IMG/VR virus record: IMGVR_UViG_3300009702_000001
Coordinates: 1 to 64,000 of that record
Source of the DNA: a virus
Strand: one strand, 5' to 3'
Length of the DNA: 64,000 nt
Shown piece after piece: positions 1 through 64,000 of the stretch. Below the pieces are notes generated by a model. That model saw only the letters and a list, made by a program, of their open reading frames with translations. It ran no database searches and was not told the DNA's origin. Both the position numbers and the translations under genes were made by a program. The first letter of the stretch is position 1. Each line of letters begins with the position of its first letter.

Positions 1-1629
1 CATTTCGGTAGGAGCAACAACTTGGGCATTTTGCGCCAACGCAAACGTAAGGGAATAAGGTTGGTCAAGGTTGATATTTTCGGGAAGTGGTCCCAATTCC
101 CCTTCAAAAATATCTTCCATTAAAGTGTTAGCCCGGCGCGGAGTCATTGCTCCGGACTTTTCAGCGGCAACCATAGCCTTTGACAAAACTTCATTGTCCG
201 TAATATTCGGAGTCCGGGACCGGAAGAAATGCCAACGGATTTTTTGGTCAAGCATAATCCGGTTCATTTGGGAATCAACAACTTCCCTTTCCGGATTGAA
301 AATCTGTTCATCCCCCATACGCAAAGACGCTTGCGCGGTTGCCCGGGTATAATCTTCGGCGCGTCCAATCAACAAAGGAGGAAGCCGGAATGCTTGCCTT
401 ACTTTGTTCTGATTGTTTGCATCATAGCTTTGGAACATTTCGTCCGTTTTTTGACTCTTAGGTTCATACATGGAAAGTTTTGCATTGGTCATTTGACCGG
501 CAAAATTTTCCGCGTCCCCGTTTTCCGCTTCCAAGATTACAATCTTGGAATAGTTGGGGTCCGAACCAACTTGACTTTCAATCAACTCGGTAAGACGTTC
601 AACGCTTGCCGGGGTCAACGCTCCGTTTTCAACCATGATGAACATGGAAGGAACGTAATTGTTGGACAGGGTAAAGAAGTTGACTTCTTCGGAACGTCTT
701 GACCCGATGATTGAAACGTAACGGCCGATATACCGAGGAATACCATAAACAGAACGCGCCGAATAAATCTTGAAATGGATGATTTCGGTTGCTTCATCCG
801 TAACCGCGTCAACGTTCCCAACCTTGCCCGTCTTTTTGTTGATGGTTCGGGGGTCCCCAAATTCCTTGAAATAGACTCCGGGTTGACCTTTGGAATTCAA
901 TTGGACGAAACGCCGGAAGCGGCGCATTTTTTCAATCTGTTTAATCTGATAGTCATCTTCCGGTGAAATAACCGGAACAGTGTAGGGGGTTGCTTCCGCG
1001 TCCAATTTGGTAAGACGCATCCGATGGGAAGCAACATGATTGATTTCTATAATGACCCCTGCCGAGTCCCGGACAATTTCCCAATATCCGTTCCCGGTCA
1101 ATTCAAGGTCCCGGCGCATTTGCTTCCGGGTTTGGATGAAAGAAGTTTCGGGACAAAGAACGCCCAACCAACCTTGAAGTTTGATTGCTTCAAGGTCAAT
1201 TTCTGATTGATGTTTGTTCTTTGCGTCTTCTTCTAGCTTGCGGGGTCTGAATGTATTTCCGAAACCTTCAATGTTGGTAACCATTGAATCAATACATTCC
1301 CGCAAGATGTTTGATTCTTCTTCCAACAAAACCAAAGCGAATTGGTCATAAGGGGCTTCAATTATATCCTTATATGTTGCGTTGCTATCTTCAAGGGGGG
1401 TAATGTTGGACGTTGCTTGCCCTTGTTGAGTCTGCCGTTTGATAGCTTCCCGCGCCGGCTCGGGCGCCGGTTCCGAGCCCCGTTCCGTTCGGGCTTTCGC
1501 TTGCGCGGCCCTTTTACTTTGAACGGAAATAACCCGGACGTTCATTCTTTGGTTAGAAACCGAACCATCCTTACCAACGATTTCCGCGTTGAAAGGTGTA
1601 TTGACTACTTGTGCGCTCGGTTCATTCAT
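1..1629 (-). CDS. phage portal protein (partial; 3' end beyond window edge, 543 codons visible)
   Basis: Hand translation: ATG at 1629 (MNEPSAQVVNTPF...) stays open to nt 1, so there is no in-window stop and it is absent from the ORF track. Portal-like stretches LTGNGYWEIVRD and YSARSVYGIPRYIGR. Lies just downstream of the large terminase. Confidence 0.8.
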   Translation of the reverse strand, partial: MNEPSAQVVNTPFNAEIVGKDGSVSNQRMNVRVISVQSKRAAQAKARTERGSEPAPEPAREAIKRQTQQGQATSNITPLEDSNATYKDIIEAPYDQFALVLLEEESNILRECIDSMVTNIEGFGNTFRPRKLEEDAKNKHQSEIDLEAIKLQGWLGVLCPETSFIQTRKQMRRDLELTGNGYWEIVRDSAGVIIEINHVASHRMRLTKLDAEATPYTVPVISPEDDYQIKQIEKMRRFRRFVQLNSKGQPGVYFKEFGDPRTINKKTGKVGNVDAVTDEATEIIHFKIYSARSVYGIPRYIGRYVSIIGSRRSEEVNFFTLSNNYVPSMFIMVENGALTPASVERLTELIESQVGSDPNYSKIVILEAENGDAENFAGQMTNAKLSMYEPKSQKTDEMFQSYDANNQNKVRQAFRLPPLLIGRAEDYTRATAQASLRMGDEQIFNPEREVVDSQMNRIMLDQKIRWHFFRSRTPNITDNEVLSKAMVAAEKSGAMTPRRANTLMEDIFEGELGPLPENINLDQPYSLTFALAQNAQVVAPTEM

Positions 1630-1662
1630 TTATCAACCCGGTCTTTTATGGTTACTTTCAAC

Positions 1663-1698
1663 GGGACTCCCGGCGCCAACAAGGGAACCGGGAGTCCC
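1663..1698 (-). repeat. 11-bp inverted repeat (GGGACTCCCGG N14 CCGGGAGTCCC) between the small gene and portal
   Basis: Perfect 11-bp stem read directly. No T-run follows, so it is more likely an RNA structure or processing site than a terminator. Confidence 0.5.
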
Positions 1699-1714
1699 GA
1701 GCAAGGGTCAAATC

Positions 1715-2065
1715 CTATTCATGGGCTTCCCATTGGATTTCTTCCCCAACCGCGTTGATATCGGCATCCGTTCCAATCAGGAAACCGCGTCCGGGGTCCT
1801 GGGGGGTCCCGCCAACGGGCGGGGAAAGAACGTCTTGATATACAAGGGTAACGCCCCCCGTGGTAACCAAAGCGCCGGTTCCCGCCGCAACCCGCTTGAA
1901 ACCTTCCCCCGCGTTCATCGTATCGACAAACACCAATTCATCCCCGGAATCCACGTTCCGAAGAACAACCTTCCGGGGGGTAAAATCAGGCATAGCAACC
2001 TTGATTTCCGCCCCGGTTCCCGTAACCTTGCCGGTTTCCATCCGACTTCCAACTGTGCTTCCCAT
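1715..2065 (-). CDS. hypothetical protein between terminase and portal
   Basis: ORF track 1715..2101 starts at TTG. The internal ATG at 2065 is preceded by AACGAAAGGAAAAGAAAC (SD-like). Stop is TAG. Confidence 0.55.
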   Translation of the reverse strand: MGSTVGSRMETGKVTGTGAEIKVAMPDFTPRKVVLRNVDSGDELVFVDTMNAGEGFKRVAAGTGALVTTGGVTLVYQDVLSPPVGGTPQDPGRGFLIGTDADINAVGEEIQWEAHE

Positions 2066-2082
2066 GTTTCTTTTCCTTTCGT

Positions 2083-3558
2083 TCAATGACGTTTGCGCCA
2101 ACGTTTGCGGCCAGGAGTTATCAATCCGGGTTCGCTTCCCCGAGCCCGTTTCTTTTTCTTCCGTTTCAACGCGGTTCGGATAGCAATATCCAATGCGTCA
2201 AGTAAATCCTTGTAAGCCCCGTTCGGGAAATTTAGCAACTGTTCTTCCAACTCCCCGTTTTTCTCTGAAGTATGGAAGAAAATTTCCCCCCGTTCAAACC
2301 GAACCGAAAGCCGGTCCATACGGGTATTTTTATCTTTGTCCGTAAAGACGGGAATTGCCGGAAGGTGACTAGTCCGCTTTTCCGCTTTCAGGCTTTGAAC
2401 CTTGCTTGCCTGGAATGCGTTTGCTTCAATTCCGATTGCAATGGGTTCATGGGTATTATAATGCTTTTCAATTTGGTCATCTTGTTGTTTCAGGGACAAC
2501 TTGTTGTGATAGTAATCAAGGATATAAATGTTGAACGTCCGGGGGTCAATGCCGATGGTTACGATTGCGAATTTTGCATTTTCCTTTTTCTGTCCAATCG
2601 CAAGGTCAACCCCGGTGAATACAACTAACTTCTTCGGGAATGAATCAACGTAACGGAAAAACTTATCATCAAAAACGTAACCCTGAATTCCGGCCGCGTT
2701 TTGATTCATTTGGGCATTGAAATAAATGCGCCCCATTGATTCCCGCAAGGCATGTAATTCGTCCGTTGTCCAACGCTCGGGAAGGTTGGTCGAATCATCC
2801 TTGGGCTTGATTGCGGGAATGATTTGCGCCGAATCCTTGAAGTATGGGTCATGGGTAAGAAGATGGTTGTATAAATCATCCGGATGATACCGTGTTCCCA
2901 ATACCCTGATTTCGGTATTGGCATCCGTAACGCAAGGCATAAGCGTTGTATAAAACCATTGTTTAACTTTATGCCGGCCTCCCTCGGTTCGGGCGTTCTT
3001 CAAGGTAACCAAGTCATCACAGTAAATAATATCAAAATGCGCGGACGTAATGCTTGAATCAACGCCCGTTGTCATAACGGTATTTTCTTTGCGCGGAAGC
3101 GTTCTTCCCGCTACGTTGATAGCATCTTCATTCCAAATTTCCCCTTGTTGGTTTCCGAAGATTTCAACCGTTCGGGGATGCGTCAAGCATTCCTTCAATT
3201 CGGAAAGGAACCCTTGGGCATGGGTTACGATATCGGACGCAAACAAAATTCGGATATTGGGGTCCCGAAGGATTTTGACAAGGGCAGACCCAACGGTCCC
3301 AACGGTTGACTTCCCGCAACCCCGAGGGGCAAGTTGAAGGGTCTTGGTATGCTGGCATTGATGCCAAATTAGGATTTCATGGATTGGGTCAAAGACATAG
3401 CCCAATTCTTCAAGTAATAGGTCATACCTTCCTTCATTCATTACCGAGTCATAAACAACCCGATTCCTGATATCCCGCAATTGACGGAATGAACGCAAAT
3501 TTTCATTCCGCTTTTGACGTACCGAAAGATTCTTATGTTTGGCAACGCCTAACTGCAC
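2083..3558 (-). CDS. terL: terminase large subunit
   Basis: 491 aa with a GTG start. Walker A-like LAPRGCGKST, Walker B-like FDIIYCDD, C-terminal RNaseH-like nuclease part (GVDLAIG..., GIEANAFQ). Confidence 0.9.
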   Translation of the reverse strand: MQLGVAKHKNLSVRQKRNENLRSFRQLRDIRNRVVYDSVMNEGRYDLLLEELGYVFDPIHEILIWHQCQHTKTLQLAPRGCGKSTVGTVGSALVKILRDPNIRILFASDIVTHAQGFLSELKECLTHPRTVEIFGNQQGEIWNEDAINVAGRTLPRKENTVMTTGVDSSITSAHFDIIYCDDLVTLKNARTEGGRHKVKQWFYTTLMPCVTDANTEIRVLGTRYHPDDLYNHLLTHDPYFKDSAQIIPAIKPKDDSTNLPERWTTDELHALRESMGRIYFNAQMNQNAAGIQGYVFDDKFFRYVDSFPKKLVVFTGVDLAIGQKKENAKFAIVTIGIDPRTFNIYILDYYHNKLSLKQQDDQIEKHYNTHEPIAIGIEANAFQASKVQSLKAEKRTSHLPAIPVFTDKDKNTRMDRLSVRFERGEIFFHTSEKNGELEEQLLNFPNGAYKDLLDALDIAIRTALKRKKKKRARGSEPGLITPGRKRWRKRH

Positions 3559-3689
3559 CGTCTATTGGCTTTCCCGTTGCGCGGCAAGACCGGGGAAACT
3601 AATAACTTGACCGGAACGCTTATTTCCACTTGTTCCCCGCTTAGCAACCATTCCTCTAATTTGTTCCATTTCCTTCATTATGGTAAGTT

Positions 3690-4145
3690 CTAATTGTCGG
3701 AATCCATTTCCCGAGCATCTTTGCCCCCAACCAACAACAACTGTTCGGGAGTCTTGATAATTAATCCCAAGTCTTGACCCAACTTAACCAAGGAATCAAC
3801 CATATCAGATTGTGTCTTAACCGCCGCTACATAGGCTTGGGCATTTTTCCATTTCATTGCCTTCAAGGCATCCTTCAAATCTTCCAAATCTCTAATCAGT
3901 TGTTGTTTCCTCCCAACAACTTCCGAGAAAATCCGAAGGGGAGTTTTGCTTTGTTGTTCTGATTCCGCTTCTTCGTAGTATTTATTGAACAGGGACTCGA
4001 ACTGATTCGTATTAAGCCCCATTGCTTCAATGATTTCTTCCCGAGTTTTGCCCTTGTTTAGAAGCAAGATGAATTGCGCCAATTGAAGCCGTTGTTGGGA
4101 AACGGTCTTCTTCTTCAACTTCTTCTTCTTTGGCGTCTTATTCAT
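3690..4145 (-). CDS. putative small terminase / DNA-binding protein
   Basis: 151 aa immediately upstream of terL. Basic N-terminus (KTPKKKKLKKK), HTH-like segment (KTREEIIEAMGLNTNQ) and a coiled-coil. The call is from position and composition only. Confidence 0.4.
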   Translation of the reverse strand: MNKTPKKKKLKKKTVSQQRLQLAQFILLLNKGKTREEIIEAMGLNTNQFESLFNKYYEEAESEQQSKTPLRIFSEVVGRKQQLIRDLEDLKDALKAMKWKNAQAYVAAVKTQSDMVDSLVKLGQDLGLIIKTPEQLLLVGGKDAREMDSDN

Positions 4146-4365
4146 CGGGATTGAAATCCAACTTATAAAAGCGGTCCGTTTCTTGTGGGGTTGTCATTAC
4201 GTCAACCGTGTCCGCTCGGAATACAACAACCCCCAGGGCTTCAAGCCCTTCCGTAAAAACGTAACTGTCCGGGTCCAAGCAAGACGGCTCCCCGATAACG
4301 GGCGCGTCAAATTGGACCCGGACAAGCGTTTCCGAAACTGCCCGGATTTGCCGGACTGCCGGCAT
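4138..4365 (-). CDS. hypothetical protein
   Basis: 75-aa ORF with an ATG start, overlapping the downstream gene by 8 nt (coupling). Confidence 0.5.
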   Translation of the reverse strand: MPAVRQIRAVSETLVRVQFDAPVIGEPSCLDPDSYVFTEGLEALGVVVFRADTVDVMTTPQETDRFYKLDFNPDE

Positions 4366-4371
4366 TGCGAC

Positions 4372-4773
4372 TTACTGCCCCAATACGTTGGACCAAAGGG
4401 TCCCGCGCCGGACCATTTCAACCGGGAAGAAATCCCCGGCCGGCTCGGGCGCCGCGTCCCCTTCGGAACGTGCAACGGGTTCATCGGCCGGAACCCATTG
4501 ACGCCGGACCTTTTCGATTTTTGAAAAGGAAACGTTGCCGTCTTCATCGGTCGCAATCGCGGCCCGGGTATAAACACGGGACTTGTGATTGTAGACAACA
4601 ACCGATGAAAGGGAAACTTCTTCGGGGAAGATATCAAACTTTTCTTCCGCGCCGAAAAGTTGGAAGTTTCGCATGATTGATTCATATACCGCGTCAAGGA
4701 AACGCGGCAAGTCAACGCTTGCGTCTTCCATCGTTTGCCGTTCAACTTGAACCTTGATTTTCTCACTATTCAT
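4372..4773 (-). CDS. hypothetical protein
   Basis: ORF track 4372..4857. The internal ATG at 4773 (MNSEKIKV...) follows GAAAGG. The longer N-terminus reads into the intergenic region. Confidence 0.55.
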   Translation of the reverse strand: MNSEKIKVQVERQTMEDASVDLPRFLDAVYESIMRNFQLFGAEEKFDIFPEEVSLSSVVVYNHKSRVYTRAAIATDEDGNVSFSKIEKVRRQWVPADEPVARSEGDAAPEPAGDFFPVEMVRRGTLWSNVLGQ

Positions 4774-5040
4774 CGTTGACCTTTCGGGCGCCGGACCTTC
4801 GGGGATATGGCGCGTTTTTCTCGCATTTGATTCAGACCTTGCTTCAAGGGATAGCATACGGGGAAAAGCGTATCAAACAATTCCCCTGATACTTCCGGGC
4901 GAAACGTGCTAAAGTAAACAGATTCCCGGCCGGAAATCCTAGCCTATGAAGCTAGACCCTAGTGATTCCGATACCATAAGAAAATGTTACGGTTCCGGGT
5001 AGTTTCTTACAATATCCCATTACCGAAGGAAAGGAAGCCA

Positions 5041-5385
5041 ATGCCTAATAAACCAGAAAAACCGGAAGTTGTTACCCATATACTTGGGTTGTTTCACCTT
5101 GATAAACTATGCCCAAAATGCCAGGGACCAATTGAAATCAATAACACGGTTTCATGCAATGCTTGTGATTTGAAGTTGCATTTGAAGGTTCATATTGACT
5201 TTATTGAAACGGGTTGTATGAACATTAGGTATTGCTCGGGACTCGGAAGAAAACCTATTTTGAACCAACGGCAACAACAACTTCAACAAGCCGAATCAAA
5301 ACCGAAGAAGAAACCCGCTCCGAAAAAGCGCAAGACAACCCCGAAGAAAAAAGCAACTCCAAAGAAACGAAAGAAACAAAAATGA
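5041..5385 (+). CDS. zinc-ribbon protein with lysine-rich (histone H1-like) tail
   Basis: ATG at 5041 follows GAAGGAAAGGAAG. Contains CPKC...CNAC and the tail KPKKKPAPKKRKTTPKKKATPKKRKKQK. Confidence 0.55.
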   Translation: MPNKPEKPEVVTHILGLFHLDKLCPKCQGPIEINNTVSCNACDLKLHLKVHIDFIETGCMNIRYCSGLGRKPILNQRQQQLQQAESKPKKKPAPKKRKTTPKKKATPKKRKKQK

Positions 5386-5558
5386 AAACCGCGTTGCGCG
5401 TCTTGGGTATCCTTATAACTGCCGGGGTCATTTGCCTACCGTCCCCGGTCTATGCCCGAGCAATAACAGGGGGACACAAAATGCTTGACGCGGCAATTGT
5501 ATCCTTGTTTTATTTGCTCGGGGTTCTAATCATCGGACATTTGATTCCAAAGGACTGA
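5382..5558 (+). CDS. small membrane protein (58 aa, two hydrophobic segments)
   Basis: ATGA overlap with the upstream stop. Sequence MKTALRVLGILITAGVICLPSP...SLFYLLGVLIIGHLI. Confidence 0.5.
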   Translation: MKTALRVLGILITAGVICLPSPVYARAITGGHKMLDAAIVSLFYLLGVLIIGHLIPKD

Positions 5559-5565
5559 AACGAAA

Positions 5566-6126
5566 ATGGGAAAAACGGCAATCTTCATTGATGGGGCATA
5601 CCTTGACAAAATCCTTGAATACGGATTTGGCCGAACCCGAATTGACTTTGAACGTTTCGTTGCGGAAATCGGGGACGGTTCAATGCTCCGGTCATATTAC
5701 TATCATTGTCGCCCATATGTTTCCCAGGAACCAACGCCGGAAGAAACACAACGCTTTGAAGCAAAAGAACGCTTCTTCCGAGCCCTGGGAAATATCCCCC
5801 GCTTTCAAGTCCGTTTGGGCCGACTTGTGTTCCGAGGAAACAACGAAAACGGGCGCCCAATTTTCATTCAAAAACTGGTTGACGTTATGCTTTCAGTGGA
5901 TATGGTCCAACTATCCGCAACGCGCCAAATCAACCGCGTCATTCTTGTTGCCGGGGATAATGATTTTCTTCCGGCAATAGAGGCAACCAAGCGGCTTGGG
6001 GTATTGGTTTCGTTGTTGCATGGACCCCCTATCAACGGCTTTTCTTCAAGTCACAATGACCTTTGGCAAGCGTCCGATGAACGTAAGGAAATCGGACAAC
6101 AACTGATTCAACGGATAAAACGATGA
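5566..6126 (+). CDS. NYN-domain (LabA/DUF88-like) putative ribonuclease
   Basis: TAIFIDGAYL, KLVDVMLSVDM and ILVAGDNDFLPAIE reproduce the acidic-residue pattern of NYN/PIN-like nucleases. Confidence 0.8.
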   Translation: MGKTAIFIDGAYLDKILEYGFGRTRIDFERFVAEIGDGSMLRSYYYHCRPYVSQEPTPEETQRFEAKERFFRALGNIPRFQVRLGRLVFRGNNENGRPIFIQKLVDVMLSVDMVQLSATRQINRVILVAGDNDFLPAIEATKRLGVLVSLLHGPPINGFSSSHNDLWQASDERKEIGQQLIQRIKR

Positions 6127-6151
6127 AGAAGAACGGGGGGGACCGGCAAGA

Positions 6152-6772
6152 ATGAAGGAATGCGAAATTTGTGGGGACAACGATTGGTTAATAGTTGACT
6201 CCAATTGGGTAAGGTGTAACCGTTGCGGCCGGCTTGAATCTCGGACCCCGAAACGGGTTTGTATATGTTGCGGAAAAACCATTGGAAAATATGCGAAAGC
6301 AACACAGCAAACTTGTATAAAATGCAAAGAAGCAAACGTCCCCTTTGAATCACAAATCCCGTGCAAAACTCCGGCTTGCGGTAATAGGTTGGGTAAAAGG
6401 GCAGACCCAAGCGGATTTTGCCGTCAATGCTTGCGGGAAAAGGATTATTGGGAAGTTGAAGACGGGCATTTATGGAAACCATTTGCCCTGTCCATGATGG
6501 GAAAACCAACCGGTCGAAACGTTCTATTGAAGCGACTTCGGAAACAGTATCCAGACATAACCGAGAACACGTTGTTCAATTGGTTGTTGCGGCAAACAAA
6601 AGCCGGGGTCTTGAAGCGGGTTGGTCATGGGAAATACCAAGCGTTGACCAACGGGAGCCCGAGCCCGAGCCCGAGCCCCGAGGAAAGCCCAACGTCAATT
6701 CGGCTTGACCCGGACTGTTCCTCGGGTTGGGGGCCGTTCCGCTTGATTCGGAATCGGGCTCCCGATGATTGA
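6152..6772 (+). CDS. multi-zinc-ribbon protein with C-terminal winged-helix-like domain
   Basis: CEICG..CNRCG, CICCG..CIKCK and CRQC motifs, then LFNWLLRQTKAGVLKRVGHGKYQAL (wHTH signature G-x-L-x-R-V-x-x-G-x-Y) and an SPSPSPSP tail. Confidence 0.6.
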   Translation: MKECEICGDNDWLIVDSNWVRCNRCGRLESRTPKRVCICCGKTIGKYAKATQQTCIKCKEANVPFESQIPCKTPACGNRLGKRADPSGFCRQCLREKDYWEVEDGHLWKPFALSMMGKPTGRNVLLKRLRKQYPDITENTLFNWLLRQTKAGVLKRVGHGKYQALTNGSPSPSPSPEESPTSIRLDPDCSSGWGPFRLIRNRAPDD

Positions 6773-7016
6773 CAAAAAATCCCGCAACTAATTGATAATA
6801 TATAATAATCACTTGCATTTCATTCCGAATCATCCCGAAAAAGATTCCAGGAAATCAGGGAAACAATCGGTAAATATTACGTTTTCCCTGAATAGTCTTA
6901 CAATTGGGCCGGTTTGTGACAATTTGCCCCCCAGGTTTATCCGGCGCCGCTCGGACAAAACGGAAACGCCCGGAACCCCGAACCCCAACTTTTTCGGGGA
7001 CTGCCGAAAAAAAATG

Positions 7017-7046
7017 TTTACAAGACCCGGGGAATTCCGGTAATAC
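7017..7046 (+). promoter_or_regulatory. sigma70-like promoter (TTTACA N18 TAATAC)
   Basis: Read directly, about 64 nt upstream of ATG 7110. The spacer contains the near-palindrome CCGGGGAATTCCGG. Confidence 0.45.
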
Positions 7047-7109
7047 TGTCCCGTTGGCAACCAATGGGCAATCAAGCCCGAAAAACAGAACCGAAAGGAA
7101 GGCTTCATT

Positions 7110-7508
7110 ATGGCAAAGAAAATCAAAGGCGAAAGCAATCCCGGCGCCGGAGTTTCCACGGGACACAAGCGCAAGCGCAAAGCCGGCAAGGATATTGTCC
7201 CCCGGTTGAAGGTCATTGACGGGGCAAGCTATATCCTTATGGCTTCTTCCCGGGGCAAGTCGCTTCAAACCGCGTTGCTTTGGGCTCCGGCGCCGAAGGA
7301 ACCGAAACGCCCCTTCCTGTTCCTTTTTGACCTTCCGGACGGTCAAGGCGGAACCATGATGATTTCCGTCCCCATGGAAACGGTCCAAGCCCAAGCGGTT
7401 TATGCCGCGCATCCCCGGCGCGTCCCCAAGGATGAAATGCCCCCCGAGTGTCCGCTTGAAGATATCCCCGAAGAAGAACCGGCCCCCGAGCCGGCCCCCA
7501 AGGGTTAG
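7110..7508 (+). CDS. hypothetical protein (basic N-terminus, acidic PEP tail)
   Basis: 132-aa ORF. GAAAGGAAGG lies 7 nt upstream of the ATG and a terminator follows. Confidence 0.55.
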   Translation: MAKKIKGESNPGAGVSTGHKRKRKAGKDIVPRLKVIDGASYILMASSRGKSLQTALLWAPAPKEPKRPFLFLFDLPDGQGGTMMISVPMETVQAQAVYAAHPRRVPKDEMPPECPLEDIPEEEPAPEPAPKG

Positions 7509-7518
7509 TCAACCCCAA

Positions 7519-7546
7519 AGCCCCCAGGGGAGCCCTGGGGGCTTTT
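7519..7546 (+). terminator. intrinsic terminator (AGCCCCCAGGG GAG CCCTGGGGGCT TTT)
   Basis: 11-bp GC stem plus T-run, 10 nt after the stop of 7110..7508. Confidence 0.6.
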
Positions 7547-7579
7547 CCCTGCCCGATACCCCAATCATACCCCGTCAAT

Positions 7580-7604
7580 AAAAAAAGGCGCCCCTGGGGG
7601 CGCC
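7580..7604 (-). terminator. intrinsic terminator (GGCGCCCC..GGGGCGCC + T7 on minus strand)
   Basis: GC stem followed by a T-run on the minus strand, 27 nt after the stop of 7631..7882. Convergent with the plus-strand terminator. Confidence 0.6.
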
Positions 7605-7630
7605 CATGCCTTCCCAGGGCATTACTAGGG

Positions 7631-7882
7631 TCAACCGTCTTCAATGTCCCGAGAAACGCGCCCAACTTCCCGGAGCGCATCCCGCATTGACGTAAGGGCC
7701 GGCTTCAACGGTTCCAATTCGCTTTGACTAGCGATATAGGCGTCAAGGGCCGCTTCAACAAATTCCCCAACGGAAACCCGCGTTGCCCGAGCGCAAAATC
7801 CGGCCGCTGTATGATAATACTCTTGAACCCAAAGGGCAGACTTCCGGGGAACGGTTGCGCCCCCTTTCAATTTCTTCGGCAT
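7631..7882 (-). CDS. ribbon-helix-helix-like small DNA-binding protein
   Basis: Internal ATG at 7882 (MPKKLKGGATVPRK...) follows GGAAGGGAAG. SALWVQEYYHTAAGFCARATRVSVGEFVEAAL resembles a CopG/Arc RHH. Confidence 0.5.
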   Translation of the reverse strand: MPKKLKGGATVPRKSALWVQEYYHTAAGFCARATRVSVGEFVEAALDAYIASQSELEPLKPALTSMRDALREVGRVSRDIEDG

Positions 7883-7898
7883 GGTTCTTCCCTTCCTA

Positions 7899-8138
7899 TC
7901 AGTTTGAAGATTCAACGTCCCAACGCATTGAAATCGGGTTGAAATAGATTCGGCAGGGACAACAAGCATTGAACCGGACTTCCGGGATAATTTGACTGTT
8001 CCCATTCCGCCATTTTTCAACGTCCCTTTCAACGGACTTCCAAAGGGGGTCCGAAATGAAAAATTCCCCGTTCCGCTCGGACAGGTCCAAACGGACGGTT
8101 CGGGTTCCGAATTTCAATTGAATGAATGATGCTTCCAT
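7899..8138 (-). CDS. hypothetical protein
   Basis: 79-aa ORF. AACAACGGGAG SD region and a consensus promoter lie upstream. Confidence 0.5.
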   Translation of the reverse strand: MEASFIQLKFGTRTVRLDLSERNGEFFISDPLWKSVERDVEKWRNGNSQIIPEVRFNACCPCRIYFNPISMRWDVESSN

Positions 8139-8167
8139 TGTTCTGTTTCTCCCGTTGTTGCCCTAGA

Positions 8168-8196
8168 AATATAACCTAGATTTCCAGCATAGTCAA
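8168..8196 (-). promoter_or_regulatory. sigma70-like promoter TTGACT N17 TATATT
   Basis: Read on the minus strand: -35 at 8196..8191, -10 at 8173..8168. Confidence 0.55.
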
Positions 8197-8243
8197 GGGG
8201 CAATTCGGGAAGGGTTCCCGAATAGGGGATGTAAGTTGTCCAA

Positions 8244-8660
8244 TTAGTCTGAATCTAATTTCCCGGGGAAGGTCCCGGGCTCCCCGTCCGGCTCCGGTTC
8301 GGCTTCTTCGGACTCGGGCTCCCCGTCCCCTGGGGGGTACAAAACAAGATTGCCGCGCCGGCCGATGAATCCCCCGTTGAAGGGCTCCCCGTCTTCTTCT
8401 TCGGGCTCCCCCTCGGGGTCCGAACCCCGGTCTTCAACAAACAGGGGCAAGACGGGCATATCAAGGTCTGATTCCGTTGCTTCAATGAAAAGCAAAACTT
8501 GGGATTCAAGCAACGCCTTTTGAACCCTTGCATAATGCCCAAGGGTTGCGGCAATACGTTCCGCTTCTTCCCCTCGGTAAACCAACGCTTTCGTTGTCAA
8601 GGTATCAATGACTTCCGCAATCTTTTCAAGTTGCGCGTTGATTCGGCTTATGCTTGGCAT
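8244..8660 (-). CDS. hypothetical protein with acidic PEP-rich tail
   Basis: ORF-track start 8678 is TTG. ATG 8660 (MPSISRINAQ...) is preferred. Confidence 0.55.
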   Translation of the reverse strand: MPSISRINAQLEKIAEVIDTLTTKALVYRGEEAERIAATLGHYARVQKALLESQVLLFIEATESDLDMPVLPLFVEDRGSDPEGEPEEEDGEPFNGGFIGRRGNLVLYPPGDGEPESEEAEPEPDGEPGTFPGKLDSD

Positions 8661-8911
8661 GAAACTTCCCAATGACAAAGGGTTTCAAGGTCATGGTTCA
8701 AGTCAACGTAAATAATGCGCCCAACCGTCTTGATATTAACCCTGAAATGGGTAATAAATTGGGGGTCAACATATATTTCAAGGTTATCATGGACAATTGA
8801 CCGGATGGTTTCAAACGCGCCTTTTAGGTCCGCTCGGATGAAGTAAGACTTTTCAAGCGGTCCTTCAACTAACCGCGTAAAAGATTCCCAATCAACTTGT
8901 TTCGTTGTCAT
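8648..8911 (-). CDS. hypothetical protein
   Basis: Internal ATG 8911 (MTTKQVDW...) is preceded by AACGGGAG. Confidence 0.55.
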   Translation of the reverse strand: MTTKQVDWESFTRLVEGPLEKSYFIRADLKGAFETIRSIVHDNLEIYVDPQFITHFRVNIKTVGRIIYVDLNHDLETLCHWEVSCQA

Positions 8912-9122
8912 CTTCTTTACTCCCGTTGTCCCTTGCCAGGAATACAAGACAATATCCAAACCCGATAGTTGCCAAGCATCCGGCCCAATACCAAGCCGGG
9001 ACAAAGCCCGGCCCCAAATTGAAACGATATGCAACCCCGAGCCCGAGCAATACCGCGCCCCCCAGGGCTCCGGACGCTAGACATATAAGGCAAAACCCAA
9101 GGGCTCGGACTAGGCTAGACAT
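8892..9122 (-). CDS. small membrane protein (76 aa, 2 predicted TM)
   Basis: MSSLVRALGFCLICLASGALGGAVLLGLGV...WAGCLATIGFGYCLVFL. No clear SD. Confidence 0.4.
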   Translation of the reverse strand: MSSLVRALGFCLICLASGALGGAVLLGLGVAYRFNLGPGFVPAWYWAGCLATIGFGYCLVFLARDNGSKEDDNETS

Positions 9123-9317
9123 TAGGGGAAGATTACCATGACAGGGGCAGAAATGTAAGAATTTTTTTCTTCCGTCTTGTCCCCCTGCCGGGCGGTTGGG
9201 ACTCCCCGCCTTGAAGCCGTCAAACGGCCCTGGGGGCTCGGAAAAGGAAGCAAGGGGGAAAGACCCCCTTGCTTGCGGCTTGCGCCGCTTACGTGTCCCC
9301 TGGGGGCTTCCTGCTAT

Positions 9318-9345
9318 AAAAAAAGGGGCGCCGCTCGGGCGCCCC
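9318..9345 (-). terminator. intrinsic terminator (GGGGCGCC CGAGC GGCGCCCC + T7)
   Basis: 8-bp GC stem plus T7 on the minus strand, downstream of 9406..9696. Confidence 0.6.
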
Positions 9346-9405
9346 TGGGGGCAATATCCTGTCCGGCATGGACAGGGCTTGACTTGACTTTGATAGTTGG
9401 GTTGT

Positions 9406-9696
9406 TCATGCTTTGAAAAGTGGTTCCGTTCCATATACCGAAACGGTCCCGGACGGGGTTATCATCTTGGGCCGGAATTCACCTATATCCGGCAACTCGG
9501 AAGCAACCTTCAAAACGTTCTTCAACATTGATTCCGGAAGTTGTTGCATTTCCGCTTTGACGTGGATTGCTTCAATTAGTTTCCCCTTGCTCGGGGTTCC
9601 TGTAAAGCAACCAATGAATTTGTCCGGCAGTCCGGACAAACGCAACTTTTCATCCTTTACAATGATTGTAACCGTTGTGAAAAGCGAAACCCTCAA
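9406..9696 (-). CDS. hypothetical protein
   Basis: 96 aa with a TTG start overlapping the upstream TGA (TTGA coupling). Confidence 0.5.
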   Translation of the reverse strand: MRVSLFTTVTIIVKDEKLRLSGLPDKFIGCFTGTPSKGKLIEAIHVKAEMQQLPESMLKNVLKVASELPDIGEFRPKMITPSGTVSVYGTEPLFKA

Positions 9697-10328
9697 TTGC
9701 TTTTTCCTTTACCCTTCGGGTTGCAATTCTGGCAATCAGGGTCCCCGCAACCGTCCCCGTCCGGCCCAATGCCTTGCATCATTGCGGCAACCATCAAATT
9801 TTCAAGGGCTCGGTTTGCTACGGATTGCCGGGCAGAATGTCGGATGCGTTCAAAGAAGATTCTGATTGCTTCTTCTTCGGACAGGGCAACAACAAAGAAC
9901 GGAACGTCTTTGCTTCCGACAATATGCAATTCTAAGCCGGACGGCTTGGGGGTTGCGTCCAACATGGAAACAACCTTGATTCCCCCAATCACTTCTTTTA
10001 ACATTTGCTTCAACGGGTCCCCGTCAAAGAAAACGTCAAGGTTGATTTCAATCACGTCAACGGCTTCAAGCCGGACCTTTCCGAGGAAGATGCCTTGCCG
10101 GCCGAAAATCGACATTACACAAGACATATAGGCAAAGCCTTTGTCCGAAGCAAAGTAATTGCCTTTCACGTCAAGCCCGGGGTCATTATGGGGGACTTCC
10201 ATCAACCCGTGTTCATCGGGGCTCGGGTTCGCAAGATATACCTTTCCGGAGTCCCAATCAAAACCGCATTCCGTCAAGGCTTCCCGAATATTGTTTGCGC
10301 CTTCCTTCATTCCCTTTGTCCCTTTCAT
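9693..10328 (-). CDS. hypothetical protein
   Basis: 211-aa ORF with ATGA coupling to the upstream gene and a Cys-rich C-terminal end (CGDPDCQNC). Confidence 0.6.
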   Translation of the reverse strand: MKGTKGMKEGANNIREALTECGFDWDSGKVYLANPSPDEHGLMEVPHNDPGLDVKGNYFASDKGFAYMSCVMSIFGRQGIFLGKVRLEAVDVIEINLDVFFDGDPLKQMLKEVIGGIKVVSMLDATPKPSGLELHIVGSKDVPFFVVALSEEEAIRIFFERIRHSARQSVANRALENLMVAAMMQGIGPDGDGCGDPDCQNCNPKGKGKSN

Positions 10329-10816
10329 TTATAACGTTCCCGCAACCGTTTGTTTCTAGCGTCCCAAGACGCTTCCGTTGTGAACCAAATTTCCGGGGCT
10401 CCGGACTCCCCAGGGCAATCGTGAAAAAGAACGTTCCCGTATTTTCCATGAACCTTGTAAACGGGCAACTTTCGACACAAGGGGCAAGCGTCCAACCGTC
10501 CCCCCCGTCCGGGACTCGGTTTCCTTGGACCAGCCCCCGAAAGGACAGGATGAAGGTCAACCGTTACCAAATGGACACAATCCCCGGAAGGGTCATATTG
10601 GGCATGGTTCGGGGCAGGAACCCCAAGCCGCTTGACCGCTTGTATGAACAAATCGGGGGGCGCAAGTCTGAAGACCCGAGCAACCCCCCGCTTGTGATTG
10701 ATTGCGGCAACAACGTCTTGAATTTCCGGGCGCCCGTAAAACAAGGCATTGAAGGAAATGTTGCCGGCCCTTCCCAGGGCAACCCGGACTTCATAAATTT
10801 CAACAACCGTTTGCAT
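10325..10816 (-). CDS. hypothetical protein; C-terminus tentatively Lar-like (restriction alleviation family)
   Basis: ACPLCRKLPVYKV...HDCPG...EASWDARNKR resembles the CPxCG...WNxR pattern of Lar-family proteins. The second Cys pair is incomplete, so the call is weak. Confidence 0.5.
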   Translation of the reverse strand: MQTVVEIYEVRVALGRAGNISFNALFYGRPEIQDVVAAINHKRGVARVFRLAPPDLFIQAVKRLGVPAPNHAQYDPSGDCVHLVTVDLHPVLSGAGPRKPSPGRGGRLDACPLCRKLPVYKVHGKYGNVLFHDCPGESGAPEIWFTTEASWDARNKRLRERYK

Positions 10817-11205
10817 CAATGAAGGTTCCTTTTCGGGGGCTCGGGGTCCGCGTCTTCTTCTTCATCGCAATCCCCGCAACCGTTACAAGTATGCCCGTCT
10901 TCAACGCCTTGAAGCATTGCCTGAAACGCGGGACAAAGACCGGCCAATCTTTCGGCAATGTTGATTGTCCCAACAAGGTTCCGTTGAAACCGGATGCCGG
11001 CAAACAACCAATCATTCATTTCGGTTTTCTTGACTAGGCTATGCTCCCCGCAATTCGGACAAATCCAAGCGGGAACAACTCCGGCAATCAGGGTTTCCCC
11101 GTCTTCATCCGGCTCGGTAAATTCATGGGCCGGATATAGTCCGGTTATGAATTGGCTTCCGCAATCGCAAACCTTTACGTTGGTTTGAACAACCTTGACG
11201 GTCAT
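10816..11205 (-). CDS. zinc-ribbon protein
   Basis: CDCG...CPNCG and CNGCGDC motifs with ATGA coupling. Confidence 0.6.
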   Translation of the reverse strand: MTVKVVQTNVKVCDCGSQFITGLYPAHEFTEPDEDGETLIAGVVPAWICPNCGEHSLVKKTEMNDWLFAGIRFQRNLVGTINIAERLAGLCPAFQAMLQGVEDGHTCNGCGDCDEEEDADPEPPKRNLH

Positions 11206-11537
11206 TTCCCGGAATCCTTCAAGCGCATATGCCCGGTTACAATCAACGCGCCTTCAAGCCTACCCTGAAGCCGGACGCATCGGGTCATCAACTCGGCAAT
11301 AGTCAACCGACATTGTTTCAACGCTTCTTCAAGTTGCATCTTGTCCGCTTTAAGGGAATGAACCTTCCCCCGGGTTTCCCGGTGTTCATCCTTTTCTTCT
11401 TCAAAGCGTCGGACCCAATTGTCCCTTTCCCGTTGTTTGAAGCAAGCCGCTTCCCGTTTTTCCTGCAACATCTTTTGAAGTTGCGCGTTGACAGCTTCCA
11501 ACTCCGAAACCCGTTCTTCCAATTCCTGCTTTGTCAT
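11202..11537 (-). CDS. coiled-coil protein
   Basis: 111 aa with heptad-like, charge-rich sequence (ELEERVSELEAVNAQLQKMLQEKRE...). Confidence 0.6.
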   Translation of the reverse strand: MTKQELEERVSELEAVNAQLQKMLQEKREAACFKQRERDNWVRRFEEEKDEHRETRGKVHSLKADKMQLEEALKQCRLTIAELMTRCVRLQGRLEGALIVTGHMRLKDSGK

Positions 11538-11623
11538 ACCATTCCCTTCCGTTGCTTTGACTCGACAATCAATCCCGCAATGTAAAGTTTTGTTTCGGGT
11601 GGTATGATATCAAAATATTTCAT
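11534..11623 (-). CDS. micro-ORF (29 aa, MKYFDIIPPETKLYIAGLIVESKQRKGMV)
   Basis: Below the ORF-track cutoff. Its stop overlaps the next ATG (GTATGACA). Confidence 0.35.
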   Translation of the reverse strand: MKYFDIIPPETKLYIAGLIVESKQRKGMV

Positions 11624-11631
11624 TGCGAAAT

Positions 11632-11733
11632 TCAGGTAAATCGGATAAACCAATTCATCCGGTTGTAAAACGGAAGCAAACTCCCGTTTTTCATCTTCTT
11701 CCCAAAGATGACTTCCGCTTCTTCAATCTTCAT
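11632..11733 (-). CDS. micro-ORF (33 aa, MKIEEAEVIFGKKMKNGSLLPFYNRMNWFIRFT)
   Basis: Its start overlaps the end of the upstream 45-aa ORF (ATGAAGATTGA). Confidence 0.35.
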   Translation of the reverse strand: MKIEEAEVIFGKKMKNGSLLPFYNRMNWFIRFT

Positions 11734-11860
11734 TGCTGTTACTCCGAAACCACCTTGACGGAAACCCGCGCCCCCTTCCATCCGGCTTGTCCCCCCGCAA
11801 GGTGGATTTCATAACAGGATTGTTGCAGTCTTTGAACGCGCATTTGGGGCGCCTATTCAT
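11723..11860 (-). CDS. small protein (45 aa, MNRRPKCAFKDCNNPV...)
   Basis: Strong SD GGAGGGAAGG 7 nt upstream of ATG 11860. First gene after the 1.85-kb ORF-free block. Confidence 0.5.
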   Translation of the reverse strand: MNRRPKCAFKDCNNPVMKSTLRGDKPDGRGRGFPSRWFRSNSNED

Positions 11861-12849
11861 CGGGACCTTCCCTCCAGTGTAATGGGCTCGGGGGCCAGCT
11901 CGGACGTTCCCATGGACGCGCCTAAAAAGGTTCCTTTCAATCCGAGGAAAACAACCGGCCCCCGAGCCCATGACCCAACCTTACCCGGTCCGCTTCCCCT
12001 CAGTAACAGTTTTTTTCCCTTATGGAAGGGTTGACCCGGGAAGCCCTTTTCAGGTCAACGGTCATAGAAGCCTAAGGGGTTTCGGCCGGCTCCCCGTAGG
12101 GGCTCGGACGTTCCCCCTAGTATTCTTCTTTTACCGTTGGCGGTTGAAGGTCCGGCAGGGTTCCCCGAGCAAAGCGAGGGGGAAGGGCAACGGAACCCGT
12201 TGGGACCCCAGGGACGGCCGTTGAAGCGGGGGGGGGCTCGGGTCCCAACGCTTACCAATTTAGCAGGATTTTTCAGGGGGACCCCTGGGATTAACGGTCA
12301 AGTGTAGGTTGATGTAGGTGCGACTTCCCCAAAATGATGCGCGCATCCCTTGCGGGCGAACCCCACGGGGGGGGTAGGCACACCACCCACACTATCCTAC
12401 ACCCCCCCACCCCCTCCTACATATGGGTATATTGGCTCTGGTGTAGGTATAGGTAGGTACCAGGTTCCCTTGTTCAATCATCCCATTGTCACCCCGGAAG
12501 ACTTCCTTTCAATCTTGGTTATGGTCCGTAGATATGCCCTTGGGTTGACTGGAGTCTTTTTCTTCCCATGGTTGCCCCCATGTTTGGGACTCGACTTGTT
12601 CCCCCCGGCTTCTTTCCGGCCTTTATCACGCCAGACAGTAACAAGATTGCTTCAACTTCTCCTCATTATTTATCAACCGAAGTCCTGATTTTCTTCTTCA
12701 ATTCTAGTTATGTACCCATCGTCAATATAATAATTGTTTTTTTTCTTCCTTCCCTTGAATTGTTCCTCTATGTGTGCGCCGGCATCCCCCGAAGAAAAGC
12801 GATACATAGGAAAGGAATCTGTCCCGCTACCGAACCCAACCGGGACAAC

Positions 12850-12930
12850 GGCTGGAGCTCCTCGGGAGCTCGGCAGTCCCGAAGGGCTGGAGCTCCTCGG
12901 AAGCTCGGCAGTCACGAAGGGCTGGAGCCC
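12850..12930. repeat. 35-bp tandem repeat, about 2.3 copies (GGCTGGAGCTCCTCGGRAGCTCGGCAGTCMCGAAG)
   Basis: Units at 12850-12884, 12885-12919 and partial 12920-12930, with 2 mismatches. The unit length is not a multiple of 3. Confidence 0.85.
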
Positions 12931-13522
12931 TAGCAATCCCTTCCCGGGCTCTGGAATAATACACGGGGGGCATGTAGGCAAATGTAGGGAAAGCGGCGAC
13001 AAAAATCAGAGGAAAAAGGTCCGAAAAAAAATGGCTTGCCTATCAACCCGTCCCCTTCCGTTTCTCACATTAGGAACCCCAGGTCAACAGGCAACCGGCA
13101 GGATAGAGGGCCAAGGGGGCCGGCATGGGTCTGGGGGAAGCAATGGGGGAACGTGGGGGCTCGGGGGTTGATGGAGGGCAATGACGGGCAGGGGGGACGG
13201 TATCGGGCTTGCTATGGAGCTCCTCTTGTCTTTCCCCTTGCTTCTTCTTTAATCTGTTTCCGTTTTGATTGCTAACGCCTTGATATTGAAAGGTTGTTGC
13301 GCTTTTATGTAAGACTTTCCCGTTGATTCCCTTGGGGCTTTCCGTGTTCTGCTTCAATTGTGAGAAACGATAGGATACCGCTAAAATCCTGTAAGTAATT
13401 GGAATGATGAAGGGAAGGGTTGCAAAAACCCGATGGAAGGCGAAATGTAAGACAAACGGCAGGGATACCTGAAAAATCCTTGAAGGAAAAGGAATCATTG
13501 AACAATCGGTTGCAATCGGTTC

Positions 13523-13550
13523 TTACAAAAACTAGACCGTTACCTATAAT
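13523..13550 (+). promoter_or_regulatory. sigma70-like promoter TTACAA N16 TATAAT on the plus strand
   Basis: Read directly. It points toward the stop end of the minus-strand lipoprotein gene. Confidence 0.4.
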
Positions 13551-13820
13551 TGACGTTCTTATCCCGTTGATGTAAGACCCCAAAAAGGTATTTTGGTTCA
13601 AGGAGTTAAAATGTAAGAAACAGGGGGCAACCCCGTAGGGGTTGAAGGGGCCGCAAGCGGCCCGTCAAGGGCTCGGGCTTGACTGTAGCGTTAGCGGAAG
13701 GCATCCCGAGGGGGCATCCCCTCGGGCTATGGTTCTAGGGCTCGGGGTCTATGCTTCTAACTTGATAGCCTAGCAGGGGGGACAGGGGCTCGGGGGGAAG
13801 AGCTCCGGGCTTCTAGGGCA

Positions 13821-14306
13821 TCAACCGCCTAGGGGCTCGGGCTCGGCAATAACAACCCGGCATTCCCGCAAAACTCCGGGGGCAAAGTAGAGTGAAGGAA
13901 CCGGAAGGGAAGGGGCAAAGTCCGGGGGCTCGGTATAGACAACCGGGGAGCAAAACCCGTCCGTTACCTTCCGCCAATATGAAGCCCCAACAACAAAAAC
14001 CCTTTCAAACGCTTGGAAGGTTGACCCGGGGCTTCCCCAATGGGGGACAGAGATGAACGCGGAAGCGTCAACCGTCGTTTGGATATCCTCGGTTCGGAAG
14101 CGTTGGCAACTCGGACAAGGGGGCTCGGGCTCGGGGCAGACAACGCAAGGGTCCGCGCCGGCATCCCCGTCCGGAGCTCCCCCGTCAAGGGAAGGTCCCG
14201 CGTCTTGGGCTCCGGCATCCGGCATCCCTCGGGAAGCCGCGCTACAATAGAAAATCAGGGACGCAACGGTCCCCAGGGCCAGGGCTCTGGCAACGTTCTT
14301 CATCAT
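13821..14306 (-). CDS. putative secreted protein / lipoprotein
   Basis: Start moved to ATGATG 14306 after GGAAAGGA. Signal-like MMKNVARALALGTVASLIFYCSAAS, then an Asp/Gly/Pro-rich linker and a Cys-rich segment. Confidence 0.6.
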   Translation of the reverse strand: MMKNVARALALGTVASLIFYCSAASRGMPDAGAQDAGPSLDGGAPDGDAGADPCVVCPEPEPPCPSCQRFRTEDIQTTVDASAFISVPHWGSPGSTFQAFERVFVVGASYWRKVTDGFCSPVVYTEPPDFAPSLPVPSLYFAPGVLRECRVVIAEPEPLGG

Positions 14307-14397
14307 GGTCTTTTCATCCTTTCCGTTTGTCATGCGTTTTCACAAGCGCAACAATTCCAGGTATTCGGGGGGGAACAGTCCCTCCCCCTGCTAGGGG

Positions 14398-14649
14398 TTA
14401 TTGCCTGGGGGTCAATCGAGAAGCGTTGATAATCAAATCCCAATCATCAACCGTATCTCCCCGGCAAACCTTGTAATCCCCGGCCGCGTCAAGTTTTTTG
14501 ACCACGGTATAGGGTCCAACATAACCGTCCGACACATATTCACCGTTCCCGTGGTAGACCGGCCCCACAGTGACCTTATCACCGGTCCGATACCAAGTCG
14601 AAATTCTCCGATTCAAATTCATGTTTCCGTATGCTTCTTCTTCTGTCAT
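14398..14649 (-). CDS. small orphan protein (83 aa from the SD-led ATG; 94 aa if the upstream in-frame ATG 14682 is used)
   Basis: GGAG lies 8 nt upstream of ATG 14649, with a consensus promoter upstream. Confidence 0.6.
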   Translation of the reverse strand: MTEEEAYGNMNLNRRISTWYRTGDKVTVGPVYHGNGEYVSDGYVGPYTVVKKLDAAGDYKVCRGDTVDDWDLIINASRLTPRQ

Positions 14650-14689
14650 TGTCTCGACTCCGTTTGTTGTTGCGTTGTTCATGGTTATA

Positions 14690-14717
14690 AATATAGCACG
14701 GGGGCTCGGTTTGTCAA
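14690..14717 (-). promoter_or_regulatory. strong sigma70-like promoter TTGACA N16 TATATT
   Basis: -35 at 14717..14712 and -10 at 14695..14690. ATG 14682 lies 7 nt after the -10. Confidence 0.65.
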
Positions 14718-14793
14718 CAAGAAAACGCAACTTTTTTCAAAAAAAGTGATAACTACCCTGTATCATAAGGGAAAAAGATGATTTTTTTTCATT

Positions 14794-14893
14794 CGGGGCC
14801 GGGAAGGGGGCTCGGGGAGCTCCGCTCGGGGCCGGGAAGGGGGGGGCGCGGGGAGCGCCGCCCGGGGCCGGGGAGGGGGGGGCGCGGAGCCGT
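14794..14893. repeat. G-rich 33-36-bp tandem repeat x3 (CGGGGCCGGGRAGGGGG..CGGGGAGCKCCGC)
   Basis: Units start at 14794, 14827 and 14863. Intergenic, lying between a terminator and the next promoter. Confidence 0.7.
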
Positions 14894-14916
14894 CAACCCC
14901 TTTCGGAAAAAAAGTC

Positions 14917-14949
14917 AAAAAAAAAGCCCCCAGGGGCTTCCTGGGGGCT
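14917..14949 (-). terminator. intrinsic terminator (AGCCCCCAGG AAGCC CCTGGGGGCT + T9)
   Basis: 10-bp stem plus a long T-run on the minus strand, downstream of 15012..15293. Confidence 0.65.
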
Positions 14950-15011
14950 CGGGGCAAGGTAAGGGGACCCCCGGACAAGCAAAATCCCCCAGGGGCTTAG
15001 GGGGGGGCAAG

Positions 15012-15293
15012 TCAACGCCGGTCTTCAAACCAGACTTCGCATGACCCGTCTGGGTTTTCCTGATAGCGAAAAATTATATACGGATTGTCCGGGTCCGGTT
15101 TAGGTTGCTGTCCCCGTTCGCCAAGGGGGCCAGAGCACGAACAATTAAGCATTCCGCAAAGGGCATTTTTTGCCCTTTTAACCTGCCGGGGGGACAAATA
15201 ATATCCATTGCGGCCGGAATGCGGCTTCAGGTTGACTTCCGTGCCGTGAAAGTCATTTGTAAGCGTGACAAGCCCAAGGTCCGATTTTGTCAT
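15012..15293 (-). CDS. small orphan protein (93 aa from the SD-led ATG)
   Basis: The leader is identical to that of 14398..14649, with GGAG 8 nt upstream of ATG 15293. Contains CGMLNCSC. Confidence 0.6.
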   Translation of the reverse strand: MTKSDLGLVTLTNDFHGTEVNLKPHSGRNGYYLSPRQVKRAKNALCGMLNCSCSGPLGERGQQPKPDPDNPYIIFRYQENPDGSCEVWFEDRR

Positions 15294-15333
15294 TGTCTCG
15301 ACTCCGTTTGTTGTTGCGTTGTTCATACCTATA

Positions 15334-15362
15334 TTTATAACGCGGCTTTTCCGTACTGTCAA
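15334..15362 (-). promoter_or_regulatory. strong sigma70-like promoter TTGACA N17 TATAAA
   Basis: -35 at 15362..15357 and -10 at 15339..15334. ATG 15326 lies 7 nt after the -10. Confidence 0.65.
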
Positions 15363-15401
15363 CCCTTTTCGGAAACTTTTTTCATTTTTTTCAAATTCCC
15401 T

Positions 15402-15740
15402 TTACCTGTTTACGATTCGAAAACCAAAGAAAACATGCTCGGGATATCGGTCGCAATAGGTGTAACGGAAAATTTTGTTCCCGCGTCCGCGAAGATTGAT
15501 AACCTTGCGGTCCGCGAAACGGTCTTGATTCTCTACGTACCAGTCAATCAGGGCCGTCCGGGCAGTCTTTACGGGGGCAAGTCCCTTTTTGTAAAAGTCT
15601 TTCGCCGTAACGAATAATTCCGAAGGTTCAGGGTCCAAGTTGCCCCGATAATCCGCCTTGGTTCGTAGACTTACCTTTACGGGAAGGTCTAAGGCTTCAA
15701 CGATTGATTTCATGGTTTCCAGGATTTCGGTATTGGTCAT
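15402..15740 (-). CDS. small orphan protein (112 aa)
   Basis: GGAG lies 9 nt upstream of ATG 15740, with a consensus promoter upstream. Confidence 0.6.
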   Translation of the reverse strand: MTNTEILETMKSIVEALDLPVKVSLRTKADYRGNLDPEPSELFVTAKDFYKKGLAPVKTARTALIDWYVENQDRFADRKVINLRGRGNKIFRYTYCDRYPEHVFFGFRIVNR

Positions 15741-15767
15741 TTTGTTTTCTCCGTTGTTCATGATATA

Positions 15768-15795
15768 AATATAGCATCGTTCCCGAAGAAGTCAA
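15768..15795 (-). promoter_or_regulatory. strong sigma70-like promoter TTGACT N16 TATATT with A-tract UP-like element (to about 15827)
   Basis: -35 at 15795..15790 and -10 at 15773..15768. On the minus strand, AAAAAAAAGTAAAAAAAAATAAAAAA lies immediately upstream. Confidence 0.65.
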
Positions 15796-15847
15796 CCCCC
15801 TTTTTTATTTTTTTTTACTTTTTTTTGACAGGGACTCGAACGGCTTA

Positions 15848-16300
15848 TTATCGTTGCCAATAGACACAATCCTCGCGGATTTTGAAACTGAAAGAGAATG
15901 CGTCAATTACCGACTCAATCCAACCTTCAACGGTCTTGAAGGGGCGCCGGTAATCAACCATCGCGGCTTCAATGTCGAGTCCGTATTGCCGAATCAAAGC
16001 TACTCTTTCGGATTCTGTCTTGGGAGATGGTACGCTTTCAAGGTCAACCCTGGCAAACTGCAATAACCACTTGCTATCAAAAATTTCCGGCTCGCTTTTC
16101 AATGACTCGAACAACGATATTTCAGCATATTCAACGGCTGTTTCCATGTTTTCGGCTACGCCGTAACACTCGTCCAACGGTCCGACGGTAAACAGAACCA
16201 CCCCGGCATACGGTTTTGAAACCTTGGTAATCTCATATTCCCATTTGTCCCGAATCTTGAAAATTGAACGCAGGGCAACAGTTATCAACGGGTCAATCAT
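15848..16300 (-). CDS. hypothetical protein
   Basis: 150-aa ORF with GGGAGGGAACAAC upstream of the ATG. Directly downstream of the recombinase gene. Confidence 0.6.
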   Translation of the reverse strand: MIDPLITVALRSIFKIRDKWEYEITKVSKPYAGVVLFTVGPLDECYGVAENMETAVEYAEISLFESLKSEPEIFDSKWLLQFARVDLESVPSPKTESERVALIRQYGLDIEAAMVDYRRPFKTVEGWIESVIDAFSFSFKIREDCVYWQR

Positions 16301-16319
16301 GTTGTTCCCTCCCTATCGT

Positions 16320-17027
16320 CTAACGAGCCAGTAAACGGCCAACGGCTGATTTTGTCCAAGGCTTACCTCTATTAGTGTAACCAATGGCGTTCATTCCCCC
16401 GGCAATACTTCGCACAGAGTAGCCTTCCCGCTTGAAGTACCTTATACGGTCAAGACAAGCCATTTCACCAGGACAGTCTTCAAGAGTCTTGCCGTTCGAG
16501 CCCAACCGCTTCCCAAACGGAACACGTCCGACCCTTTCCCCCCGGGACTTCTTTACACCCATTCCAGCCTTGGTACGTTCTGATATCAAAGTCCGTTCCA
16601 TTTCGGCAAATGCGGCGGACATTGTAAGAAACATTTTCCCCATTGCCGAAGAAGTGTCAAGGGCATTCCCCCCCATATCAACAATATGGAGAAAAATCCC
16701 GCTTCGTTCCCAGGATTCCACGTTGACCAAACAGTCAAGAGCATTGCGGAAGGCCCGGTCAAGTTTCAGGATGATAACCGCGCCGGCGCCAGACCGCTTC
16801 AAGGCGTCAAGCATATCCCGACCGGCCGGCCGCTTAGCAATGGGCTTCCCGGCCGAAACGCCTTCATCCCGGAAGGTCCCAACAATTTTCAAACCTTTCA
16901 TCTTGCAATAGGCTTCACAACGCTCCGTTTGGTCTTGAAGCCCGAGTCCGGAAACAGCTTGCTTTTCCGACGAAACCCTAATATAAACAACGGCTTTGTT
17001 CTGGTCACGTTTGATTTTCTTTGCCAT
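16320..17027 (-). CDS. small serine recombinase (resolvase/invertase family)
   Basis: AVVYIRVSSEKQ (catalytic Ser region), ILKLDRAFRN, FAEMERTLISERTKAG and a C-terminal HTH (GYSVRSIAGGMNAIG...). Confidence 0.85.
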   Translation of the reverse strand: MAKKIKRDQNKAVVYIRVSSEKQAVSGLGLQDQTERCEAYCKMKGLKIVGTFRDEGVSAGKPIAKRPAGRDMLDALKRSGAGAVIILKLDRAFRNALDCLVNVESWERSGIFLHIVDMGGNALDTSSAMGKMFLTMSAAFAEMERTLISERTKAGMGVKKSRGERVGRVPFGKRLGSNGKTLEDCPGEMACLDRIRYFKREGYSVRSIAGGMNAIGYTNRGKPWTKSAVGRLLAR

Positions 17028-17282
17028 GATTCAACCCTTCTTTGCCGGAAGCAAATCAACAACGTGTGCAACCGCGCCGGCTCGGAAACTGATTCCGGGA
17101 TTCACCTTGACGGTCCAAGACCGGCCGCAACCCTGGCATTTTCGTTGATAGAAAAACGTTGCCGAGTCTCCACCTTCAACCGGCTTCAGGGACCGGCCAC
17201 AACAACATTTTGGGGGTTAGCTTGTAAATCATGGTTTTTTTTCGTGTTCCTCGGGGAGCCCCGAAAGACCCCAAGAGGGTCC

Positions 17283-17480
17283 CTAATCAACTTCTGTGTG
17301 AAGGTCTGACTGGATACTCCAAACGGTTCGGGCGAAACGTCGAACAGTCTTTCCTTTACGGGTAAGAATGACGGAAAGATGACCGTGAAACGTAATAGTG
17401 TTTCCAGACTCGGAAATCTTTTTGATACCATAAATAATCATTCCGTCTTGAGAACCATTGACCTTATAGGTTTTTGTCAT
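17283..17480 (-). CDS. small orphan protein (65 aa from the SD-led ATG)
   Basis: GGAG lies 9 nt upstream of ATG 17480, with a consensus promoter upstream. Confidence 0.55.
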   Translation of the reverse strand: MTKTYKVNGSQDGMIIYGIKKISESGNTITFHGHLSVILTRKGKTVRRFARTVWSIQSDLHTEVD

Positions 17481-17535
17481 TTTCTTTGCTCCGTTTTCGG
17501 GGTTGGTATTTCGTTTCGCGTTGTTCATGTATATA

Positions 17536-17564
17536 TATATAGGGGCAGACCCCTAGATTGTCAA
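17536..17564 (-). promoter_or_regulatory. strong sigma70-like promoter TTGACA N17 TATATA
   Basis: -35 at 17564..17559 and -10 at 17541..17536. ATG 17528 lies 7 nt after the -10. Confidence 0.65.
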
Positions 17565-17692
17565 CAGGTTTTTCAAAAAAAAGTAATCTTTTTTTCAAGT
17601 CCCCGAAACAACAACGCTTTTTCAACAAATGTAAGAACAGATTTCGGACGGAAAGGGGCTCGGAAGGTAGGTTCCGGGAACTCCGGGCAAAG

Positions 17693-17722
17693 AAAAAGCC
17701 CCGAGGGGGCTTCCCTCGGGGC
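17693..17722 (-). terminator. intrinsic terminator (GCCCCGAGGG AAGCC CCCTCGGGGC + T-run)
   Basis: 10-bp stem plus TTTTTCT on the minus strand, 22 nt after the stop of 17745..18248. Confidence 0.65.
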
Positions 17723-17744
17723 TCGGGTTGGGCTCGGGGCCGGC

Positions 17745-18248
17745 TTAGGCTACCGAGTAACGGGAATCCCGCTTGCTTCCGGTCCGCTTGACGGTCCCGG
17801 CCGAAACCAAGTCCCCCAGGGCTCGGGCAACGGGGCGCCGGTCCAAACCGGCCGCGTCCGCGATTTCCCGAGCGGACATGGGCTTGCCCTTGGACCCGGA
17901 CAGAACCTTCATTGCGGCTTTCCGGGCTTCTTCGGAAGCCCCCCGCTTGCGCCGCGCCTTGCCCTTGCTCGGAGCCGCGTTCCCCTGAAGGGTCCCCAGG
18001 GTCATGGACCGGAGCAACGCGCCCCAACCCTCGGAATCGGCCGCGTCAAGGGCTTCCGCCAAGGTCATACGCTTGGGCATGGACCTGAACCGCTCCCCGG
18101 CAAACGCCTTGATTGCCGCTTCCTGTCCCCCCGCTTGGGTCAAAAGGAAATTGTAAAGGGCATCCCCGTTGACGGGGGCCGCGTCCGCGTTCTTCTTCGG
18201 GGCCGTCTTGGTCTTCTTCGGGCTCGGCTTGTTGGTCTTCTTCGGCAT
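17745..18248 (-). CDS. DNA-binding protein: basic N-terminus plus C-terminal winged-helix
   Basis: MPKKTNKPSPKKTKTAPKK..., with C-terminal MSAREIADAAGLDRRPVARALGDLVSAGTVKRTG (MarR/ArsR-like wHTH). Confidence 0.6.
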   Translation of the reverse strand: MPKKTNKPSPKKTKTAPKKNADAAPVNGDALYNFLLTQAGGQEAAIKAFAGERFRSMPKRMTLAEALDAADSEGWGALLRSMTLGTLQGNAAPSKGKARRKRGASEEARKAAMKVLSGSKGKPMSAREIADAAGLDRRPVARALGDLVSAGTVKRTGSKRDSRYSVA

Positions 18249-18377
18249 GGTTTTTTTCCTTCCGTTGTTCGGGAGCGTTCAACGCTCCGGGTTGTTGCCG
18301 CTTGAACCTTCCGTTTACCGTTGTCCTTTATCTGTTCCCGGAAGTCAAGCGTAAAATGAAAAAAGTTGTTCCCGCAA

Positions 18378-18399
18378 GGGGAGCCCTTCGGGGCTCCCC
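18378..18399. repeat. GGGGAGCCC-N4-GGGCTCCCC hairpin element (copy 1, inverted relative to the others)
   Basis: Perfect 9-bp stem with loop TTCG on the plus strand, followed by GTTTTT. Confidence 0.7.
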
Positions 18400-18550
18400 G
18401 TTTTTACCGTTAGCTAATCCGGGTAAGGGTTTCGGATTTGGTCAACCAAATGGTCCCGAGGATTTCCCGGTCAAACTTCCGAGCGTAACACTTCAGGGTA
18501 GAAACGCAAACGGCAAGGGTTGTTCCGGCAGGGGCATCCTTAAAAAAGTG

Positions 18551-18580
18551 AAAAAAAACCCGAGGGGGCAAACCCTCGGG
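18551..18580 (-). terminator. intrinsic terminator (CCCGAGGG TTTGCC CCCTCGGG + T8)
   Basis: 8-bp stem plus T8 on the minus strand. Confidence 0.55.
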
Positions 18581-18974
18581 GCAGGGGGGACAACGGGGGG
18601 GCCGAAGAAAACCCGCCCGTCATGGCGCCAAATCACCGGACCCGGGACGAAACCAAGGGACCGGGGGTAAGTCAAAAATCGGGGTCCGGACTCGGGGAAC
18701 CGGATACCAAGAGCTCGGCTTCCCGGGATTGTTACCGGGTCGCAATCACGGCCCGGCGCCGAACCGGAGCCCCGAGGAACAGTCCGGCCGGGATTGGGGG
18801 CCGGGGTCCCTGGGGGCGCGTTTCGTATCCGGGCCGGAGCCCGGACCCCTTAAACAACGGGAGTCTTCACTATCCGTCAACGGGGCTCGGAAGTCAACCC
18901 TTTTATTGCTCGGAAAACTGATTGACTAACAGGTCAACAACCATGACACAAAGACAAGGGCCGTTCATCATTGG

Positions 18975-19100
18975 TCAATTCCTCGGGGGTAAATACCGCG
19001 CCCGGTTGCGCCGGACTTCAACCCGCTTGACAATCAGTCTGAAAGCATCAACGGTCAAAAGTCTCGCAACGTAAGCAAGAAAAATATACATTTCATTCAT
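18975..19100 (-). CDS. micro-ORF (41 aa, hydrophobic N-terminus MNEMYIFLAYVARLLTV...)
   Basis: ATG lies 1 nt after the upstream TAG stop (coupling). Below the ORF-track cutoff. Confidence 0.35.
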   Translation of the reverse strand: MNEMYIFLAYVARLLTVDAFRLIVKRVEVRRNRARYLPPRN

Positions 19101-19101
19101 C

Positions 19102-19317
19102 CTATGCGTCCGGGATATCTGCCGGCTTGTTACCATCTTCCGGGCTCGGGTTTTCTGCCGGGGTCAAATCCCGTTCTTCGGAAATTCGTTGGGCCGTCAA
19201 CCCCGCGTTGACGAACAATTCATAACCTCGGACGGCTTCCGCCCCATCCGGGACGGATTGCAACGCGGCAATCAATTCCGAGTAACCGTCCGCGTCAAAG
19301 GCAATAACCGAAACCAT
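19102..19317 (-). CDS. hypothetical protein
   Basis: 71-aa ORF with an ATG start. Confidence 0.55.
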   Translation of the reverse strand: MVSVIAFDADGYSELIAALQSVPDGAEAVRGYELFVNAGLTAQRISEERDLTPAENPSPEDGNKPADIPDA

Positions 19318-19326
19318 TTCAGCGGC

Positions 19327-19428
19327 TTAATATTTGCAAGCGGCTTCCGTTGTGTTTTCGCTCGGGGCTCCGGCAATCCGTAGCAATTCGGCTTCAACCG
19401 CGTCTTGCATTTCCTGATTGGTAGGCAT
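19327..19428 (-). CDS. micro-ORF (33 aa, MPTNQEMQDAVEAELLRIAGAPSENTTEAACKY)
   Basis: AACGAAAGGGGAAG lies upstream of ATG 19428. Below the ORF-track cutoff. Confidence 0.45.
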   Translation of the reverse strand: MPTNQEMQDAVEAELLRIAGAPSENTTEAACKY

Positions 19429-19488
19429 GGGGCTTCCCCTTTCGTTGGGCTCGGGGGAATAATACCCGAAAGGGGGGCGCGTTGTAAC

Positions 19489-19517
19489 AAAAAGCCCCCA
19501 GGGGCTTCCTGGGGGCT
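19489..19517 (-). terminator. intrinsic terminator, 33-bp identical to the one at 14921-14953
   Basis: AGCCCCCAGG AAGCC CCTGGGGGCT plus T5 on the minus strand, after the stop of 19543..19824. Confidence 0.65.
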
Positions 19518-19542
19518 CGGGCAGGGTTCCGGGTCCCCTTGC

Positions 19543-19824
19543 CTAGTCCGGGACAGAAACGGGGCACGGGCGCCGGCTCCGGGCTTCCTTGACCATGATT
19601 TTATCAAGGGGGGCTTCTTCCCCCATGTAATCACGGATGCAACGTTGGGCCGCTTCCTTTATCCCTCGAATATCCATTCCCCGAGCAACGGCAACGGTCA
19701 ATTCAAAGGGACGGTTTGAAGCCGGCTCGGTATCAACCCGTAAAACCCAATCCGTTGCAGGTCCCATCGGCCCTTGATATTGGGCGCCGCGTTCCGCGAA
19801 TACTGCGATTACCTTGAAGGGCAT
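19543..19824 (-). CDS. hypothetical protein
   Basis: ORF-track start 19863 would translate the hairpin element. ATG 19824 (MPFKVIAVF...) follows GGACAACGGGAA. Confidence 0.55.
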   Translation of the reverse strand: MPFKVIAVFAERGAQYQGPMGPATDWVLRVDTEPASNRPFELTVAVARGMDIRGIKEAAQRCIRDYMGEEAPLDKIMVKEARSRRPCPVSVPD

Positions 19825-19840
19825 TTCCCGTTGTCCTTTC

Positions 19841-19860
19841 GGGAGCCCAGAAGGGCTCCC
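19841..19860. repeat. GGGAGCCC-N4-GGGCTCCC hairpin element (copy 2, variant)
   Basis: 8-bp stem, intergenic once the start of the downstream gene is corrected. Confidence 0.6.
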
Positions 19861-19869
19861 CATTAATGG

Positions 19870-20643
19870 TTATCGGGGCAAGGATTTCCGGCCGGGTCCA
19901 ATGCTTCCATTGTCCGAGCCCCCCAGGTTCAAACGCTTGCCGGCATCCCGCCCGGCGCGGTATCCGTCCGCGTCCGTTGCTCGCATTGACGTATTGACCT
20001 TGTACGTTTTCATGTTGTCCCGGACCCAATCTTGCGCGGCTTGGGCTTCCCTGTCAAATAAAACAAGGGCCGTTCCCGCTTCCTGCCGGGACCGCTTTTT
20101 CTGTTCCCGCAAACGCCGGATGATTGAATCAACCGCGCCGGCTCGGAACGCATTACCGAAAGCCTTTCCTCCCTTCCTGTATGCCGTCCGGTTGTATTCC
20201 CGAAGGGCAATCCCTGAAAGCCTTTCGATTTCCCGGCAAAGGTATTGAAAAACATACCGGCAAGCGGCAACGTTTTCTTCCGTCCCGATGATAAACATTT
20301 TTGCAGGGTAAAGGATGCGCGTTCCCGTCATGGCATCCCAACGGTATGACCCCGCTTGACTTACCCCCTTACAGTTGTTCGCTCGGGCAAGCTCAAAAGC
20401 AAGGTTCAACCGCCAACGGGCAAACCGCTTGCCTTCCTCGGAATAGAATTCATGTTGGTCCGTTTCGTGCTCCCCGTCCGAGTCAACGTCAAGCAACTCG
20501 GCTTGCGCGATTTTGTAACGGTCAATCAATTGTTGCATCCGAGCCCCGGCAAGGGCTGCTTCTTCCTGACTCTGGTTGTTGGTCGCAAGGGCTTTCAGTT
20601 TCGCAATCAAGGCAAGGATTTTTTCTTTTTTTTCTTGCGTCAT
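19870..20643 (-). CDS. DUF2786-like protein
   Basis: The N-terminal KILALIAKLKALATNNQSQEEAALAGARMQQLIDRYKI matches the pattern I recall for DUF2786. By-eye call. Confidence 0.6.
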   Translation of the reverse strand: MTQEKKEKILALIAKLKALATNNQSQEEAALAGARMQQLIDRYKIAQAELLDVDSDGEHETDQHEFYSEEGKRFARWRLNLAFELARANNCKGVSQAGSYRWDAMTGTRILYPAKMFIIGTEENVAACRYVFQYLCREIERLSGIALREYNRTAYRKGGKAFGNAFRAGAVDSIIRRLREQKKRSRQEAGTALVLFDREAQAAQDWVRDNMKTYKVNTSMRATDADGYRAGRDAGKRLNLGGSDNGSIGPGRKSLPR

Positions 20644-20684
20644 TGCTCGGGGTCCTTTCCGTTGTCCGTTGTTCCTGTCCTATA

Positions 20685-20714
20685 TCTATAACATACCTGG
20701 GGGGCCGTTGTCAA
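20685..20714 (-). promoter_or_regulatory. sigma70-like promoter TTGACA N18 TATAGA
   Basis: -35 at 20714..20709 and -10 at 20690..20685. The leader carries GAACAACGG but no TSS-proximal ATG. Confidence 0.55.
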
Positions 20715-20736
20715 GGGGAGCCCCGAAGGGCTCCCC
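20715..20736. repeat. GGGGAGCCC-N4-GGGCTCCCC hairpin element (copy 3)
   Basis: Perfect 9-bp stem with a UUCG loop on the minus-strand transcript. It abuts the -35 of the next promoter. Confidence 0.7.
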
Positions 20737-20744
20737 GTTCCCCG

Positions 20745-21050
20745 TTACTCGGCTTCCGCTTCCGAGCCCTTGGGGAACGTGCAACGGGTCAAGACGGTTT
20801 GCTTGTTGCCGTCCCTGTCCGTTCCATGACGCTTGACCGTTGCCTTGACCTTGAAGGTTTCTCCGGTCCGATAGTCTTTGGCGCCGCAAGCGAACCAAAC
20901 CGCGTTGTTGCCGTCTTCATCCGTCATGGAAACGGCAGTCTTGGTTTCGGGATGGTAGGGGTAGGCATATCCGTCAACTTCAAACTGCCGGCAAGCCTTG
21001 ACGGTAAGATTGTCAATCAGTTGGGGAATGATGAAAACTGTTTTGTTCAT
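20745..21050 (-). CDS. small orphan protein (101 aa from the SD-led ATG)
   Basis: GGAG lies 9 nt upstream of ATG 21050, with a consensus promoter upstream. Confidence 0.6.
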   Translation of the reverse strand: MNKTVFIIPQLIDNLTVKACRQFEVDGYAYPYHPETKTAVSMTDEDGNNAVWFACGAKDYRTGETFKVKATVKRHGTDRDGNKQTVLTRCTFPKGSEAEAE

Positions 21051-21093
21051 GTTGCCGGCTCCGTTGTTTTGTTTCGCGTTGTTCATGTCTATA

Positions 21094-21122
21094 TTTATAG
21101 CGCGGCAACGCTAGACCGTCAA
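21094..21122 (-). promoter_or_regulatory. strong sigma70-like promoter TTGACG N17 TATAAA
   Basis: -35 at 21122..21117 and -10 at 21099..21094. ATG 21086 lies 7 nt after the -10. Confidence 0.65.
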
Positions 21123-21144
21123 CCCCCTTTTTCTCACATTTTCT

Positions 21145-21187
21145 AAAAAAGTTTGAACCCCCTGAAACTGTTTAGTTTTTTTCAGGG
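21145..21187 (-). terminator. putative terminator (CCCTGAAA N13 TTTCAGGG, then T6)
   Basis: The stem overlaps the stop of 21182..21376. The T-run lies 9 nt after the stem. Confidence 0.45.
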
Positions 21188-21376
21188 CAAATAGATTTGA
21201 CTTGCCGGGATTCCAGGGACCCGAACCCCCCGGAAGCAAACGTCCGCAACGCTCCGGGCTTGCTCGGGGTTGACAGTATGTTCAACCCGAAGGATTCGGA
21301 CCGGGACAGCAACACCCGGCCGGAGCAACCAAAGGGCCATTTTATCGGAACGGATTCGCGGGTTGAATTCTGTCAT
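21182..21376 (-). CDS. hypothetical protein
   Basis: 64 aa from ATG 21376. The conserved GCTATAAATATA -10 block is upstream, but there is no good -35. Confidence 0.45.
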   Translation of the reverse strand: MTEFNPRIRSDKMALWLLRPGVAVPVRILRVEHTVNPEQARSVADVCFRGVRVPGIPASQIYLP

Positions 21377-21422
21377 CAAACTTGCTACCTTATATTTATA
21401 GCAGAAACCATGCCAACCCTAA

Positions 21423-22448
21423 TCATTCCCCGTCAAGGGGCAATTCGGATTGTTCGGGCTCGGGCTCGGTTGCCGGTTCGGGTTCCTCGGGGTAGGATTC
21501 CAGAGCATCAAACAAGTCCCGTCCGCGCAACCGCGCCGGTATCTTATGCGCCCGGCAAACCCGGTCCAACCAAGAAACAACGTCTTGATACTCGGGCGCC
21601 CCTTGCAACGCTTCAACCGTGTCCGGGATAATCCGCCCCCCCGCTTCAACCCCAAGATAACCGTTCATCCGGGTAACCCCCGCCCGAGTCTTGGGGCCGG
21701 TCATGCCGTCAATTTCAAGGGGCTCCGGGTATCCATCGGGCAACGGGTCCGGGGCTCGGGCTTTGTCCATTTCATTGACAACGATTTGAACCGTTCCAAT
21801 CCCCGTCCGGTCAATGTTCCCCGCCCAACCAAACAAGGAACCGATTTCCCATTGACGGGGCAGATACAACCCGGACCCAAGGGTTTCATACCAAGGGACT
21901 TGAAATCCGAGGGTTTCCCGAGCCCAAGGGACAATTGCTTCATAGACTGCCGAACCCGGGTCCCCCTGCCGTTGGTCGCTTCCCTGCCGATGACAAACTA
22001 GGTTGGTAAACCCGCCCCCAAGGGCAACGCCTTGTCCGACCAACCAAAGAAGAAGATTCTTGACCCCTTGGATTTGTTCGGGGGTCAAGTCATGGGTCCG
22101 ACCCCCACCTTTCCAAATAGTCCGCTTGTCCCCTTCAATACCGGCAAAATGCCCGTCAATTTCAATCCCAACACTGAAATTGTTGAAGCCGTTTCCATGC
22201 CAAACGTAATGCTTCAAGTTATTGACGTATAAAACGGTTCCATCATACAAAACCGCGCAATGACAGGCAACATCATAATACCTTTCGGGCTTCAATCCCA
22301 AGCGGCAAGCCGTTTGATGAAGCATGATATGGGAAACCTTACCCATATCCCTTTCACGGGTTGACCCTTTGTTCAATTCATGTTCCCCGGTTATGTTCCT
22401 GAATTTGTCCGGGTCAACAAACGGGAATAGGACTTCCGCTTCCGTCAT
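21423..22448 (-). CDS. N-acetylmuramoyl-L-alanine amidase endolysin with PG-binding repeat
   Basis: Amidase_2/PGRP-like HIMLHQTAC, WHGNGFNNFSVGIEIDG and LVCHRQ. C-terminal IDGMTGPKTRAGVTRMNGYLGV (PG_binding_1-like). Confidence 0.85.
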   Translation of the reverse strand: MTEAEVLFPFVDPDKFRNITGEHELNKGSTRERDMGKVSHIMLHQTACRLGLKPERYYDVACHCAVLYDGTVLYVNNLKHYVWHGNGFNNFSVGIEIDGHFAGIEGDKRTIWKGGGRTHDLTPEQIQGVKNLLLWLVGQGVALGGGFTNLVCHRQGSDQRQGDPGSAVYEAIVPWARETLGFQVPWYETLGSGLYLPRQWEIGSLFGWAGNIDRTGIGTVQIVVNEMDKARAPDPLPDGYPEPLEIDGMTGPKTRAGVTRMNGYLGVEAGGRIIPDTVEALQGAPEYQDVVSWLDRVCRAHKIPARLRGRDLFDALESYPEEPEPATEPEPEQSELPLDGE

Positions 22449-22453
22449 GGTTT

Positions 22454-22729
22454 TTACCCCTTCCTTTCGGATTGTCGGATGATATTTTGCGCGTTTTCAA
22501 GCAACGCCTTTTCACATTTCGGACAAAACAAAATTTCCCGGGCTTCCTTTCCCCCAACAAGGTCAACGCTCCAATACCGGAGCCCTTCCGGGAACACAAC
22601 CCGAACCCGCTTCCGGCCGCAAAAGTAGCAACGCCCGAGCGGGCCGGCCGCAATACCCCAAGCAAGGCGCCCCGATGCAATAGCAAGGTTCCCTATGGAT
22701 TCCCCTAGCGTCTTGAATCTGTCAAGCAT
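22454..22729 (-). CDS. hypothetical protein (hydrophobic N-terminal segment plus zinc ribbon)
   Basis: ATG 22729 follows AAGGGGGA. Contains CYFCG...CPKC. Lies directly upstream of the endolysin, but a holin role is unproven. Confidence 0.5.
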   Translation of the reverse strand: MLDRFKTLGESIGNLAIASGRLAWGIAAGPLGRCYFCGRKRVRVVFPEGLRYWSVDLVGGKEAREILFCPKCEKALLENAQNIIRQSERKG

Positions 22730-22941
22730 ACATCCCCCTTCGGGAGTAACCAAAGTGTTTCACCTTCAACGGATAGATATGCCCTACCCGACTCTTCAAG
22801 GGCAAATAACGCCCCAAGAATTTCGACTAGCGGAAATCCCTGTTTGACGAACGCTTCCGCTGTAATAGGTCTTCCCCCGCTTCTTAGCTGCCGTTCGATT
22901 TGTCCAAGAATTCGGGGACTTACTTTCAAATTGGTAATCAT
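22705..22941 (-). CDS. hypothetical protein, wHTH-like
   Basis: 78-aa ORF. The wHTH assignment is by eye only. Confidence 0.5.
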   Translation of the reverse strand: MITNLKVSPRILGQIERQLRSGGRPITAEAFVKQGFPLVEILGALFALEESGRAYLSVEGETLWLLPKGDVCLTDSRR

Positions 22942-23084
22942 GGTTCCCCGTCCCCCTTCCGCCCGTCAAGACCATGACTGAAAAATCCAGTAAGCAACCG
23001 CTTTCACTTCCGTTTTGTTTGCATCTTATCCGCGTCAAAGTCCGGTCTTTTCAGGGTGCGTTTGCAAAGCCTTTCCGTTGCTTT

Positions 23085-23516
23085 TCAAAACGTTATGCCT
23101 TCCCCGTTGCCGAATCTTACATTTATGCGCCCATGTTCATCAATGTCAACCTTGCTATGAACAACCGTCATTGACCCCGAGCCCCAATCAACCGCGTTGA
23201 AATGACGGTTGACCCGAGCCCGGCGCCGCTCCCGTCTTGAAACGCGCCGCAACGCCTTCCCCCTTGCGCGGACATAGGCTCGGGTCAAATCCCCCTCGGG
23301 GTCCGGGAACGCTTCCCCCATACGTTGCCGGAAAGCGGCTTCAACTGTCCCCTGGGAAGCGTTCCGTTCTATCCCGAGGGTTTGCCAGGGGTCGGACGTA
23401 AGGCGCCGCAACGCCCGTTTCCGGGCGTTTATGATGGGGCATTCATCTTCCGCCATTTCCCAAAGCAAATCCGCGCAACGGGTCCGACAATAGGCATGTT
23501 GGGGGGGCGCGTTCAA
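23085..23516 (-). CDS. J-domain-like protein (HPD replaced by FPD)
   Basis: DPWQTLGIERNASQGTVEAAFRQRMGEAFPDPEGD aligns by eye with DnaJ D.Y..LGV...AS..EIKKAYRKLA..YHPD. The start is TTG (an alternative ATG is at 23456). Confidence 0.45.
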   Translation of the reverse strand: MNAPPQHAYCRTRCADLLWEMAEDECPIINARKRALRRLTSDPWQTLGIERNASQGTVEAAFRQRMGEAFPDPEGDLTRAYVRARGKALRRVSRRERRRARVNRHFNAVDWGSGSMTVVHSKVDIDEHGRINVRFGNGEGITF

Positions 23517-23519
23517 CCG

Positions 23520-23744
23520 TCAAACCCCTGCCGGAATTCCCGGAACGGCAAAACGTTCCCGGATTGCTCGGACTTCATCCATATCTTCAAGCAAGACTTC
23601 CCCGGTTGTGTAAACCGAATCCCCTTCAACATCCGCAATGTCAACGTCTTCATAGACCTTGACTTCATAGGGTTCCAAGGTATCGTTTACATGCCCTTCG
23701 AGGGTTACCGTTTTGTCCGTTAGGTTGTTGACCCTGATTGCCAT
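23520..23744 (-). CDS. hypothetical protein
   Basis: 74-aa acidic ORF with an ATG start. Confidence 0.55.
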   Translation of the reverse strand: MAIRVNNLTDKTVTLEGHVNDTLEPYEVKVYEDVDIADVEGDSVYTTGEVLLEDMDEVRAIRERFAVPGIPAGV

Positions 23745-23753
23745 TGTTTGCCC

Positions 23754-25232
23754 CTAGTACAAAGGTCCAAGCGTTCCGCCGAACCCGTCTTGGGAAGGGG
23801 TCAACGAAGCCGGCCAGGACCCCGAAGAAACCCCTTCCTGGGAATAGTCGTTTACCGTTCCGGTCAACGTTGGAAGTTGTTTCAGATACGCGGACGTTCC
23901 CCGCTTCAATTCCAAAACACTTCCGGGAATGCCGGCCGAATTACCGTGCAATCCGTCAATGACCGTTGCCCCCCCCGGGTTGTTCAACCTGATTCCATTG
24001 TCCCCCAATGACTTTTCAATGAACATTTCAACAATGGTATTGTAAGCGTTCCCAAGAATCAATCCTGGGCTATCTGCCGAGTAAAGGTCCAAAGCATCAA
24101 TGTATAAACCCCCAAGATAATGAATCCCGAGCCAAGTTGAAAGCTTTAACAAACAATTTAATTGAAGGTTCACAAAGCCGTCAATGATAAATACCCCGTT
24201 TCTATTTGCCATAGAGTTAATCCGACAATTGCCGGTTATATAAGTGTCCCAACCCGCGTCATCATCCCCAGCAATCAGAAACGAAACGACAAAACCATAA
24301 ATGGCATTATCAAACCCATCCCCTCTATTCACAATCGGGTCAACGTTTATATTGCTATCACTAAACAAAACGCCCCTTCCCCCTGGATTCAATCGGACGC
24401 AACTCATTGTAGCGTTGACGTTTCTAAATTCAATTGCCGTCCCCTGAGAAATCATTGGGACAACATTGATAACCAAGCCCCCCAATGCGACCCTTGCCGG
24501 GTCATCCGAATAGTAGAAAAATGGGACCAATGCGTTCAAATCATCAACCAATTGCGTTTGACCAACCCGACTGAAACTGATTCCCCCGCCCGTCTTTGTG
24601 ATTGAAACGGGGGGTTCAATGATATCAAAATTGACCCCATTTTCCAGGGGGGAAGAACCGATTGAATTCTTGACAAGAATGATTGTATCTTCCGTGTTTT
24701 TGTAAATAGTTGAATACTGCCCGGCTCGGTATGTACTTTTATAGCTAACAAAGTAACCCCGGAATTCATCCGGGGTCCAACCCGCGCCGGCAACCGTTAT
24801 TGTTTCATAGCCCCTTTGCCAATTTGATTCAATGGCAGTTGCGGTAAACGTCCCGTCAATTACGGTATCATCCCCAACCCCTTCAAATAGAAGTTGTCCA
24901 ATGTCTTCATAAGCCCTTTCAACAACTGCCGGGAAATCATCGTATTCCCCTTTTTGGATTCTAATGTGAACGGTATGCCTAACGATGAATGGAACGTCTT
25001 GCAATGCCCTTTTAACTGTCTTGTATGGGTTTACTTCGGAGCCGTCCCCCGCTTCATCATGGCCTTCCGTTGAAACGTAAATATCAATATCTTCCCGCGT
25101 TGCACCTTGAAGCGATATGTTATCAAACATTCCGTTCAAAATCGGTTCAAGATTTTCGGGTCTATCTCCGGTGATATTCGATTGACCGTCAAAATGTCCC
25201 CTGGGAATACGTTCATTGTTTCCGATTGTCAT
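23754..25232 (-). CDS. right-handed beta-helix (pectate-lyase-like) tailspike/depolymerase-like protein
   Basis: ATG 25232 follows GGAG. N-terminal DIYVSTEGHDEAGDGSEVNPYKTVKRAL is typical of pectate-lyase-fold proteins, and the rest is Gly/Asn/Ile-rich and repetitive. Confidence 0.6.
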   Translation of the reverse strand: MTIGNNERIPRGHFDGQSNITGDRPENLEPILNGMFDNISLQGATREDIDIYVSTEGHDEAGDGSEVNPYKTVKRALQDVPFIVRHTVHIRIQKGEYDDFPAVVERAYEDIGQLLFEGVGDDTVIDGTFTATAIESNWQRGYETITVAGAGWTPDEFRGYFVSYKSTYRAGQYSTIYKNTEDTIILVKNSIGSSPLENGVNFDIIEPPVSITKTGGGISFSRVGQTQLVDDLNALVPFFYYSDDPARVALGGLVINVVPMISQGTAIEFRNVNATMSCVRLNPGGRGVLFSDSNINVDPIVNRGDGFDNAIYGFVVSFLIAGDDDAGWDTYITGNCRINSMANRNGVFIIDGFVNLQLNCLLKLSTWLGIHYLGGLYIDALDLYSADSPGLILGNAYNTIVEMFIEKSLGDNGIRLNNPGGATVIDGLHGNSAGIPGSVLELKRGTSAYLKQLPTLTGTVNDYSQEGVSSGSWPASLTPSQDGFGGTLGPLY

Positions 25233-25405
25233 TGTCTTTACTCCGGCCGTTGTTCCGTTTTTCAGGTTCCTAAAGTTGGGACCGGCCGGATTGGACAACC
25301 CGAGCGTTGGGGGAAGGGGGGAAGGTTCGGGCAACCAACGGAAGAACCGTCCCCGGCCGGTCCCGCCTAAAATCTATCGGGTTCCGACTTGCAAAGCTAT
25401 GTTTT

Positions 25406-25915
25406 TCACCCGGGCTCCGGCTCGGGCTCCGGGTCCGCGCCCCTTTGGGCTTTCGCATTTTCCGCCAATTCATGTTGAAGGTCTGCCCGGTCCGGGTCAA
25501 TTCCGTGGCATTGAAATATAGCAACGGAAACGGCAAGACACTTTTGACACATTGCAAGGGCAAACATTTTATCAAGCCGGTCCATTGTAAAGGCTTGTTG
25601 CGCTTTGGTTGTTCCATTGCAAACGGAACAGTTGATATCAAAAGCATGAAACCCCCCGCAATGTCCGCATTGAAACATCTTGGGGGGTTGGTCCGCTTGA
25701 AGCGTCTTGAATAATCCCTTGATTACTTCATCAAAAGCCTTGACCTTTTCGGGGTCAAGATTTTGCAACTGTTCCGCAAGCGTTGAAGCGGTAACGGGAT
25801 TGACCCCTTTAACGGGTTCCTTCGGGGGCTCGGGCAATGCTTCCGTCTTTCCGCTCGGAAGAACCTTGAACCGTTGGACAGTTTGCGGCTTGTTAGTCTT
25901 CTTCTTTTTTGTCAT
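25406..25915 (-). CDS. Cys-rich hypothetical protein
   Basis: Internal ATG 25915 (MTKKKKTNKPQ...). Contains CGHCGG...CSVC...CQKC. Confidence 0.55.
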   Translation of the reverse strand: MTKKKKTNKPQTVQRFKVLPSGKTEALPEPPKEPVKGVNPVTASTLAEQLQNLDPEKVKAFDEVIKGLFKTLQADQPPKMFQCGHCGGFHAFDINCSVCNGTTKAQQAFTMDRLDKMFALAMCQKCLAVSVAIFQCHGIDPDRADLQHELAENAKAQRGADPEPEPEPG

Positions 25916-26201
25916 CGTTTCGCAACTCCGGGGGAACATATCGGGCAACCTTTGTCTTGACCCGTTCAACGGTCTTGAATGACAATTCACCGTCAACGGC
26001 TTCAATGTATGCCGAGCCCGGTTCAACGCCCGTAATGTCCCCGGCAAGGTCAAGGGCTTTTTGCATTGCCCAATTATATGCCGCGTCTCTGTTGTCCCTG
26101 GCAAGGGAAGCAAACGCGGAATTCAGGTCAAAGCAACGGACGCAATCCCCGCCCCCGTCAACCCCGCTATCAAGCGGACATTTACAGGTTAGACAACACA
26201 T
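25893..26201 (-). CDS. Cys-rich hypothetical protein
   Basis: ATG 26201 overlaps the upstream TGA by 1 nt. Begins MCCLTCKCP... Confidence 0.5.
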   Translation of the reverse strand: MCCLTCKCPLDSGVDGGGDCVRCFDLNSAFASLARDNRDAAYNWAMQKALDLAGDITGVEPGSAYIEAVDGELSFKTVERVKTKVARYVPPELRNDDKKEED

Positions 26202-26740
26202 CAATCTTTGACCTTCAACTTTCGCGTTGGGATAGGAACGTCTTGCATCAATTCCAAATAGTCATACTTTCCTTCAAGGGCTTCTTCAACTGAAACCTGA
26301 TTTTCTGAAATCCCAATGCGCTTGTTGTTAAAAAAGAAGATATGGGAAGGGGCCGTTGCCTTTCCTCGGATGAAATCATAACCTTCCCGAGTAGGCTTGA
26401 CAACTGTTTCCCCTTCGGCATCTTCGGCAACGGTAATGAAGTCCCAATATTCTAGGTTCATAAATTGCGGGTTTCTTCCTGCCGGAATATCCGGAACGGG
26501 TCCCCAATCTTTTGATTCGAGATAACGCCCAACCAAGACAATCAATCGGGCAACAATAACCGGGGCAAGTTTCCGATGATAAGCCTTGACCACCCGGCCG
26601 CATAATGGGCAATCGCAACCGTCCCCCATTTCCAGACAATCAACAACGTCTTGTTGCGCGTCCTGAAGGGATTGCCCCTCGGGACATTCCGGAAAACATG
26701 AAAGGTCAACTTCAACCATCTTGATTTTTTTTCTTGGCAT
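26201..26740 (-). CDS. hypothetical protein (zinc ribbon CDCPLCG)
   Basis: Start moved to ATG 26740 (MPRKKIK...), because the ORF-track N-terminus would overlap tRNA-Glu. Confidence 0.55.
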   Translation of the reverse strand: MPRKKIKMVEVDLSCFPECPEGQSLQDAQQDVVDCLEMGDGCDCPLCGRVVKAYHRKLAPVIVARLIVLVGRYLESKDWGPVPDIPAGRNPQFMNLEYWDFITVAEDAEGETVVKPTREGYDFIRGKATAPSHIFFFNNKRIGISENQVSVEEALEGKYDYLELMQDVPIPTRKLKVKD

Positions 26741-26773
26741 TGTTCGGGCTCCAAACTCTCTGGTTTTCAATAA

Positions 26774-26845
26774 TGACCCCAACGGGATTTGAACCCGTAT
26801 CGCCGGCGTGAAAGGCCAGTGTCCTAACCGTTGAACGATGGGGCC
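26774..26845 (-). tRNA. tRNA-Glu (anticodon TTC)
   Basis: Folded by hand: 7-bp acceptor GGCCCCA/TGGGGTC, anticodon stem CTGGC/GCCGG with loop CTTTCAC, T-arm ACGGG TTCAAAT CCCGT. 72 nt. Confidence 0.9.
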
Positions 26846-27001
26846 GAAAGTCCCGACTTGCCCCGCGTCTTGGCATCAACAAGACGGAAGGTTCCCTTTG
26901 ATGCGTCCCGAGCCGGGCAACGGGAAAGGGTCTAGGGGTTCATAAATTTAGCATGGGCTTCCTTCCTTTCGTTGTTGCGGATTACTACCATCCCCACACT
27001 A

Positions 27002-27072
27002 TTCGGGGGCCGGGATTTGAACCCGGGATATCGGAGTCAAAGTCCGAGGTTTTACCGCTAGACTACCCCCGA
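27002..27072 (-). tRNA. tRNA-Gln (anticodon TTG)
   Basis: Acceptor TCGGGGG/CCCCCGA (U1-A72), anticodon stem TCGGA/TCCGA with loop CTTTGAC, T-arm CCGGG TTCAAAT CCCGG. 71 nt, with one D-stem mismatch. Confidence 0.85.
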
Positions 27073-27076
27073 GCGT

Positions 27077-27160
27077 TGCCGGGTCCGGGAGTCGAACCCG
27101 GAAGGTATTTCTACCACTTAATTTTGAGTCAAGTGCGTTTACCGATTTCGCCAACCCGGC
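27077..27160 (-). tRNA. tRNA-Leu (anticodon CAA), class II with long variable arm
   Basis: Acceptor GCCGGGT/ACCCGGC, anticodon loop CTCAAAA, long variable arm, T-arm with GGTTCGACTCC. 84 nt. Confidence 0.9.
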
Positions 27161-27402
27161 TTAAACGTCTTTCGCGTTGATTTAAAATCAAACATATTCA
27201 TCAACACCGTTCGTTGATGAAACCTCAATTCAGCTTTACTAACTGTCTTGCCGTATGCCAACGCGCCGCAACGGCAACGAAGCTTGACCAGTTTGCAAAC
27301 CTCTTTTGTTCCGTCGTTGAACTCCAATAGATGAAACCCTTTGGAGTACATAGGGCGCCGGCCGCAAACTTGACAAACGATTCTTACATTAACCCCGGCC
27401 AT
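27139..27402 (-). CDS. zinc-ribbon protein
   Basis: ATG 27402. Contains CQVCG...CRCG. Its 3' end overlaps tRNA-Leu by 22 nt. Confidence 0.5.
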   Translation of the reverse strand: MAGVNVRIVCQVCGRRPMYSKGFHLLEFNDGTKEVCKLVKLRCRCGALAYGKTVSKAELRFHQRTVLMNMFDFKSTRKTFKPGWRNR

Positions 27403-27718
27403 TGTCAACACCTAATATACTAATGTGCCAAGCATCCAATTGTTCCGACTTATCAACGGGCTTGACGTTCGTTTCATATTCGGGCATACTTCGGACCCCT
27501 TCAACGATTGCTTCCCCGAGTTTTTCGAGCAATCGCAAACCGGCATATTGGGCGCCTTCAAGACTCGAATAGACCTTGTCCGATACCCTGGACCCAACCT
27601 TGAATCGGAACCCCCGTCCGCTCGGGTCCGGATAGCAATACAACTGAACCGGCCCGAAGTTGATAAAGGCAACATCATTGACCGGACATTTCCAGGTTTT
27701 CGGCTCTTTTACCTGCAT
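27389..27718 (-). CDS. hypothetical protein
   Basis: 109-aa ORF with an ATG start. Confidence 0.55.
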   Translation of the reverse strand: MQVKEPKTWKCPVNDVAFINFGPVQLYCYPDPSGRGFRFKVGSRVSDKVYSSLEGAQYAGLRLLEKLGEAIVEGVRSMPEYETNVKPVDKSEQLDAWHISILGVDNGRG

Positions 27719-27721
27719 TGC

Positions 27722-27883
27722 TCAATCAAGGATGATTTGGCGCGGGGGCGCCCTAAAAACTTCCCGCAACCTTGGGCGCAAATCCCTTTCAACTTCTTCC
27801 CGGGAGCGTTCAAGTATTCGGTCAACTTCTTCCGGGGTAATAGTTGATTCGCGTTCCTGTTCTTTGTCCCGTTCCTCGGTCAT
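27722..27883 (-). CDS. small charged protein (53 aa, MTEERDKEQERESTITPEEV...)
   Basis: Below the ORF-track cutoff. It sits 3 nt after the upstream stop and 3 nt before the next ATG. Confidence 0.45.
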   Translation of the reverse strand: MTEERDKEQERESTITPEEVDRILERSREEVERDLRPRLREVFRAPPRQIILD

Positions 27884-27886
27884 TGT

Positions 27887-28063
27887 TCAAGCCGCTTTCA
27901 TCGGAAGCATTACCACGGCATACCGCGTCCGGCCGCGCCGGTCAATCCGAACGGGGCGCGTTGGTTCCAACCCGCGCCGCGCCGCGTCCCGGAGGAAACG
28001 CCTTGCCCGATGACTCGGCAGGATAAAGACCCGTTCATCCGACTTCTTTGCTAGGTTTTCCAT
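27887..28063 (-). CDS. small basic protein (58 aa, MENLAKKSDERVFILPSHRARRFLRDAARRG...)
   Basis: Below the ORF-track cutoff. Its ATG overlaps the end of the upstream gene by 13 nt. Confidence 0.45.
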   Translation of the reverse strand: MENLAKKSDERVFILPSHRARRFLRDAARRGLEPTRPVRIDRRGRTRYAVVMLPMKAA

Positions 28064-28347
28064 GATTTCACGGCTTTCGATAATTCCTTATCATATTGGT
28101 CAATATTTAGTGAAACTTCATCGGTTGGGGCTCCCCGGCAGACTGCCCGGATATACTCCCCGGCATGTAATCGGTCCCGGGAGCATAACACAACGGCCGA
28201 AATTTTCCCCCGGGTCCCGTCATAGCGTCCGACAGTAATAGACCAATCGGCGTGAATCCGAGCCCAACGGATGCCGCTTGACATTAGGTATTGGACAGAA
28301 TGCCCGAAGAAATGAAGCCTTCCGGGGTCTAGCGTCCCGTTTGGCAT
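28051..28347 (-). CDS. hypothetical protein
   Basis: The 240-aa ORF-track call overlaps the better 28397..28879 gene. ATG 28347 (MPNGTLDPGRLHFFGH...) was chosen, and a 10-bp hairpin lies just upstream. Confidence 0.45.
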   Translation of the reverse strand: MPNGTLDPGRLHFFGHSVQYLMSSGIRWARIHADWSITVGRYDGTRGKISAVVLCSRDRLHAGEYIRAVCRGAPTDEVSLNIDQYDKELSKAVKSWKT

Positions 28348-28396
28348 GGACCTAATATCCCAGGGGGGCAGGACTTCCGCGCCCCCCTGGGGGCCG

Positions 28397-28879
28397 TTAC
28401 GGGCTTCCTGGGGGGTCTTCTTCGGCGCCTTGCTCCCCGGGCTCGGGGTCGCCTTCAACTTCAACCGTTTCCGTTTCTTCGGCATCGGGTTCAATAATAC
28501 CCTCGGGCTCTGAATCCGTAAGGTATTTTTCAAAAGCCGCGTCCGTTTCCTCGGTTGGCTTCCGGGGGCCGTTTTCATCGGGGTCCGGCAGGGACGCAAG
28601 CCGGACCGCTTCCGCCATTTGAAGCGTTGCCGCTTGCGCTCGGGCTTCTTCAGAGTCTTGCGCCCGGATAGCAACCCCAACAACAAAATTGACAATGCTT
28701 TCATGCAAGACAAAGCGGTAAACAGAACCTTCCGCGTATGGCTCCCCTTCCCAAACAAGGTTTGTCTTGTCAATCATACGCTTCAACCGCACCTTGAATT
28801 CACGGAAGTCTTGCATGACCCTTTTCTTTGGGTTATTGGTCCGGCGTTTCGGTTTCCCTTTTGCGTTCTTCTTTGGCAT
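28397..28879 (-). CDS. hypothetical protein (basic N-terminus, acidic PEP-rich C-terminus)
   Basis: ATG 28879 (MPKKNAKGKPKRR...) overlaps the upstream TAA by 1 nt. Confidence 0.55.
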   Translation of the reverse strand: MPKKNAKGKPKRRTNNPKKRVMQDFREFKVRLKRMIDKTNLVWEGEPYAEGSVYRFVLHESIVNFVVGVAIRAQDSEEARAQAATLQMAEAVRLASLPDPDENGPRKPTEETDAAFEKYLTDSEPEGIIEPDAEETETVEVEGDPEPGEQGAEEDPPGSP

Positions 28880-29355
28880 TACCAATCCCCGTTGTCTTCT
28901 TCCGCGTCCATAATATATTTTGTCTTGACCCCTATATCCCGCAACTGCAGTTCAAGACGGTCCGCGTTTTCCTCGGGGTCCGAGCAACCAACCTTTACAA
29001 TCATACTATTCCCAATGTGGAGCGTCTTGACTTCCCAATTCGGGATTGAAGGGTCAACAACTATTCCAACCGATTCGTTGATGATATAGAAGTCAACCGG
29101 AGTCCGATTCATTTCGGTTTGGTATAGAAAATGATTCCCAACAACCATTCTGAAACCGTTTTCCAATACTCCCCAAACGAATTTATGCGCGTCAACTTCC
29201 GGAGTCCGGACGGGAATTCCGTAACCTTGAAGGGCTCGGACAATGTATTCCGAACCAACGGCAAACGCTTCCGCGCATTCATCAATGGTATTCCAGTCCG
29301 GGGGAAGTTTTGTTGGACCCCAATAAAGGGTTTCCAATTCGGCACGTTTAATCAT
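28879..29355 (-). CDS. hypothetical protein
   Basis: 158-aa ORF with ATGA coupling to UDG. Confidence 0.6.
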   Translation of the reverse strand: MIKRAELETLYWGPTKLPPDWNTIDECAEAFAVGSEYIVRALQGYGIPVRTPEVDAHKFVWGVLENGFRMVVGNHFLYQTEMNRTPVDFYIINESVGIVVDPSIPNWEVKTLHIGNSMIVKVGCSDPEENADRLELQLRDIGVKTKYIMDAEEDNGDW

Positions 29356-29948
29356 CGGCCGGCAATCCTTTTTGCTAGGGCAAGACGGTCAATGGTTGCC
29401 CTGTCCATTGAAGCGGAACGTTGCCGAATAAGATACGCCGGATGATAGACCGGGATAACCCGAGCCGTATGAACGTCCCCCAGGTCCCAACGGAATACCT
29501 TGCTTGACATTGAACGCATTGACTTGTCTGTTTCAAGTAACCATTGCGCCGGAACATTACCCGCGCAAACAATAACGCTTGGTTTTATTATTTCAATTGT
29601 GCGTTGAAGCCGGGGCCAACATGAACGCAACTCGGGCTTCTTCGGGTTCCTGTTTCCTGGGGGTCTACAAAGAACGGTATTGGTAATGAACGCCCGGTCA
29701 ATGCCGGCTTCAATGGCAAGCCGGTTCAACTTTGCGCCGGCCCTTCCTACAAATGGGATTCCCTGTTCATCTTCATCGGCGCCCGGGGCTTCCCCGAGCA
29801 ACATGATTCCCCCCGGGTCCGGGTCCCCTTCCATCCGAAACCATACTTGACTGATTCTAGCCCGGCATAATTCGCAATCCGCGCAACCCGTCCAATCGGA
29901 AACAAGGTCATTCAAATCTTCAAGGATGGTATCAACGTCCGTTGTCAT
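29352..29948 (-). CDS. udg: uracil-DNA glycosylase, family 4
   Basis: [20 protein letters not shown] motif, N-terminal Cys cluster (CADCELC) and HPAYL near the C-terminus. Confidence 0.85.
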
Positions 29949-30148
29949 TTTTTCCGCCTTTGAATCAATAGGTATGCCATACGGCCGGCAACTTCTTCCA
30001 TGCCGAAGAATCCAGTTTCAGAAACGGCATAAATCAAACAAGCGGCATGGGTCCAACGGTCTTCATCGGGGCAGTAAAGAAGCCTTGACCCCGAGTTACC
30101 GCAGAAAACGCAACGCTTCTTCAACAACTTCCTTGAATGCTTTTTCAT
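29945..30148 (-). CDS. small Cys/His-rich protein
   Basis: 67 aa with CVFCG...C...H..C, and ATGA coupling. Confidence 0.5.
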   Translation of the reverse strand: MKKHSRKLLKKRCVFCGNSGSRLLYCPDEDRWTHAACLIYAVSETGFFGMEEVAGRMAYLLIQRRKK

Positions 30149-30390
30149 ACCTTGCGCCCGGCCGAAAAAGTTTCAAACAACGGGTTTGCTATTTCCAACG
30201 CTTCAAGTAATGTCGTGGCAACAAAAACATACCCAAGAATCATAACGGTCCAAGTCCCTTTCCCTTCCTTGGAATAGCAAACTTGAACAGGGTAATCAAT
30301 TCCAACTGAAAAGACCTTCAACAACCGGACGGCTTGCGCCGCTTCAAAAACTTCCCGGGTCAACTCCGGGTCAATCTTCACCGTTGTCAT
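30145..30390 (-). CDS. hypothetical protein
   Basis: 81-aa ORF with ATGA coupling. Confidence 0.5.
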   Translation of the reverse strand: MTTVKIDPELTREVFEAAQAVRLLKVFSVGIDYPVQVCYSKEGKGTWTVMILGYVFVATTLLEALEIANPLFETFSAGRKV

Positions 30391-31340
30391 TTGTGCAACT
30401 TCCTAAGCAAGTCAAGCCGCGTTTCGCATTCATGCAACTCGGCGCGTTCAAGGGCAAGGATGAATTCATCTTCATCATAGTTGCCCCGAAAAAATTTGAC
30501 CGGCCAAACGTCATAGAGTTGGGTCAACTGCCGGGTCTTGTGAACGGTCCAAGGTTCTTCCATTACCCCGCGCAATTTTTTGACGGGTCCCTTTTTCCCC
30601 TCGGGGAAAAATTGGGTTGCTTCTTTTACAACGTTCTTTGAATTGACTTCCGGCAACCAATCGGCAAGGGGAGTTTCATCTTCCCCGAGGATAGCAGGGA
30701 CAAGCCGGGGCCAACGCTTGACCCAATCGCAAGCCGTCTTCATTCCAACCCCTGAGATACCGGGGACCCCATCCCCCGAGCAACCGGCAACCGCCATTGC
30801 TTGCCCGTATTGTTCCGGGGTCAATCCGTATTCCCGTTCAAAACGTTTTGCCGAAAGCAAGACTTCCCCGTCCCGCTTTGAAAGCAACTGATAAATACCC
30901 CGCCCAAGGGCTTGATACATATCATGGTCATTGGAAACAATCAGGGCTTTCCCCTCGGAACGTTTTGCCAGGGTAAACAGAACGTCATCCCCTTCATCCC
31001 CCGGCCGTCTTGCTTGCCGGACTCCGGTTAATTTCAGGAAGAAACGCAAGGTCTGTAAATGGTCAAGGTACAATTCCGCTTCATCCCAATCTTCTTTTTT
31101 GTCCCGCCTTTCGGCTTTGTATTCGGGGTCAATCTTCCGGCGCCTTGTGTTCCCCGCGTCCCAACATACAATGACGGTCCCTTTGTATTCATCTTTCAGG
31201 TTCGCAAGCCCGAGCAAGAAACCATGAGTCAATCCGGTTCGCACAATGCGCCCATCAACATGGGACAATAACTCTTTATGGACGGCAAAAAATTTTCGCG
31301 CCCAATAGTTACCGTCAATCAGTATCCTGTCAAATTCCAT
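30387..31340 (-). CDS. 5'-3' exonuclease / flap endonuclease (PIN plus H3TH)
   Basis: ILIDGNYWARKFF, VCWDAGNTRRRKIDPEYKAERR, LIVSNDHDMYQAL and GDGVPGISGVGMKTA. Confidence 0.85.
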   Translation of the reverse strand: MEFDRILIDGNYWARKFFAVHKELLSHVDGRIVRTGLTHGFLLGLANLKDEYKGTVIVCWDAGNTRRRKIDPEYKAERRDKKEDWDEAELYLDHLQTLRFFLKLTGVRQARRPGDEGDDVLFTLAKRSEGKALIVSNDHDMYQALGRGIYQLLSKRDGEVLLSAKRFEREYGLTPEQYGQAMAVAGCSGDGVPGISGVGMKTACDWVKRWPRLVPAILGEDETPLADWLPEVNSKNVVKEATQFFPEGKKGPVKKLRGVMEEPWTVHKTRQLTQLYDVWPVKFFRGNYDEDEFILALERAELHECETRLDLLRKLHK

Positions 31341-31378
31341 TTATCCATGCTCCCGCAATCAAAAAAAATGAATGACTT

Positions 31379-31624
31379 TCATTCGTGTTTAGTACCAACC
31401 GAAAAATCCCTTTTTGAAATTGTAATTGACCCATATAGCAACGGGCAAAAATCGGGCGTTCTTACATATTCCGAATCTGCCCCTATCTTAGAAGCAAGTA
31501 TAACTTCTTCATCAACGGCAGGATGAAGACATACCATGAACCCTCCAATGCCTCTATACAAGGGGCATTCAACGCAATTGTCGTCTTCAAGAATAAGATT
31601 GAAACTTGCCGACAAATTTTCCAT
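31379..31624 (-). CDS. hypothetical Cys-containing protein
   Basis: 81-aa ORF with an ATG start. Confidence 0.5.
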   Translation of the reverse strand: MENLSASFNLILEDDNCVECPLYRGIGGFMVCLHPAVDEEVILASKIGADSEYVRTPDFCPLLYGSITISKRDFSVGTKHE

Positions 31625-31669
31625 TTTCTTACCTCCTTGTCCGAGACCCCAAGCGAAAAACTTGAATGT

Positions 31670-31891
31670 TCATATTCTGTTCCAAAGTGATTCAAGTTTG
31701 TCAAACTGTTTCGGACTTAGGAACGCGGACCCGTGTTCCTTCCGCGCCCGTTCAAAGTGTTCATCAATGTCAAGGATGAAGTTGCGTTCCCAATCGTTGA
31801 AGCCCGGTCCCCCGCGTTCCTTGGCAATGGTCAAGACATTAACGCAATCATCCAACATGGACCGGACGGTTTCTTCATTCTGTTCCGTCAA
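31670..31891 (-). CDS. hypothetical protein
   Basis: 73 aa with a TTG start overlapping the RuvC-like stop (TTGA). An alternative ATG is at 31858. Confidence 0.45.
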   Translation of the reverse strand: MTEQNEETVRSMLDDCVNVLTIAKERGGPGFNDWERNFILDIDEHFERARKEHGSAFLSPKQFDKLESLWNRI

Positions 31892-32595
31892 CGTTCTTCC
31901 CTTTCCATGAACGGCCGGTCAATCAGACAAACCGGCATAGAATCCGTTACCCTGTTAAAGACTCGGACAATATGTTCCGGGGCTTCATTCAACAACCATT
32001 TGCCTTGACGGAAACGGATTTCTTCCCGGAGCAAGGAACCGATTGCCAGGGCATCCGAAACGGCTTCCTGATAGACCTTTGCCATTTTGCGAAACTCGGC
32101 AAGCATAGGGCTTCCGGTTTCTTCCATGACCGCAACTGCCCGTTCAATCATATCATCCTTTTCGGCATCCCCGCGCCCGGTCCAAAACAGTTTGACCGAA
32201 CCCGGATGATAGGTCCGGACCTTGTAACCGTGCTCCCAAAGCGCAAGCCGCAAGACACCTCCCAATTCACCTATCTGTAATTGCCCCCCTCCCCTCCCCC
32301 CGCTCCCAAAAGTATAGTCTTCCAATCCTATCATTGACGGATGCCAAGTCCGGCAATGGGACAAAACCATTTCCCGGACAGTATGAAGCCGAACCATCCT
32401 TGCGCTTTCGTCCGCAAGTTTAACCTTGGGAAGAAGCGTTGCCCGAGCAATCTTCTTTGCCGTCCCGGCCGCTTCCGTGCAAACGGCAAAGCCGGTCAAG
32501 ATGCCGTCTTCAATCCGAGCAATACCCGTCCCCTTTGGCGACGGGTCGATAGCAAGAATCCTTCCGGAAATTCTTTTTAGTCTTTTCCTACGCAT
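31888..32595 (-). CDS. RuvC-like Holliday junction resolvase
   Basis: ILAIDPSPKGTGIA and IGLEDYTFG fit the RuvC acidic-residue pattern. ATG 32595 is preferred over TTG 32601. Confidence 0.7.
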   Translation of the reverse strand: MRRKRLKRISGRILAIDPSPKGTGIARIEDGILTGFAVCTEAAGTAKKIARATLLPKVKLADESARMVRLHTVREMVLSHCRTWHPSMIGLEDYTFGSGGRGGGQLQIGELGGVLRLALWEHGYKVRTYHPGSVKLFWTGRGDAEKDDMIERAVAVMEETGSPMLAEFRKMAKVYQEAVSDALAIGSLLREEIRFRQGKWLLNEAPEHIVRVFNRVTDSMPVCLIDRPFMEREER

Positions 32596-33142
32596 TGACA
32601 ATATGCGCCCATTTTTCGCCGCTCATTATTCTACAAACCATACTTGGAGAAATACCATACTTAGAAGCAACCAACTTTTGTTGCGTCCCGCCATTGACCA
32701 GCCTTACAATCTCAATAACGGTCATTTCATCCAATTTATTTCCCCCGCCGTTTTCAGTCCCCCTAGCAACCGTTCCGTGAATCATCTTATCATCATTGTT
32801 TTCTTTCGCCGTTCCCCAACGCAAATTCCTCAATCTATCATCAGAATTAACACCGTTGCCGTGACAAACCTGTAAGTTATCCCGATTGCCACGAAATGCA
32901 ACCAATACCAACCGAGCAACGCGAAACGTCAATTGACTTCCGTTTTTGCATAAACTAACTATGTTATATCCGTCCTTGTCCGAAGCACACTTTAAGACTC
33001 GCCCGTTATGAATTCTAGTCACCCCGGTATTATAAGTAACCTTCCTGTCAAGGCTTCTAACGCGCCCTAAATTTGAAACTTGATATACTCCAATGTACTC
33101 GGAAATATCGCGCCAAACTTCTTTGCTTTTTAATCGTTTCAT
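32588..33142 (-). CDS. HNH homing endonuclease (NUMOD4 plus HNH_3 plus C-terminal HTH)
   Basis: WRDISEYIGVYQVSNLGRVRS (NUMOD4-like), VCHGNGVNSDDRLRNLRWGTAKEN (HNH) and an HTH-like tail. Confidence 0.8.
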   Translation of the reverse strand: MKRLKSKEVWRDISEYIGVYQVSNLGRVRSLDRKVTYNTGVTRIHNGRVLKCASDKDGYNIVSLCKNGSQLTFRVARLVLVAFRGNRDNLQVCHGNGVNSDDRLRNLRWGTAKENNDDKMIHGTVARGTENGGGNKLDEMTVIEIVRLVNGGTQQKLVASKYGISPSMVCRIMSGEKWAHIVNA

Positions 33143-33145
33143 TTA

Positions 33146-33430
33146 TCAATTGCTAGAATCCGGCTCGGATTCTTTTTTAATCGCTTGCGCTTCATAGTTG
33201 GCAATCATTCTTTCGGCATACAATCGGGCCGCTTCAATGTCATCAAATTCTTCCCCGTCTTCATCGGTCATATGGGCAACCCTGTCCCCGTCAAAACAGG
33301 CTTGCAAGACAACCCAACATTCCCCGTCATGGAAAATGAAGATTTCTTCTTCATACCCTTCCCCGAAAAGGGAAAGGTCCATGTAAAGCAAATCGGAACG
33401 GGTCCAAGGAATTTCAATTTTTTCGGTCAT
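33146..33430 (-). CDS. acidic hypothetical protein
   Basis: 94-aa ORF between the two HNH genes, with ATGA coupling. Confidence 0.55.
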   Translation of the reverse strand: MTEKIEIPWTRSDLLYMDLSLFGEGYEEEIFIFHDGECWVVLQACFDGDRVAHMTDEDGEEFDDIEAARLYAERMIANYEAQAIKKESEPDSSN

Positions 33431-33951
33431 GGTTCAACCCAACTTTTGTTATTAACTATCTTGTTAATTACGGAATGCGAAACGCCATATTCAACTGATA
33501 GTTGCTTTTGCGAAACGTTGCCGTCCAAGTAACGTTCTCTGATTTGTTTAACCAAACCCCACGTCAAAACAGACCTTCCGTTTCCTTCTCCCCTTGTATC
33601 GGTTCCATGTATGAACCTATCACCTTGGTTGTTCTTCGGGGTATCCCAACAAAGATTATTCAATCTATTGTTTTTAGGATTGCCGTCTTTGTGCCTTGCT
33701 TCCATCCCATCCGGACAAGGACCAACGAAAGATAAAAGAACCAACCGACAAACGCGGATTGTCATCCGTTCTTTATCAATACAAAGAACAACAACGGGTC
33801 TATCGGACTTGTCTAGTCCGGCTTTCAAAATGCGCGTCTTGGTTTTCGCTACACCCTTTCGCATAACCCAACGCGCAAGACTTTTGACTCTACCAAGATT
33901 TGAAACCTGATAGTAACCTTCATAATCCGGTATATCTTTCCACTGTTCCAT
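33427..33951 (-). CDS. HNH homing endonuclease (paralog of 32588..33142)
   Basis: WKDIPDYEGYYQVSNLGRVKS and ARHKDGNPKNNRLNNLCWDTPKNN. ATG 33951 overlaps the SbcC-like TAA by 1 nt. Confidence 0.8.
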   Translation of the reverse strand: MEQWKDIPDYEGYYQVSNLGRVKSLARWVMRKGVAKTKTRILKAGLDKSDRPVVVLCIDKERMTIRVCRLVLLSFVGPCPDGMEARHKDGNPKNNRLNNLCWDTPKNNQGDRFIHGTDTRGEGNGRSVLTWGLVKQIRERYLDGNVSQKQLSVEYGVSHSVINKIVNNKSWVEP

Positions 33952-36038
33952 TATATCCAATCAACCGTAGAATATGCGCCTTGCCTAGTTACCGCTATTC
34001 CATTTTCAATCAGGTCAAGAATTTCTGAATTATGCGAAATCCAAAAAATTTGTTTGATGCCGTATTCCTCGGTTAGAATATGCAAGATAACATCAATAAC
34101 GGCTTGCCGGTTTACGGGGTCAAGCATCCCCGCGATTTCATCCAAGACAATCGGGGGGACTTCACCGCTTCCCTGCCGGACCTTGAAGAACAATAGGGCA
34201 AGCCGGACGGCAAATGAAATCAGGGTTTGCCCCCCGCCCGAGTCAAGGGAAAAGTCTGATTGGGTTCCTTCGGCCGCGTCATGGATTATCAAAACAAGTT
34301 GTTCAACCCGCTTCCGTTGCCGGGGTTCTTTGCAGATAGAGCACTTGCGTTCCCTCGGGGAGAATTCCGAACCGCAAGCAAGGCAAGAAGATTCAAAATT
34401 CTTTGTTTCTCGGTATGGCCTAAACTCAATTGACAAGCCACAATTCATCCGGCTCAATATGTAATTGATATCCGATTCAAGCGTTTCGAAAGCCCCCTTG
34501 ATAAATTCGTTTGGAATCCCCCGGTCCCCGAACATGAATTTGCAATATTGCCAAGCTCCCAGGTCAAGCCGCGCCGCTTCAAGCGACTTCCCAATCCGTT
34601 CCTTCCGCTCGGCATAATCCCGCGCCCGTTGCGCCGCGTCTTGAAAAGCTCGGGCCTCTGTTTCATACTGTCCCAACAACCTATTCAATCTTTTGATTTC
34701 TTCTCCGGCATCCATCTTTTCATTGTTGATTATCCCCACGTCCCTTCCCCCGTCAGGAATCTTACTATTGACGGCTTGCAACCAACCGTCAAGCCGGTCA
34801 AGCATTTCTTCAAGCCTTTGGGTATCCGTGTTCCCGAGTCCCCGCATTTTGCCTTCCAGGGCTTGAATGGATGATTCGATTTCTAGGACTTCTTCTTCCT
34901 GCCGTCCCTTTATTTCATCAAATTCTTCCCGCGCCGCTTCATACACTCCCCGCATTTCCCCGGCGCGTTCCTTCAAGCTGTTCGTTTGTTCGGGGTCAAC
35001 CCGTTCGCACGGTTCACTCAATACAGGGCAAACCCCACCCGTTTGTTTCGCCGCTTGGTAACGGTCCCGGGCTTTGTTCCTTGCGTCCCGAACCGTCAAA
35101 TATGCGTCCCGCGCCGCTTGCAACTTCTCCGCTTGCTTAGCCTTGACTTCCTTCAATCGCTTACGTTCGGACCGGACTTCTTCTTCAAGTTGTAACTTCT
35201 TTTCCGCGTTCCTTTCCGCTTCTTCAAGAGCCGCTTCAACTTCCGTGATTTGGTCCGTTAGTTGCTTACGCTCAACCATTGCTTGCGCCGCTTTTATCAC
35301 CTCCCGATACTCGGCTTTCAGGGCTTCAAGTTTTTCTTCCGCTATCTTGATTTCCTCCCGCGTAATTTCGGCCGCGTCTTTGGCTTCTTCGGCTTGGGCT
35401 TCCAATTCTTCCGGGTCCCCTTCTGGCTCCGGCAATGCGTTTAAGGTCCCCGCCAATTGTTGGGCCTTGTTACTCGCCTCCCCCGCCCTTTGTTTGGCAA
35501 ACTCGGACCGGACTTCCCAACGTGTTTGGTCTAACCAATCAAGTAACAGTCCCCGCTTTTCCTTCGGAGTTGAAACCATAAAAGAGTGAATATCCCCTTG
35601 GGAAAAATAAGCCGTATTTTTATATTCCTCATGAGAAAATCCAATCAACTCAGCAATACGTTCGTTGACTTCTGCCCAGCCCGAACCTTCAAAGCCGGTA
35701 ACGGATGCCGTCCCCTTGCCGTCATTAGTCCGGCTCCGGATGATTTCTATTTCCCGCCCGTCTTGCAAGACATAGATTCCCCGAACCTTCATTCCTTCCC
35801 CGGCCGCTCGGGCAGTCCGATTAATTAGCTTGCCATGATGCCGCGTCCGCGCCTTACCGAATAACAAGTATTCAATTGCTTCGACAAAGGTTGATTTGCC
35901 TGCCCTATTGCTCCGGCCAGAATCTTCTTCGGCTTCATAGCGTCCAACCAAACCGACAACCGGATTGGACTCGGGGAAAAGCAAATGCGCTTCCCGGATG
36001 ATTCCGAAATTCTGGATTTCAATTTCCCTTAGAAACAT
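33951..36038 (-). CDS. sbcC: SbcC/Rad50-family ATPase
   Basis: Walker A SNRAGKSTF, a long coiled-coil, signature-like SLDSGGGQTL, Walker B PPIVLDEIAGMLD, and Cys pairs in the coil (CPVLSEPC). Confidence 0.85.
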   Translation of the reverse strand: MFLREIEIQNFGIIREAHLLFPESNPVVGLVGRYEAEEDSGRSNRAGKSTFVEAIEYLLFGKARTRHHGKLINRTARAAGEGMKVRGIYVLQDGREIEIIRSRTNDGKGTASVTGFEGSGWAEVNERIAELIGFSHEEYKNTAYFSQGDIHSFMVSTPKEKRGLLLDWLDQTRWEVRSEFAKQRAGEASNKAQQLAGTLNALPEPEGDPEELEAQAEEAKDAAEITREEIKIAEEKLEALKAEYREVIKAAQAMVERKQLTDQITEVEAALEEAERNAEKKLQLEEEVRSERKRLKEVKAKQAEKLQAARDAYLTVRDARNKARDRYQAAKQTGGVCPVLSEPCERVDPEQTNSLKERAGEMRGVYEAAREEFDEIKGRQEEEVLEIESSIQALEGKMRGLGNTDTQRLEEMLDRLDGWLQAVNSKIPDGGRDVGIINNEKMDAGEEIKRLNRLLGQYETEARAFQDAAQRARDYAERKERIGKSLEAARLDLGAWQYCKFMFGDRGIPNEFIKGAFETLESDINYILSRMNCGLSIEFRPYRETKNFESSCLACGSEFSPRERKCSICKEPRQRKRVEQLVLIIHDAAEGTQSDFSLDSGGGQTLISFAVRLALLFFKVRQGSGEVPPIVLDEIAGMLDPVNRQAVIDVILHILTEEYGIKQIFWISHNSEILDLIENGIAVTRQGAYSTVDWI

Positions 36039-36041
36039 GAT

Positions 36042-36413
36042 TCAAAATTGGCGCCCGTGTTTGTAGGAACGGCCCTTGTTATATTCAACTTTCGTCACTA
36101 TCGCGCCGGCAACGTTCAATCCCCTTCCGGCTGCGAAGTCGAAAATGCGTATAATGGTATCGGCTAATTCTTCTTCAACTTGACTATATCCCCGCGCTTT
36201 TTCGGATTGGGGATTACCATCCCGCAATGCTTCAAGTGTCTCTGATAACTCGCTGTGCATAAGCGCAATCATTTCAGCGTCATTTCGCTTTTGACCTTCC
36301 AATTCAGAATCCCAAAATCCATGACTGATATTGATATCATGTATATACTTTTGAACCCTCATTGTGTGTTCAGTCCATTTAATCAATTCATCTTGAGTCA
36401 TTTCATTATCCAT
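36042..36413 (-). CDS. MazG-like nucleoside triphosphate pyrophosphohydrolase
   Basis: MHSELSETLEALR...EEELADTIIRIFDFA (EExxE/D pattern). ATG 36413 follows AAAGGGGAG. Confidence 0.7.
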   Translation of the reverse strand: MDNEMTQDELIKWTEHTMRVQKYIHDINISHGFWDSELEGQKRNDAEMIALMHSELSETLEALRDGNPQSEKARGYSQVEEELADTIIRIFDFAAGRGLNVAGAIVTKVEYNKGRSYKHGRQF

Positions 36414-36426
36414 TTCAACTCCCCTT

Positions 36427-37551
36427 TCAAATCGCTTCTTCAAGGGCTCGGAACGCCCGTTCAATTACCGCGTCCGAGTTGCTCGGCTTGCGGACCTTGA
36501 CCCAATGCTTTACCGCCTCCTTGTCCGACATAGAAGCCGAAACCAAAACGGCTTCTTTTTCATCTCGCCTAACAATTGTTGGGGTTATCTTCCTAACAAA
36601 TTTGGCGCCGGCTTCAACAAGGGCAATGTTAAAATCTTCAAGGTCAACAGTTTCTTGTTGGTCTTGAGTCATTCTGATTTTCACTTTGACCCCCGCCCCT
36701 TCAATATCCTCGGGGTCAAAGTCGAAAGTAATCGGGCCGTCATGGTCAACAAAATCATATTCAAGTTGGACAAGCGGCATTGCCCCCGAGGGATGGGGGG
36801 TAACCGTCAAGTCATCTTCCCCAACGTCAATCAACAAGAAACGCTTATCCCGAATATCTCCGAAGTCCGTAACGACCGGAGCCCCAACAATCCAATGCCC
36901 CGGGTTCTTCCGGACCTTTTGCGGACGGTGAATATGCCCCGAGAAAACCCCCATTATGTCCGCTTTGAAAAGACTGTCCGGGACCTTTGCTTCAACGGGT
37001 CGCAAGATAAAATCATCATGGACTTCCGCGCCGCTCGGATTCAAATGTGTAAAGGCAATCGCGTTCCCCCGGGCTTCTTCAAATTGGTCCCCGAGTCCGG
37101 AAACGAAACCGTCAAGGTATTCGTCAATTGAAACCTTCCCCGGGATATTGGACCGGGACAGGAACGGAAGGTAAACAACCAAACTGTCATCAATCCAATC
37201 ATAGTCCGGAGCAACAACCGGCTTGACTTTAGATAGGTTCAATTCCGCCAACGGGGCAAGGCTTCCATATGGGTTCCCTTCCCGGTGTATTGCATCATGG
37301 TTCCCGAGCAAAAAACGTGATTCAAACCCCGCGCCTTCCAACTTCAAAAACAGGTCAACCCAAAGACCATGAATATAACTTGAAGGGTTTGAAGTATGCC
37401 CAAGGTCCCCGCCATGAATGAAACAGTCAACCCCCTTCCCGATAGCAAAGTTGACCGCTTCATTCATTATGGAATGAATTTCGGGAGTCCGGTCAAAGCC
37501 CCCCGATTTCAAACCATAGTGGGCATCCGATATAAAAAGAATCCGCGCCAT
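36427..37551 (-). CDS. sbcD: SbcD/Mre11-family nuclease
   Basis: Calcineurin-like phosphoesterase motifs ILFISDAHYG, HGGDLGH, LGNHD, FTHL and SGHIH. Confidence 0.85.
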   Translation of the reverse strand: MARILFISDAHYGLKSGGFDRTPEIHSIMNEAVNFAIGKGVDCFIHGGDLGHTSNPSSYIHGLWVDLFLKLEGAGFESRFLLGNHDAIHREGNPYGSLAPLAELNLSKVKPVVAPDYDWIDDSLVVYLPFLSRSNIPGKVSIDEYLDGFVSGLGDQFEEARGNAIAFTHLNPSGAEVHDDFILRPVEAKVPDSLFKADIMGVFSGHIHRPQKVRKNPGHWIVGAPVVTDFGDIRDKRFLLIDVGEDDLTVTPHPSGAMPLVQLEYDFVDHDGPITFDFDPEDIEGAGVKVKIRMTQDQQETVDLEDFNIALVEAGAKFVRKITPTIVRRDEKEAVLVSASMSDKEAVKHWVKVRKPSNSDAVIERAFRALEEAI

Positions 37552-37553
37552 GA

Positions 37554-37847
37554 TTACAACCCCAACAACGCTTCAAGCGTTTCCCGTTCACTCGGGTTCA
37601 ACGTCCGCGTCCCAACTTCCAACGTCCGGATTTCTTCTATTACAGCGGCAACGGCAAGCTGAAAATGAAACCGGATTACCGGATCCCATACCGTTGTGGA
37701 AACCCCCAGGTCCCGAAGAAATACGTTGACCCGTTGGATATCCCCGGGGGAAAGCGTATTGAAGACCCGTTCAAGGGCTTCGTTATTCGTCCGAGTCTTC
37801 ATCTTCTTCCGAGTCATCGGAAACAACGGCTTCAATCGCCGTATCAT
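37554..37847 (-). CDS. hypothetical protein (start uncertain: ATG at 37847, 37817 or 37802)
   Basis: The ORF overlaps the 3' end of the RecA-like gene. Confidence 0.4.
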   Translation of the reverse strand: MIRRLKPLFPMTRKKMKTRTNNEALERVFNTLSPGDIQRVNVFLRDLGVSTTVWDPVIRFHFQLAVAAVIEEIRTLEVGTRTLNPSERETLEALLGL

Positions 37848-39078
37848 TCAATTCGGCAATCATTGAATCAACCGCTTCCGGTCGTGTTCGCAACCAATCA
37901 ACGAAAGCCGCGTCCCCTTTAATACGACCGTCCGGCAAAAGGTTATGCCGCCAAATTCCCCCGGTCCCCCGAACAATCGGGGAGTTTTCCCCGCGCAACT
38001 TTGCTTCTTCTATGATTTGCTCGGCATAGTCAAAACCGATTGGGTAACCCCCGCGTCCCTGCCCCATGACGAAACGGAAGCGGTCCGCGCAAACCCCAAC
38101 CTTGTTTTTTTCAATGATGCCTTGACAGATTTGAGCAACAACAACCTTTTTGCCGGAAACGGTCCGCTTCTTTGTTCCAACAACTTGAACGCGGATTACC
38201 ATCGTTGAATCATAAATCAAAGACTCCCCGCCTTTGACCCGGTATTTCTTTTCAAAGATACCGGCATCCAACTTGACCTTTTCATGGGCAAGAACAACGA
38301 ACAGAATCGGAAGGCTTCCAACAATAGGGGTAAGTCTATCCATCCAAACCGTGTTCATCAACGCCCGGAGCGGATAGCCCTTCCCGACTTCGGACAATTC
38401 CTTCAATTCATTTTCGGGGACAAGTTTGTTGATTGAATCAACGACGAAAAGAAGACAACGGTTCGGATGAATGTTGCCCTTGTCCCTGCCGGCCCGAAAG
38501 TTGTTGATGTATTTTTCAACCTTGGAAGTTGTTTCTTCATACGTCAACGGGGCAACATATTCCATTTGCTCGGGGTCAACCCCACAATGGGAAACAAAGG
38601 TCTTGTCAAGCGTATGTTCGGCATCAATGTAAACCCCGAAATGCGCTTGAAGTTGAAAGGAACGCATAAGCCCCAAGCAAAAAGCAGTCTTGCCCCCCTT
38701 GCTCGGACCGTGAATTGCGGCGATGCAATTCATCGGGGCGCCCCCCGTTCGGATTGCCCGATTGAATCCCGGAAGGATGGTTGGGACAATGATTGAATCC
38801 GCCTTGTCTACAAAGCGAATTGCCCCCGTTCCCTTCCCGAGTATATCCAATTCAGACTTGATATCCGGGATTGCTCCCCCTGGCAACGCGGCCCCGGACC
38901 ATGACTCGGATTCCTTCCGCTCGGGCTCGGGCTTACTCCGGGGCTCCGGGCTCGGGGTCCCTGCCGGGGCTTTGGTCTTCTTCACCTTGCGGACCTTCCG
39001 GACTTTGGGCTTGGGCTTTTCGGGCTCGGGGTCAAGGTCATTGATAGAAGACCCCTTGGTAATGTTGAAATCGGGCAT
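37783..39078 (-). CDS. RecA-family recombinase with basic N-terminal extension and acidic tail
   Basis: Walker A GPSKGGKTAF, YIDAEHTLDKTF (compare RecA FIDAEHALD), Walker B LLFVVDSI. Confidence 0.8.
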   Translation of the reverse strand: MPDFNITKGSSINDLDPEPEKPKPKVRKVRKVKKTKAPAGTPSPEPRSKPEPERKESESWSGAALPGGAIPDIKSELDILGKGTGAIRFVDKADSIIVPTILPGFNRAIRTGGAPMNCIAAIHGPSKGGKTAFCLGLMRSFQLQAHFGVYIDAEHTLDKTFVSHCGVDPEQMEYVAPLTYEETTSKVEKYINNFRAGRDKGNIHPNRCLLFVVDSINKLVPENELKELSEVGKGYPLRALMNTVWMDRLTPIVGSLPILFVVLAHEKVKLDAGIFEKKYRVKGGESLIYDSTMVIRVQVVGTKKRTVSGKKVVVAQICQGIIEKNKVGVCADRFRFVMGQGRGGYPIGFDYAEQIIEEAKLRGENSPIVRGTGGIWRHNLLPDGRIKGDAAFVDWLRTRPEAVDSMIAELNDTAIEAVVSDDSEEDEDSDE

Positions 39079-39105
39079 ACGGGCTTCCTTCCGTTGGTTG
39101 GGATA

Positions 39106-39127
39106 GGGGAGCCCCGAAGGGCTCCCC
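39106..39127. repeat. GGGGAGCCC-N4-GGGCTCCCC hairpin element (copy 4)
   Basis: Perfect 9-bp stem with a UUCG loop on the minus transcript, between the SSB extension and the RecA-like RBS. Confidence 0.7.
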
Positions 39128-39169
39128 GCGTCCCCTGGGGGCCGTTATGGGGCTTCCGGCGCATCCCCA

Positions 39170-39379
39170 TCAAAAGGGGACTTCATCTTCATCTTCTTCA
39201 AATTCCGCGCCGCAATGGGGGCATTCCGTAGCATCGGAAGCAACCAACTTTTCACAAGCCGGGCATTCTTCCATTTCATTCCCGTCTTCATCCCCGTCTT
39301 CACCTTCATCGGACTCGGGCTCCGGAGCCGTCTTCTTCTTCGGCTTGGTTTGTTTGCTTGCCGATTTCTTTGCTTTGGG
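39170..39379 (-). CDS. 69-codon frame continuing the SSB ORF past its TAG (K/P/E linker, CPAC-N10-CPHC ribbon, tail EEDEDEVPF); alternatively a 34-aa ORF from ATG 39274
   Basis: Codon-by-codon hand translation. It is in the same frame as 39380..40765 and ends at TGA 39172..39170. Confidence 0.4.
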   Translation of the reverse strand, partial: PKAKKSASKQTKPKKKTAPEPESDEGEDGDEDGNEMEECPACEKLVASDATECPHCGAEFEEDEDEVPF

Positions 39380-40765
39380 CTACAATGGGTCCGCGCCGGA
39401 AGCGGTTTCATCTTCCGAAACCAATTCATCCCCGTCCAAGAAAACCCGTTCCCCGTCCGAGTCCGAGAAAACACCTTTTTCCTTTGTATGGTTGTAACGG
39501 ACAAAAGTTAGTTTGTCCCCATCTTGGGTAAAGTATTCCTTCCCCTTGACGCAATCAGTTACCTTTGTCGGTTCGGGCGCCGCGTCCGGCGCGTCTTCAT
39601 CCCCGTCTTCTTCGGGCTCGGGCTCGGCAGTCCCGGCCGGCATGATTTCTTCCCCGGCAGGAATCTTGACCTTCAACCCGTCTTCATCCTTGGCAATGCC
39701 GATTTTCTTTTTGCCGTCCCATTTAACGAATTCAACGGTTTCATCTTCATAGATGTAAGACTCCCCAGGTTCCGCGTCTTCAACGTCAACCGGGGCCGGC
39801 TTGCTTGACTTCTTCTTCGGGGCTTTCGGTTTGCTCGGGGGCTTGGGCTTGGACTTCTTCGGGGGCTCGGGCTTGGACTTCTTCGGGGGCTCGGGCTCGG
39901 GCTCGGGGGCCGGCTTGGGTTTCTTGGAATTCTTGACCTCGGGCTTGCTTGCCGTCTTCTTTTTGGTCTTCTTCGGCTTACTCGGTTCCTCGGTTTCAAC
40001 GTCCGTTCCAAGCAACGGGCAGTCAACAACGCACATTGCCCGGAGCAAATCGGTTGACGTTCCCGCATCCAAGTCTTGCGCGGAACCCGGGTCCGTATAT
40101 TGCGTCATATCAACCGCTTCTTCATCAAACAGGTCCCGGACGGCTTCCGTCAACGGACGCTTGACCGTTCCGGCCCCATACATATCGGTTCCCCGTTCAT
40201 CCTTGTCAAAGGTAACTTTGCAAGCATATGGGTTTTGCCAGGGGTCGCCTTCATCTTCCCCCAATTCTTCAATTTCTTCATCCCAAACCTTGTTTAATTT
40301 CTTGCCGGCCGAATACGGCAAAACCAAGACTTCGGGACCCTTCGGTTTCTCCCCCTTTTCGGTAACGTTGATGATACAGAAAAGGTATTCAGTCCGGGGA
40401 CGCATCAACCGCTTGCGCCAATCATACCCCTTCATTCCCAACAATTCCCCCTTCAAGTATTCTTCTTCATCCCCCCCGGCAGTCTTCAAGCGCAAAACAA
40501 CGTCATCCGGGTCAATGTCCGGAGTGTCATTCTTCAACCAAAGAATGAATTGATTGGTAATGTCCGAGTCCCCTTCATAGAAACGACGGATGCCCTTGAT
40601 TTCTTCTTCACCGTCATCATTTTCAACAACGCGCCGGAGCGTAACGGTAACCCGCTTTTCAATCTCGGACTTCGGATGAACAAAGAAAATAACCTTTCCA
40701 TCCTTGCGCCAATCCGTAAACGCGGCCCCCCGCTTTGTATCCGCTCCAAATTGCTTCCTGTCCAT
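39380..40765 (-). CDS. gp32-like single-stranded DNA-binding protein
   Basis: By-eye similarity to T4 gp32: GKVIFFVHPKS, EYLFCIINVTEKGEKPKGPEVLVLPYSAGKKLNKVW and GDPWQNPYACKVTF. Long K/P/E linker. Adjacent to the RecA-like gene. Confidence 0.6.
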   Translation of the reverse strand: MDRKQFGADTKRGAAFTDWRKDGKVIFFVHPKSEIEKRVTVTLRRVVENDDGEEEIKGIRRFYEGDSDITNQFILWLKNDTPDIDPDDVVLRLKTAGGDEEEYLKGELLGMKGYDWRKRLMRPRTEYLFCIINVTEKGEKPKGPEVLVLPYSAGKKLNKVWDEEIEELGEDEGDPWQNPYACKVTFDKDERGTDMYGAGTVKRPLTEAVRDLFDEEAVDMTQYTDPGSAQDLDAGTSTDLLRAMCVVDCPLLGTDVETEEPSKPKKTKKKTASKPEVKNSKKPKPAPEPEPEPPKKSKPEPPKKSKPKPPSKPKAPKKKSSKPAPVDVEDAEPGESYIYEDETVEFVKWDGKKKIGIAKDEDGLKVKIPAGEEIMPAGTAEPEPEEDGDEDAPDAAPEPTKVTDCVKGKEYFTQDGDKLTFVRYNHTKEKGVFSDSDGERVFLDGDELVSEDETASGADPL

Positions 40766-40791
40766 GATTCTTTTTCCTTCCGTTGGTTGGT

Positions 40792-41388
40792 TTACTTGTC
40801 GCGGCTTCCGTGCCTTTGTTCAACGAAAAGCCCCTTGCGTTTCTGAATCAACTTGCCGTAACTTTGCAAGCTGGAAAGTCTACCTTCATAGGCTTCAAAC
40901 AATCGCCTTGCCGCGTCCCGCAATCGTTGGGACTTCCGCAAAACTTCCCGCGCCGCTTTATGCTCGGGGATATGTCCGGCAACCCAACGTTCAACGTCCG
41001 CAGTATAAACCCCGCCTTCCCATTTTTTATTCTTCTTCAACGTTGCGATTTCTTGCCGCGCCCGAGTAACCCAAATTCCCATCAATGCTTCATAGTCATC
41101 TTTGACCCGTTCATAATCCTCGGAAGCAACCGCGTAAATAAATCCGGCAAGGCGCATATCTTCCGGCGCGTCCCCAATCAGTTGACGCAAAACAGATTCC
41201 CCGGAAGTTTTCAAGTCCGTTTGTAATCGCTCCAATAATTTGGGGTAGACTTCCGCTATTGCCAAATGATTCAATTCATCATTCAAAACACTGTAACGGG
41301 TAGGATGGGGAGGGGCAATGGGCGCCGGCTTTTCCGGCGCGTCTTGTTGCTTCAACTTCTTCCGAATCTTTTTCAGTTTCTTGGGCAT
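40792..41388 (-). CDS. hypothetical protein
   Basis: ATG 41388 (MPKKLKKIRKK...) overlaps the dnaE TGA by 1 nt. Confidence 0.6.
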   Translation of the reverse strand: MPKKLKKIRKKLKQQDAPEKPAPIAPPHPTRYSVLNDELNHLAIAEVYPKLLERLQTDLKTSGESVLRQLIGDAPEDMRLAGFIYAVASEDYERVKDDYEALMGIWVTRARQEIATLKKNKKWEGGVYTADVERWVAGHIPEHKAAREVLRKSQRLRDAARRLFEAYEGRLSSLQSYGKLIQKRKGLFVEQRHGSRDK

Positions 41389-44300
41389 CAATCATCCCCC
41401 TCGGTATTCGCTTGATAATAGCGTTCAAAGGACATGACAGGACTTTTGCCGGATGAAGTATTCAAAAAATATCGGCGCGTCTTACCGTGTTCAACGCGGC
41501 TTTTCAAATGAAGAAGCGTCAAGGTCCCGGGCTTAATTCGCTTTGCATATGTTGTGTAATCGCTTGGCCACAATACAACGTCCCGAAAGGCGCCGGTCCA
41601 ATCCTGGCAACAAATGGTCATCATACGTTGACGCTTTTTTGTCAACCTTGTTTCCGCCGAAACGATAAAAACGCAAGTCCGAAACTTCCGCTTACCCTGT
41701 TCAAAATTCTTGATTGCTTCCCTGTTTTCCAACCATGAACGGAACCCGGCAAAGGGGTCCCGCATAATAAAGGCTTCCGGGGTCCCGGGCTCGGGGCGCG
41801 TTGCTCCGGGTTCCATCAACGCCCCCAGGTCAACAACTTCCCCGGCCCCGAGTTTCCAGAATCCTATGCTATGTCCAACAACGGCAAGCAATTTTCCAAC
41901 CGCAAGATTCCCGGCGCCAATGCGCCCAAGTTGGGCAACGGAAGTCCGTAGCGTTAGGGCTCCCGTGTCATCTTCAAGAATTACCTTTCCAATTCTGTTT
42001 TCGTAAGAATTTCCGTCTTCATCTTCCGAGCCCGGACCTTGGGCGCCCGGCCGGGATTCCTGATAGAATTTTACCTTTGTTACCGTCCCAACGAAGGCAT
42101 GATAAATTGAAGAAAACTCCCCATCAAACAGGGATTCAAACCGGCCGATTGGTTGAAAGGTTATATGTTCGCAACGTTCCGTCAACCAATCAACGGCTTT
42201 ACGGGCCGGATGAATACTCGGGGGAAGTGATACCAATTCAAGTTGATATTTTTCCCGTTCTTCCCCCGTGTATTGTCCCGCGTTCAAGTCTGCCGTCAAG
42301 GCATCTTCGGGGACCTTCAACAAGCCTTCATCTTCTACCTTGCTCCAATACTTGTCTTTAAGATGGGGCTTCTTCCGCGTCCGAATTTTCAGGATATCAA
42401 TGACGTTTGCTTCAACGTGTTTCGGGTCTTCAACAAGACGGTCAAGGGCTCCGATTCTTAGGAAGGCAACAACGGCCGTTCGGTTGGCGCCGCTCCGGTC
42501 AATGAAGTCCCGAAAGGATTTGTAAGGGGCGCCGGCAACAATCTTGTCAACCGTTTTTGCCCCAACCCCTTTCACGTCAACCAAGCCGGCCCGGATGGTA
42601 TTGGGCAAGTCCGGGTCAATGACGTAACTGAAACCTGAAATATTAACGTCCGGAGCCGTAACCGTTAGCCCGAGCCGTTTTGCTTCCCGGATATATAGGC
42701 GCCGCTTTTCCGCGTCCGATTCGGCTTCCAATGCCGAAGTCATAAATTCAAGGGGGTAATGAATTTTCAGATACATTGTCCAATATGAAAGGATTGAATA
42801 CCCCGTTGCATGGGCTCGGTTGAAACCATATTGTCCAAACTCGGCAATCTGATTCCATAGTTTTGAAGCGGTCCGTTCGGGGACTTCAAACCGCGCCGCG
42901 CCTTCAACGAAACGGTCAAGGTAAGTCCGGCGCAAATATTCAACGCCTTTTTTCTTCCCAATGTCCTTTCGGATTCTGTCCGCTTCCCCCCAGGTAAATC
43001 CCCCAATGTCGTGAACAATTTTGATAACATCTTCCTGATAAACCATTAACCCATGGGTTGCGTCAAGGATTTCATCAAGCATCGGATGAAGGGACTTGGT
43101 TTTTTCCCCATGGCGCCGCTTGACATATTCGTCTGTTATACCAGCATTCTGGGGGCCGGGTCTAATCAAAGAAGTTGTTGCAACCAAATGGTCAAACTTG
43201 TCCGGGCGCAATCGTTTCAACAAACGGATTGCCCCAAACTGATTCATTTGCCAAACCAATTCGGTATTGCCTTCCGCAAAGTTTCGGTAAACTTCCGGGT
43301 CATCTAATTCCCCCCAATCCTCGGGTTCGATTTTCTCCCCCGTCCGTTCTTCAACCAAGTCAATGCAACGCTGGATATATTGCAAACCGTTAATTCCGAG
43401 AATATCCAACTTCAATAAACCGACCGCTTCAACTTGTCGCTTGTCCCATCCAACAAGGTATTCCCCCTTTCCCGCCTTTTGCATTTGAACAGGGACAAGG
43501 TTACGCAACGGTTCATCCGATATGACAAGACCGGCCGCGTGAACCCCGAGTTGCCGGACGTTCCCTTCAAGTTTCACGGCATGATTTACAACATGGGGCC
43601 ATTTCCTTTTATACCATTGCGTTTCAGGAAACTCGGTAAACGTGTCCGCAAGGCATGAAAACGCCCGTTCATCCCCGTCCGGACGTTGAAGAACCAACTT
43701 GGTAACGGACTCCGTTTTCTGCCAAGGAACGTCATGGACCCGGCCAACGTCTTTTAATACAAGCCGGCCCTTCATCCGGCCGAAGGTTGAAATTCCGGCA
43801 ACGCGGGAACGTCCGTAACGCGCTATCAAGTAACGCTTGATTCTGTCCCGCGCCGCGCCGGCAAAGTCAAGGTCAATATCCGGATAGTCAATCCGGTCCG
43901 AGTTGATGAAGCGGGAAAACGGACAAGCATATTTCACAGAATCAAGGGCAGTGATACCTAGAAGAAATGCAACAAGGGAACCCCCAACGCTTCCGCGTCC
44001 CGGCCCAACCCTGATTCCGTTGCGCCGCGCATATTTTACCAAGTCCCAAATGACAAGGAAGTAACGGGAGAAACCCAAACGGGTTATCATATCCATTTCA
44101 AACTTGACCCGTTCCGAATATACTTCCCGCAAGGGGGCTTCCCTCGGGAGCTCCCCGTCAACCCAATCAATGATTCCGGTTTTGCCCTTGCTCTTTTCAT
44201 TGATACCGCGCCATTTCCAACCGTCCCGAACCAACCCCCAAAGTTTCTTGTCCGGCTCCCCGTCATACTTGTCTTCAATCTTCAACAGGGGTAAGACCCC

Positions 44301-45290
44301 TTTTCGGTATTCCAAAACGTCCGGTTCAATGCGTTCCGCAATGTCAACTGTTACGTCAAGGGCTCGGGTCCAAACTGCCGTATCAATTTCCGGATGAAAT
44401 TTCTTGAATGACTTTTCCATTTCCGCCCGGCTTTTCAGATACAACTGATTAGTTGGATACCTGAAACGCTTTTCATCCGTAACCAAAACGGACTTGCCCC
44501 CCTGGGATTCCCGGAGCGCAAGCAAGATATCATGGGTTTCATAATCCTCGGGGTTCAAATAATGAACGTCATTGGTTGCGACCAATCCCGCGCCCGATTC
44601 CCTGGCAAGCCGAATCAACTGGGGATTCATATCAACTTGGGTATCAATGTCATTCGGTTGGATTTCAATGAAAAAGTCCGAACCGAAACAGTCAACCATT
44701 TCTTCGGACCATGACAACGCACCCTTGTAATCCCCCCGCGCAATCAGTTGACCGGGAACACCCCCCAAGCAAGCCGTCAAGACAACAACGTCCGGCGCAA
44801 GTTTTTTTAGGATAGGATAGTCAATCCGAGGGAAGTAATAGAACCCTTCGGCATGGGCCAATTCAACCGCCCGAATCAACTTCCGCCAACCCGCGTTATT
44901 CTTTGCCAAGCAAACAACATGACTCCGGCGCCGGACCCCTTGCAAGTCTTCAAGGGCTTTGACCGCTTGCCTTGCCGTCAACCCCTTATCTTTTGCTCCG
45001 GCTTTGGCAACGGCTTTGTCTTCATCGGACAACCCGCGTTTATGTCTATCGGGAACAATGTAGAATTCACAACCGACAATCGGCTTTACCCCTGCCCCCT
45101 TCAAGTCTTTGACGAAATCAAAAACCCCGTTAATGTTTCCGTGTTCCGTCATGGCATGGGCTCGGAATCCCCGGCGCCGGAGCGTTGCCCCAAGCCCCTT
45201 GACTTTGATTATTGAATCTAGGAATGAATATTCCGAGTGATTATGTAAGTGAATAAAGGGTTGGGTCCGAACCTTCAACTTCTTCGGCAT
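41388..45290 (-). CDS. dnaE: DNA polymerase III alpha subunit (DnaE-type)
   Basis: PHP domain FIHLHNHSEYSFLDS, GPGRGSVGGSLVAFLLGIT, and polymerase core and OB regions. Start moved to ATG 45290 (MPKKLKV...), because the upstream 23 codons cross a hairpin. Confidence 0.9.
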   Translation of the reverse strand: MPKKLKVRTQPFIHLHNHSEYSFLDSIIKVKGLGATLRRRGFRAHAMTEHGNINGVFDFVKDLKGAGVKPIVGCEFYIVPDRHKRGLSDEDKAVAKAGAKDKGLTARQAVKALEDLQGVRRRSHVVCLAKNNAGWRKLIRAVELAHAEGFYYFPRIDYPILKKLAPDVVVLTACLGGVPGQLIARGDYKGALSWSEEMVDCFGSDFFIEIQPNDIDTQVDMNPQLIRLARESGAGLVATNDVHYLNPEDYETHDILLALRESQGGKSVLVTDEKRFRYPTNQLYLKSRAEMEKSFKKFHPEIDTAVWTRALDVTVDIAERIEPDVLEYRKGVLPLLKIEDKYDGEPDKKLWGLVRDGWKWRGINEKSKGKTGIIDWVDGELPREAPLREVYSERVKFEMDMITRLGFSRYFLVIWDLVKYARRNGIRVGPGRGSVGGSLVAFLLGITALDSVKYACPFSRFINSDRIDYPDIDLDFAGAARDRIKRYLIARYGRSRVAGISTFGRMKGRLVLKDVGRVHDVPWQKTESVTKLVLQRPDGDERAFSCLADTFTEFPETQWYKRKWPHVVNHAVKLEGNVRQLGVHAAGLVISDEPLRNLVPVQMQKAGKGEYLVGWDKRQVEAVGLLKLDILGINGLQYIQRCIDLVEERTGEKIEPEDWGELDDPEVYRNFAEGNTELVWQMNQFGAIRLLKRLRPDKFDHLVATTSLIRPGPQNAGITDEYVKRRHGEKTKSLHPMLDEILDATHGLMVYQEDVIKIVHDIGGFTWGEADRIRKDIGKKKGVEYLRRTYLDRFVEGAARFEVPERTASKLWNQIAEFGQYGFNRAHATGYSILSYWTMYLKIHYPLEFMTSALEAESDAEKRRLYIREAKRLGLTVTAPDVNISGFSYVIDPDLPNTIRAGLVDVKGVGAKTVDKIVAGAPYKSFRDFIDRSGANRTAVVAFLRIGALDRLVEDPKHVEANVIDILKIRTRKKPHLKDKYWSKVEDEGLLKVPEDALTADLNAGQYTGEEREKYQLELVSLPPSIHPARKAVDWLTERCEHITFQPIGRFESLFDGEFSSIYHAFVGTVTKVKFYQESRPGAQGPGSEDEDGNSYENRIGKVILEDDTGALTLRTSVAQLGRIGAGNLAVGKLLAVVGHSIGFWKLGAGEVVDLGALMEPGATRPEPGTPEAFIMRDPFAGFRSWLENREAIKNFEQGKRKFRTCVFIVSAETRLTKKRQRMMTICCQDWTGAFRDVVLWPSDYTTYAKRIKPGTLTLLHLKSRVEHGKTRRYFLNTSSGKSPVMSFERYYQANTEGDD

Positions 45291-45389
45291 AGCGTCCCTG
45301 TAATGCCCATGACGGGCCGCAAGGGGCCGGGGGTCACAATCCCCCGGCCCCGGGGTCAAACGCTTCCCAGGGCTCCCCTGGGGGACGTG

Positions 45390-46538
45390 CTAGGACAATT
45401 TCAGGGATTGCAGGATATCGGCCCCGGCTTCCTTATGGAAATCCTCGGGGGTCGGTTCCCTATCCGGCATACTCGGGGCATCAATCCCAACGTTAAAGTC
45501 CCGAGCAAGATGAAGGGTCCGGCCGTTGACCATACCTTCCCCCGTGGCATCCGTCATCCGGCGCCTTTCAACGGCCGTCCAATACTTAGACCATGAACAA
45601 CGCGCCCGGTATTGGGCAAGCATAACAAGCCGGGCAATGTTGTCCGGGGCTCGGTTCCAAAGGTCATGTATAACGTTTCTGTTTACCGCTTTCCTTTCGT
45701 CCCCCCTGCCGGCCGTCTTGCCCCCAGCATTATCCCAATGGGACTTCAACTCGGCATAAGGAACCCAAGACCCAAGGAAGCGGTCCCAACGTTCCCCGGT
45801 AAACAACTCCCGGAGTTTGGGAGAATCCGTCCCTTCGGAGTTGCGCCAAAACGGCTTGTTACTCGGGGAGTAAAGCCCCCCGTTTTGAACAACGGTATCA
45901 ACGGCAAGTAACATCAACCGTTGAAAAGGAATGCCCCTTGTATCCCAGGAATCAACGCCCGGAAGGTCCATAACGATTCGCTTGGCAATGGACCAAATAA
46001 CCTTGTCAAAATATTTGCACTGGGCTTGAATTCCGTAAGGGGAACCAAACCATTTTGCAATTTCTTCATCAATGGTCATTTTGTCCGACTTGTAATACTT
46101 ATCCGCAAGTTTCTTGTTACCCCCTAGTTTCAGGATTCGCAAACAAGACCCATGACGGTTTGCTTGCATAACCCCATAGTTTGCCCCTGCACCGTCCGCA
46201 ATCTTTGAAGCCCGGCCGAAGGCATTATGGGAACCCGCGATTTCATAGAACGCAATAACTTCCATGATTCGCTTTTTCAAACCCGGTTCCCATCCTTGCG
46301 CGGTTGCTTGTGTCAACAACTCGGTTGACGTTTCCGGACCAATGATTCCGTCCGGTCTTGAATTGAAGTTGTCTTGAAAGTTTTTGACTGCCGTTGCCGA
46401 GCCCTTCCCATATATGCCGTCAATACGCTTGTCATAGTAACCCAATTCCTTCAAGCCAAGTTGATAGGAAAATACGGCCGGGCGCCGCGTCCAAACTTCC
46501 ATCCATACCGGGGACAACATAGAAACTTCCCGCGCCAT
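45390..46538 (-). CDS. PG-binding domain plus GH46(chitosanase)-like putative cell-wall hydrolase
   Basis: LKELGYYDKRIDGIYGKGSATAVKNFQ (PG_binding_1). AFYEIAGS...IADGAGANYGVMQ resembles the GH46 E...DIGDGRGYT core. By-eye call. Confidence 0.55.
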   Translation of the reverse strand: MAREVSMLSPVWMEVWTRRPAVFSYQLGLKELGYYDKRIDGIYGKGSATAVKNFQDNFNSRPDGIIGPETSTELLTQATAQGWEPGLKKRIMEVIAFYEIAGSHNAFGRASKIADGAGANYGVMQANRHGSCLRILKLGGNKKLADKYYKSDKMTIDEEIAKWFGSPYGIQAQCKYFDKVIWSIAKRIVMDLPGVDSWDTRGIPFQRLMLLAVDTVVQNGGLYSPSNKPFWRNSEGTDSPKLRELFTGERWDRFLGSWVPYAELKSHWDNAGGKTAGRGDERKAVNRNVIHDLWNRAPDNIARLVMLAQYRARCSWSKYWTAVERRRMTDATGEGMVNGRTLHLARDFNVGIDAPSMPDREPTPEDFHKEAGADILQSLKLS

Positions 46539-46577
46539 GATTCAAGCCCTTCCTGCCGGGTCATTCCCGGCCGTTGG

Positions 46578-47156
46578 TCAATTGGGTTCAACCCCGTTTT
46601 CTTCCAACCAATTCAAGACCCAAGCGGCAACGTCATTGACGGAAGCCCCTTGGACAACAGTTTCAGAAATGCTTTCCATTACGGAAACTACAAGGTCAAC
46701 ATGGGATTGATTCAACCCGTAGTAAAGCAATGAAGCCGCCCGAGTTGGAATATCGTACAATTCCCCCGTTAGGAAGTAATTGATTTCCATATCGGCCGCG
46801 TATGCTTTCGCTTCAAAGTCTGCCCGAGCGGACCGGCTTACAACGTAATCAACGCAGAATTCAACCGGCCCGTCTTCATACTGTTCACAATGTACCAATT
46901 CATGCGTCAAAATCATTACCTGGGATTCAAGGTCCCAACCCCCATCTTCAACGCCAATGTCAAAGGGCCGGTAAATGGTCCGGCCGATTGTTGTCGTGAA
47001 CCGTTCAAGGAAGTCTTCTTTGTCTAGGACTCCGATACCGTCAAGGAATCCCCCAACCGCTTCCATGAAATCCGAATCTTCTTTGTCAACGGACTTTGCC
47101 CCGAAATGGTCAAGGGCTTCCGCCCATAACTTGCGGACTAATTCAGGGGTAATCAT
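46578..47156 (-). CDS. putative zinc metallopeptidase (HExxH)
   Basis: ILTHELVHCEQYEDG. ATG 47156 forms an ATGA overlap with the upstream stop. Confidence 0.5.
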   Translation of the reverse strand: MITPELVRKLWAEALDHFGAKSVDKEDSDFMEAVGGFLDGIGVLDKEDFLERFTTTIGRTIYRPFDIGVEDGGWDLESQVMILTHELVHCEQYEDGPVEFCVDYVVSRSARADFEAKAYAADMEINYFLTGELYDIPTRAASLLYYGLNQSHVDLVVSVMESISETVVQGASVNDVAAWVLNWLEENGVEPN

Positions 47157-47389
47157 TTCTTCACCGTTGCCTTGCAACCGCATTTGACCTTCCCGCCTTC
47201 AAGACGGCAACAACAATTGAACGGTGTTTTTGTCCGCTTCAACTTGGAACAGTCTTGAACCCGAGTCCATTTCTTATCCGGTCTGCAAATTTCAACGGTC
47301 ATTCCGTTGCACCGTTGCGCCCCCGGCCGGCATGGATTACAAGCGGCAAGCAACGCGGTTGTCCCCAGGGCAATCAATAGGGCTTTCAT
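47153..47389 (-). CDS. small Cys-rich lipoprotein
   Basis: MKALLIALGTTALLAAC has a lipobox (LAAC). The mature part contains 11 Cys. Confidence 0.55.
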   Translation of the reverse strand: MKALLIALGTTALLAACNPCRPGAQRCNGMTVEICRPDKKWTRVQDCSKLKRTKTPFNCCCRLEGGKVKCGCKATVKK

Positions 47390-48195
47390 CGGCTCCCCCC
47401 TTTCGTTGTTGCAACCGTCCGAGTCCGAGGAACAGGGGCCGGAGTCCGAGGCCGGATAGCAAGGGCTCGGACCTTTGCATCAAAGGCTTTCGTTTGTCTT
47501 TGAACAATGCCATATCTTCGGCATAGGCGTTTGACGTAATACGTCAAGGGTCGCTTTGAACCCGTATTGTAATGACCGTATTGATACAATTTCAATTGCG
47601 TTTCCCGTGGTAACTTACAACCCGGAATCAATCGGGGCTTGATTCCTCGCTTGTTTGCGTTATTGATATGGGCTCGGATTTCATAAGCGGCAACATATGT
47701 CCCAAGGATATAGTCCCGCAATTCGGGAATTGAAAACCGACCAATCTTCCGGCGCCGGTCTGCAATGCTTTGGTCTTGACAGGTCCCCCGCTTCATTCCG
47801 CGCAACCAACGGGAACGCAACCAACGGGGAAGCATCTTCGGGGGCTTGCATCCCCGCAACGATTTCCGCGCCGCAATGACAGGACTATCCAGGGGAATCA
47901 ATTGCCAAACCCCAACTTCCGCTGCCCGTCTTGTCCCCGGAATTCCCTTTGCCCATGGTAGGAAGTTGCTTTCTGTCCAAGCAACGGCAACCAAAGCAAT
48001 CGGGTCTAACTTGCGCCGCTTTGCTTCAATCAGAATTCGGGAAGCATACCAACGGGCAAACTCCCCCCGGAAGGAAACGCGCCGAAACTTGGGGGCAATG
48101 CGTTGAATTGAAGCCGCCAACGCGGCTTCGCTCGGGACGTGGTTTGAAACGGTTTGCCCTTGAAGGGCAATCAAAAGAGTCATTACTTGCAGCAT
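47386..48195 (-). CDS. lytic transglycosylase (SLT domain)
   Basis: VAVAWTESNF (catalytic Glu), GVWQLIP and YGHYNTG. Confidence 0.75.
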   Translation of the reverse strand: MLQVMTLLIALQGQTVSNHVPSEAALAASIQRIAPKFRRVSFRGEFARWYASRILIEAKRRKLDPIALVAVAWTESNFLPWAKGIPGTRRAAEVGVWQLIPLDSPVIAARKSLRGCKPPKMLPRWLRSRWLRGMKRGTCQDQSIADRRRKIGRFSIPELRDYILGTYVAAYEIRAHINNANKRGIKPRLIPGCKLPRETQLKLYQYGHYNTGSKRPLTYYVKRLCRRYGIVQRQTKAFDAKVRALAIRPRTPAPVPRTRTVATTKGGSR

Positions 48196-48210
48196 TCCTT
48201 TTTCCTTTCG

Positions 48211-48582
48211 TTACAGGTCTAACTTGCCCATGACTTCCCGCAAAAGGTCCGGCAGGGTTTCGGCTTCATCGGTCAAGAATTCATTGACCATTGCCGGAAG
48301 GGCTTGCCGCGCCGCTCGGACTTCTTCTAGGTAGCATGGAAGTATGACCGTAACGTTTACCCTGGCAATCAAAAATTTTGCAAGTTGAATCGGCAATGAT
48401 TTTTCAAGACCAATTCGCGCCGGCTCGGTAATGAATTCATGGATAGCTATCAAGTCCGTTGCAATATCCCCGCCCAATTCTTTCCCACGTTCTTCAATCG
48501 TCCGAGTAACCCAAACCCGGGCTTCCCTTTTGATTGGTTTTGCTTCGGGCTTTGCCCCCTTGGTTTTCAGTTTCTTAGGCAT
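48211..48582 (-). CDS. hypothetical protein
   Basis: 123 aa beginning MPKKLKTKGAKPE... Confidence 0.55.
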   Translation of the reverse strand: MPKKLKTKGAKPEAKPIKREARVWVTRTIEERGKELGGDIATDLIAIHEFITEPARIGLEKSLPIQLAKFLIARVNVTVILPCYLEEVRAARQALPAMVNEFLTDEAETLPDLLREVMGKLDL

Positions 48583-49348
48583 TGCGCGGTTTCCTCGGTT
48601 TGCTCGGTTTGCTCGGGGGCTTTGGCTTTTCCTTTTGTCGTTTAGGTTTTGACTCGACTTTTGACTTTATCTTGGATACTTGCTTTTTCTTCTTCTTTGA
48701 ATCGGACTGTTCCCGTTTTAGAATAACGGTCTGTTTCAGTATCCCAACAACTTCTTCAACTTCATCCAATGATTCAAGCGCAAGACGGCTTTTCATGTTT
48801 TTGATTGGGGCTTCAAGGTCAATAACAATTCCGTTGGGGTCTTCATAATCCCCCGCTTCAAACGGCAAATGAATCCGAACGGAAAAGGTCCCGAGAAAAC
48901 AACGGGCAAACATCCCCCAATGACACCATAAAGAAGTGACCGATTTCTTATAACGGATATAATCTTGTGATATCCCCAGAACCCCAACCATCCGGGCTAA
49001 AAGTTTGGTTCCCGCAATTCTGATTTCATCCTTGGGCAACCGGCCGCGCCGCGCCCCTCGGTATAACTCCCCCGGAATTCCCTTTGCCTTGTTGGTCAAA
49101 TCGGGTTCGGGTTCTTCTTCATCGGACAAAACCGCGCCGCAAAAGGGACAAAAATCTATATCCGGAAGGTCCCCCCCGCAAGACTCACATTCAAATTCAA
49201 TTTCCAATCCGTCAACTGCAAACCGTTCATGTATTGCAGCAACGGCTTCTTCTTTGTCATCAACCGAATCAGGGTCCAAACCAAGCCGAACCATTGACCG
49301 GGCAAGCGTTTTGAATTTTAACTTTTGCAAAAACTCGGACGTTCCCAT
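48575..49348 (-). CDS. hypothetical protein with zinc ribbon and lysine-rich tail
   Basis: CESCGG...CPFCG. Tail KKKKKQVSKIKSKVESKPKRQKEKPKPPSKPSKPRKPRN. Confidence 0.55.
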   Translation of the reverse strand: MGTSEFLQKLKFKTLARSMVRLGLDPDSVDDKEEAVAAIHERFAVDGLEIEFECESCGGDLPDIDFCPFCGAVLSDEEEPEPDLTNKAKGIPGELYRGARRGRLPKDEIRIAGTKLLARMVGVLGISQDYIRYKKSVTSLWCHWGMFARCFLGTFSVRIHLPFEAGDYEDPNGIVIDLEAPIKNMKSRLALESLDEVEEVVGILKQTVILKREQSDSKKKKKQVSKIKSKVESKPKRQKEKPKPPSKPSKPRKPRNA

Positions 49349-49349
49349 T

Positions 49350-50231
49350 TCATCCCGCCAATACTTCCCGGTATTTCTTAAAAGCCCGGGTCCGTTGTTT
49401 CAACTGATAGATTGTTACCCGGGCAGATTCAGGGGAAGCGGCAAGCCCCCTTTGACTGATTCCGGAGTATGCTTCCCGAGCCGTTGCCCCTTCAAGAATG
49501 CGCCCAACAAACTCCCTGATTTTTTCGTTGCGCTCCCGGTCAAGACAAGTCCGGACCCGTTCAACCGCTTCTTTTGAGGCAACCAACGTTTCAGGGTTCG
49601 GGTTTGCCGCGTCAACAAAAACCGGGGACTTGTCCGATTCTAAGAAGTCGGAAGCATGAATTACGGCAAGGGGGGTCCGCTTCAATTGGAATTGATGCCG
49701 CAAGAAATTCAACATATAACCCCGGATAATACCGGATAAGAATGACCGGATATCCTGCAACGGTTCCATCAAATAACCGTGTTCCCCCCGGCAATGTTCC
49801 GAGTATGGATTGACCCTTTCAAATCGCTCCCCGCAATCAGGGCAGATATAACGGTATTTCGGCAAGTATTCAACAACCGCAATCAAACCTTCCTGAATAA
49901 AATCATTCATATCAATAGTTGTGAACGGATAGTTACTTGCCAACTTTCCGGCATACGGCCGAAGGTCAACTTGAAGTTTCGCGCATAGCCTGTTTATATC
50001 CCTTTGCCTTCCGCTTGTATGCGCTCGGACTAATTCCGGATATGAAGTATGAAAAAAATTGTTCCCGTTGTTCTTCCGCATTTCAATCCCGATTGCACGG
50101 ATTAACCCGTGGTAAACGCTTGTATTTTCTGAATCCGATTGAACCCCTAACGCTCGGACAGGATAGCATAAGGGGTCCCGAATTGTAAGAATTTTTTGCA
50201 TGGGGTCCGTATCCACAAATTCAGTATTCAT
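49350..50231 (-). CDS. sigma-70 family RNA polymerase sigma factor
   Basis: Region 2-like DFIQEGLIAVVEYLPKY...FLSGIIRGYMLNFLR. Region 4-like FVGRILEGATAREAYSGISQRGLAASPESARVTIYQLKQR. Confidence 0.65.
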   Translation of the reverse strand: MNTEFVDTDPMQKILTIRDPLCYPVRALGVQSDSENTSVYHGLIRAIGIEMRKNNGNNFFHTSYPELVRAHTSGRQRDINRLCAKLQVDLRPYAGKLASNYPFTTIDMNDFIQEGLIAVVEYLPKYRYICPDCGERFERVNPYSEHCRGEHGYLMEPLQDIRSFLSGIIRGYMLNFLRHQFQLKRTPLAVIHASDFLESDKSPVFVDAANPNPETLVASKEAVERVRTCLDRERNEKIREFVGRILEGATAREAYSGISQRGLAASPESARVTIYQLKQRTRAFKKYREVLAG

Positions 50232-50232
50232 T

Positions 50233-51342
50233 TCAACGCCTTATAGTGTAATTGACCCGTGTAAGAATGCGGCTTTTATGTAGGGGCTCCGGCGCCCGTA
50301 GTGACTCCCCGGCCGCGTCCGGGTCTGCCCGTCCCCAATCGTCAAGGTCCATACCCCTCGGGGGCTCGGCAATCAAAAGCCGATGGTTCCGCAACAATTC
50401 CTTTGCAGTTGGAACCAATGAACGCGCCTTACCTTTCATATCCGGAACAATCACAACGGTTTGAAAGGGACGCAATAACAGGGCTTGCGCTTTGTGAACA
50501 ATCGGACCGTCCGTTGCGAAAATATTACGGCTTTCAGGGACGTTGTAAGAATCCAACAAACGTTCCCCCGTTAGCGCGTCAAAGATTCCTTCAACCAAAT
50601 AACACAAGTCATATAATTTGTTAGCTTTTTCCAAACCCCAAAGCGTTGTTGCAATGGTTCCTTTTTTCCTAGCATAAAGCCCCTTCGGTTCCCGATTACC
50701 TATACTTCTAGCATAAAAATTCACAATGGACAATCCGGAGCGTATTGGGAACACAACGCGCCCCCGGTATCGGTCCCGGCCCATACGGACCCCCCGCGCC
50801 GCTATTTGCTCGGGCAAGACCCCCCGGCCGGTCAAGTATCGGAAACCGGCCGTATCGGGTTTCAGGGGCTTCATACGGGCATATAAAGCGGCCGGGTCTT
50901 CTTCCCCCTTGTCCCGGACTCCGGACCCCCCGCGCCGCAATAGGCGCCGCTTGACGGTCAATTCAAGGGCCGCTTCTTCGGTTGCTTCAACCCCGGCAAA
51001 CTGTTCCAACCATCCCAGGGCTTCCCCGTAGCGTTGAAGCCCGAGCATATCCCGGGTCAAAGTGACAACGTTGCCCGAGCCCCCTTCCCCGGACTCCCGG
51101 CAAACAAAGCAAGAATGAAGCCCCCAACGCCCCCCGTCCGGGTCCGTATTGATAGACCAATGACGTTTACTGTCATCATGGAACGGACAAGCGGCCCATA
51201 TTTCCGAACCTTGAACGGACAGGTTTTTGACCCCCAATTCCCCCAACAAATCTTCAACGTCCAAGACTTCCCGTAACGCTTCAATTCTAACTTCCGGGTC
51301 AAGCCCGAATAAAACGCGCCGCTTTTCCGCCTTGCTAGTCAT
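50233..51342 (-). CDS. DnaG-type primase (CHC2 zinc finger plus Toprim)
   Basis: CPFHDDSKRHWSINT...CFVCRESG and YLVEGIFDAL (Toprim Glu). ATG 51342 overlaps the dnaB stop by 8 nt. Confidence 0.8.
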   Translation of the reverse strand: MTSKAEKRRVLFGLDPEVRIEALREVLDVEDLLGELGVKNLSVQGSEIWAACPFHDDSKRHWSINTDPDGGRWGLHSCFVCRESGEGGSGNVVTLTRDMLGLQRYGEALGWLEQFAGVEATEEAALELTVKRRLLRRGGSGVRDKGEEDPAALYARMKPLKPDTAGFRYLTGRGVLPEQIAARGVRMGRDRYRGRVVFPIRSGLSIVNFYARSIGNREPKGLYARKKGTIATTLWGLEKANKLYDLCYLVEGIFDALTGERLLDSYNVPESRNIFATDGPIVHKAQALLLRPFQTVVIVPDMKGKARSLVPTAKELLRNHRLLIAEPPRGMDLDDWGRADPDAAGESLRAPEPLHKSRILTRVNYTIRR

Positions 51343-52675
51343 AGTCTTCAACGCCCGTCCAATTCCGCAATTCTTCCCCAACGCGCCCAATATGACCTTC
51401 AAACTTGAAGTAATGCCAATTCAAACGCCCCCCGCGTCTTTGCTTCATAATCCCTACTTCTAAAACATCTTCAGGCATTTCGGGATTGTAATAACATTCC
51501 CTGTATAAACCAACGCACAAATCCGCAACTTCTTCATATGCTCCCGAGTTTTTCAAATCTTCCAACGTTGGTCTTTTGTCCTGCCGCTTTTCAACCCCCC
51601 GCTTGGTTTGATGTATCAACATTGCATGGGTATCACAATCCTTGGCAAGTTGTTGGGTCTTGTCCAAGTATGCCGCAATAACCTTTTGTTCCTTTTCGGG
51701 GCATAGCTTTTCCCAAAGGTCAAAGATGCAAACCGCGTAACCCCCTTCATTGATTATCCGGGGCAGTTGTTCAAATGTGAATCCCTCGGTATAGAAGCAA
51801 AGCCTTTCATTTTCGGTAATGGCAAAAGCCGCGTCATTGACTTGTTCCAATTCATCCCGGGTCATTTCATGGGGGGACTTGATAAGCCGGTCAAGATGAA
51901 TTCCTGTCCGAAGGGAAACCATCCCATCCATTGTTGATACTTCCCCCATTTCAATCGGCAGATACAAAACCGGGATTCCGTATCGGTTGGCAACCCTGTC
52001 CGCTATGTTCCAAGCAAAGGTTGACTTCCCGATTGAAGGTCTTGCCGTCCAAACGGATAACTTCTTCCGGGCAAGCCCTTCCGTCAAGGATTCGTCAAGC
52101 CAATTGTACCCCGTAGGAACAAAGTTGCTTGCCTTCCTTCGGGCTTTCAAGTCTGCTAGGTAATGCCTATAAAGTTGGTATCCACTTTTGACACCCCCCC
52201 GAACCTTCCGGGCAACTTCCCGTTGAACGGCTTGGGCAACTTCCGAAATTTGGTCAAGGCTTGCGCTCGGGTCTTCACTCAAATCAACCAAGTCTTGAAG
52301 CGGCCCAACCCGAAGGGCAAACTTGACCGAATCCTGCCGGAGCCGTTCAAGGTGAAATTCAAGATTCTTCGGGGGCTCGGCATAGGCTTCCAACAACTCG
52401 GAAACATAACGCCTTCCCCCGTATTCCTTGCGCCGGCCCAACTGTTCCAAGACTTCAAGGTCAAAGTTCAACCGTTGGAATGCCATATCCCGAAGGATGC
52501 CGAACAAAGTTTGATGCCGTTTACCTATGAAAATATCAGGGTCCAACGCGGAAGCAAGGTCCCGCATGATAACCCGGTCATTCATCATTGACGCAATTAT
52601 CAATTGTTCATTTGCAACGTTGACCGGGACTTCAACGGTTGCCCGTCCGACCGGCTTTGAATCCTGTTTAGTCAT
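51335..52675 (-). CDS. dnaB: replicative DNA helicase DnaB
   Basis: N-terminal NEQLIIASMMND, Walker A ARPSIGKSTFAWNIA and LIHQTKRG. Start moved to ATG 52675. Confidence 0.9.
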   Translation of the reverse strand: MTKQDSKPVGRATVEVPVNVANEQLIIASMMNDRVIMRDLASALDPDIFIGKRHQTLFGILRDMAFQRLNFDLEVLEQLGRRKEYGGRRYVSELLEAYAEPPKNLEFHLERLRQDSVKFALRVGPLQDLVDLSEDPSASLDQISEVAQAVQREVARKVRGGVKSGYQLYRHYLADLKARRKASNFVPTGYNWLDESLTEGLARKKLSVWTARPSIGKSTFAWNIADRVANRYGIPVLYLPIEMGEVSTMDGMVSLRTGIHLDRLIKSPHEMTRDELEQVNDAAFAITENERLCFYTEGFTFEQLPRIINEGGYAVCIFDLWEKLCPEKEQKVIAAYLDKTQQLAKDCDTHAMLIHQTKRGVEKRQDKRPTLEDLKNSGAYEEVADLCVGLYRECYYNPEMPEDVLEVGIMKQRRGGRLNWHYFKFEGHIGRVGEELRNWTGVEDYD

Positions 52676-53915
52676 CGTAAGAATACCCCCAGGGATGCCA
52701 TTTCCCTTTTTGCTTCTTCTTCCCCTTTGCCGGCTTGACATTCCGAACCTTGAATTTGTCAAGGAAAAAATTGCCGGTTACTCGGAAGATTTGGTTTGCT
52801 GAAATTGGGGTATCCATCCAACCCGCGTTTTCCGGAAGAAAAGTCCCGAACAACCAATCAATATATTCTTTTAACTGAATCCCGTTGCCCTTAAACGTCC
52901 GGCCCGAGTCCCGGAAGCGTTCCATTTGAAACCCCGTTGTCCAATAGATATCAAGCCCCCCCTTAGTCCGCTCCCGGGACTTTGCAATTGTTCTGTGTAA
53001 AGTTTGGTCAACAAAGTTGGGGTCTTCTTCGTCATAAAATTCCCGCCAATTGTGCAACCAATAACCAACCCAATCAAGCGGTCCCCAACGGTTCGGCTTT
53101 GGTTTCTGTTTCCAATCCATGACACCCGGATTTTCACTAGGATTTTTCAGGTAAGTCTTGTATCTGCCCCCGTGCCCATACCGGCGTTTTGTTTCGGCCG
53201 TCAAATCATCGGACAGGGAAGCCCGGGGACTCGGTTTCGCTTCTAGTTTTTTTCCGTTGCCGTCCGTTGCCAGTTTTACTTTCAGTTTTTTTCGGCGCCG
53301 CTTGGCAACCCGAGGGGTCGGAAGGGCTTGGGGCTCGGCAGTCCCGGCCGCAATTGTAAGACTTTCGGCCGGTAAGATTCCCCCGTTTCCCGGCAAGCCT
53401 TCCAAATCGCTTTGTTTTCCATTGCAACCGGACCCCTTCAACTTTTTGACTTTCGATTTATGAACGGTCTTATTATCCCGGCTTTCAATTGATTGATTGT
53501 CACCGGATGAAGTATTATAAATCCCTTCGGGATTTATTAGTCTACTCTGATTCTCTTTACTATCTTCCTTCCCTTCCTTTTCATCCTTGCCCTTGCCATG
53601 GGGTATGGGTAGGACGGGGAACCAACGGGAAGGTTCACCCGGAAGCCCCGAGGGTTCTTCCCTGGCAAGGTCCCGCGCCGCAAGGCGTTCAAGCGTATTT
53701 TCGCAACTAATAACCCCAAGCCCGGTCAACTCCCGTAATTCAACAAGGTTCAAACCCATTGGGCCGGACGCAACCAACCAAGTTGGGACTGCTAGAAACT
53801 TGGGCCGGATATGCTCGGCACAAGACAAAACAAAGCGGATTTCCCGGGGAAGGTCCGGGTTCTCCCGGATGCTATCCCTTTGGACGTATTTTTTTCCGCT
53901 TGCGCGTCTTGGCAT
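52668..53915 (-). CDS. hypothetical protein upstream of dnaB (possible replication-associated wHTH protein; start uncertain)
   Basis: The ORF-track N-terminus overlaps the helicase gene. ATG 53915 (MPRRASGKK...) was chosen. LVELRELTGLGVISCENTLERLAARDL is wHTH-like. Confidence 0.45.
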   Translation of the reverse strand: MPRRASGKKYVQRDSIRENPDLPREIRFVLSCAEHIRPKFLAVPTWLVASGPMGLNLVELRELTGLGVISCENTLERLAARDLAREEPSGLPGEPSRWFPVLPIPHGKGKDEKEGKEDSKENQSRLINPEGIYNTSSGDNQSIESRDNKTVHKSKVKKLKGSGCNGKQSDLEGLPGNGGILPAESLTIAAGTAEPQALPTPRVAKRRRKKLKVKLATDGNGKKLEAKPSPRASLSDDLTAETKRRYGHGGRYKTYLKNPSENPGVMDWKQKPKPNRWGPLDWVGYWLHNWREFYDEEDPNFVDQTLHRTIAKSRERTKGGLDIYWTTGFQMERFRDSGRTFKGNGIQLKEYIDWLFGTFLPENAGWMDTPISANQIFRVTGNFFLDKFKVRNVKPAKGKKKQKGKWHPWGYSYDD

Positions 53916-55398
53916 GGATAACAACTTTGTTGAATCGCTTTGACAAGGAACGTTCATCCTTGGTAAATGCGTCAATGTTTGTGTCGTGAAAGTAGTATAA
54001 TCTTCCGATTTCCTTTCCGGTAAACAACCGCGCCAAACGTCCCGCTTGTTGTTCAAGTTGTCCGGGGTTCCCCGCGTTTCTATAGGTAATGAACCCGGCA
54101 TCAACGGCCGGCATGTTGATTCCCTCATCCAAGACCGTTCCAATTGCAATCCGGACCTTCCTTGCTTTCAATCTTTGAAGGTCCCTTTTGATTCGCTTTG
54201 CTTCCCCGGCTTTGCCTTTTGTTCCCCAGAAAACAACGCATTCCAAACCAATTTTTTTCAAGCGTTCCGCCCAAAGTTGGCAATGCTCCCGACGCTTTGC
54301 AAAAATAATACACGTTGAACCCTTGTTATATTCGCGCCGAACCCAACTATAAATCAGGTTGTTCCTGTCCGAGTCCCCCGCAATTGCATCAAGATACTCG
54401 GGGAAATCCTTGCGTTCCATTTCCAATTCATCGGCCGCTTCCCGCCTTTCCTTTGCTGTCAAATCATCATAGTCTGTAAAAGATGTTTCATAATAATCCC
54501 TTAAAGCCGCTTCATTCCTATAATCATAGTTGAAGTCCGTATGAACAACATGCAATTCAATTTCTGTTGTGTATCCAAGGTCAACCAATTCTTGCCGGCC
54601 AATACTGAAAACGATTTCCCCGAATAGGTCATGGGTCAAAAAGTGTTTCAGGTCTTGCCGCTTGATTGTTGCAGATACCCCAACGCGGAAACGTGCATCA
54701 AATGAATCAACGCATTCAAGGAAGGTCCGCGCCGCGTAATGATGGACTTCATCGGCCGCAAGGAAATCAAAATAATCCTTCAATTGGTCTATCTTGTTTC
54801 GGGCCGTTTGTTGCATCATAACAGTAATACGCGGACCCAACTTGAATTTGCCGAGTCCAACGCGCCCAATTTCCTTGGACGGAATATGAAGGCTTGATTG
54901 TATCCTTTCAACCCATTGGTTAAATAGGTTCCGGTCATGGACTAGAACCCCGGCGCGTCCCCCCGCCCGAGCAATAGCGCAACAAAGAATTTCAGTTTTG
55001 CCGGAAGCCGGAGCCCCTTGAATCAAGCAAGTTTCCGCTTGAAGGATTTTTGAAACGGCTTCTTCCTGATACGGCCGGAGCGAAAATCCCGGGTTAAAGT
55101 TGAAGTCAACCGGGTTCGCTTCAAGGCGCCGGTCAATAACTTTATATTCCGCGCCAAACTCCCCCAGGATATCAACCAACTTTTGCAACCCGCCCCTTGG
55201 GACAGTTAGGAACCGGCCGTTTTCTTCAACCCGGAAGGTCCCGATGACTCGGGGAATGTTCCCGGTATAGTACCCCATATTACGCTTCCGGAAATAATCC
55301 GGGTTGTTGTATCGGAAAGCCGCTTTTATCGGGGTCAACGCCCCTTTGGGTAACTTGGACTTAACAAGCCGAATCCGACTATCAACAATCAAACGCAT
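53872..55398 (-). CDS. superfamily 2 DNA helicase (DEAH-type)
   Basis: RPYQEEAV, GAPASGKTE, LAADEVHHY, VSAT and QQAGRLAR. Confidence 0.8.
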   Translation of the reverse strand: MRLIVDSRIRLVKSKLPKGALTPIKAAFRYNNPDYFRKRNMGYYTGNIPRVIGTFRVEENGRFLTVPRGGLQKLVDILGEFGAEYKVIDRRLEANPVDFNFNPGFSLRPYQEEAVSKILQAETCLIQGAPASGKTEILCCAIARAGGRAGVLVHDRNLFNQWVERIQSSLHIPSKEIGRVGLGKFKLGPRITVMMQQTARNKIDQLKDYFDFLAADEVHHYAARTFLECVDSFDARFRVGVSATIKRQDLKHFLTHDLFGEIVFSIGRQELVDLGYTTEIELHVVHTDFNYDYRNEAALRDYYETSFTDYDDLTAKERREAADELEMERKDFPEYLDAIAGDSDRNNLIYSWVRREYNKGSTCIIFAKRREHCQLWAERLKKIGLECVVFWGTKGKAGEAKRIKRDLQRLKARKVRIAIGTVLDEGINMPAVDAGFITYRNAGNPGQLEQQAGRLARLFTGKEIGRLYYFHDTNIDAFTKDERSLSKRFNKVVIHAKTRKRKKIRPKG

Positions 55399-55443
55399 TG
55401 CGGACGCACCTATCCGGTTGACTCCCCGAGTCCCGGCCCTTCC

Positions 55444-55896
55444 CTAGTCGGATTCAGGCTTTGGGTTTTTGTCCCCGTCCGGCTCCCCCCTGGGGGCTTC
55501 TTCGGCCGTTTCGGGCTCGGAAGGGGTAGGGGTCCCCGGTTCGGCTTCCGCGTCCCCAGGGGCTTCCTGGGGACTCCCCTCGGGGCTCGGGACGGGGGCA
55601 AGGTTCGCAACTGCCCCCGGGACTTCCGGAATGGGGGCTTGCCTCTGGGATTGCATATAGGCAAGGTAAGTCCGGGCCGTTGCCTGGAATGCCCCAACGT
55701 CTTGGGTCAAGGCGTCTTGGGCTTCCGCAAGGTCCGCTTTCAAGCGGTCAACCCTGCTTTGGGTTTGTTCGATACCCATTGACAAACGCCCGATTTCACT
55801 ACGGATATGGGAAGAAAAAGGGTCCAATTCTGCCGGCTTTGACTGCCCCAAGACAAGCAACGCGGCCCTTTCCTTTTCAGACAATTGCGGTTTCAT
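55444..55896 (-). CDS. coiled-coil protein with PEP-rich tail
   Basis: ATG 55896 follows GAGGAAAG. ORF-track start 55932 is TTG. Confidence 0.55.
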   Translation of the reverse strand: MKPQLSEKERAALLVLGQSKPAELDPFSSHIRSEIGRLSMGIEQTQSRVDRLKADLAEAQDALTQDVGAFQATARTYLAYMQSQRQAPIPEVPGAVANLAPVPSPEGSPQEAPGDAEAEPGTPTPSEPETAEEAPRGEPDGDKNPKPESD

Positions 55897-55962
55897 TTGT
55901 TCACTTTCCTCGGTTGTTGACGGATAGCCCAACGTTATCCGGCAGGGTTCCCCCCGGTAACA

Positions 55963-56454
55963 CTATTTGGAAACGCTTTGCCAAGCGTAAACGGAAAGCC
56001 CCGTAATCAAAGCACAAATCAGAAAACCCATAGAAAACGTGAATATGGGTTGCCGACACCAAGGGGTTTTATTTGCCCGGTTTAATTGCCCGAGTAGGAA
56101 GGTCCGTTGTTGTTCCTTTGCTTGGGTTTCTAATTGTAATTTTGCCCGAGCCGTTTGAAGGTCAATCTTATAGGTCCGGGTTTCTTGTTGGCATTGAAGT
56201 TGCATCTTGCGCTTCAAGAAATCCAATTCAACCGTAAGCCTTGCTTGAAACGCTTTGGTCCGAGCAACAAGCAAGGCATGGGCTTGGATATCATAAATTA
56301 CCCCGTCAAAAGGCGCCGCTTGCCCCTTGCGGATTTGCTGAATCTGTCCCGCGTTACTCGGGGCCGGGGCCGCTCGGGCTATCATCGGAGCCAATACCAA
56401 GCAAGCCGCGCATATAATCGACCCCGCTTGAAGGGTCTTGCTTTGCTTTTTCAT
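55963..56454 (-). CDS. exported coiled-coil protein with N-terminal signal and C-terminal TM
   Basis: MKKQSKTLQAGSIICAACLVLAPMIARA-AP..., with C-terminal PIFTFSMGFLICALITGLSVYAW. Confidence 0.55.
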   Translation of the reverse strand: MKKQSKTLQAGSIICAACLVLAPMIARAAPAPSNAGQIQQIRKGQAAPFDGVIYDIQAHALLVARTKAFQARLTVELDFLKRKMQLQCQQETRTYKIDLQTARAKLQLETQAKEQQRTFLLGQLNRANKTPWCRQPIFTFSMGFLICALITGLSVYAWQSVSK

Positions 56455-56737
56455 ACGCTTCTTTTTCCTTTCCCTTCAACGCTTCAAGTTGTTCCTTGTG
56501 CGTTGCTTCAAGCAACTTCATTTCAGTTACCACTTTTGCCGCTTCCGCATTCTTCCTGGCAACCGCTTCTTCAACGGCTTTCGCTTTCGCTTTTCGCAAT
56601 TCATCTTCCATATCCCGCAAGCGCAACTTTGCTTCCGCCAAATTCGCGGGTTGCTTCTTCCGGACAAGGAAGTAAATTAGGATGCCAACCATTGCGACAA
56701 ACATAAGAATCCATCCGAGCCAACTATACCACGGCAT
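56354..56737 (-). CDS. N-terminal TM plus coiled-coil protein (i-spanin-like topology)
   Basis: MPWYSWLGWILMFVAMVGILIYFLV followed by a coiled-coil. Its 3' end overlaps the next gene by 101 nt in another frame. Confidence 0.55.
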   Translation of the reverse strand: MPWYSWLGWILMFVAMVGILIYFLVRKKQPANLAEAKLRLRDMEDELRKAKAKAVEEAVARKNAEAAKVVTEMKLLEATHKEQLEALKGKEKEAYEKAKQDPSSGVDYMRGLLGIGSDDSPSGPGPE

Positions 56738-56782
56738 AGACTTATCCCCTTTTCGGTTGTTGGAAATTGTGAAAGGTAGGAA

Positions 56783-57340
56783 TCAAACCCTTTGCCCAAG
56801 CAACTCGGACAACAGGTTTTTCATTTGCGTCAAGACGTAAAGTTGCCGGTTCGGACTATCCGGAACAACCGCGTTGGGATTGTCGCAAGCATATTGACTT
56901 GCCAACGCAAGGAATGTTTCAATCTTCTTTCGGTATTTTTCCGGTAACCAAGTTGCTAGTTTGGTCAACAAGCAAACGCCTTTTTTGATTGGCGTGATAT
57001 AGTCAACGGGTTGACCGGCTTGTTTCTGTTCTTCCGCCTTGACTGCCGATGAAGCAAGGGAAAGGGCTTCTTCAAGTTGCGGTTTCAACTTGTCAACCGC
57101 TTCAACCATTTCTGCCGTCTTGGCGTAACACTTTTTGAAGGCTTCCGAAGTTTCCGGCCCGAGTTTCAAGCAAGCCGCTTTGTTTTCCCTTTCGATTTTC
57201 GCAACGATGACTTCAAGGGAATTGACCCCCGTTTGCAAAACCGAAATTGTAATCTTGGCAATTTCCGTTTTCGGAAGTCCGGGACAACCAAGGAACGAAA
57301 GGGCAACCGTCAAGGCAAGAATGGTTTGAAAACGCTTCAT
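56783..57340 (-). CDS. lipoprotein
   Basis: MKRFQTILALTVALSFLGC has a lipobox (FLGC). Confidence 0.6.
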   Translation of the reverse strand: MKRFQTILALTVALSFLGCPGLPKTEIAKITISVLQTGVNSLEVIVAKIERENKAACLKLGPETSEAFKKCYAKTAEMVEAVDKLKPQLEEALSLASSAVKAEEQKQAGQPVDYITPIKKGVCLLTKLATWLPEKYRKKIETFLALASQYACDNPNAVVPDSPNRQLYVLTQMKNLLSELLGQRV

Positions 57341-57981
57341 TTTTCTTCCCCGTTGCCGTTCTTCTTTTCGGATTGTTGCTTGCGTTCTTCAATGACGGCT
57401 TTGACCTTTGCTTCCTGTTCCGGGGACAACTCCCCGAACCGAGCAACAACGGCTTTCAAGGCTTGAGCCAATGCGTCATCCCAAAGGGCAGGGGTCTTTT
57501 CGGCATATGCTTCAAAACCGTTGGCAACCTTGTCCGCAATAACCAAGATTCCCTTTTCCTTCATCCATTTTGCCCAAGACTGTTTGAACCAACCGAGCCC
57601 CAATACAAACAACAGAACCGGCAACGCAACTTCAGAAATCCAGAATGAAGCGGTTTTCCATTTCGGGGCCGGGGTTGCCGTCTTGGGCTTGTCCGGGACA
57701 GGGACGGGCGCCATTGCGGCCGGGGTAGGTTTGGCCGTTGCCGGGGCTTCCGAGCCCATAGCGGCCGGCATGGGCGCCGGAGCCGGGGTCATAGCGGCCG
57801 GCATCGGAGCCGGAACGGGGCTCGGGGTCATTGTAGGGACAACGGCCGGCATAGGCGCCGGCATTGCGGCCGGAGCCGGAGTCATAGCAGGGGCCGGCAT
57901 TGGCGCCGGTTGCGCGTTTACCGGAACCGCGCCGAAGATGAACGCGGCAACCAAGATGAATCCGAAAATGTGTCTTTTCAT
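57337..57981 (-). CDS. membrane protein with signal peptide, Pro/Ala/Met-rich repeat region and one TM
   Basis: ATG 57981 follows AACGGAAGGAAGGGAAG. MKRHIFGFILVAAFIFGAVPVNA, PAPMPAPAM repeats and a later TM (VALPVLLFVLGLGWF). Confidence 0.55.
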   Translation of the reverse strand: MKRHIFGFILVAAFIFGAVPVNAQPAPMPAPAMTPAPAAMPAPMPAVVPTMTPSPVPAPMPAAMTPAPAPMPAAMGSEAPATAKPTPAAMAPVPVPDKPKTATPAPKWKTASFWISEVALPVLLFVLGLGWFKQSWAKWMKEKGILVIADKVANGFEAYAEKTPALWDDALAQALKAVVARFGELSPEQEAKVKAVIEERKQQSEKKNGNGEEK

Positions 57982-58007
57982 TTCTTCCCTTCCTTCCGTT
58001 TGTTGGC

Positions 58008-61000
58008 CTATCGGCCGTAAAGCAAGCAATTTCCAAGGGCAGTCACATCCATTACGCTTGAAGCCCAATATACCCTGTCCGTTCCGGTTGCGCCGGTTGG
58101 GGATGAAGATTCCAGTTTAACAAAATAGTCATAACTGCCATTGTAAATTGTATTGTCTACCGTGCAATTATAGAAAGGGGTTTGGGTTACACCATCGCCC
58201 CCGGACCAACGGACGGCCGGACCCCCAAGCAACGTTGCACTTGAACCGGACATATGGGATTGACGGTAAACGGCAAAGCCCATTGATGCGCTGCTATTTA
58301 ACCCAACCATCGGCTTCCCGCGTATAAAAACGCCTTCAAGCGTAACCCCGTCCGGAAGGTCAAGCGGGAATTGCCAATACTCCCGTTGTCCGGTTGTAAC
58401 GGTACACTCAATTCCGCGATTGTCGGAAGTGTTAATCTTCCAAGCGGAAGTGAAACTTGCATGGGTAAAAGAAGCATGACCGGCAACAAGGCTTTGGGCT
58501 CGGTTCGTTCCCGTAATCGGACCGGATTGGGGGTAAATAAAGTTTCCTGGGAATGCCCCTTCAACTTCAATCTTTCGCGTCCCGCCAATAACTGAAAGAA
58601 CGTCAATCTTGGCAAGGTCCCCCGTGTAAAGGGATGTATCAATTTGGTCCCATTGAACAAGGTTACCGAGGGTAAAGGGGGACTTGGTTGTCAATGCTCG
58701 GGCAAAGGTAACGCCCCCGTCCCGAATTGCAAACATGGGTTCGTCAACATTGGTAAACCATGCCGCAAAATTCCAATCTGTTGAACCTATTAAATCGTCC
58801 GTATGGTGGGCATATCTGATTCCCCCCATCCGTTTTTGTGGGGAAAGCAAATTGACAAGGAAAGCGTCCGAAGAACCAACGAAACTATCGTTATTGATTG
58901 CCCCTTGGAAAACCCCACCATAAAAACGGCATTTGCCAGTAATACCAGGGTTGAAAATCGGAACCGTTCCATCAACTTTTTCAAATCTGATTCGGTTGGT
59001 TGAAACCTTTTGCGTTGCGAAATAAACCCCCGAGTTGTATTCAAACGGAGCATCAACTTCAATTTCACAAAGAACGGTATTCGGATTTGACGAAACCTGA
59101 AAGGGCATATTGGTATTGTCAAAACCGACCCTTGTAAATTCTAGGGTATCCGCTCCCGTGTAATAAATGAAGTCTTCTTCGAACTCGAAATCACCGGACG
59201 AATCCCAAAGCGGAATTCTGTAAGTGAACCCAAGTTGGAAAGGCGGAATATCCGCGCCCGTTTTCCCCCAATGCGCTCCCCGATAATCAAAACCCCATTC
59301 TGTTCGGGTTTCTGCCGGGGTCCAATCGGAACCGAAGTTACCTGTTAGTTTGTCGGAAGTCCATTGGGCATGACCAATTGTATCAGTTTGCCCGGTTCTA
59401 GTATAAGAACCCTTGATACCGCCCCCCATCAACCGGAATCTTCCCGCGTAAAACTCCCCCCAGGAATTTTGATTCCCGGAATCATCCCGGTTTGTAAATT
59501 GAATATACTTTGTTCTTCCGGGGTCAACGATTTCACCATAAGCGTTAATGCTAAAACCATTGGCCCAAGCCGGGAATCCGAAGAAATGCGCCCCCAAATC
59601 CCCATAACTTCCGGACCCAATCCAATCGGGTTGGAATGACCCAACTAGGGGCGCCACAATTTGAATATTTCCCCCTGTTCCTGCCGGAAAAACAACAGGG
59701 GAAAAATCAGCATTCATAATATCAAACGTGTTTACTGTTACGCCGGAGCCCGAAGCATAATACCAACCGTCAAGGGCTCCCCCCGTTGTTCCGGTAATCT
59801 TGCAAAGAATCCCGTCCCCAGTGAACCAAGGGGTAAATTTGGTTAATAGGTCAACTCCGACCCTAGTCAATTGAACCGTTGCCGTTCCGGACAATCCGGT
59901 AAACGCTTCCGTTGCCTCAAGGTCCCCGCCCGTTCCATCTGTCAATGAAAGGTAATGACTCCAACCCCCGGAAAGTCCGGCCCCCCCGTGGTAACCGGAA
60001 AGCACGGTTGCCCCCTTGGAAAAGAACGCGCCCCCTTGACTCAATTGGTCAATACGGAAGGCTTCATTGATTGAATCTTCCGCGCCGGAAACGGTTGCGC
60101 TTTGCTTGAAGCGGACCGCTTCCTTGTCCGCAAAAATTGTCCGGCCCGGGGCAGGGTCATCCGGGCTATTCGCTCGGTATGCCCGGTCAAGGGAAATCAG
60201 GAACACGGGACGTTGACCGGAAATGTCAAAAACAGTTGGGGCCGTTCCCGCGCCGGCTCCGATTACCTTTCCGATAAAGGCATAGTTGTTGTCCGTTGAA
60301 ATGTCCGTATTCCGGAACCAAGAAACGCCCGGAATCAAAACCTGATAATCCAGGGCATCCAAGGAAATCGTAAACTCGGGCGCGGTTTGTCCAAGCGGAC
60401 CTTGACTCGGGGAGTATGGGATATCAACATAATTGATTCCGGCCGCATACCCTACGGTTCCCGTATAATAGGCAATGGAATCATCCGGGGAAACCGGGTT
60501 GTTCAACCAAACGATTGCCGGACCCCTGCTATGGTCAACCCCGTTTTCAAGGATGCCGTCAATTTCAAGACGGATATACGTTCCGTTATCCGTAACGTTG
60601 TCCGGCGTTCCCTTTTCCCCAATTGTGTCTTGGAACCAAGGGTATTCGGGTTCCGAAGAACGCGGGTTGCGTTCAACGTCATCCGGCTTTTCTTGATACC
60701 GAATCCCAACGTAATAATCAACGCCCAAAGCATTTTCAAAATACGCGGTAATCGGGGAACCGAAAAGGGAAGCGTAAACCCCAAGGTCAATGATATGCCC
60801 GAAACCATCCATGACCCTATCTTCAAGGGTCAAGTCAAGTCCGAAAACGTCTTGCCCTGGAAATGGTCCGGTCAACCCAATGGTTTCGTCCCCGAGGATT
60901 CCCGATTGCAGGAAAGCGGCCTGGGTTGTATCATTGATTTTGTCATCTAAAAAGCGGAAGAAGTGAAGGTCCCATGCCTCTTGTGGCATGTTCCGCTTGT

Positions 61001-61034
61001 TATAGATATTCGCTCTTTTGTCACCCGTAGGCAT
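58008..61034 (-). CDS. tail fibre protein (1008 aa)
   Basis: Large Gly/Thr/Asn/Asp-rich ORF directly after baseplate-like genes. The call is from size, composition and position. Confidence 0.65.
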   Translation of the reverse strand: MPTGDKRANIYNKRNMPQEAWDLHFFRFLDDKINDTTQAAFLQSGILGDETIGLTGPFPGQDVFGLDLTLEDRVMDGFGHIIDLGVYASLFGSPITAYFENALGVDYYVGIRYQEKPDDVERNPRSSEPEYPWFQDTIGEKGTPDNVTDNGTYIRLEIDGILENGVDHSRGPAIVWLNNPVSPDDSIAYYTGTVGYAAGINYVDIPYSPSQGPLGQTAPEFTISLDALDYQVLIPGVSWFRNTDISTDNNYAFIGKVIGAGAGTAPTVFDISGQRPVFLISLDRAYRANSPDDPAPGRTIFADKEAVRFKQSATVSGAEDSINEAFRIDQLSQGGAFFSKGATVLSGYHGGAGLSGGWSHYLSLTDGTGGDLEATEAFTGLSGTATVQLTRVGVDLLTKFTPWFTGDGILCKITGTTGGALDGWYYASGSGVTVNTFDIMNADFSPVVFPAGTGGNIQIVAPLVGSFQPDWIGSGSYGDLGAHFFGFPAWANGFSINAYGEIVDPGRTKYIQFTNRDDSGNQNSWGEFYAGRFRLMGGGIKGSYTRTGQTDTIGHAQWTSDKLTGNFGSDWTPAETRTEWGFDYRGAHWGKTGADIPPFQLGFTYRIPLWDSSGDFEFEEDFIYYTGADTLEFTRVGFDNTNMPFQVSSNPNTVLCEIEVDAPFEYNSGVYFATQKVSTNRIRFEKVDGTVPIFNPGITGKCRFYGGVFQGAINNDSFVGSSDAFLVNLLSPQKRMGGIRYAHHTDDLIGSTDWNFAAWFTNVDEPMFAIRDGGVTFARALTTKSPFTLGNLVQWDQIDTSLYTGDLAKIDVLSVIGGTRKIEVEGAFPGNFIYPQSGPITGTNRAQSLVAGHASFTHASFTSAWKINTSDNRGIECTVTTGQREYWQFPLDLPDGVTLEGVFIRGKPMVGLNSSASMGFAVYRQSHMSGSSATLLGGPAVRWSGGDGVTQTPFYNCTVDNTIYNGSYDYFVKLESSSPTGATGTDRVYWASSVMDVTALGNCLLYGR

Positions 61035-61049
61035 TGCGTTTGCTCCGTT

Positions 61050-62750
61050 CTATGGGTTGGGACCAACCCGGGAAATGTCCAAGGGGTATTCCCATAACTC
61101 GGTTTCTTCAATCCAGACTTCGGAATTGGGACCGGAAGCAAGGGCAATGTTGCCGCTTGTAAATCCCGGCCCAACAATTGTTCCATCAATAAATAAATTA
61201 CCGTCAACAAAAACCCGGACCCTTACGTCCCCCGAAGTATGGTTGTACGTTTCAACCATATAGCTCCAATACGTTTCCGGGTTCAATGACGGATGCGTGG
61301 CAACTCCGATGGTTGTTAATACCCCGCCAATGATACTATGCAACGTAACTATCCCCGTCCCGAATCCAGTGTATTGGATTGCAATTTGAAAATAATTGTT
61401 TTCATCTTGCCAGTAAAACGGAAAAGCAAAATCCCCGGTTGCCGAACCCAACGCGGCTTTAACCTTCCATTGGAACGTTTCCCAATCGGCCGTTGGTCTT
61501 GTGCAAATCAAACCGCCCCATTGCGCCGAAGAAGTAAGGGTCAACTTTCCGTCCGCAACAATCGCGGAATCAAGCGAAAACGGGGACGCGGTTATTTCTT
61601 CCCATTGCCCCAAGTCATTCGGGGTTTGGAATAGGTCCATGAAATCGACATAAACAACGTTGAAGCGTTCACTTGACGGCCGTTGAAGGTCAAGCAACTT
61701 TTCAAGCAACTCCCGGTCAAGTTCCCCTTGTCCTGTTTTTTCGTCAACAACTCGGACTTCCGTTAGGTATTCATCATAAGGGAATGCAATGAACCATGAA
61801 AGGGAATTGTCCCCCCTGGGGAACCAATCCCCAATATCAACATACCAAATTTCCGCGTTGATATCCACGTCAACAATTTCATAAAGTCCGTTCAAACTCG
61901 GACTTCCCGTGTCATCAAAGATAACAATGAATCCCCCAATATCATCCGTCTTGGGAAGTTGGGACAAACTTGAAAACGTATAAGGGGTAGAATCAAACCG
62001 CGTAATTCCGTCAAACCCGGAGCGGAAGAAGTTGCGGGTTTTCACGGAAATCATGTTGGGGTCTGTATTCCGCAAGTCTTCTTCAATGCGCGTTTCCCCA
62101 ACGATAAAACGGAAGTCAAAAAAGTCCCGAACCTTGAAGCGGTTGCCGGTTACCATTCGGATTGCGGCTTCAACGCCGGAGTCCAACCAACGTTTCCGCC
62201 AGAATTCAATTGCCCTGGAAATGATGCGCCGCAATTGTTCTTCGGTTGCCGTCCCAAGAATATCAATCAGGTCCGAACCGAACCCAACCAACCGGGCAAG
62301 GGAACGCAGGTAAGGTTCTTCGATTTCCTCGGGGTCATATAGGGTATTCAGGTTTGACCCTGCCCTATACATATTGAACCAAACTTCTTCCGGCCCGAGC
62401 AAGAAACGTTCAAGCAACCGCGTCCCGCCGATTGCCCTGTTTTGGTCCCGGTCCCGCAACGCCCGAATGATGAAGCGGTAAATGATGAACGGGAAATTCT
62501 CAAGGTCCCCGGCCGTTGGCCGATACCCCAGGAAGGCGTCAACAATCGGGGTCAATTCCCCATATTGATATCCAGGGTCCCCGACCCCCGGACTCGGACC
62601 CGGGGGGTTGACAGGGGGAACAATGGGGGGAGTAGGGGAAAACGGATTCCCGAACCAATACCAAAGGGAGATATCCCCGAAATCATCTTGGGCCGCAAGG
62701 TTACCCCCGGCATTGTAGGGGTCAAGAATAATTGCGGGATAGTCTGCCAT
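61050..62750 (-). CDS. baseplate/tail-fibre connector protein (N-terminus resembles P2 gpI-type tail protein)
   Basis: LNTLYDPEEIEEPYLRSLARLVGF resembles the gpI-family 'l.dp...p..fL.wLA.w.G' motif. The C-terminal half is beta-rich and lectin-like by composition. Confidence 0.55.
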   Translation of the reverse strand: MADYPAIILDPYNAGGNLAAQDDFGDISLWYWFGNPFSPTPPIVPPVNPPGPSPGVGDPGYQYGELTPIVDAFLGYRPTAGDLENFPFIIYRFIIRALRDRDQNRAIGGTRLLERFLLGPEEVWFNMYRAGSNLNTLYDPEEIEEPYLRSLARLVGFGSDLIDILGTATEEQLRRIISRAIEFWRKRWLDSGVEAAIRMVTGNRFKVRDFFDFRFIVGETRIEEDLRNTDPNMISVKTRNFFRSGFDGITRFDSTPYTFSSLSQLPKTDDIGGFIVIFDDTGSPSLNGLYEIVDVDINAEIWYVDIGDWFPRGDNSLSWFIAFPYDEYLTEVRVVDEKTGQGELDRELLEKLLDLQRPSSERFNVVYVDFMDLFQTPNDLGQWEEITASPFSLDSAIVADGKLTLTSSAQWGGLICTRPTADWETFQWKVKAALGSATGDFAFPFYWQDENNYFQIAIQYTGFGTGIVTLHSIIGGVLTTIGVATHPSLNPETYWSYMVETYNHTSGDVRVRVFVDGNLFIDGTIVGPGFTSGNIALASGPNSEVWIEETELWEYPLDISRVGPNP

Positions 62751-62781
62751 TTTTTACGCTCCGGGCTCGGTTCGCTTCTTC

Positions 62782-63714
62782 TTACAATAGGGGGTCAACC
62801 GCCGAACCCCAAGGGACCCCCATTTCCCCGATTACCATAAGGTCCCCGCCTTCCAATGTGTCCCCCGTTGAACGGTTGCCAGGGACCCGAAGGATACCGG
62901 GCAAGCCCCCTTTTACGTGTTTATAAGGTGCCGTGATAGAAACGGCAATCATGCCCAAGGTTTGTTGTTTCCCGGCATAGGGGTCCGCTGGCATATCATC
63001 CATGAAATAGGTATTGCCGGCATTGGGGTCCGCAATCAGGTATTCAATCCCCGCGCCGGCCCCCGGATGAAAACAACGCCTTGTCCCGGCATTGGAAGAT
63101 GATTGCCAAGTTGACATATCCCAAGGGGTATCATTTTGAGCGCAACTGAAAAACCCCAAGTATGGTTCGGTATCGGCCGCGTCCGCGTTCATTTTCAAGA
63201 AACAAAGATTGAATGCGTTATTGACACCGTTGATTCCAAACATGATAAATGACAAGCCCGAGTCATCAACTGCAACGCTTTTATAATGCGCCGCGTTTTG
63301 CCCAACGTCATCATTGCTAGGGGCTTGATAAACATACGTTGCCGGATTGTTGCTTGACCCCGGGGTTGTGTCTACATCGGCATCGGAAGCCGGCAACCCG
63401 ATTTCGAATCCACCTTGCGCGGCCCAACTGAAAACGAAGTTGGTTCCCGAAACTTGAACAACGATTTGGGCGCCCCCGGCATTTTCCAAACAGAACCAAG
63501 CAAGGTCATTGACTCCCGTGATACTCGGGAACGATGGAAGCAAATCGGTCCCCGCCATATCATAAGAACCCCCGGTCCCCGTTCCGGTTCCAACAACCGT
63601 CCAAGGAACGGTTGCCGCTTTCAAAAGGTCTTTTAGCAAGACAAGCGTTTGCCGAGCCCGGTCATTTCCGGACGCTCCGTTGATATGATTGTTGCGGGAA
63701 GTTGTCCAAGTCAT
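62782..63714 (-). CDS. structural (baseplate/fibre-associated) hypothetical protein
   Basis: 310-aa ORF within the baseplate/fibre block. Confidence 0.5.
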   Translation of the reverse strand: MTWTTSRNNHINGASGNDRARQTLVLLKDLLKAATVPWTVVGTGTGTGGSYDMAGTDLLPSFPSITGVNDLAWFCLENAGGAQIVVQVSGTNFVFSWAAQGGFEIGLPASDADVDTTPGSSNNPATYVYQAPSNDDVGQNAAHYKSVAVDDSGLSFIMFGINGVNNAFNLCFLKMNADAADTEPYLGFFSCAQNDTPWDMSTWQSSSNAGTRRCFHPGAGAGIEYLIADPNAGNTYFMDDMPADPYAGKQQTLGMIAVSITAPYKHVKGGLPGILRVPGNRSTGDTLEGGDLMVIGEMGVPWGSAVDPLL

Positions 63715-63762
63715 TTGTTGCTTCCTTCCATCCTTGGAACCCTACGGGTTGAAGGTCCGCAA

Positions 63763-64000
63763 TCATCGGGTCAAGGGTAAATACGTCCGTTGAAAAGTTG
63801 AATTGGTTTGCATCAATGCCCCGGTAATGAAACCCCATGTTTCATCAAACAAGGAACCTTGACCCCCGAACATGAAATTTTGTTTCAGCCGCGCCCCAAC
63901 TTGTCCCATCATATTGTTGAACGCCCGTAATATAACTCGGGTCATCCAATTCCCCAGGGGCGCCCCATCCCCCAAAGGAAATAACCCTAGACTGCCCCGG
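63763..64000 (-). CDS. C-terminal part of a protein whose start probably lies beyond the right window edge
   Basis: The frame ending at 63763 stays open up to nt 64000, and the ORF-track start at 63975 is TTG. Confidence 0.4.
   Translation of the reverse strand, partial: RGSLGLFPLGDGAPLGNWMTRVILRAFNNMMGQVGARLKQNFMFGGQGSLFDETWGFITGALMQTNSTFQRTYLPLTR

What the first reader, a model, noticed from the sequence alone, without database searches (positions are those of the whole stretch)
4984..7546. Opposite-strand accessory island: NYN nuclease next to a zinc-ribbon/wHTH protein, with its own terminator and at least one internal promoter
This is the only multi-gene plus-strand block in 64 kb. It is wedged between the packaging genes and the early region, and ends in a plus-strand terminator (7519-7546) facing a minus-strand terminator. 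It encodes five products. (1) A zinc-ribbon protein with a histone-like K-rich tail. (2) A 58-aa membrane peptide coupled by ATGA. (3) A NYN/LabA-like putative RNase (5566..6126). (4) A protein with three zinc-ribbon-like Cys pairs and a C-terminal wHTH (6152..6772), whose G-x-L-x-R-V-x-x-G-x-Y signature I associate with AbiEi-type antitoxin/regulator domains. (5) A further orphan behind its own promoter (7017-7046). A nuclease paired with a wHTH regulator in a moron-like, oppositely oriented cassette is the layout expected of a toxin-antitoxin or abortive-infection/superinfection-exclusion module, or of a counter-defence RNase. I know of no described system with exactly this gene set, but I cannot search databases here.
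Basis: partly seen in the sequence, partly recalled or inferred. Interest (0 to 1): 0.65.

Follow-up and report, generated by a model that had tools for sequence, protein, structure and literature searches.

The report
Conserved phage NYN nuclease operon
The plus-strand block is real, but it is a conserved core operon of an uncultivated phage lineage, in which an intact NYN-family nuclease is always followed by a new triple-zinc-ribbon/winged-helix protein, and it is most likely an RNA-decay and regulation module, not a mobile toxin-antitoxin island.

Summary
Five plus-strand ORFs sit at 5041-7508. They have their own sigma-70-like promoters and end in a conserved pair of facing terminators. 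The second large gene is a true NYN/LabA-like nuclease (Pfam 53 bits against a cutoff of 24) with all five catalytic Asp invariant. The next gene encodes three 4-Cys zinc ribbons plus a generic winged helix.

The block is not a moron. About 12 related metagenomic phage genomes were examined (ORF4 identity 31-73%). Every one carries NYN immediately upstream of an ORF4 homologue (gap -4 to +25 nt), in the same place, divergent from the terminase/portal module. ORF1 and ORF5 homologues are usually present too.

The ORF4 family is tiny: 20 hits among 1.84 billion representatives. In every contig fetched it sits beside NYN. In contrast, the 80 cellular NYN homologues examined (of at least 469 found, many phyla) and the other viral ones lack any ORF1/2/4/5 homologue, and the cellular ones share no conserved neighbour. 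That argues against a toxin that needs an antitoxin. AbiE membership fails on every testable criterion.

Best reading (about 0.4): a phage RNA-decay/processing nuclease with a dedicated nucleic-acid-binding partner, in a regulated operon. Function is inferred, not shown.

The parts
4853..4880 (-). Candidate sigma-70-like promoter of the minus-strand packaging/late operon (TTGTTT-16-TATGCT).
   Evidence: The hexamers are conserved and the spacer varies among window, L001, L002 and L084 (read on the minus strand). Inferred from the sequence; not scored by the scan tool.
4907..4915 (+). Candidate extended -10 promoter element (TGcTAAAGT). The equivalents are TGATATAGT in L001 and TGATATAAT in L002.
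   Evidence: Alignment of the divergent intergenic region. Inferred.
4938..4962 (.). CTAG-rich operator-like element CCTAGCCTATGAAGCTAGACCCTAG.
   Evidence: Nearly identical in window and L001, and largely conserved in L002, while the flanks diverge. It is unique in the window. CTAG is about 4-fold depleted genome-wide (65 found, 247 expected). CTAG-N9-CTAG occurs only here and at 8163, and at the same two homologous places in L001.
4985..5013 (+). Candidate promoter of the plus-strand operon (TGTTAC-17-TACAAT), about 28 nt upstream of the ORF1 start.
   Evidence: Hexamers are conserved in window, L001 and L002. Sequence. Inferred.
5041..5385 (+). ORF1, 114 aa: a single CxxC...CxxC zinc ribbon, a helix, and a Lys-rich tail.
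   Evidence: C24, C27, C39 and C42 are invariant in 8 homologues. The tail varies in length and is missing in the L104 and L106 homologues. The gene is called as 114 aa in the ENA copy. No significant family hit. The tail contains a 39-nt tandem duplication at 5297-5374.
5382..5558 (+). ORF2, 58 aa: a hydrophobic peptide (signal-like segment plus TM) that overlaps the ORF1 stop by ATGA.
   Evidence: Sequence. Homologues of 57-59% identity occur in L001 and L002. L102 has a non-homologous hydrophobic 63-aa ORF in the same slot. L084, L100 and L105 have none.
5566..6126 (+). NYN/LabA-like (COG1432-type) nuclease, 186 aa.
   Evidence: PF01936 gives 53.4 bits against a cutoff of 24.2. D9, D106, D112, D131 and D133 are invariant in 25 sequences. 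There are more than 223 homologues. The phage copies form one clade in an NJ tree.
6152..6772 (+). ORF4, 206 aa: three 4-Cys zinc ribbons (residues 4-93), a winged helix (about 108-164) and a disordered tail ending in PDD. It defines a new family.
   Evidence: Foldseek's best matches are generic DNA-binding wHTH regulators (Fur, PerR, PadR, BlaI, Rok) at E >= 0.02. One uncharacterised phage protein matches at 4e-4.
6876..6904 (+). Second promoter-like element in the 337-bp ORF4-ORF5 spacer (ATTACG-17-TACAAT). It resembles the 4985-5013 element.
   Evidence: Conserved block in window, L003, L001 and L002. Inferred from reading the sequence.
7017..7046 (+). Promoter-like TTTACA-N18-TAATAC upstream of ORF5.
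   Evidence: It occurs once in the window, against 0.02 expected. Hexamers are conserved and the spacer varies in L003, L001 and L002.
7110..7508 (+). ORF5, 132 aa: basic N-terminus, conserved core (GKDIVPRLKVIDG ... QAQAVYAAHPRRVP ... MPPECPLE) and an acidic/Pro-rich tail. Fold unknown.
   Evidence: Homologues occur in all related genomes examined except L105, and are more conserved than ORF4 in most of them. No family hits. Single-sequence AF2 failed at pLDDT 46.6.
7517..7549 (+). Intrinsic terminator of the plus-strand operon: a 13-bp perfect stem, a 3-nt loop, then UUUU.
   Evidence: (I24). Conserved in L003 and L001.
7579..7605 (-). Facing intrinsic terminator of the upstream minus-strand unit (GGGCGCCCC...GGGGCGCC plus T7).
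   Evidence: Conserved, with a compensatory stem variant in L002.
7631..7882 (-). Convergent 83-aa gene (weak ribbon-helix-helix resemblance), co-conserved with the block. A candidate regulator.
   Evidence: Pfam RHH_1 gives only E=0.1. Homologues are found in L003/L107, L110, L084 and L002. Gene call.
8163..8196 (-). Strong minus-strand promoter (TTGACT-17-TATATT, 10 of 12 matches) whose -10 is bracketed by the second CTAG-N9-CTAG motif.

Best explanation
The block is a conserved, separately transcribed core operon of a previously uncultivated tailed-phage lineage. It is not a mobile cassette.

**Proposed mechanism**
- The enzymatic component is an NYN-family, metal-dependent endonuclease with an intact five-Asp active site. 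By analogy with every characterised NYN domain, it most likely cuts single-stranded RNA with little intrinsic specificity.
- ORF4 is its dedicated partner. It is encoded 25 nt downstream here, and overlaps NYN by 4 nt in some relatives. It consists of three zinc ribbons plus a DNA-binding-type winged helix. I infer that it either directs the nuclease to particular nucleic acids or sites, or couples its activity to transcription control of the adjacent promoters.
- The small zinc-ribbon protein with a basic tail (ORF1) and ORF5 are further subunits or regulators.
- The operon is read from host-type promoters. It diverges from the start of the packaging/structural operon and ends in a bidirectional terminator pair.
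- A CTAG-N9-CTAG operator is shared with the promoter of the neighbouring small (RHH-like) gene unit. This suggests the two units are co-regulated.
- The likely role in infection is phage-directed RNA turnover: host mRNA shut-off, or the early-to-late switch and transcript processing.

**Shown:** gene content, intact catalytic residues, strict NYN-ORF4 linkage, synteny, and conserved cis elements.

**Inferred:** the RNA substrate, physical NYN-ORF4 interaction, expression timing, and which protein binds the operator.
For: **NYN identity and active site.**

**Linkage and synteny.** NYN lies immediately upstream of an ORF4 homologue, divergent from the terS/terL/portal/S78-protease module, in window/L099, L001, L002, L003, L084, L100, L101-103, L104, L105, L106, L109 and L110. 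ORF4 identity runs down to 31%. Gaps are -4 to +25 nt.

**ORF4 family size.** An exhaustive HMM search of 1.84 billion representatives found only 20 hits, 12 of them full length.

**Shared ancestry.** The phage NYNs form one clade. ORF1 and ORF5 are co-conserved down to 25-36% identity.

**ORF4 fold.** The wHTH resembles DNA-binding regulators.

**Cis elements.** Conserved promoters, operator and terminators.

**Literature on NYN domains.** They are nonspecific Mn-dependent ssRNases whose specificity comes from partners:
- KHNYN with the ZAP zinc fingers (PMC11670115).
- MARF1 NYN with LOTUS domains (PMC6294520).
- The CRISPR-associated NYN (bioRxiv 10.1101/2024.04.08.588522).
- The predicted NYN-OST-HTH RNA-degradation system (PMC5499597).
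Against: - There is no experimental or transcript data. The substrate, RNA or DNA, is unknown.
- All co-occurrence lies within one phage lineage with conserved synteny. Adjacency could therefore reflect shared ancestry, not functional coupling.
- L085 carries an NYN of the same clade without ORF4. Cellular homologues also work alone. ORF4 is therefore not an obligatory cofactor of the enzyme.
- The ORF4 wHTH looks like a dsDNA-binding transcription-factor domain, not an RNA-binding one.
- No interaction model could be computed.
- ORF5 has no assignable fold.
Confidence: 0.4

Rival explanations
1. One reading: a toxin-antitoxin, abortive-infection or superinfection-exclusion cassette. NYN is the toxin and the ZnR/wHTH protein (AbiEi-like) is its antitoxin and autorepressor.
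For: - A PIN-like nuclease is tightly coupled to a wHTH protein.
- There are weak AbiEi wHTH similarities: Pfam AbiEi_4 E=0.076 for the window protein, with the best family member at 5.9e-4; PADLOC AbiEi E=0.0035.
- The block has its own promoter and terminator.
- The ORF5 profile has a non-significant YefM-antitoxin hit at E=0.13.
Against: - None of the 80 cellular NYN homologues examined (45-56% identity, of at least 469 found) has an ORF1/2/4/5 homologue nearby, and they share no conserved neighbour. L085 has NYN without ORF4.
- The module is a fixed, syntenic core feature of the phage lineage. It is not patchy or mobile.
- The order is nuclease first.
- No AbiEii nucleotidyltransferase is present.
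- The AbiEi matches are below the cutoff and cover only the wing of the wHTH.
- The tested HTH+NYN candidate HEC-09 gave no phage defence (bioRxiv 10.1101/2024.01.29.577857).
- The genome looks lytic: Pol III alpha, DnaB, primase, RecA-like and SbcCD-like genes are present, and no tyrosine or large serine integrase was found in the 64 kb.
Confidence: 0.12
2. A counter-defence nuclease. The phage NYN destroys a host immune RNA or nucleotide signal, such as crRNA, retron or ToxI-type RNAs, or defence mRNAs. ORF4 and ORF1 supply target recognition.
For: - The nuclease is intact and is kept under strong conservation in all members of the lineage: 41-88% identity, against 31-73% for ORF4.
- Host-type promoters are compatible with early expression.
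- NYN enzymes act on CRISPR RNAs in at least one system (bioRxiv 10.1101/2024.04.08.588522).
Against: - There is no similarity to any known anti-defence protein, and no anti-defence library was available to test.
- Anti-defence genes are usually variable accessory genes. This one is invariant and syntenic.
- The host and its defences are unknown.
Confidence: 0.15
3. There is no functional pairing. ORF4, and/or the RHH-like protein, is simply the transcription regulator of the divergent late/packaging promoter and of its own operon. NYN is an independent nuclease that happens to sit in the same transcription unit.
For: - The ORF4 wHTH is structurally closest to dsDNA-binding repressors such as Fur, PerR, PadR and BlaI.
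- The operon abuts the start of the packaging operon and carries a conserved operator shared with a neighbouring promoter.
- NYN occurs without ORF4 elsewhere.
Against: - In every contig fetched, ORF4 sits beside NYN, with overlapping or nearly abutting reading frames. This is more than loose synteny would require.
- The CTAG operator is conserved only in the closest relatives, whereas the NYN-ORF4 pair extends much further.
Confidence: 0.2
4. A DNA-level function. The PIN-like NYN nuclease acts on phage or host DNA, with the zinc-ribbon/wHTH protein as its DNA-targeting subunit. Possible roles are host chromosome degradation, replication-intermediate processing, or help with packaging next to the terminase genes.
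For: - The module is located right next to the terS/terL/portal genes in every genome.
- The PIN-like superfamily includes DNA flap nucleases (PMC5499597).
- ORF4 has a DNA-binding-type wHTH.
Against: - All biochemically characterised NYN-family members are RNases (PMC11670115, PMC6294520, bioRxiv 10.1101/2024.04.08.588522).
- The phage already encodes a FEN-type 5'-3' exonuclease, RuvC-like and SbcCD-like proteins, and a complete terminase nuclease domain.
Confidence: 0.08

Closest known systems
LabA-like NYN nucleases (Pfam PF01936, COG1432 cluster of the PIN-like superfamily; structure 2qip)
   Same: The NYN gene is a bona fide member. It scores above the Pfam cutoff, has the conserved acidic residues, is about 186 aa and is a standalone domain. 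It has hundreds of cellular homologues of 45-56% identity.
   Different: This copy belongs to a phage-specific clade. It is embedded in a fixed four-to-five-gene operon with partners not seen next to any cellular homologue. Sequence similarity to the only solved relative found is marginal (2qip, E=0.15). According to the 2017 classification, no COG1432-cluster member had been studied as a nuclease (PMC5499597).
NYN + OST-HTH/LOTUS architecture (bacterial LabA-type proteins, eukaryotic MARF1)
   Same: An NYN nuclease is combined with a winged-helix nucleic-acid-binding module. It was predicted to form a self-contained RNA-degradation system in which the winged helix recruits substrates (PMC5499597, PMC6294520).
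   Different: Here the winged helix is on a separate polypeptide and is preceded by three zinc ribbons. It gives no OST-HTH hit: the only Pfam hit for the window protein is AbiEi_4 at E=0.076, and OST-HTH is not among the 25 family-wide matches displayed. Its structural neighbours are dsDNA-binding regulators.
ZAP-KHNYN (vertebrate zinc-finger antiviral protein plus NYN endonuclease)
   Same: The logic matches: a nonspecific NYN ssRNase obtains target specificity from a separate multi-zinc-finger nucleic-acid-binding protein (PMC11670115).
   Different: There is no homology of the zinc modules (C4 ribbons against CCCH fingers). The system is on the virus side, not the host side. The interaction is not shown. 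This is an analogy only.
AbiE (AbiEi/AbiEii) type IV toxin-antitoxin / abortive infection system
   Same: The wing of the ORF4 wHTH resembles AbiEi_4 weakly.
   Different: The matches are below the cutoff. There is no AbiEi C-terminal domain. The partner is an NYN nuclease and not a DUF1814 nucleotidyltransferase. The gene order is reversed. The module is a conserved core of a phage, not a patchy defence island.
Phage-encoded mRNA endonucleases used for temporal control (e.g. T4 RegB; my own knowledge)
   Same: The proposed role is the same: a small phage endoribonuclease, made from host-type promoters, that reshapes the mRNA pool during infection.
   Different: RegB has a different fold (RelE/barnase-like, not PIN-like/NYN) and no zinc-ribbon/wHTH partner. 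The role here is inferred, not shown.

Membership tests
NYN / LabA-like nuclease (PF01936, COG1432 cluster) | Match to the family HMM above the curated cutoff. | tested here: met
   53.4 bits against a gathering score of 24.2, E=5.3e-14, covering residues 3-151. Every listed homologue carries PF01936.
NYN / LabA-like nuclease (PF01936, COG1432 cluster) | Conserved acidic metal-binding residues of the PIN-like active site. | tested here: met
   D9, D106, D112, D131 and D133 are invariant in a 25-sequence alignment. The GDxDF and QKxVD motifs are present. PMC5499597 describes four conserved acidic residues as defining.
NYN / LabA-like nuclease (PF01936, COG1432 cluster) | Metal-dependent (ribo)nuclease activity. 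| not testable with these tools
   Needs an in vitro assay with wild type and a D9A/D131A mutant.
AbiE (AbiEi antitoxin / AbiEii toxin) | AbiEi N-terminal wHTH family match above the cutoff. | tested here: not met
   AbiEi_4 gives 13.6 bits against a cutoff of 25, covering only residues 145-163. Among 18 family members, 4 match, with a best E of 5.9e-4. PADLOC AbiEi gives E=0.0035.
AbiE (AbiEi antitoxin / AbiEii toxin) | Partner toxin is an AbiEii/DUF1814 nucleotidyltransferase encoded downstream of the antitoxin. | tested here: not met
   The partner is an NYN nuclease encoded upstream. No nucleotidyltransferase hit appears in any of the five ORFs.
Type II toxin-antitoxin with PIN-like toxin (VapBC-like logic) | Toxin homologues are regularly accompanied by a cognate antitoxin gene. 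| tested here: not met
   None of the 80 fetched cellular NYN loci has a homologue of ORF1, 2, 4 or 5. In the 63 of them whose NYN ORF could be placed, no neighbour cluster recurs in more than 4 loci. Viral locus L085 has NYN without ORF4.
Type II toxin-antitoxin with PIN-like toxin (VapBC-like logic) | Toxicity of the nuclease alone and rescue by the partner. | not testable with these tools
   Requires expression experiments.
Moron / accessory island of a phage genome | Presence/absence polymorphism among otherwise syntenic relatives. | tested here: not met
   The block is present at the same junction in all of about 12 related genomes, down to 31% ORF4 identity.
Moron / accessory island of a phage genome | Autonomous promoter and terminator. 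| tested here: met
   Conserved promoter-like elements and a conserved terminator hairpin.
Moron / accessory island of a phage genome | Atypical base composition or codon usage. | tested here: inconclusive
   GC of 0.43-0.50 lies within the window's 0.43-0.61 range. Codon log-odds are somewhat lower than for core genes, but the own frame is always the best.
NYN-OST-HTH (LOTUS) RNA-degradation proteins | OST-HTH/LOTUS domain associated with the NYN domain. | tested here: not met
   The only Pfam hit for the window's ORF4 is AbiEi_4. OST-HTH is not among the 25 of 37 family-wide matches displayed. The domains are on separate proteins.
Known anti-phage defence systems (PADLOC-DB v2) | Full-length match of the components to a defence-system model set. 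| tested here: not met
   Only partial matches over the catalytic motif were found: PDLC01154 NYN at E=2.7e-8 (residues 106-150 on profile positions 232-274 of 310) and HEC-09 at E=0.0012. ORF1, ORF2 and ORF5 gave no hits.

The most novel reading that the evidence does not exclude
ORF4, possibly together with ORF1 and ORF5, may be a dedicated targeting subunit. It would convert an otherwise nonspecific NYN ribonuclease into a sequence- or site-directed phage endonuclease complex. That would be a virus-side bacterial counterpart of the ZAP-KHNYN principle. The complex would be used for selective destruction of host or defence RNAs, or for programmed processing of phage transcripts, and would be co-regulated with the late-gene switch through the shared CTAG operator.
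Probability: 0.2. Interest if true: 0.7.

Novelty: new variant of a known kind. Interest (0 to 1): 0.42.

Why it matters
As of the 2017 PIN-superfamily classification (PMC5499597), bacterial LabA-like NYN proteins were a very large family with no studied nuclease function. Here one clade sits in a fixed, co-transcribed context with a partner family that, in every contig fetched, is found only beside it. That gives a concrete and testable handle on what these enzymes do and how they are targeted or controlled.

The work also defines a new protein family (3 x zinc ribbon + wHTH) and a signature module of a phage lineage with no cultured relative (TerL at most 27% identical to any deposited phage).

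If the partner directs the nuclease, this would be a compact programmable-like RNase pair used by a virus. If not, the result is still a clean annotation that removes a false 'defence island' call.

Tried and rejected
- **Nucleotide search against 50,697 phage records:** no match. tblastn of ORF4 found none. NYN hits were at most 27% identical, and TerL at most 27%.
- **Rfam on 4500-8200 (E-value mode) and the whole window (gathering):** only the three tRNAs. Nothing in or around the block.
- **ORF5 leader as a structured RNA:** the RNAalifold consensus is only -1.5 kcal/mol with many broken pairs. Rejected.
- **Inverted repeat flanking the block (4948-4969 / 7618-7639, 77%):** considered as a sign of an invertible segment because a small serine recombinase is encoded at 16320-17027. 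Rejected. The right arm is not conserved in L003 or L001, and all assemblies show one orientation.
- **ORF5 structure from a single sequence:** pLDDT 46.6, unusable. No fold search was run.
- **ORF5 and ORF4 profiles against PDB sequences:** nothing significant. Best hits were YefM at E=0.13 and an R2 zinc region at E=0.011.
- **Foldseek of the ORF4 model:** only generic wHTH matches in PDB and BFVD.
- **The search for related loci with the 18-sequence ORF4 alignment:** failed because there was no conserved stretch. The last homologous-protein run added only two contigs.
- **Exact look-up of the 308-aa + ORF at 17379-18305:** not on record. Codon statistics and an overlapping minus-strand HTH ORF indicate it is spurious.
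- **Host identification:** not achieved.

Full report
**1. What is there**

The window is a rotated copy of an approximately 87-kb metagenomic phage genome (ENA ERZ27249683 k141_545879, 87,436 bp). Almost all genes are on the minus strand:
- large terminase at 2083-3558, with the portal running off the left end;
- DnaE-type Pol III alpha, DnaB, primase, a RecA-like protein, SbcCD-like proteins, a FEN-type exonuclease, UDG, RuvC, an amidase and three tRNAs.

Between 4984 and 7546 there are five plus-strand ORFs. Each scores best in its own reading frame of six on a codon-usage test.

ORF1 most probably starts at 5041, not 4984. The independent gene call is 114 aa. Homologues align from that Met. 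A GGAAAGGAAG ribosome-binding site precedes it.

**2. The five products**

| Product | Coordinates | Size | Main features |
|---|---|---|---|
| ORF1 | 5041-5385 | 114 aa | One invariant CxxC...CxxC zinc ribbon and a Lys-rich tail. The tail varies among relatives and is partly built from a 39-nt tandem duplication. |
| ORF2 | 5382-5558 | 58 aa | Hydrophobic peptide overlapping ORF1 by ATGA. Conserved in the two closest full-length relatives. Replaced by an unrelated hydrophobic ORF in L102 and absent elsewhere. |
| NYN | 5566-6126 | 186 aa | True NYN/LabA-like protein (PF01936, 53.4 bits against a cutoff of 24.2). D9, D106, D112, D131 and D133 are invariant in 25 homologues, so it is not catalytically degenerate. 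|
| ORF4 | 6152-6772 | 206 aa | 12 invariant Cys forming three zinc ribbons, then a winged helix (AF2 pLDDT above 80 over residues 110-160; mean 70), then a disordered tail. |
| ORF5 | 7110-7508 | 132 aa | Strongly conserved, with no detectable family or reliable model. |

For ORF4, Foldseek finds only generic DNA-binding wHTH regulators (Fur, PerR, PadR, HxlR, BlaI, Rok) at E >= 0.02. It scores 13.6 bits against a cutoff of 25 and covers the wing only. Four of 18 family members match, with a best E of 5.9e-4.

**3. Signals**

*Terminators.* The plus-strand terminator is a perfect 13-bp hairpin at 7517-7545 followed by U's (dG -26 kcal/mol, z = -2.7). It faces a canonical minus-strand terminator at 7605-7586. 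Both are conserved in relatives, and the minus-strand stem shows compensatory changes.

*Internal promoter.* TTTACA-N18-TAATAC at 7017-7046 occurs once in the 64 kb, against 0.02 expected. Its hexamers are conserved while the spacer drifts in three relatives.

*Further candidate elements.* By the same footprinting logic I read these from the alignments. They are inferences from sequence, not tool calls:
- a second promoter-like element in the 337-bp ORF4-ORF5 spacer (6876-6904);
- a promoter just upstream of ORF1 (TGTTAC-17-TACAAT, 4985-5013);
- an extended -10 at 4907-4915;
- a minus-strand promoter for the packaging operon (4880-4853).

*Operator.* Between these elements lies a 25-bp CTAG-rich element (4938-4962). 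It is nearly identical in window and L001, and largely conserved in L002. CTAG is about four-fold depleted in the window (65 found, 247 expected). The motif CTAG-N9-CTAG occurs only twice in the window. One copy is here. The other overlaps the -10 of a strong minus-strand promoter (8196-8168) that drives the small genes converging on the block, including an 83-aa weakly RHH-like protein. The same two locations carry it in L001, and L003 (which does not reach the divergent region) has the promoter-side copy. This looks like a shared operator. Which protein binds it is unknown.

**4. Comparative evidence**

*ORF4 family size.* ORF4 has only five other hits in the 5.8-billion-protein index. An exhaustive profile search of 1.84 billion representatives gave 20 hits, 12 of them full length.

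*Linkage.* Every contig I could fetch for this family shows the same picture. An NYN gene sits immediately upstream of the ORF4 homologue, with a gap of -4 to +25 nt. It lies on the strand opposite to, and divergent from, a small-ORFs/terminase/portal/S78-protease module. The contigs are L001, L002, L003, L084, L099, L100, L101-103, L104, L105, L106, L109 and L110. ORF4 identity ranges from 73% down to 31%.

*Other members.* ORF1-like genes are present in most of these genomes, though L100 has none. ORF5-like genes are present in all except L105. The block is therefore a core, vertically inherited module of a phage lineage. It is not a moron.

*No cultured relative.* TerL is at most 27% identical to any of 50,697 deposited phages. 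ORF4 has no hit there, and NYN is at most 27% identical.

*The asymmetry.* The NYN family is very large (more than 223 clusters; at least 469 genome hits across many phyla). None of the 80 cellular loci fetched, and none of the other 14 viral loci, has a homologue of ORF1, ORF2, ORF4 or ORF5. The cellular loci share no neighbour family. The other viral contexts are heterogeneous.

*Phylogeny.* In an NJ tree of 77 NYN sequences, the nine ORF4-linked phage NYNs form one clade. That clade also contains L085, a 105-kb viral contig that has NYN without ORF4.

*What follows.* In every contig fetched, ORF4 occurs only with NYN, but NYN does not need ORF4. This is what one expects of an accessory, targeting or regulatory partner. 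It is the opposite of what one expects if NYN were a toxin requiring neutralisation. The caveat is that all ORF4 observations come from one lineage with conserved synteny, so they are not independent.

**5. Mechanism**

Characterised NYN domains are Mn/Mg-dependent single-strand RNases with little sequence preference. They obtain specificity from partners:
- KHNYN from the ZAP zinc fingers (PMC11670115);
- MARF1 from LOTUS/OST-HTH winged helices (PMC6294520);
- the CRISPR-associated NYN, presumably from the Cmr context in which it trims crRNA intermediates (bioRxiv 10.1101/2024.04.08.588522).

The bacterial NYN-OST-HTH fusion was predicted to be a standalone RNA-degradation system (PMC5499597).

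On that basis I commit to the following reading at about 0.4 confidence. The operon encodes a phage RNA-turnover/processing nuclease with a dedicated zinc-ribbon/winged-helix partner. It is expressed from host-type promoters and wired, through the CTAG operator, to the neighbouring small-gene unit and the start of the packaging operon. It is plausibly used for host mRNA shut-off or the early-to-late transition.

Rival readings:
- ORF4 is just the local transcription factor and NYN is independent (0.2).
- A counter-defence RNase (0.15).
- A DNA-level nuclease (0.08).

**6. Comparison and membership**

- NYN is a member of PF01936/COG1432. The HMM and active-site criteria were tested and met.
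- The pair is not AbiE. The HMM match is below the cutoff, the toxin family is wrong, and the gene order is wrong.
- It is not VapBC-like in distribution.
- It is not an NYN-OST-HTH protein. No OST-HTH hit was seen, and the domains are on separate polypeptides.
- It does not match any PADLOC system beyond the catalytic motif.
- A related HTH+NYN defence candidate (HEC-09) showed no defence when tested (bioRxiv 10.1101/2024.01.29.577857).
- Functionally it resembles the 'nonspecific NYN plus nucleic-acid-binding adaptor' theme.

**7. Verdict**

I rate it a new variant of a known kind, namely an NYN nuclease with a novel, lineage-restricted partner family in a conserved phage operon. Interest is moderate at 0.42. 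It gives a testable entry point into a large and, as of the 2017 survey, functionally unstudied nuclease family, and into an uncultured phage group. There is no functional evidence yet, and nothing categorically unexpected.

Noticed in passing
window 16320-17027 (-): A small serine recombinase of 235 aa: YIRVSSEKQ motif, Pfam Resolvase E=1.9e-35, PHROG 'integrase' and 'DNA invertase' hits. It is too short for a large serine integrase. It could be a resolvase or invertase, and it leaves the phage's lifestyle (strictly lytic, plasmid-like or invertible element) open. L106 has a 140-aa resolvase about 1.2 kb from its NYN block.
   Followed up: partly
window 4938-4962 and 8163-8179: CTAG is about 4-fold under-represented in the window (65 found, 247 expected). 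The motif CTAG-N9-CTAG nevertheless occurs exactly twice: once in the divergent promoter region of the block, and once over the -10 of the promoter of the neighbouring small-gene unit. The positions are conserved in L001, and L003 has the promoter-side copy. It is probably a shared operator. The binding protein is unknown.
   Followed up: partly
window 6773-7109: The ORF4-ORF5 spacer is unusually long at 337 bp (289-335 bp in the closer relatives, shorter or absent in distant ones). It holds two conserved promoter-like elements and a hairpin at about 6977-7000 that shows two compensatory pairs between window and L003. A small RNA or regulatory leader is possible. There is no Rfam hit.
   Followed up: partly
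window 11537-13035: About 1.5 kb has no called gene in the ENA copy of the genome. GC is locally high (0.58-0.60), GC skew reverses, and coding potential is poor in all six frames. It could be a replication origin, a non-coding RNA region or highly atypical genes.
   Followed up: no
L085 5989-6573 (IMGVR_UViG_3300022700_000179, 105.7 kb): This NYN gene belongs to the same phage clade (61% identity) but sits in a different, larger viral genome with no homologue of ORF1, ORF4 or ORF5 nearby. It is a natural 'NYN without partner' comparison.
   Followed up: partly
window 5297-5374: The Lys-rich tail of ORF1 is encoded by a 39-nt tandem duplication (74% identical copies). The tail length varies among relatives and the tail is missing in the L104 and L106 homologues, so it is evolutionarily labile.
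   Followed up: yes
window 41388-45359 (-) and other minus-strand genes: The phage encodes its own DnaE-type Pol III alpha (PHP, DNA_pol3_alpha, finger and HHH_6 domains). It also encodes DnaB, DnaG-type primase, a RecA-like protein, SbcCD-like proteins, UDG and RuvC, and two NUMOD4/HNH_3 homing-endonuclease-like genes. This is an unusually complete replisome for an approximately 87-kb genome.
   Followed up: no
window 26774-27160 (-): A cluster of three tRNA genes: Glu-TTC, Gln-TTG and Leu-CAA.
   Followed up: no
window 1-1628 (-): The portal gene (584 aa in the ENA copy) runs off the left end of the window. The ORF lists therefore show only spurious plus-strand ORFs there, such as 229-702.
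   Followed up: yes

Follow-up and report, generated by a model that had tools for sequence, protein, structure and literature searches.

Why a phage genome of ~87 kb that is densely coding, with nearly all of its genes on one strand, should carry 1.96 kb of sequence without a recognizable gene is the question raised by the block described here (11861-13820). The block lies within a 64-kb window, by which we mean the whole stretch of DNA that was analysed, and a first-pass annotation had suggested for it such different roles as a replication origin or partition site, a packaging or recombination site, or one or more large structured RNAs. The block is real and partly conserved, and most likely it is a DNA-level control region (for genome ends, packaging or the start of replication), rather than a giant RNA or a collection of dead genes.

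The block and its genomic setting

The reported absence of genes stood up to scoring. Specifically, among the ORFs of 30 aa or more in 11861-13820, none resembles genes in its codon usage (scores of at most 0.03, vs 0.205 +/- 0.10 for the training genes), and in a crude gene map the interval 11782-13820 is the widest gap of the window, in line with the contrast to a densely coding genome that had been drawn earlier. It is the sole large ORF-free gap, bordered on one side by a cluster of small genes (14-21 kb), each with its own promoter and terminator, and on the other by a module of small genes and terminase. Searches of the block ORFs against Pfam and PHROG returned no matches, and a search of 1.84e9 cluster representatives gave no real homologue for an ORF of 142 aa that was called by a gene caller; on these searches and the codon-usage scoring, a protein-coding block was rejected. 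A scan of the block for small ORFs preceded by an SD yielded only tiny or low-scoring candidates, plus two ATG-TAA start-stops. Pseudogene debris inside the block was likewise rejected, as the comparison of its six-frame peptides with the loci of the relatives and the rest of the genome was negative; the matches obtained came only from flanking genes and from DNA-level similarity in multiple frames.

The phage belongs to an uncultured lineage, and none of the 50,697 deposited phage genomes is a relative (the best identity for TerL is about 25-27%). When the block was compared by BLASTN with the 50,697 phage records and with 72,556 plasmids, no similarity was found, and an exact 15-mer scan of IMG/VR gave 33 matches that were taken as chance, because none of them aligned to the window by BLASTN. 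Scans of IMG/VR with the lipoprotein, the recombinase, TerL, an alignment of the zinc-finger protein and a DNA pattern of the conserved islands (see below) retrieved no relatives, and nothing was found when GTDB genomes were scanned with an exact 40-mer of the NCBI relative, or when the zinc-finger alignment was used to look for relatives of this block-adjacent gene in GTDB (185,579 genomes). Within the genome there is no second copy or dispersed repeat of the block, and a search of the window found no long inverted repeat pair involving it. Two long assemblies of the same phage are available (JGI, 87,621 bp; ENA, 87,436 bp), both of them circular-type assemblies with their breakpoint at a 36-bp repeat (14793-14887).

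Variable accessory genes are found on both flanks. The 45-aa gene that had been annotated at the left edge does exist as an ORF, but it is the truncated remnant of a longer zinc-finger gene, which is intact in two relatives (L041, 90-410; L042, 755-1270; 106-172 aa). According to the BLAST breakpoints, the homology to both relatives ends exactly at 11782, and the window genome is therefore without the 3.2-4.8 kb of cargo genes that are present in the relatives. On the right, the lipoprotein gene has a homologue (71%) in another phage fragment in which both neighbours differ and the homology ends at the stop codon; given this different gene context, it is uninformative on the block. No replication domains were found in the genes neighbouring the block, and the replication genes are 17-40 kb distant, with DnaB, DnaG and PolIII-alpha at 41-52 kb. 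A serine recombinase (235 aa, with a Resolvase domain) lies 2.5 kb from the block; it is a short protein that appears truncated, the Recombinase domain being cut off.

Conservation and sequence features

Homologous sequence covers the left ~550 nt of the block, which align with the NCBI relative (70% over 200 nt by BLASTN). Within this part there are islands that are 68-81% identical between the two phages (73-81% for the seven listed in Table 1), the overall aligned identity is 59% (vs 44% in shuffles), and six exact runs of at least 9 nt are found (vs 0.1 in shuffles). As 4-fold sites are only 0.38 identical between the window phage and the relative, i.e. neutral sites are saturated, identities at this level indicate that the left ~550 nt are under purifying selection. 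The tblastn matches in the islands fall in several frames and on both strands, which indicates conservation at the DNA level. Thus, the outcome that would have spoken against the block, namely absence from close relatives or degenerate genes inside it, was not what we saw for its left part, which is present and conserved in the relative and contains no pseudogene debris. The contigs of both relatives end inside the homologue of the block, at the equivalents of 12409 (NCBI relative) and ~11946-11950.

Table 1. Location of features in and beside the block (window coordinates)
Feature	Position	Strand	Remark
Zinc-finger remnant, 45 aa	11723..11860	-	N-terminus; codon-style conservation in alignment
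Long hairpin, 18-19-bp GC stem from GGGCTCGGGGGCC, 60-nt loop	11879..11974	-	Inverted repeat
14-nt repeat GCTCGGACGTTCCC, two exact copies	11898-11911, 12102-12115	+	Nowhere else in window
Conserved non-coding islands	12086-12107, 12130-12163, 12210-12228, 12252-12277, 12310-12349, 12351-12366, 12370-12409		NCBI relative
RTGTAGG heptamer cluster	12302+, 12312+, 12396-, 12416-, 12441+	both	Within 12302..12460
TAGGTAGG	12451		Part of heptamer cluster
12-bp palindrome GATGCGCGCATC	12336..12347		Contains GCGCGC
Promoter-like site, 9/12	12512-12485	-	Upstream of conserved islands
AT-rich patch	12665-12765		GC 23-31%
35-bp tandem repeat	12850-12928		2.3 copies, 95% matches
Heptamer pair ATGTAGGcaaATGTAGG	12972..12988	+	10-bp spacing
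142-aa ORF	13070-13498	-	Called by a gene caller
G-run cluster	~13105-13199	+	About seven G5-6 runs, 8-12 nt apart
ATGTAAGA, four copies	13307, 13445, 13570, 13611	+ (all)	Within 13307..13618
Promoter-like site, CTTACA-17-TATAAT	13522-13550	+	Sigma-70-like; 10/12 positions match
Four consecutive GC hairpins	13628-13644, 13648-13663, 13664-13683, 13705-13726	-	Followed by T-rich tail
Secreted/lipoprotein-like gene, 161 aa	13821..14306	-	Right flank

The features that had been picked out earlier (short-motif arrays, a 35-bp tandem repeat, a G-run cluster, an AT-rich patch and a plus-strand promoter) are all present. Of the 22 occurrences of the heptamer RTGTARG in the window, 11 fall within the block (binomial P ~1e-11, for a motif that was chosen post hoc), and an octamer, GGGCTCGG, occurs ten times on the plus strand; a literature search for the latter returned nothing useful. 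Pairs of RTGTARG are spaced 10, 10 and 20 bp apart, the sites being 7 bp long, of mixed orientation and defined post hoc. In the left cluster the pairs are 10 or 20 bp apart and three sites are conserved in the relative, and most RTGTARG sites of the window are intergenic; outside the block, the heptamer is also found near or in promoters at 27383, 8229 and 17629. The palindrome GATGCGCGCATC is conserved in the relative as GATGCGCGCACC, and holds the only GCGCGC in the ~74 kb examined, a word that the genome otherwise avoids.

No other 60-100-mer of the 64 kb is as rich in AT or as unstable as the AT-rich patch, and the strand composition of the block (GC and AT skew) flips just to the right of this patch, at ~12800-12850. 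Each unit of the neighbouring 35-bp repeat carries a palindrome, GGAGCTCC, and a hairpin with a 7-bp stem. The number of units varies, with one fewer in the ENA assembly of this phage, and a Logan contig terminates at this repeat. The units are directly adjacent and have no spacers, and a CRISPR array was rejected on these grounds. Further to the right, the G-run cluster has a GC skew of +0.59; its plus strand is G-quadruplex-prone, and a transcript of its minus strand would be C-rich and G-poor (rut-like). Two of the four copies of ATGTAAGA are SD-plus-ATG-TAA start-stop units. The promoter-like site at 13522-13550 points to the right, antisense to the neighbouring gene, and no terminator follows it on the plus strand.

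The long hairpin next to the left edge (RNA fold of -61.8 kcal/mol, z -2.7) lies directly upstream of the SD of the zinc-finger gene (GGAGGGAAGG), and in the NCBI relative (L042) its stem is kept and its loop is not (GGGCTCGGGGGC...GCCCCCGAGCCC, with a 33-nt loop); the first copy of GCTCGGACGTTCCC is kept in L041. At the opposite edge, the hairpin cluster (z -3.2 on the minus strand) probably marks the 3′ end of the operon transcribed from a promoter at 14717, or serves as its terminator cluster, and no other minus-strand terminator was found between 14256 and 9346. The earlier description of the block as hairpin-dense was not borne out, as only four perfect hairpins (stem of at least 7) are present and their density equals the genome average; specifically, the 12-14 kb bin has 6 hairpins per 2 kb (vs a window mean of ~6, and 17-18 in other bins). 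Terminator-like sites are not enriched in the block, and promoter-like sites are so only marginally (6 vs 2.9 +/- 1.6).

A further property of the genome is word avoidance, with GATC and about 25 hexamer palindromes purged from it. The block still lacks GATC as well as 23 of the 25 avoided palindromes, and has 3-fold fewer avoided words than a Markov model predicts; it is therefore not young foreign DNA. Nevertheless, it contains 68 avoided words, vs almost none elsewhere, and words that the genome has otherwise lost are retained in the block at positions that are conserved or repeated (e.g. GAGCTC, CTGGAG and CTCCTC in the 35-bp repeat).

Candidate functions of the block

Taken as a whole, the block of this novel phage would be a non-coding control region that is composite and maintained, and both of its edges may be ordinary transcript ends: the right ~200 nt with the hairpin cluster, probably terminating the upstream early operon, and the left ~130 nt with the leader hairpin, whose conservation is observed, and the SD for the downstream gene. 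The core of ~1.6 kb most likely acts as DNA, not as RNA or protein, and could be an array of candidate protein-binding sites that surrounds the AT-rich segment, which melts more easily than any other in the window, and is made up of the 10-bp-phased RTGTARG sites, the GGAGCTCC palindromes in the variable 35-bp repeat, the unique GATGCGCGCATC palindrome and the G5 runs. Our leading explanation, which we hold tentatively and at somewhat less than an even chance, is that this core is a cis-acting junction, i.e. a terminal repeat with the signals for concatemer cutting and packaging by a T7-type terminase, and/or the place where replication starts. A role in termini and packaging is on its own a possibility of lower rank, and a role as origin is somewhat less probable still; the two may overlap.

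The packaging site that had been listed among the candidates is favoured indirectly, by a TerL weakly resembling T7 gp19, by the contig ends of the relatives and by the ORF-free position between modules. The only PDB sequence matches of TerL are to T7 gp19 (4bij, 8dgc; E ~8e-4), and cobaviruses are among its best matches in cultured phages (~25% identical); in cobaviruses, direct terminal repeats (DTRs) of 159-173 bp, 70-100% conserved among relatives, are found in an ORF-free region between modules (PMC6775973). The accessory genes on both flanks point, again indirectly, in the same direction. Against this, the link from TerL to T7 is weak, with an identity of about 25% whichever cultured phage is compared, repeats (as for the Logan contig that ends at the 35-bp repeat), G-runs or low coverage are alternative explanations of the contig ends, and the JGI and ENA assemblies run through the block, which fits a collapsed DTR and any internal region equally well. 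For the suggested origin or partition site, the phased heptamers, the least stable AT segment and the islands on the left count in favour, whereas DnaA boxes (none in the block, the only TTWTNCACA of the window being at 36254), an adjacent initiator or Par gene among the scanned proteins, and similarity to plasmids were all looked for and not found. Moreover, the replication genes are distant, and the heptamers were defined after seeing the data and are far shorter than classical iterons of 17-22 bp.

The rival that survives best, a realistic one although we consider it unlikely, is a purely transcriptional control zone. Here the early operon from the promoter at 14717 would stop at the hairpin cluster and/or through Rho acting on its C-rich untranslated RNA, and a promoter within the block would drive a conserved 5′ leader of ~600 nt, with antitermination or regulator elements, into the downstream operon of small genes and terminase; the heptamers and the GGAGCTCC palindromes would then be operators of a phage regulator, e.g. 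the wHTH protein encoded at 17745-18248. In agreement with this are the hairpin cluster with its T-rich tail, the C-rich minus-strand transcript, the lack of an intrinsic minus-strand terminator from the lipoprotein gene to 9346, the conserved leader hairpin adjacent to the SD, the promoter-like site upstream of the conserved islands, and the mostly intergenic, partly promoter-associated positions of RTGTARG. However, the other module boundaries in this genome measure tens to ~300 nt, as compared with 2 kb here, the site at 12512 is weak (9/12), no conserved RNA fold is seen, and the AT-rich patch, the variable repeat and the G-run cluster are left unexplained.

Novel non-coding RNAs, one or more, are distinctly less probable. 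The candidates are a plus-strand RNA that starts from the promoter-like site at 13522, crosses the hairpin cluster and is antisense to the lipoprotein gene, and an RNA of the 35-bp array. Both the promoter-like site (10/12 positions) and z-scores that locally reach -2 to -3.2 (13550-13850, 12800-12950) are in their favour, together with a plus strand that in the right half is purine-rich, as sense strands are in this genome. On the other hand, MFE z-scores fall below -2 only locally and exceed -1 over most of the block, the hairpins are palindromic and hence score equally on both strands, and the plus strand has no following terminator. The proposal of an RNA of the GOLLD, ROOL or HEARO type in particular was not upheld: the block shares with these RNAs that it is a long non-coding stretch in a phage genome, and differs from them in that covariance models do not match at E<=10, structure is not in excess overall, and homologues share no fold. 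Scanning the whole window with cmscan at the gathering threshold identified only three tRNAs, and in E-value mode (E<=10) the region 11500-14400 gave only three chance-level miRNA/snoRNA matches (E 1-4.8). RNAalifold on the conserved left part, with two sequences, reports 3-5 double changes, but when folded singly the two homologues adopt different structures (z -0.4 and -1.5) and do not back these apparent compensatory pairs; on the two sequences compared, a conserved fold is not supported for this part. Islands of sequence that are kept without a common fold point to constrained DNA sites.

Still a little less likely is a spacer that is for the most part without function, made of decayed or rearranged DNA that deletions and moron insertions left in a hypervariable accessory region. 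The deletion scar at the left edge (a truncated gene and 3.2-4.8 kb missing), the mosaic lipoprotein cassette, the repeat polymorphism, the alternation of purine-rich and pyrimidine-rich segments and the partly relaxed word avoidance (the 68 words above) would suit such a history. It is at odds with the left ~550 nt, clearly conserved against a saturated neutral background, with the lack of any frame-specific protein remnant in comparisons with the relatives, the rest of the genome and databases, and with an avoidance of GATC and most of the palindromes that is otherwise still in force.

To about the same low degree, we consider a phage element of a kind not described before, either a cis-element for entry control (an injection pause combined with end protection) or a new large regulatory RNA that is beyond the reach of a two-sequence comparison. 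The former would sit after a 'first-in' cluster of early genes (~8% of the genome) and be a functional analogue of the T5 injection stop signal built from other parts, namely the phased heptamers, the G-quadruplex-prone tract and the clustered GGGCTCGG octamers as oriented Chi-type sites.

A recombinase or partition site (attP- or res-like in the case of the serine recombinase, or else a centromere composed of short phased repeats) is very unlikely. The presence of short phased repeats and of a Resolvase-domain protein 2.5 kb away is in its favour, but nothing connects the block with this truncated-looking recombinase, for which the first-pass annotation had considered it a candidate site, neither ParA nor ParM is among the scanned proteins, the replisome, lysis genes and unidirectional layout suggest a lytic phage, and the adjacent gene has no relatives in the 185,579 genomes. 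Barely credible is an anti-defence RNA mimic, in which the 35-bp array (with the 36-bp array at 14793-14887) would act as pseudo-ToxI repeats with a copy number under selection: units of 35-36 nt reportedly fit the repeat length of type III antitoxins and two natural variants differ in copy number, but Rfam gives no match, no neighbour is toxin-like, the units are GC-rich simple hairpins as opposed to the AU-rich pseudoknotted units of ToxI, and only 1.3-2.3 copies are present, without promoter/terminator framing.

The signals by which phages start replication, cut and package DNA and switch gene programmes reside in large conserved non-coding regions. If the block is a junction of genome ends and/or origin, locating these would (i) give the correct orientation of the genome, (ii) allow the mode of packaging to be predicted and (iii) be of use in engineering, and the conserved islands together with the retained 'forbidden' words make up a short list of candidate sites for protein binding or cleavage. 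Should the block instead combine no more than ordinary promoters and terminators with spacer, it would be a routine finding.

Comparison with known systems

Origins made of iterons and a DUE (lambda ori, P1 oriR, lactococcal ori/'per') are similar to the block in being non-coding, with helically phased short repeats that adjoin the most AT-rich and least stable segment, and the AT-rich patch has the properties expected of a DUE. They differ in that their direct iterons are 17-22 bp long, as compared with the 7-bp repeats of mixed orientation found here, and the block has no adjacent or overlapping initiator gene and no similarity to plasmid or phage origins.

The left terminal repeat of T5 contains untranslated repeat regions, including a proposed injection stop signal (Davison, bioRxiv 10.1101/866236). 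T5 has paired DnaA boxes in long inverted repeats within a terminal repeat of ~10 kb, and the block has neither; the two have no sequence in common, their lineages are unrelated, and two-step injection or a long terminal repeat is without support in the block. The resemblance lies in the architecture, as both are untranslated for 1-2 kb, carry direct repeats, inverted repeats and palindromes, are better conserved than the neighbouring small ORFs, and lie where a ~7-kb cluster of small early-type genes, which takes up about 8% of the genome, ends.

The region of the DTRs in T7 and cobaviruses offers the remaining parallel. The T7 junction is located just downstream of gene 19, whereas the block is 7.7 kb from the terminase genes (14 kb in the relative), and the genome of the phage is about twice as large, with siphovirus-like tail genes and no phage RNA polymerase seen. 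In T7, short-repeat arrays and promoters flank the terminal repeat. Like these regions, the block is ORF-free, GC-rich and positioned between modules in a genome with a (weakly) T7-like terminase, is 60-80% conserved among relatives next to variable small genes, and combines short phased repeat arrays with promoter-like sites.

The non-coding block and its place in the genome

The block (11861-13820, 1.96 kb) is a real, partly conserved non-coding region. The first-pass annotation's claim that it is free of ORFs was borne out: using a codon-usage score trained on long ORFs, on which true genes reach 0.205 +/- 0.10, all ORFs of at least 30 aa in the block score at most 0.03, and block ORFs have no Pfam or PHROG matches. 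The sliding six-frame profile gives a single short blip (12690-12840, minus frame), a 44-aa ORF without an SD, and no other gap in the window is as long as 11782-13820 on a crude gene map, the second and third apparent gaps being artefacts of overlapping-ORF resolution. A 142-aa ORF (13070-13498, minus strand) was called by the gene caller in the ENA contig, with no real match among 1.84 billion representatives (the one other match is Pro-rich and of low complexity). Pseudogene debris, named beforehand as an outcome that would speak against an ORF-free block, was sought with six-frame block peptides and was not found: the relatives' loci and the remaining genome matched nothing apart from the flanking genes and multi-frame, both-strand matches, the latter being a signature of DNA-level conservation. 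No similarity to deposited phages and plasmids and no second copy elsewhere in the genome were found for the block.

The window is a portion of a phage genome whose genes lie nearly all on the minus strand (see table), with the tail genes past position 64000. Its closest TerL among 50,697 phage records has ~27% identity, and the lineage is remote from anything cultured. Two long assemblies exist (ENA contig, 87,436 bp; JGI contig, 87,621 bp), and since the ENA contig ends join at window ~14780-14810, within a 36-bp tandem repeat, the assembly is circular in type. Followed along transcription, the genome runs from TerS/TerL through structural and tail genes, the replication genes, tRNAs, lysis genes, a small-gene cluster (21-14 kb), the block and further small genes to TerS/TerL again.

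In the 21-14 kb cluster several genes have a TTGACA-N16/17-TATATT promoter directly at the ATG, and strong terminators are interspersed. This near-consensus sigma-70 family occurs on the minus strand at 14690-14717, 15768-15795, ~15326-15363, ~17528-17565 and ~21086-21123; the ATG lies ~7 nt past the -10 element, implying that the mRNAs are leaderless. Behind these promoters, several genes begin MNNA..., and two have a common N-terminus, MNNATTNGVETMT, via a 42-61-nt DNA repeat (14641-14701, 15285-15345). A promoter-like TTGACA-17-AAGAAT (27383-27408, minus strand), its -10 region overlapping a ATGTAAGA motif, stands immediately upstream of the three-tRNA cluster. The Recombinase domain of the short serine recombinase is broken off after ~35 residues, and the initial ~13 codons of its gene (MAKKIK...) recur inverted at the start of a plus-strand gene, 7110-7508 (39 nt, 79%).

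Features of the phage genome and, read from right to left, of the block
Feature	Position	Strand	Remark
TerL	2083-3558	-	
Portal protein			encoded in window
Amidase	21423-22448	-	
Resolvase-domain protein (serine recombinase)	16320-17027	-	235 aa
Three tRNAs	26774-27160	-	
PolIII-alpha	41388-45359		own replisome/recombination set
DnaB, DnaG-type primase, RecA-like, SbcCD-like, 5'-3' exonuclease, RuvC			other replisome/recombination genes
Four consecutive GC hairpins, then T-rich tail	13820-13620	-	z -3.2
Four ATGTAAGA copies	13618-13307	+	
Sigma-70-like promoter site pointing right	13522-13550	+	within 13618-13307 segment
Seven G5-6 runs	~13199-13105	+	
Heptamer pair	12988-12972		
35-bp repeat	12928-12850		GGAGCTCC in every unit
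AT-rich minimum	12765-12665		window's least stable 60-100-mer
Heptamer cluster	12460-12302		pair spacing 10 or 20 bp
Conserved islands	12409-12086		
Hairpin with 19-bp stem, then SD and truncated gene	11974-11879		read on minus strand

Flanking DNA and word avoidance

Three relatives or variants were informative: L041 (JGI fragment Ga0180433_10034789, DNA ~80% identical to the window phage), L038/L042 (NCBI contig JABAHP010006350.1, TerL 88% identical) and a short ENA contig with a homologue of the lipoprotein-like gene. In L041 and L042 a complete zinc-finger gene (106 and 172 aa) stands at the position of the window's 45-aa gene, its N-terminal 26 codons conserved with synonymous-type changes. 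Window homology to L041 and L042 breaks off exactly at 11782 and resumes only at a 111-aa gene (L041) or a 129-aa gene (L042), so that the window genome is without 3.2-4.8 kb of cargo; among the genes missing from it are those for a SLOG/GDxRGAD protein, for zinc-finger proteins and for a Pyr_excise (DenV-like) glycosylase. This deletion or cargo polymorphism, with extra genes at L041 171-3430 and L042 836-5619, leaves the window's first gene cut to 45 aa. On the other side, the 71% homologue of the lipoprotein gene has other neighbours on both sides in the short ENA contig, where homology halts at the stop codon; the secreted/lipoprotein-like gene (13821-14306) behaves as a mobile 'moron'. 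Taken together, the breakpoint and the differing context indicate that the block is flanked on either side by mosaic accessory DNA.

The block itself is resident DNA. GATC occurs at 2 sites in the genome against ~200 expected; of the 64 hexamer palindromes, 25 are present at most once (e.g. CCGCGG, GGGCCC, ACGCGT, GACGTC, TGCGCA, GCGCGC, ATGCAT), avoided non-palindromes include CTGGAG and GAGGAG, and 317 hexamers with an expected count of at least 12 occur at most once. Such a purge suggests that the host has a very large number of restriction systems, and as GATC is found 220 times in 26 kb of L038/L042 it is recent and lineage- or host-specific. GATC and 23 of the 25 avoided palindromes are absent from the block, and avoided words are three-fold below the Markov model prediction, so that the block is resident rather than recent foreign DNA. 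The block has the only GCGCGC in the ~74 kb examined, within a conserved palindrome, and the genome's only GGTACC; 5 of the 9 GAGCTC and 4 of the 5 CTGGAG sites in the window also fall in it. That 'forbidden' words are kept at conserved or repeated positions is an argument that those positions are functional.

The octamer GGGCTCGG has 60 plus-strand and 22 minus-strand copies, where ~1 per strand is expected (e.g. 13669, 13738, 13786, 13833, 13839, 17719, 39887-39899), 10 of them in the block on the plus strand. It occurs in all three reading frames, is intergenic in 24 of 82 copies and often lies within terminators or the stems of hairpins. The octamer may serve as a strand-biased signal, Chi-like or of a similar sort; no literature match for it was found.

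Anatomy and conservation of the block

Most features described at first pass were recovered, namely the 35-bp repeat (one unit fewer in the ENA variant of this phage), the G-run cluster, the AT-rich patch, the plus-strand promoter-like site and the motif arrays. Strand composition flips just right of the AT-rich minimum. An SD precedes two of the four ATGTAAGA copies, giving ATG-TAA start-stops at 13445-13450 and 13611-13616 on the plus strand (GGAAGGcgaaATGTAA and AAGGAGttaaaATGTAA); any RTGTARG motif can formally be read as a start codon plus a stop codon. The only location beyond the block with two such heptamers close together is GTGTAAGAatgcggcttttATGTAGG at the 3' end of the primase gene (50259-50284, plus strand), inside the replication module. 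Another GC-rich tandem repeat (36 bp x 2.7 copies, 14793-14887) lies in a 280-nt non-coding gap beside a strong terminator (14924-14950), has GGAGCTCC-NCTCGG in common with the 35-bp repeat, and in the ENA contig contains the break and 5 differing positions. These observations hint that a two-gene cassette (13821-14682) entered a non-coding region that used to be larger.

Conservation can be followed in the left part, where L042 sequence upstream of the zinc-finger gene aligns to 11861-12409 at 59% identity overall (shuffled controls, 44%), with six perfectly matching stretches of 9 nt or more (controls, 0.1). BLASTN gives 70% across 200 nt (12210-12409); seven islands within 12086-12409 reach 73-81% and an eighth (11880-11898) 68%. 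While 4-fold degenerate sites in eight shared genes are essentially saturated (38% identity, n=467), the islands remain similar, and are thus under purifying selection. Conserved elements include the palindrome GATGCGCGCA(T/C)C, three TGTAGG/CCTACA heptamers and, from the leader hairpin, the GC stem; the loop of this hairpin has another length and sequence. The L042 contig stops within the homologue of the block at the 12409 equivalent, and the L041 contig does so at ~11946-11950; a Logan contig of the window phage terminates at the 35-bp repeat.

Possible roles

For the core of the block, a DNA-level cis-acting region is favoured, as its sequence is conserved without a fold, its short sites are phased, it melts extremely easily, it keeps unique palindromes and it is the only long ORF-free stretch, between gene modules. 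The early suggestion of an origin or packaging site is the best remaining candidate, and a junction serving as terminus/packaging site and/or origin is proposed tentatively. In the former role the block would hold genome ends or packaging signals; counted in its favour are (i) the PDB sequence matches of TerL, which are to T7 gp19 alone, (ii) its closest cultured relatives, which include cobaviruses, whose DTRs (159-173 bp, 70-100% conserved among relatives) lie in an ORF-free region between modules (PMC6775973), and (iii) the contigs of two independent relatives that end in the block. In the latter, replication would start at the block, where phased repeats adjoin the AT-rich minimum; counted against this role, the block has no DnaA boxes, and no adjacent initiator gene was identified among the proteins scanned. 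For a serine-recombinase site, also proposed initially, no evidence was found.

The block edges look like ordinary transcript ends: the right-hand hairpin cluster is the sole terminator-like structure on the minus strand from the promoter at 14717 to the terminator at 9346, and probably ends that promoter's operon. A purely transcriptional control zone is less likely than the junction. Novel ncRNA(s) are improbable. MFE z-scores fall below -2 solely at 11850-12200, 12800-12950 and 13550-13850, and RNAalifold on the two homologues finds a few double substitutions preserving pairs, but their single-sequence folds differ and are no better than shuffles (z -0.4 and -1.5), so that conservation is read as sequence-specific DNA sites and not RNA structure. 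For known families the ncRNA idea of the first pass receives no support either, as Rfam 15 gives tRNAs alone at gathering score and chance-level matches alone within the block at E<=10. The block is also not hairpin-dense as first described, since its four perfect hairpins (stem at least 7 bp) equal the window's mean density, and terminator-like sites are not enriched. A functionless spacer is likewise improbable beside islands under purifying selection.

Read as a DNA-level cis-acting region, the block can be compared with the untranslated repeat regions of T5, 1.2 kb of nested repeats and palindromes conserved better than neighbouring ORFs (bioRxiv 10.1101/866236). Having neither DnaA boxes nor shared sequence, it is not of that family; the T5 regions are a functional analogue.
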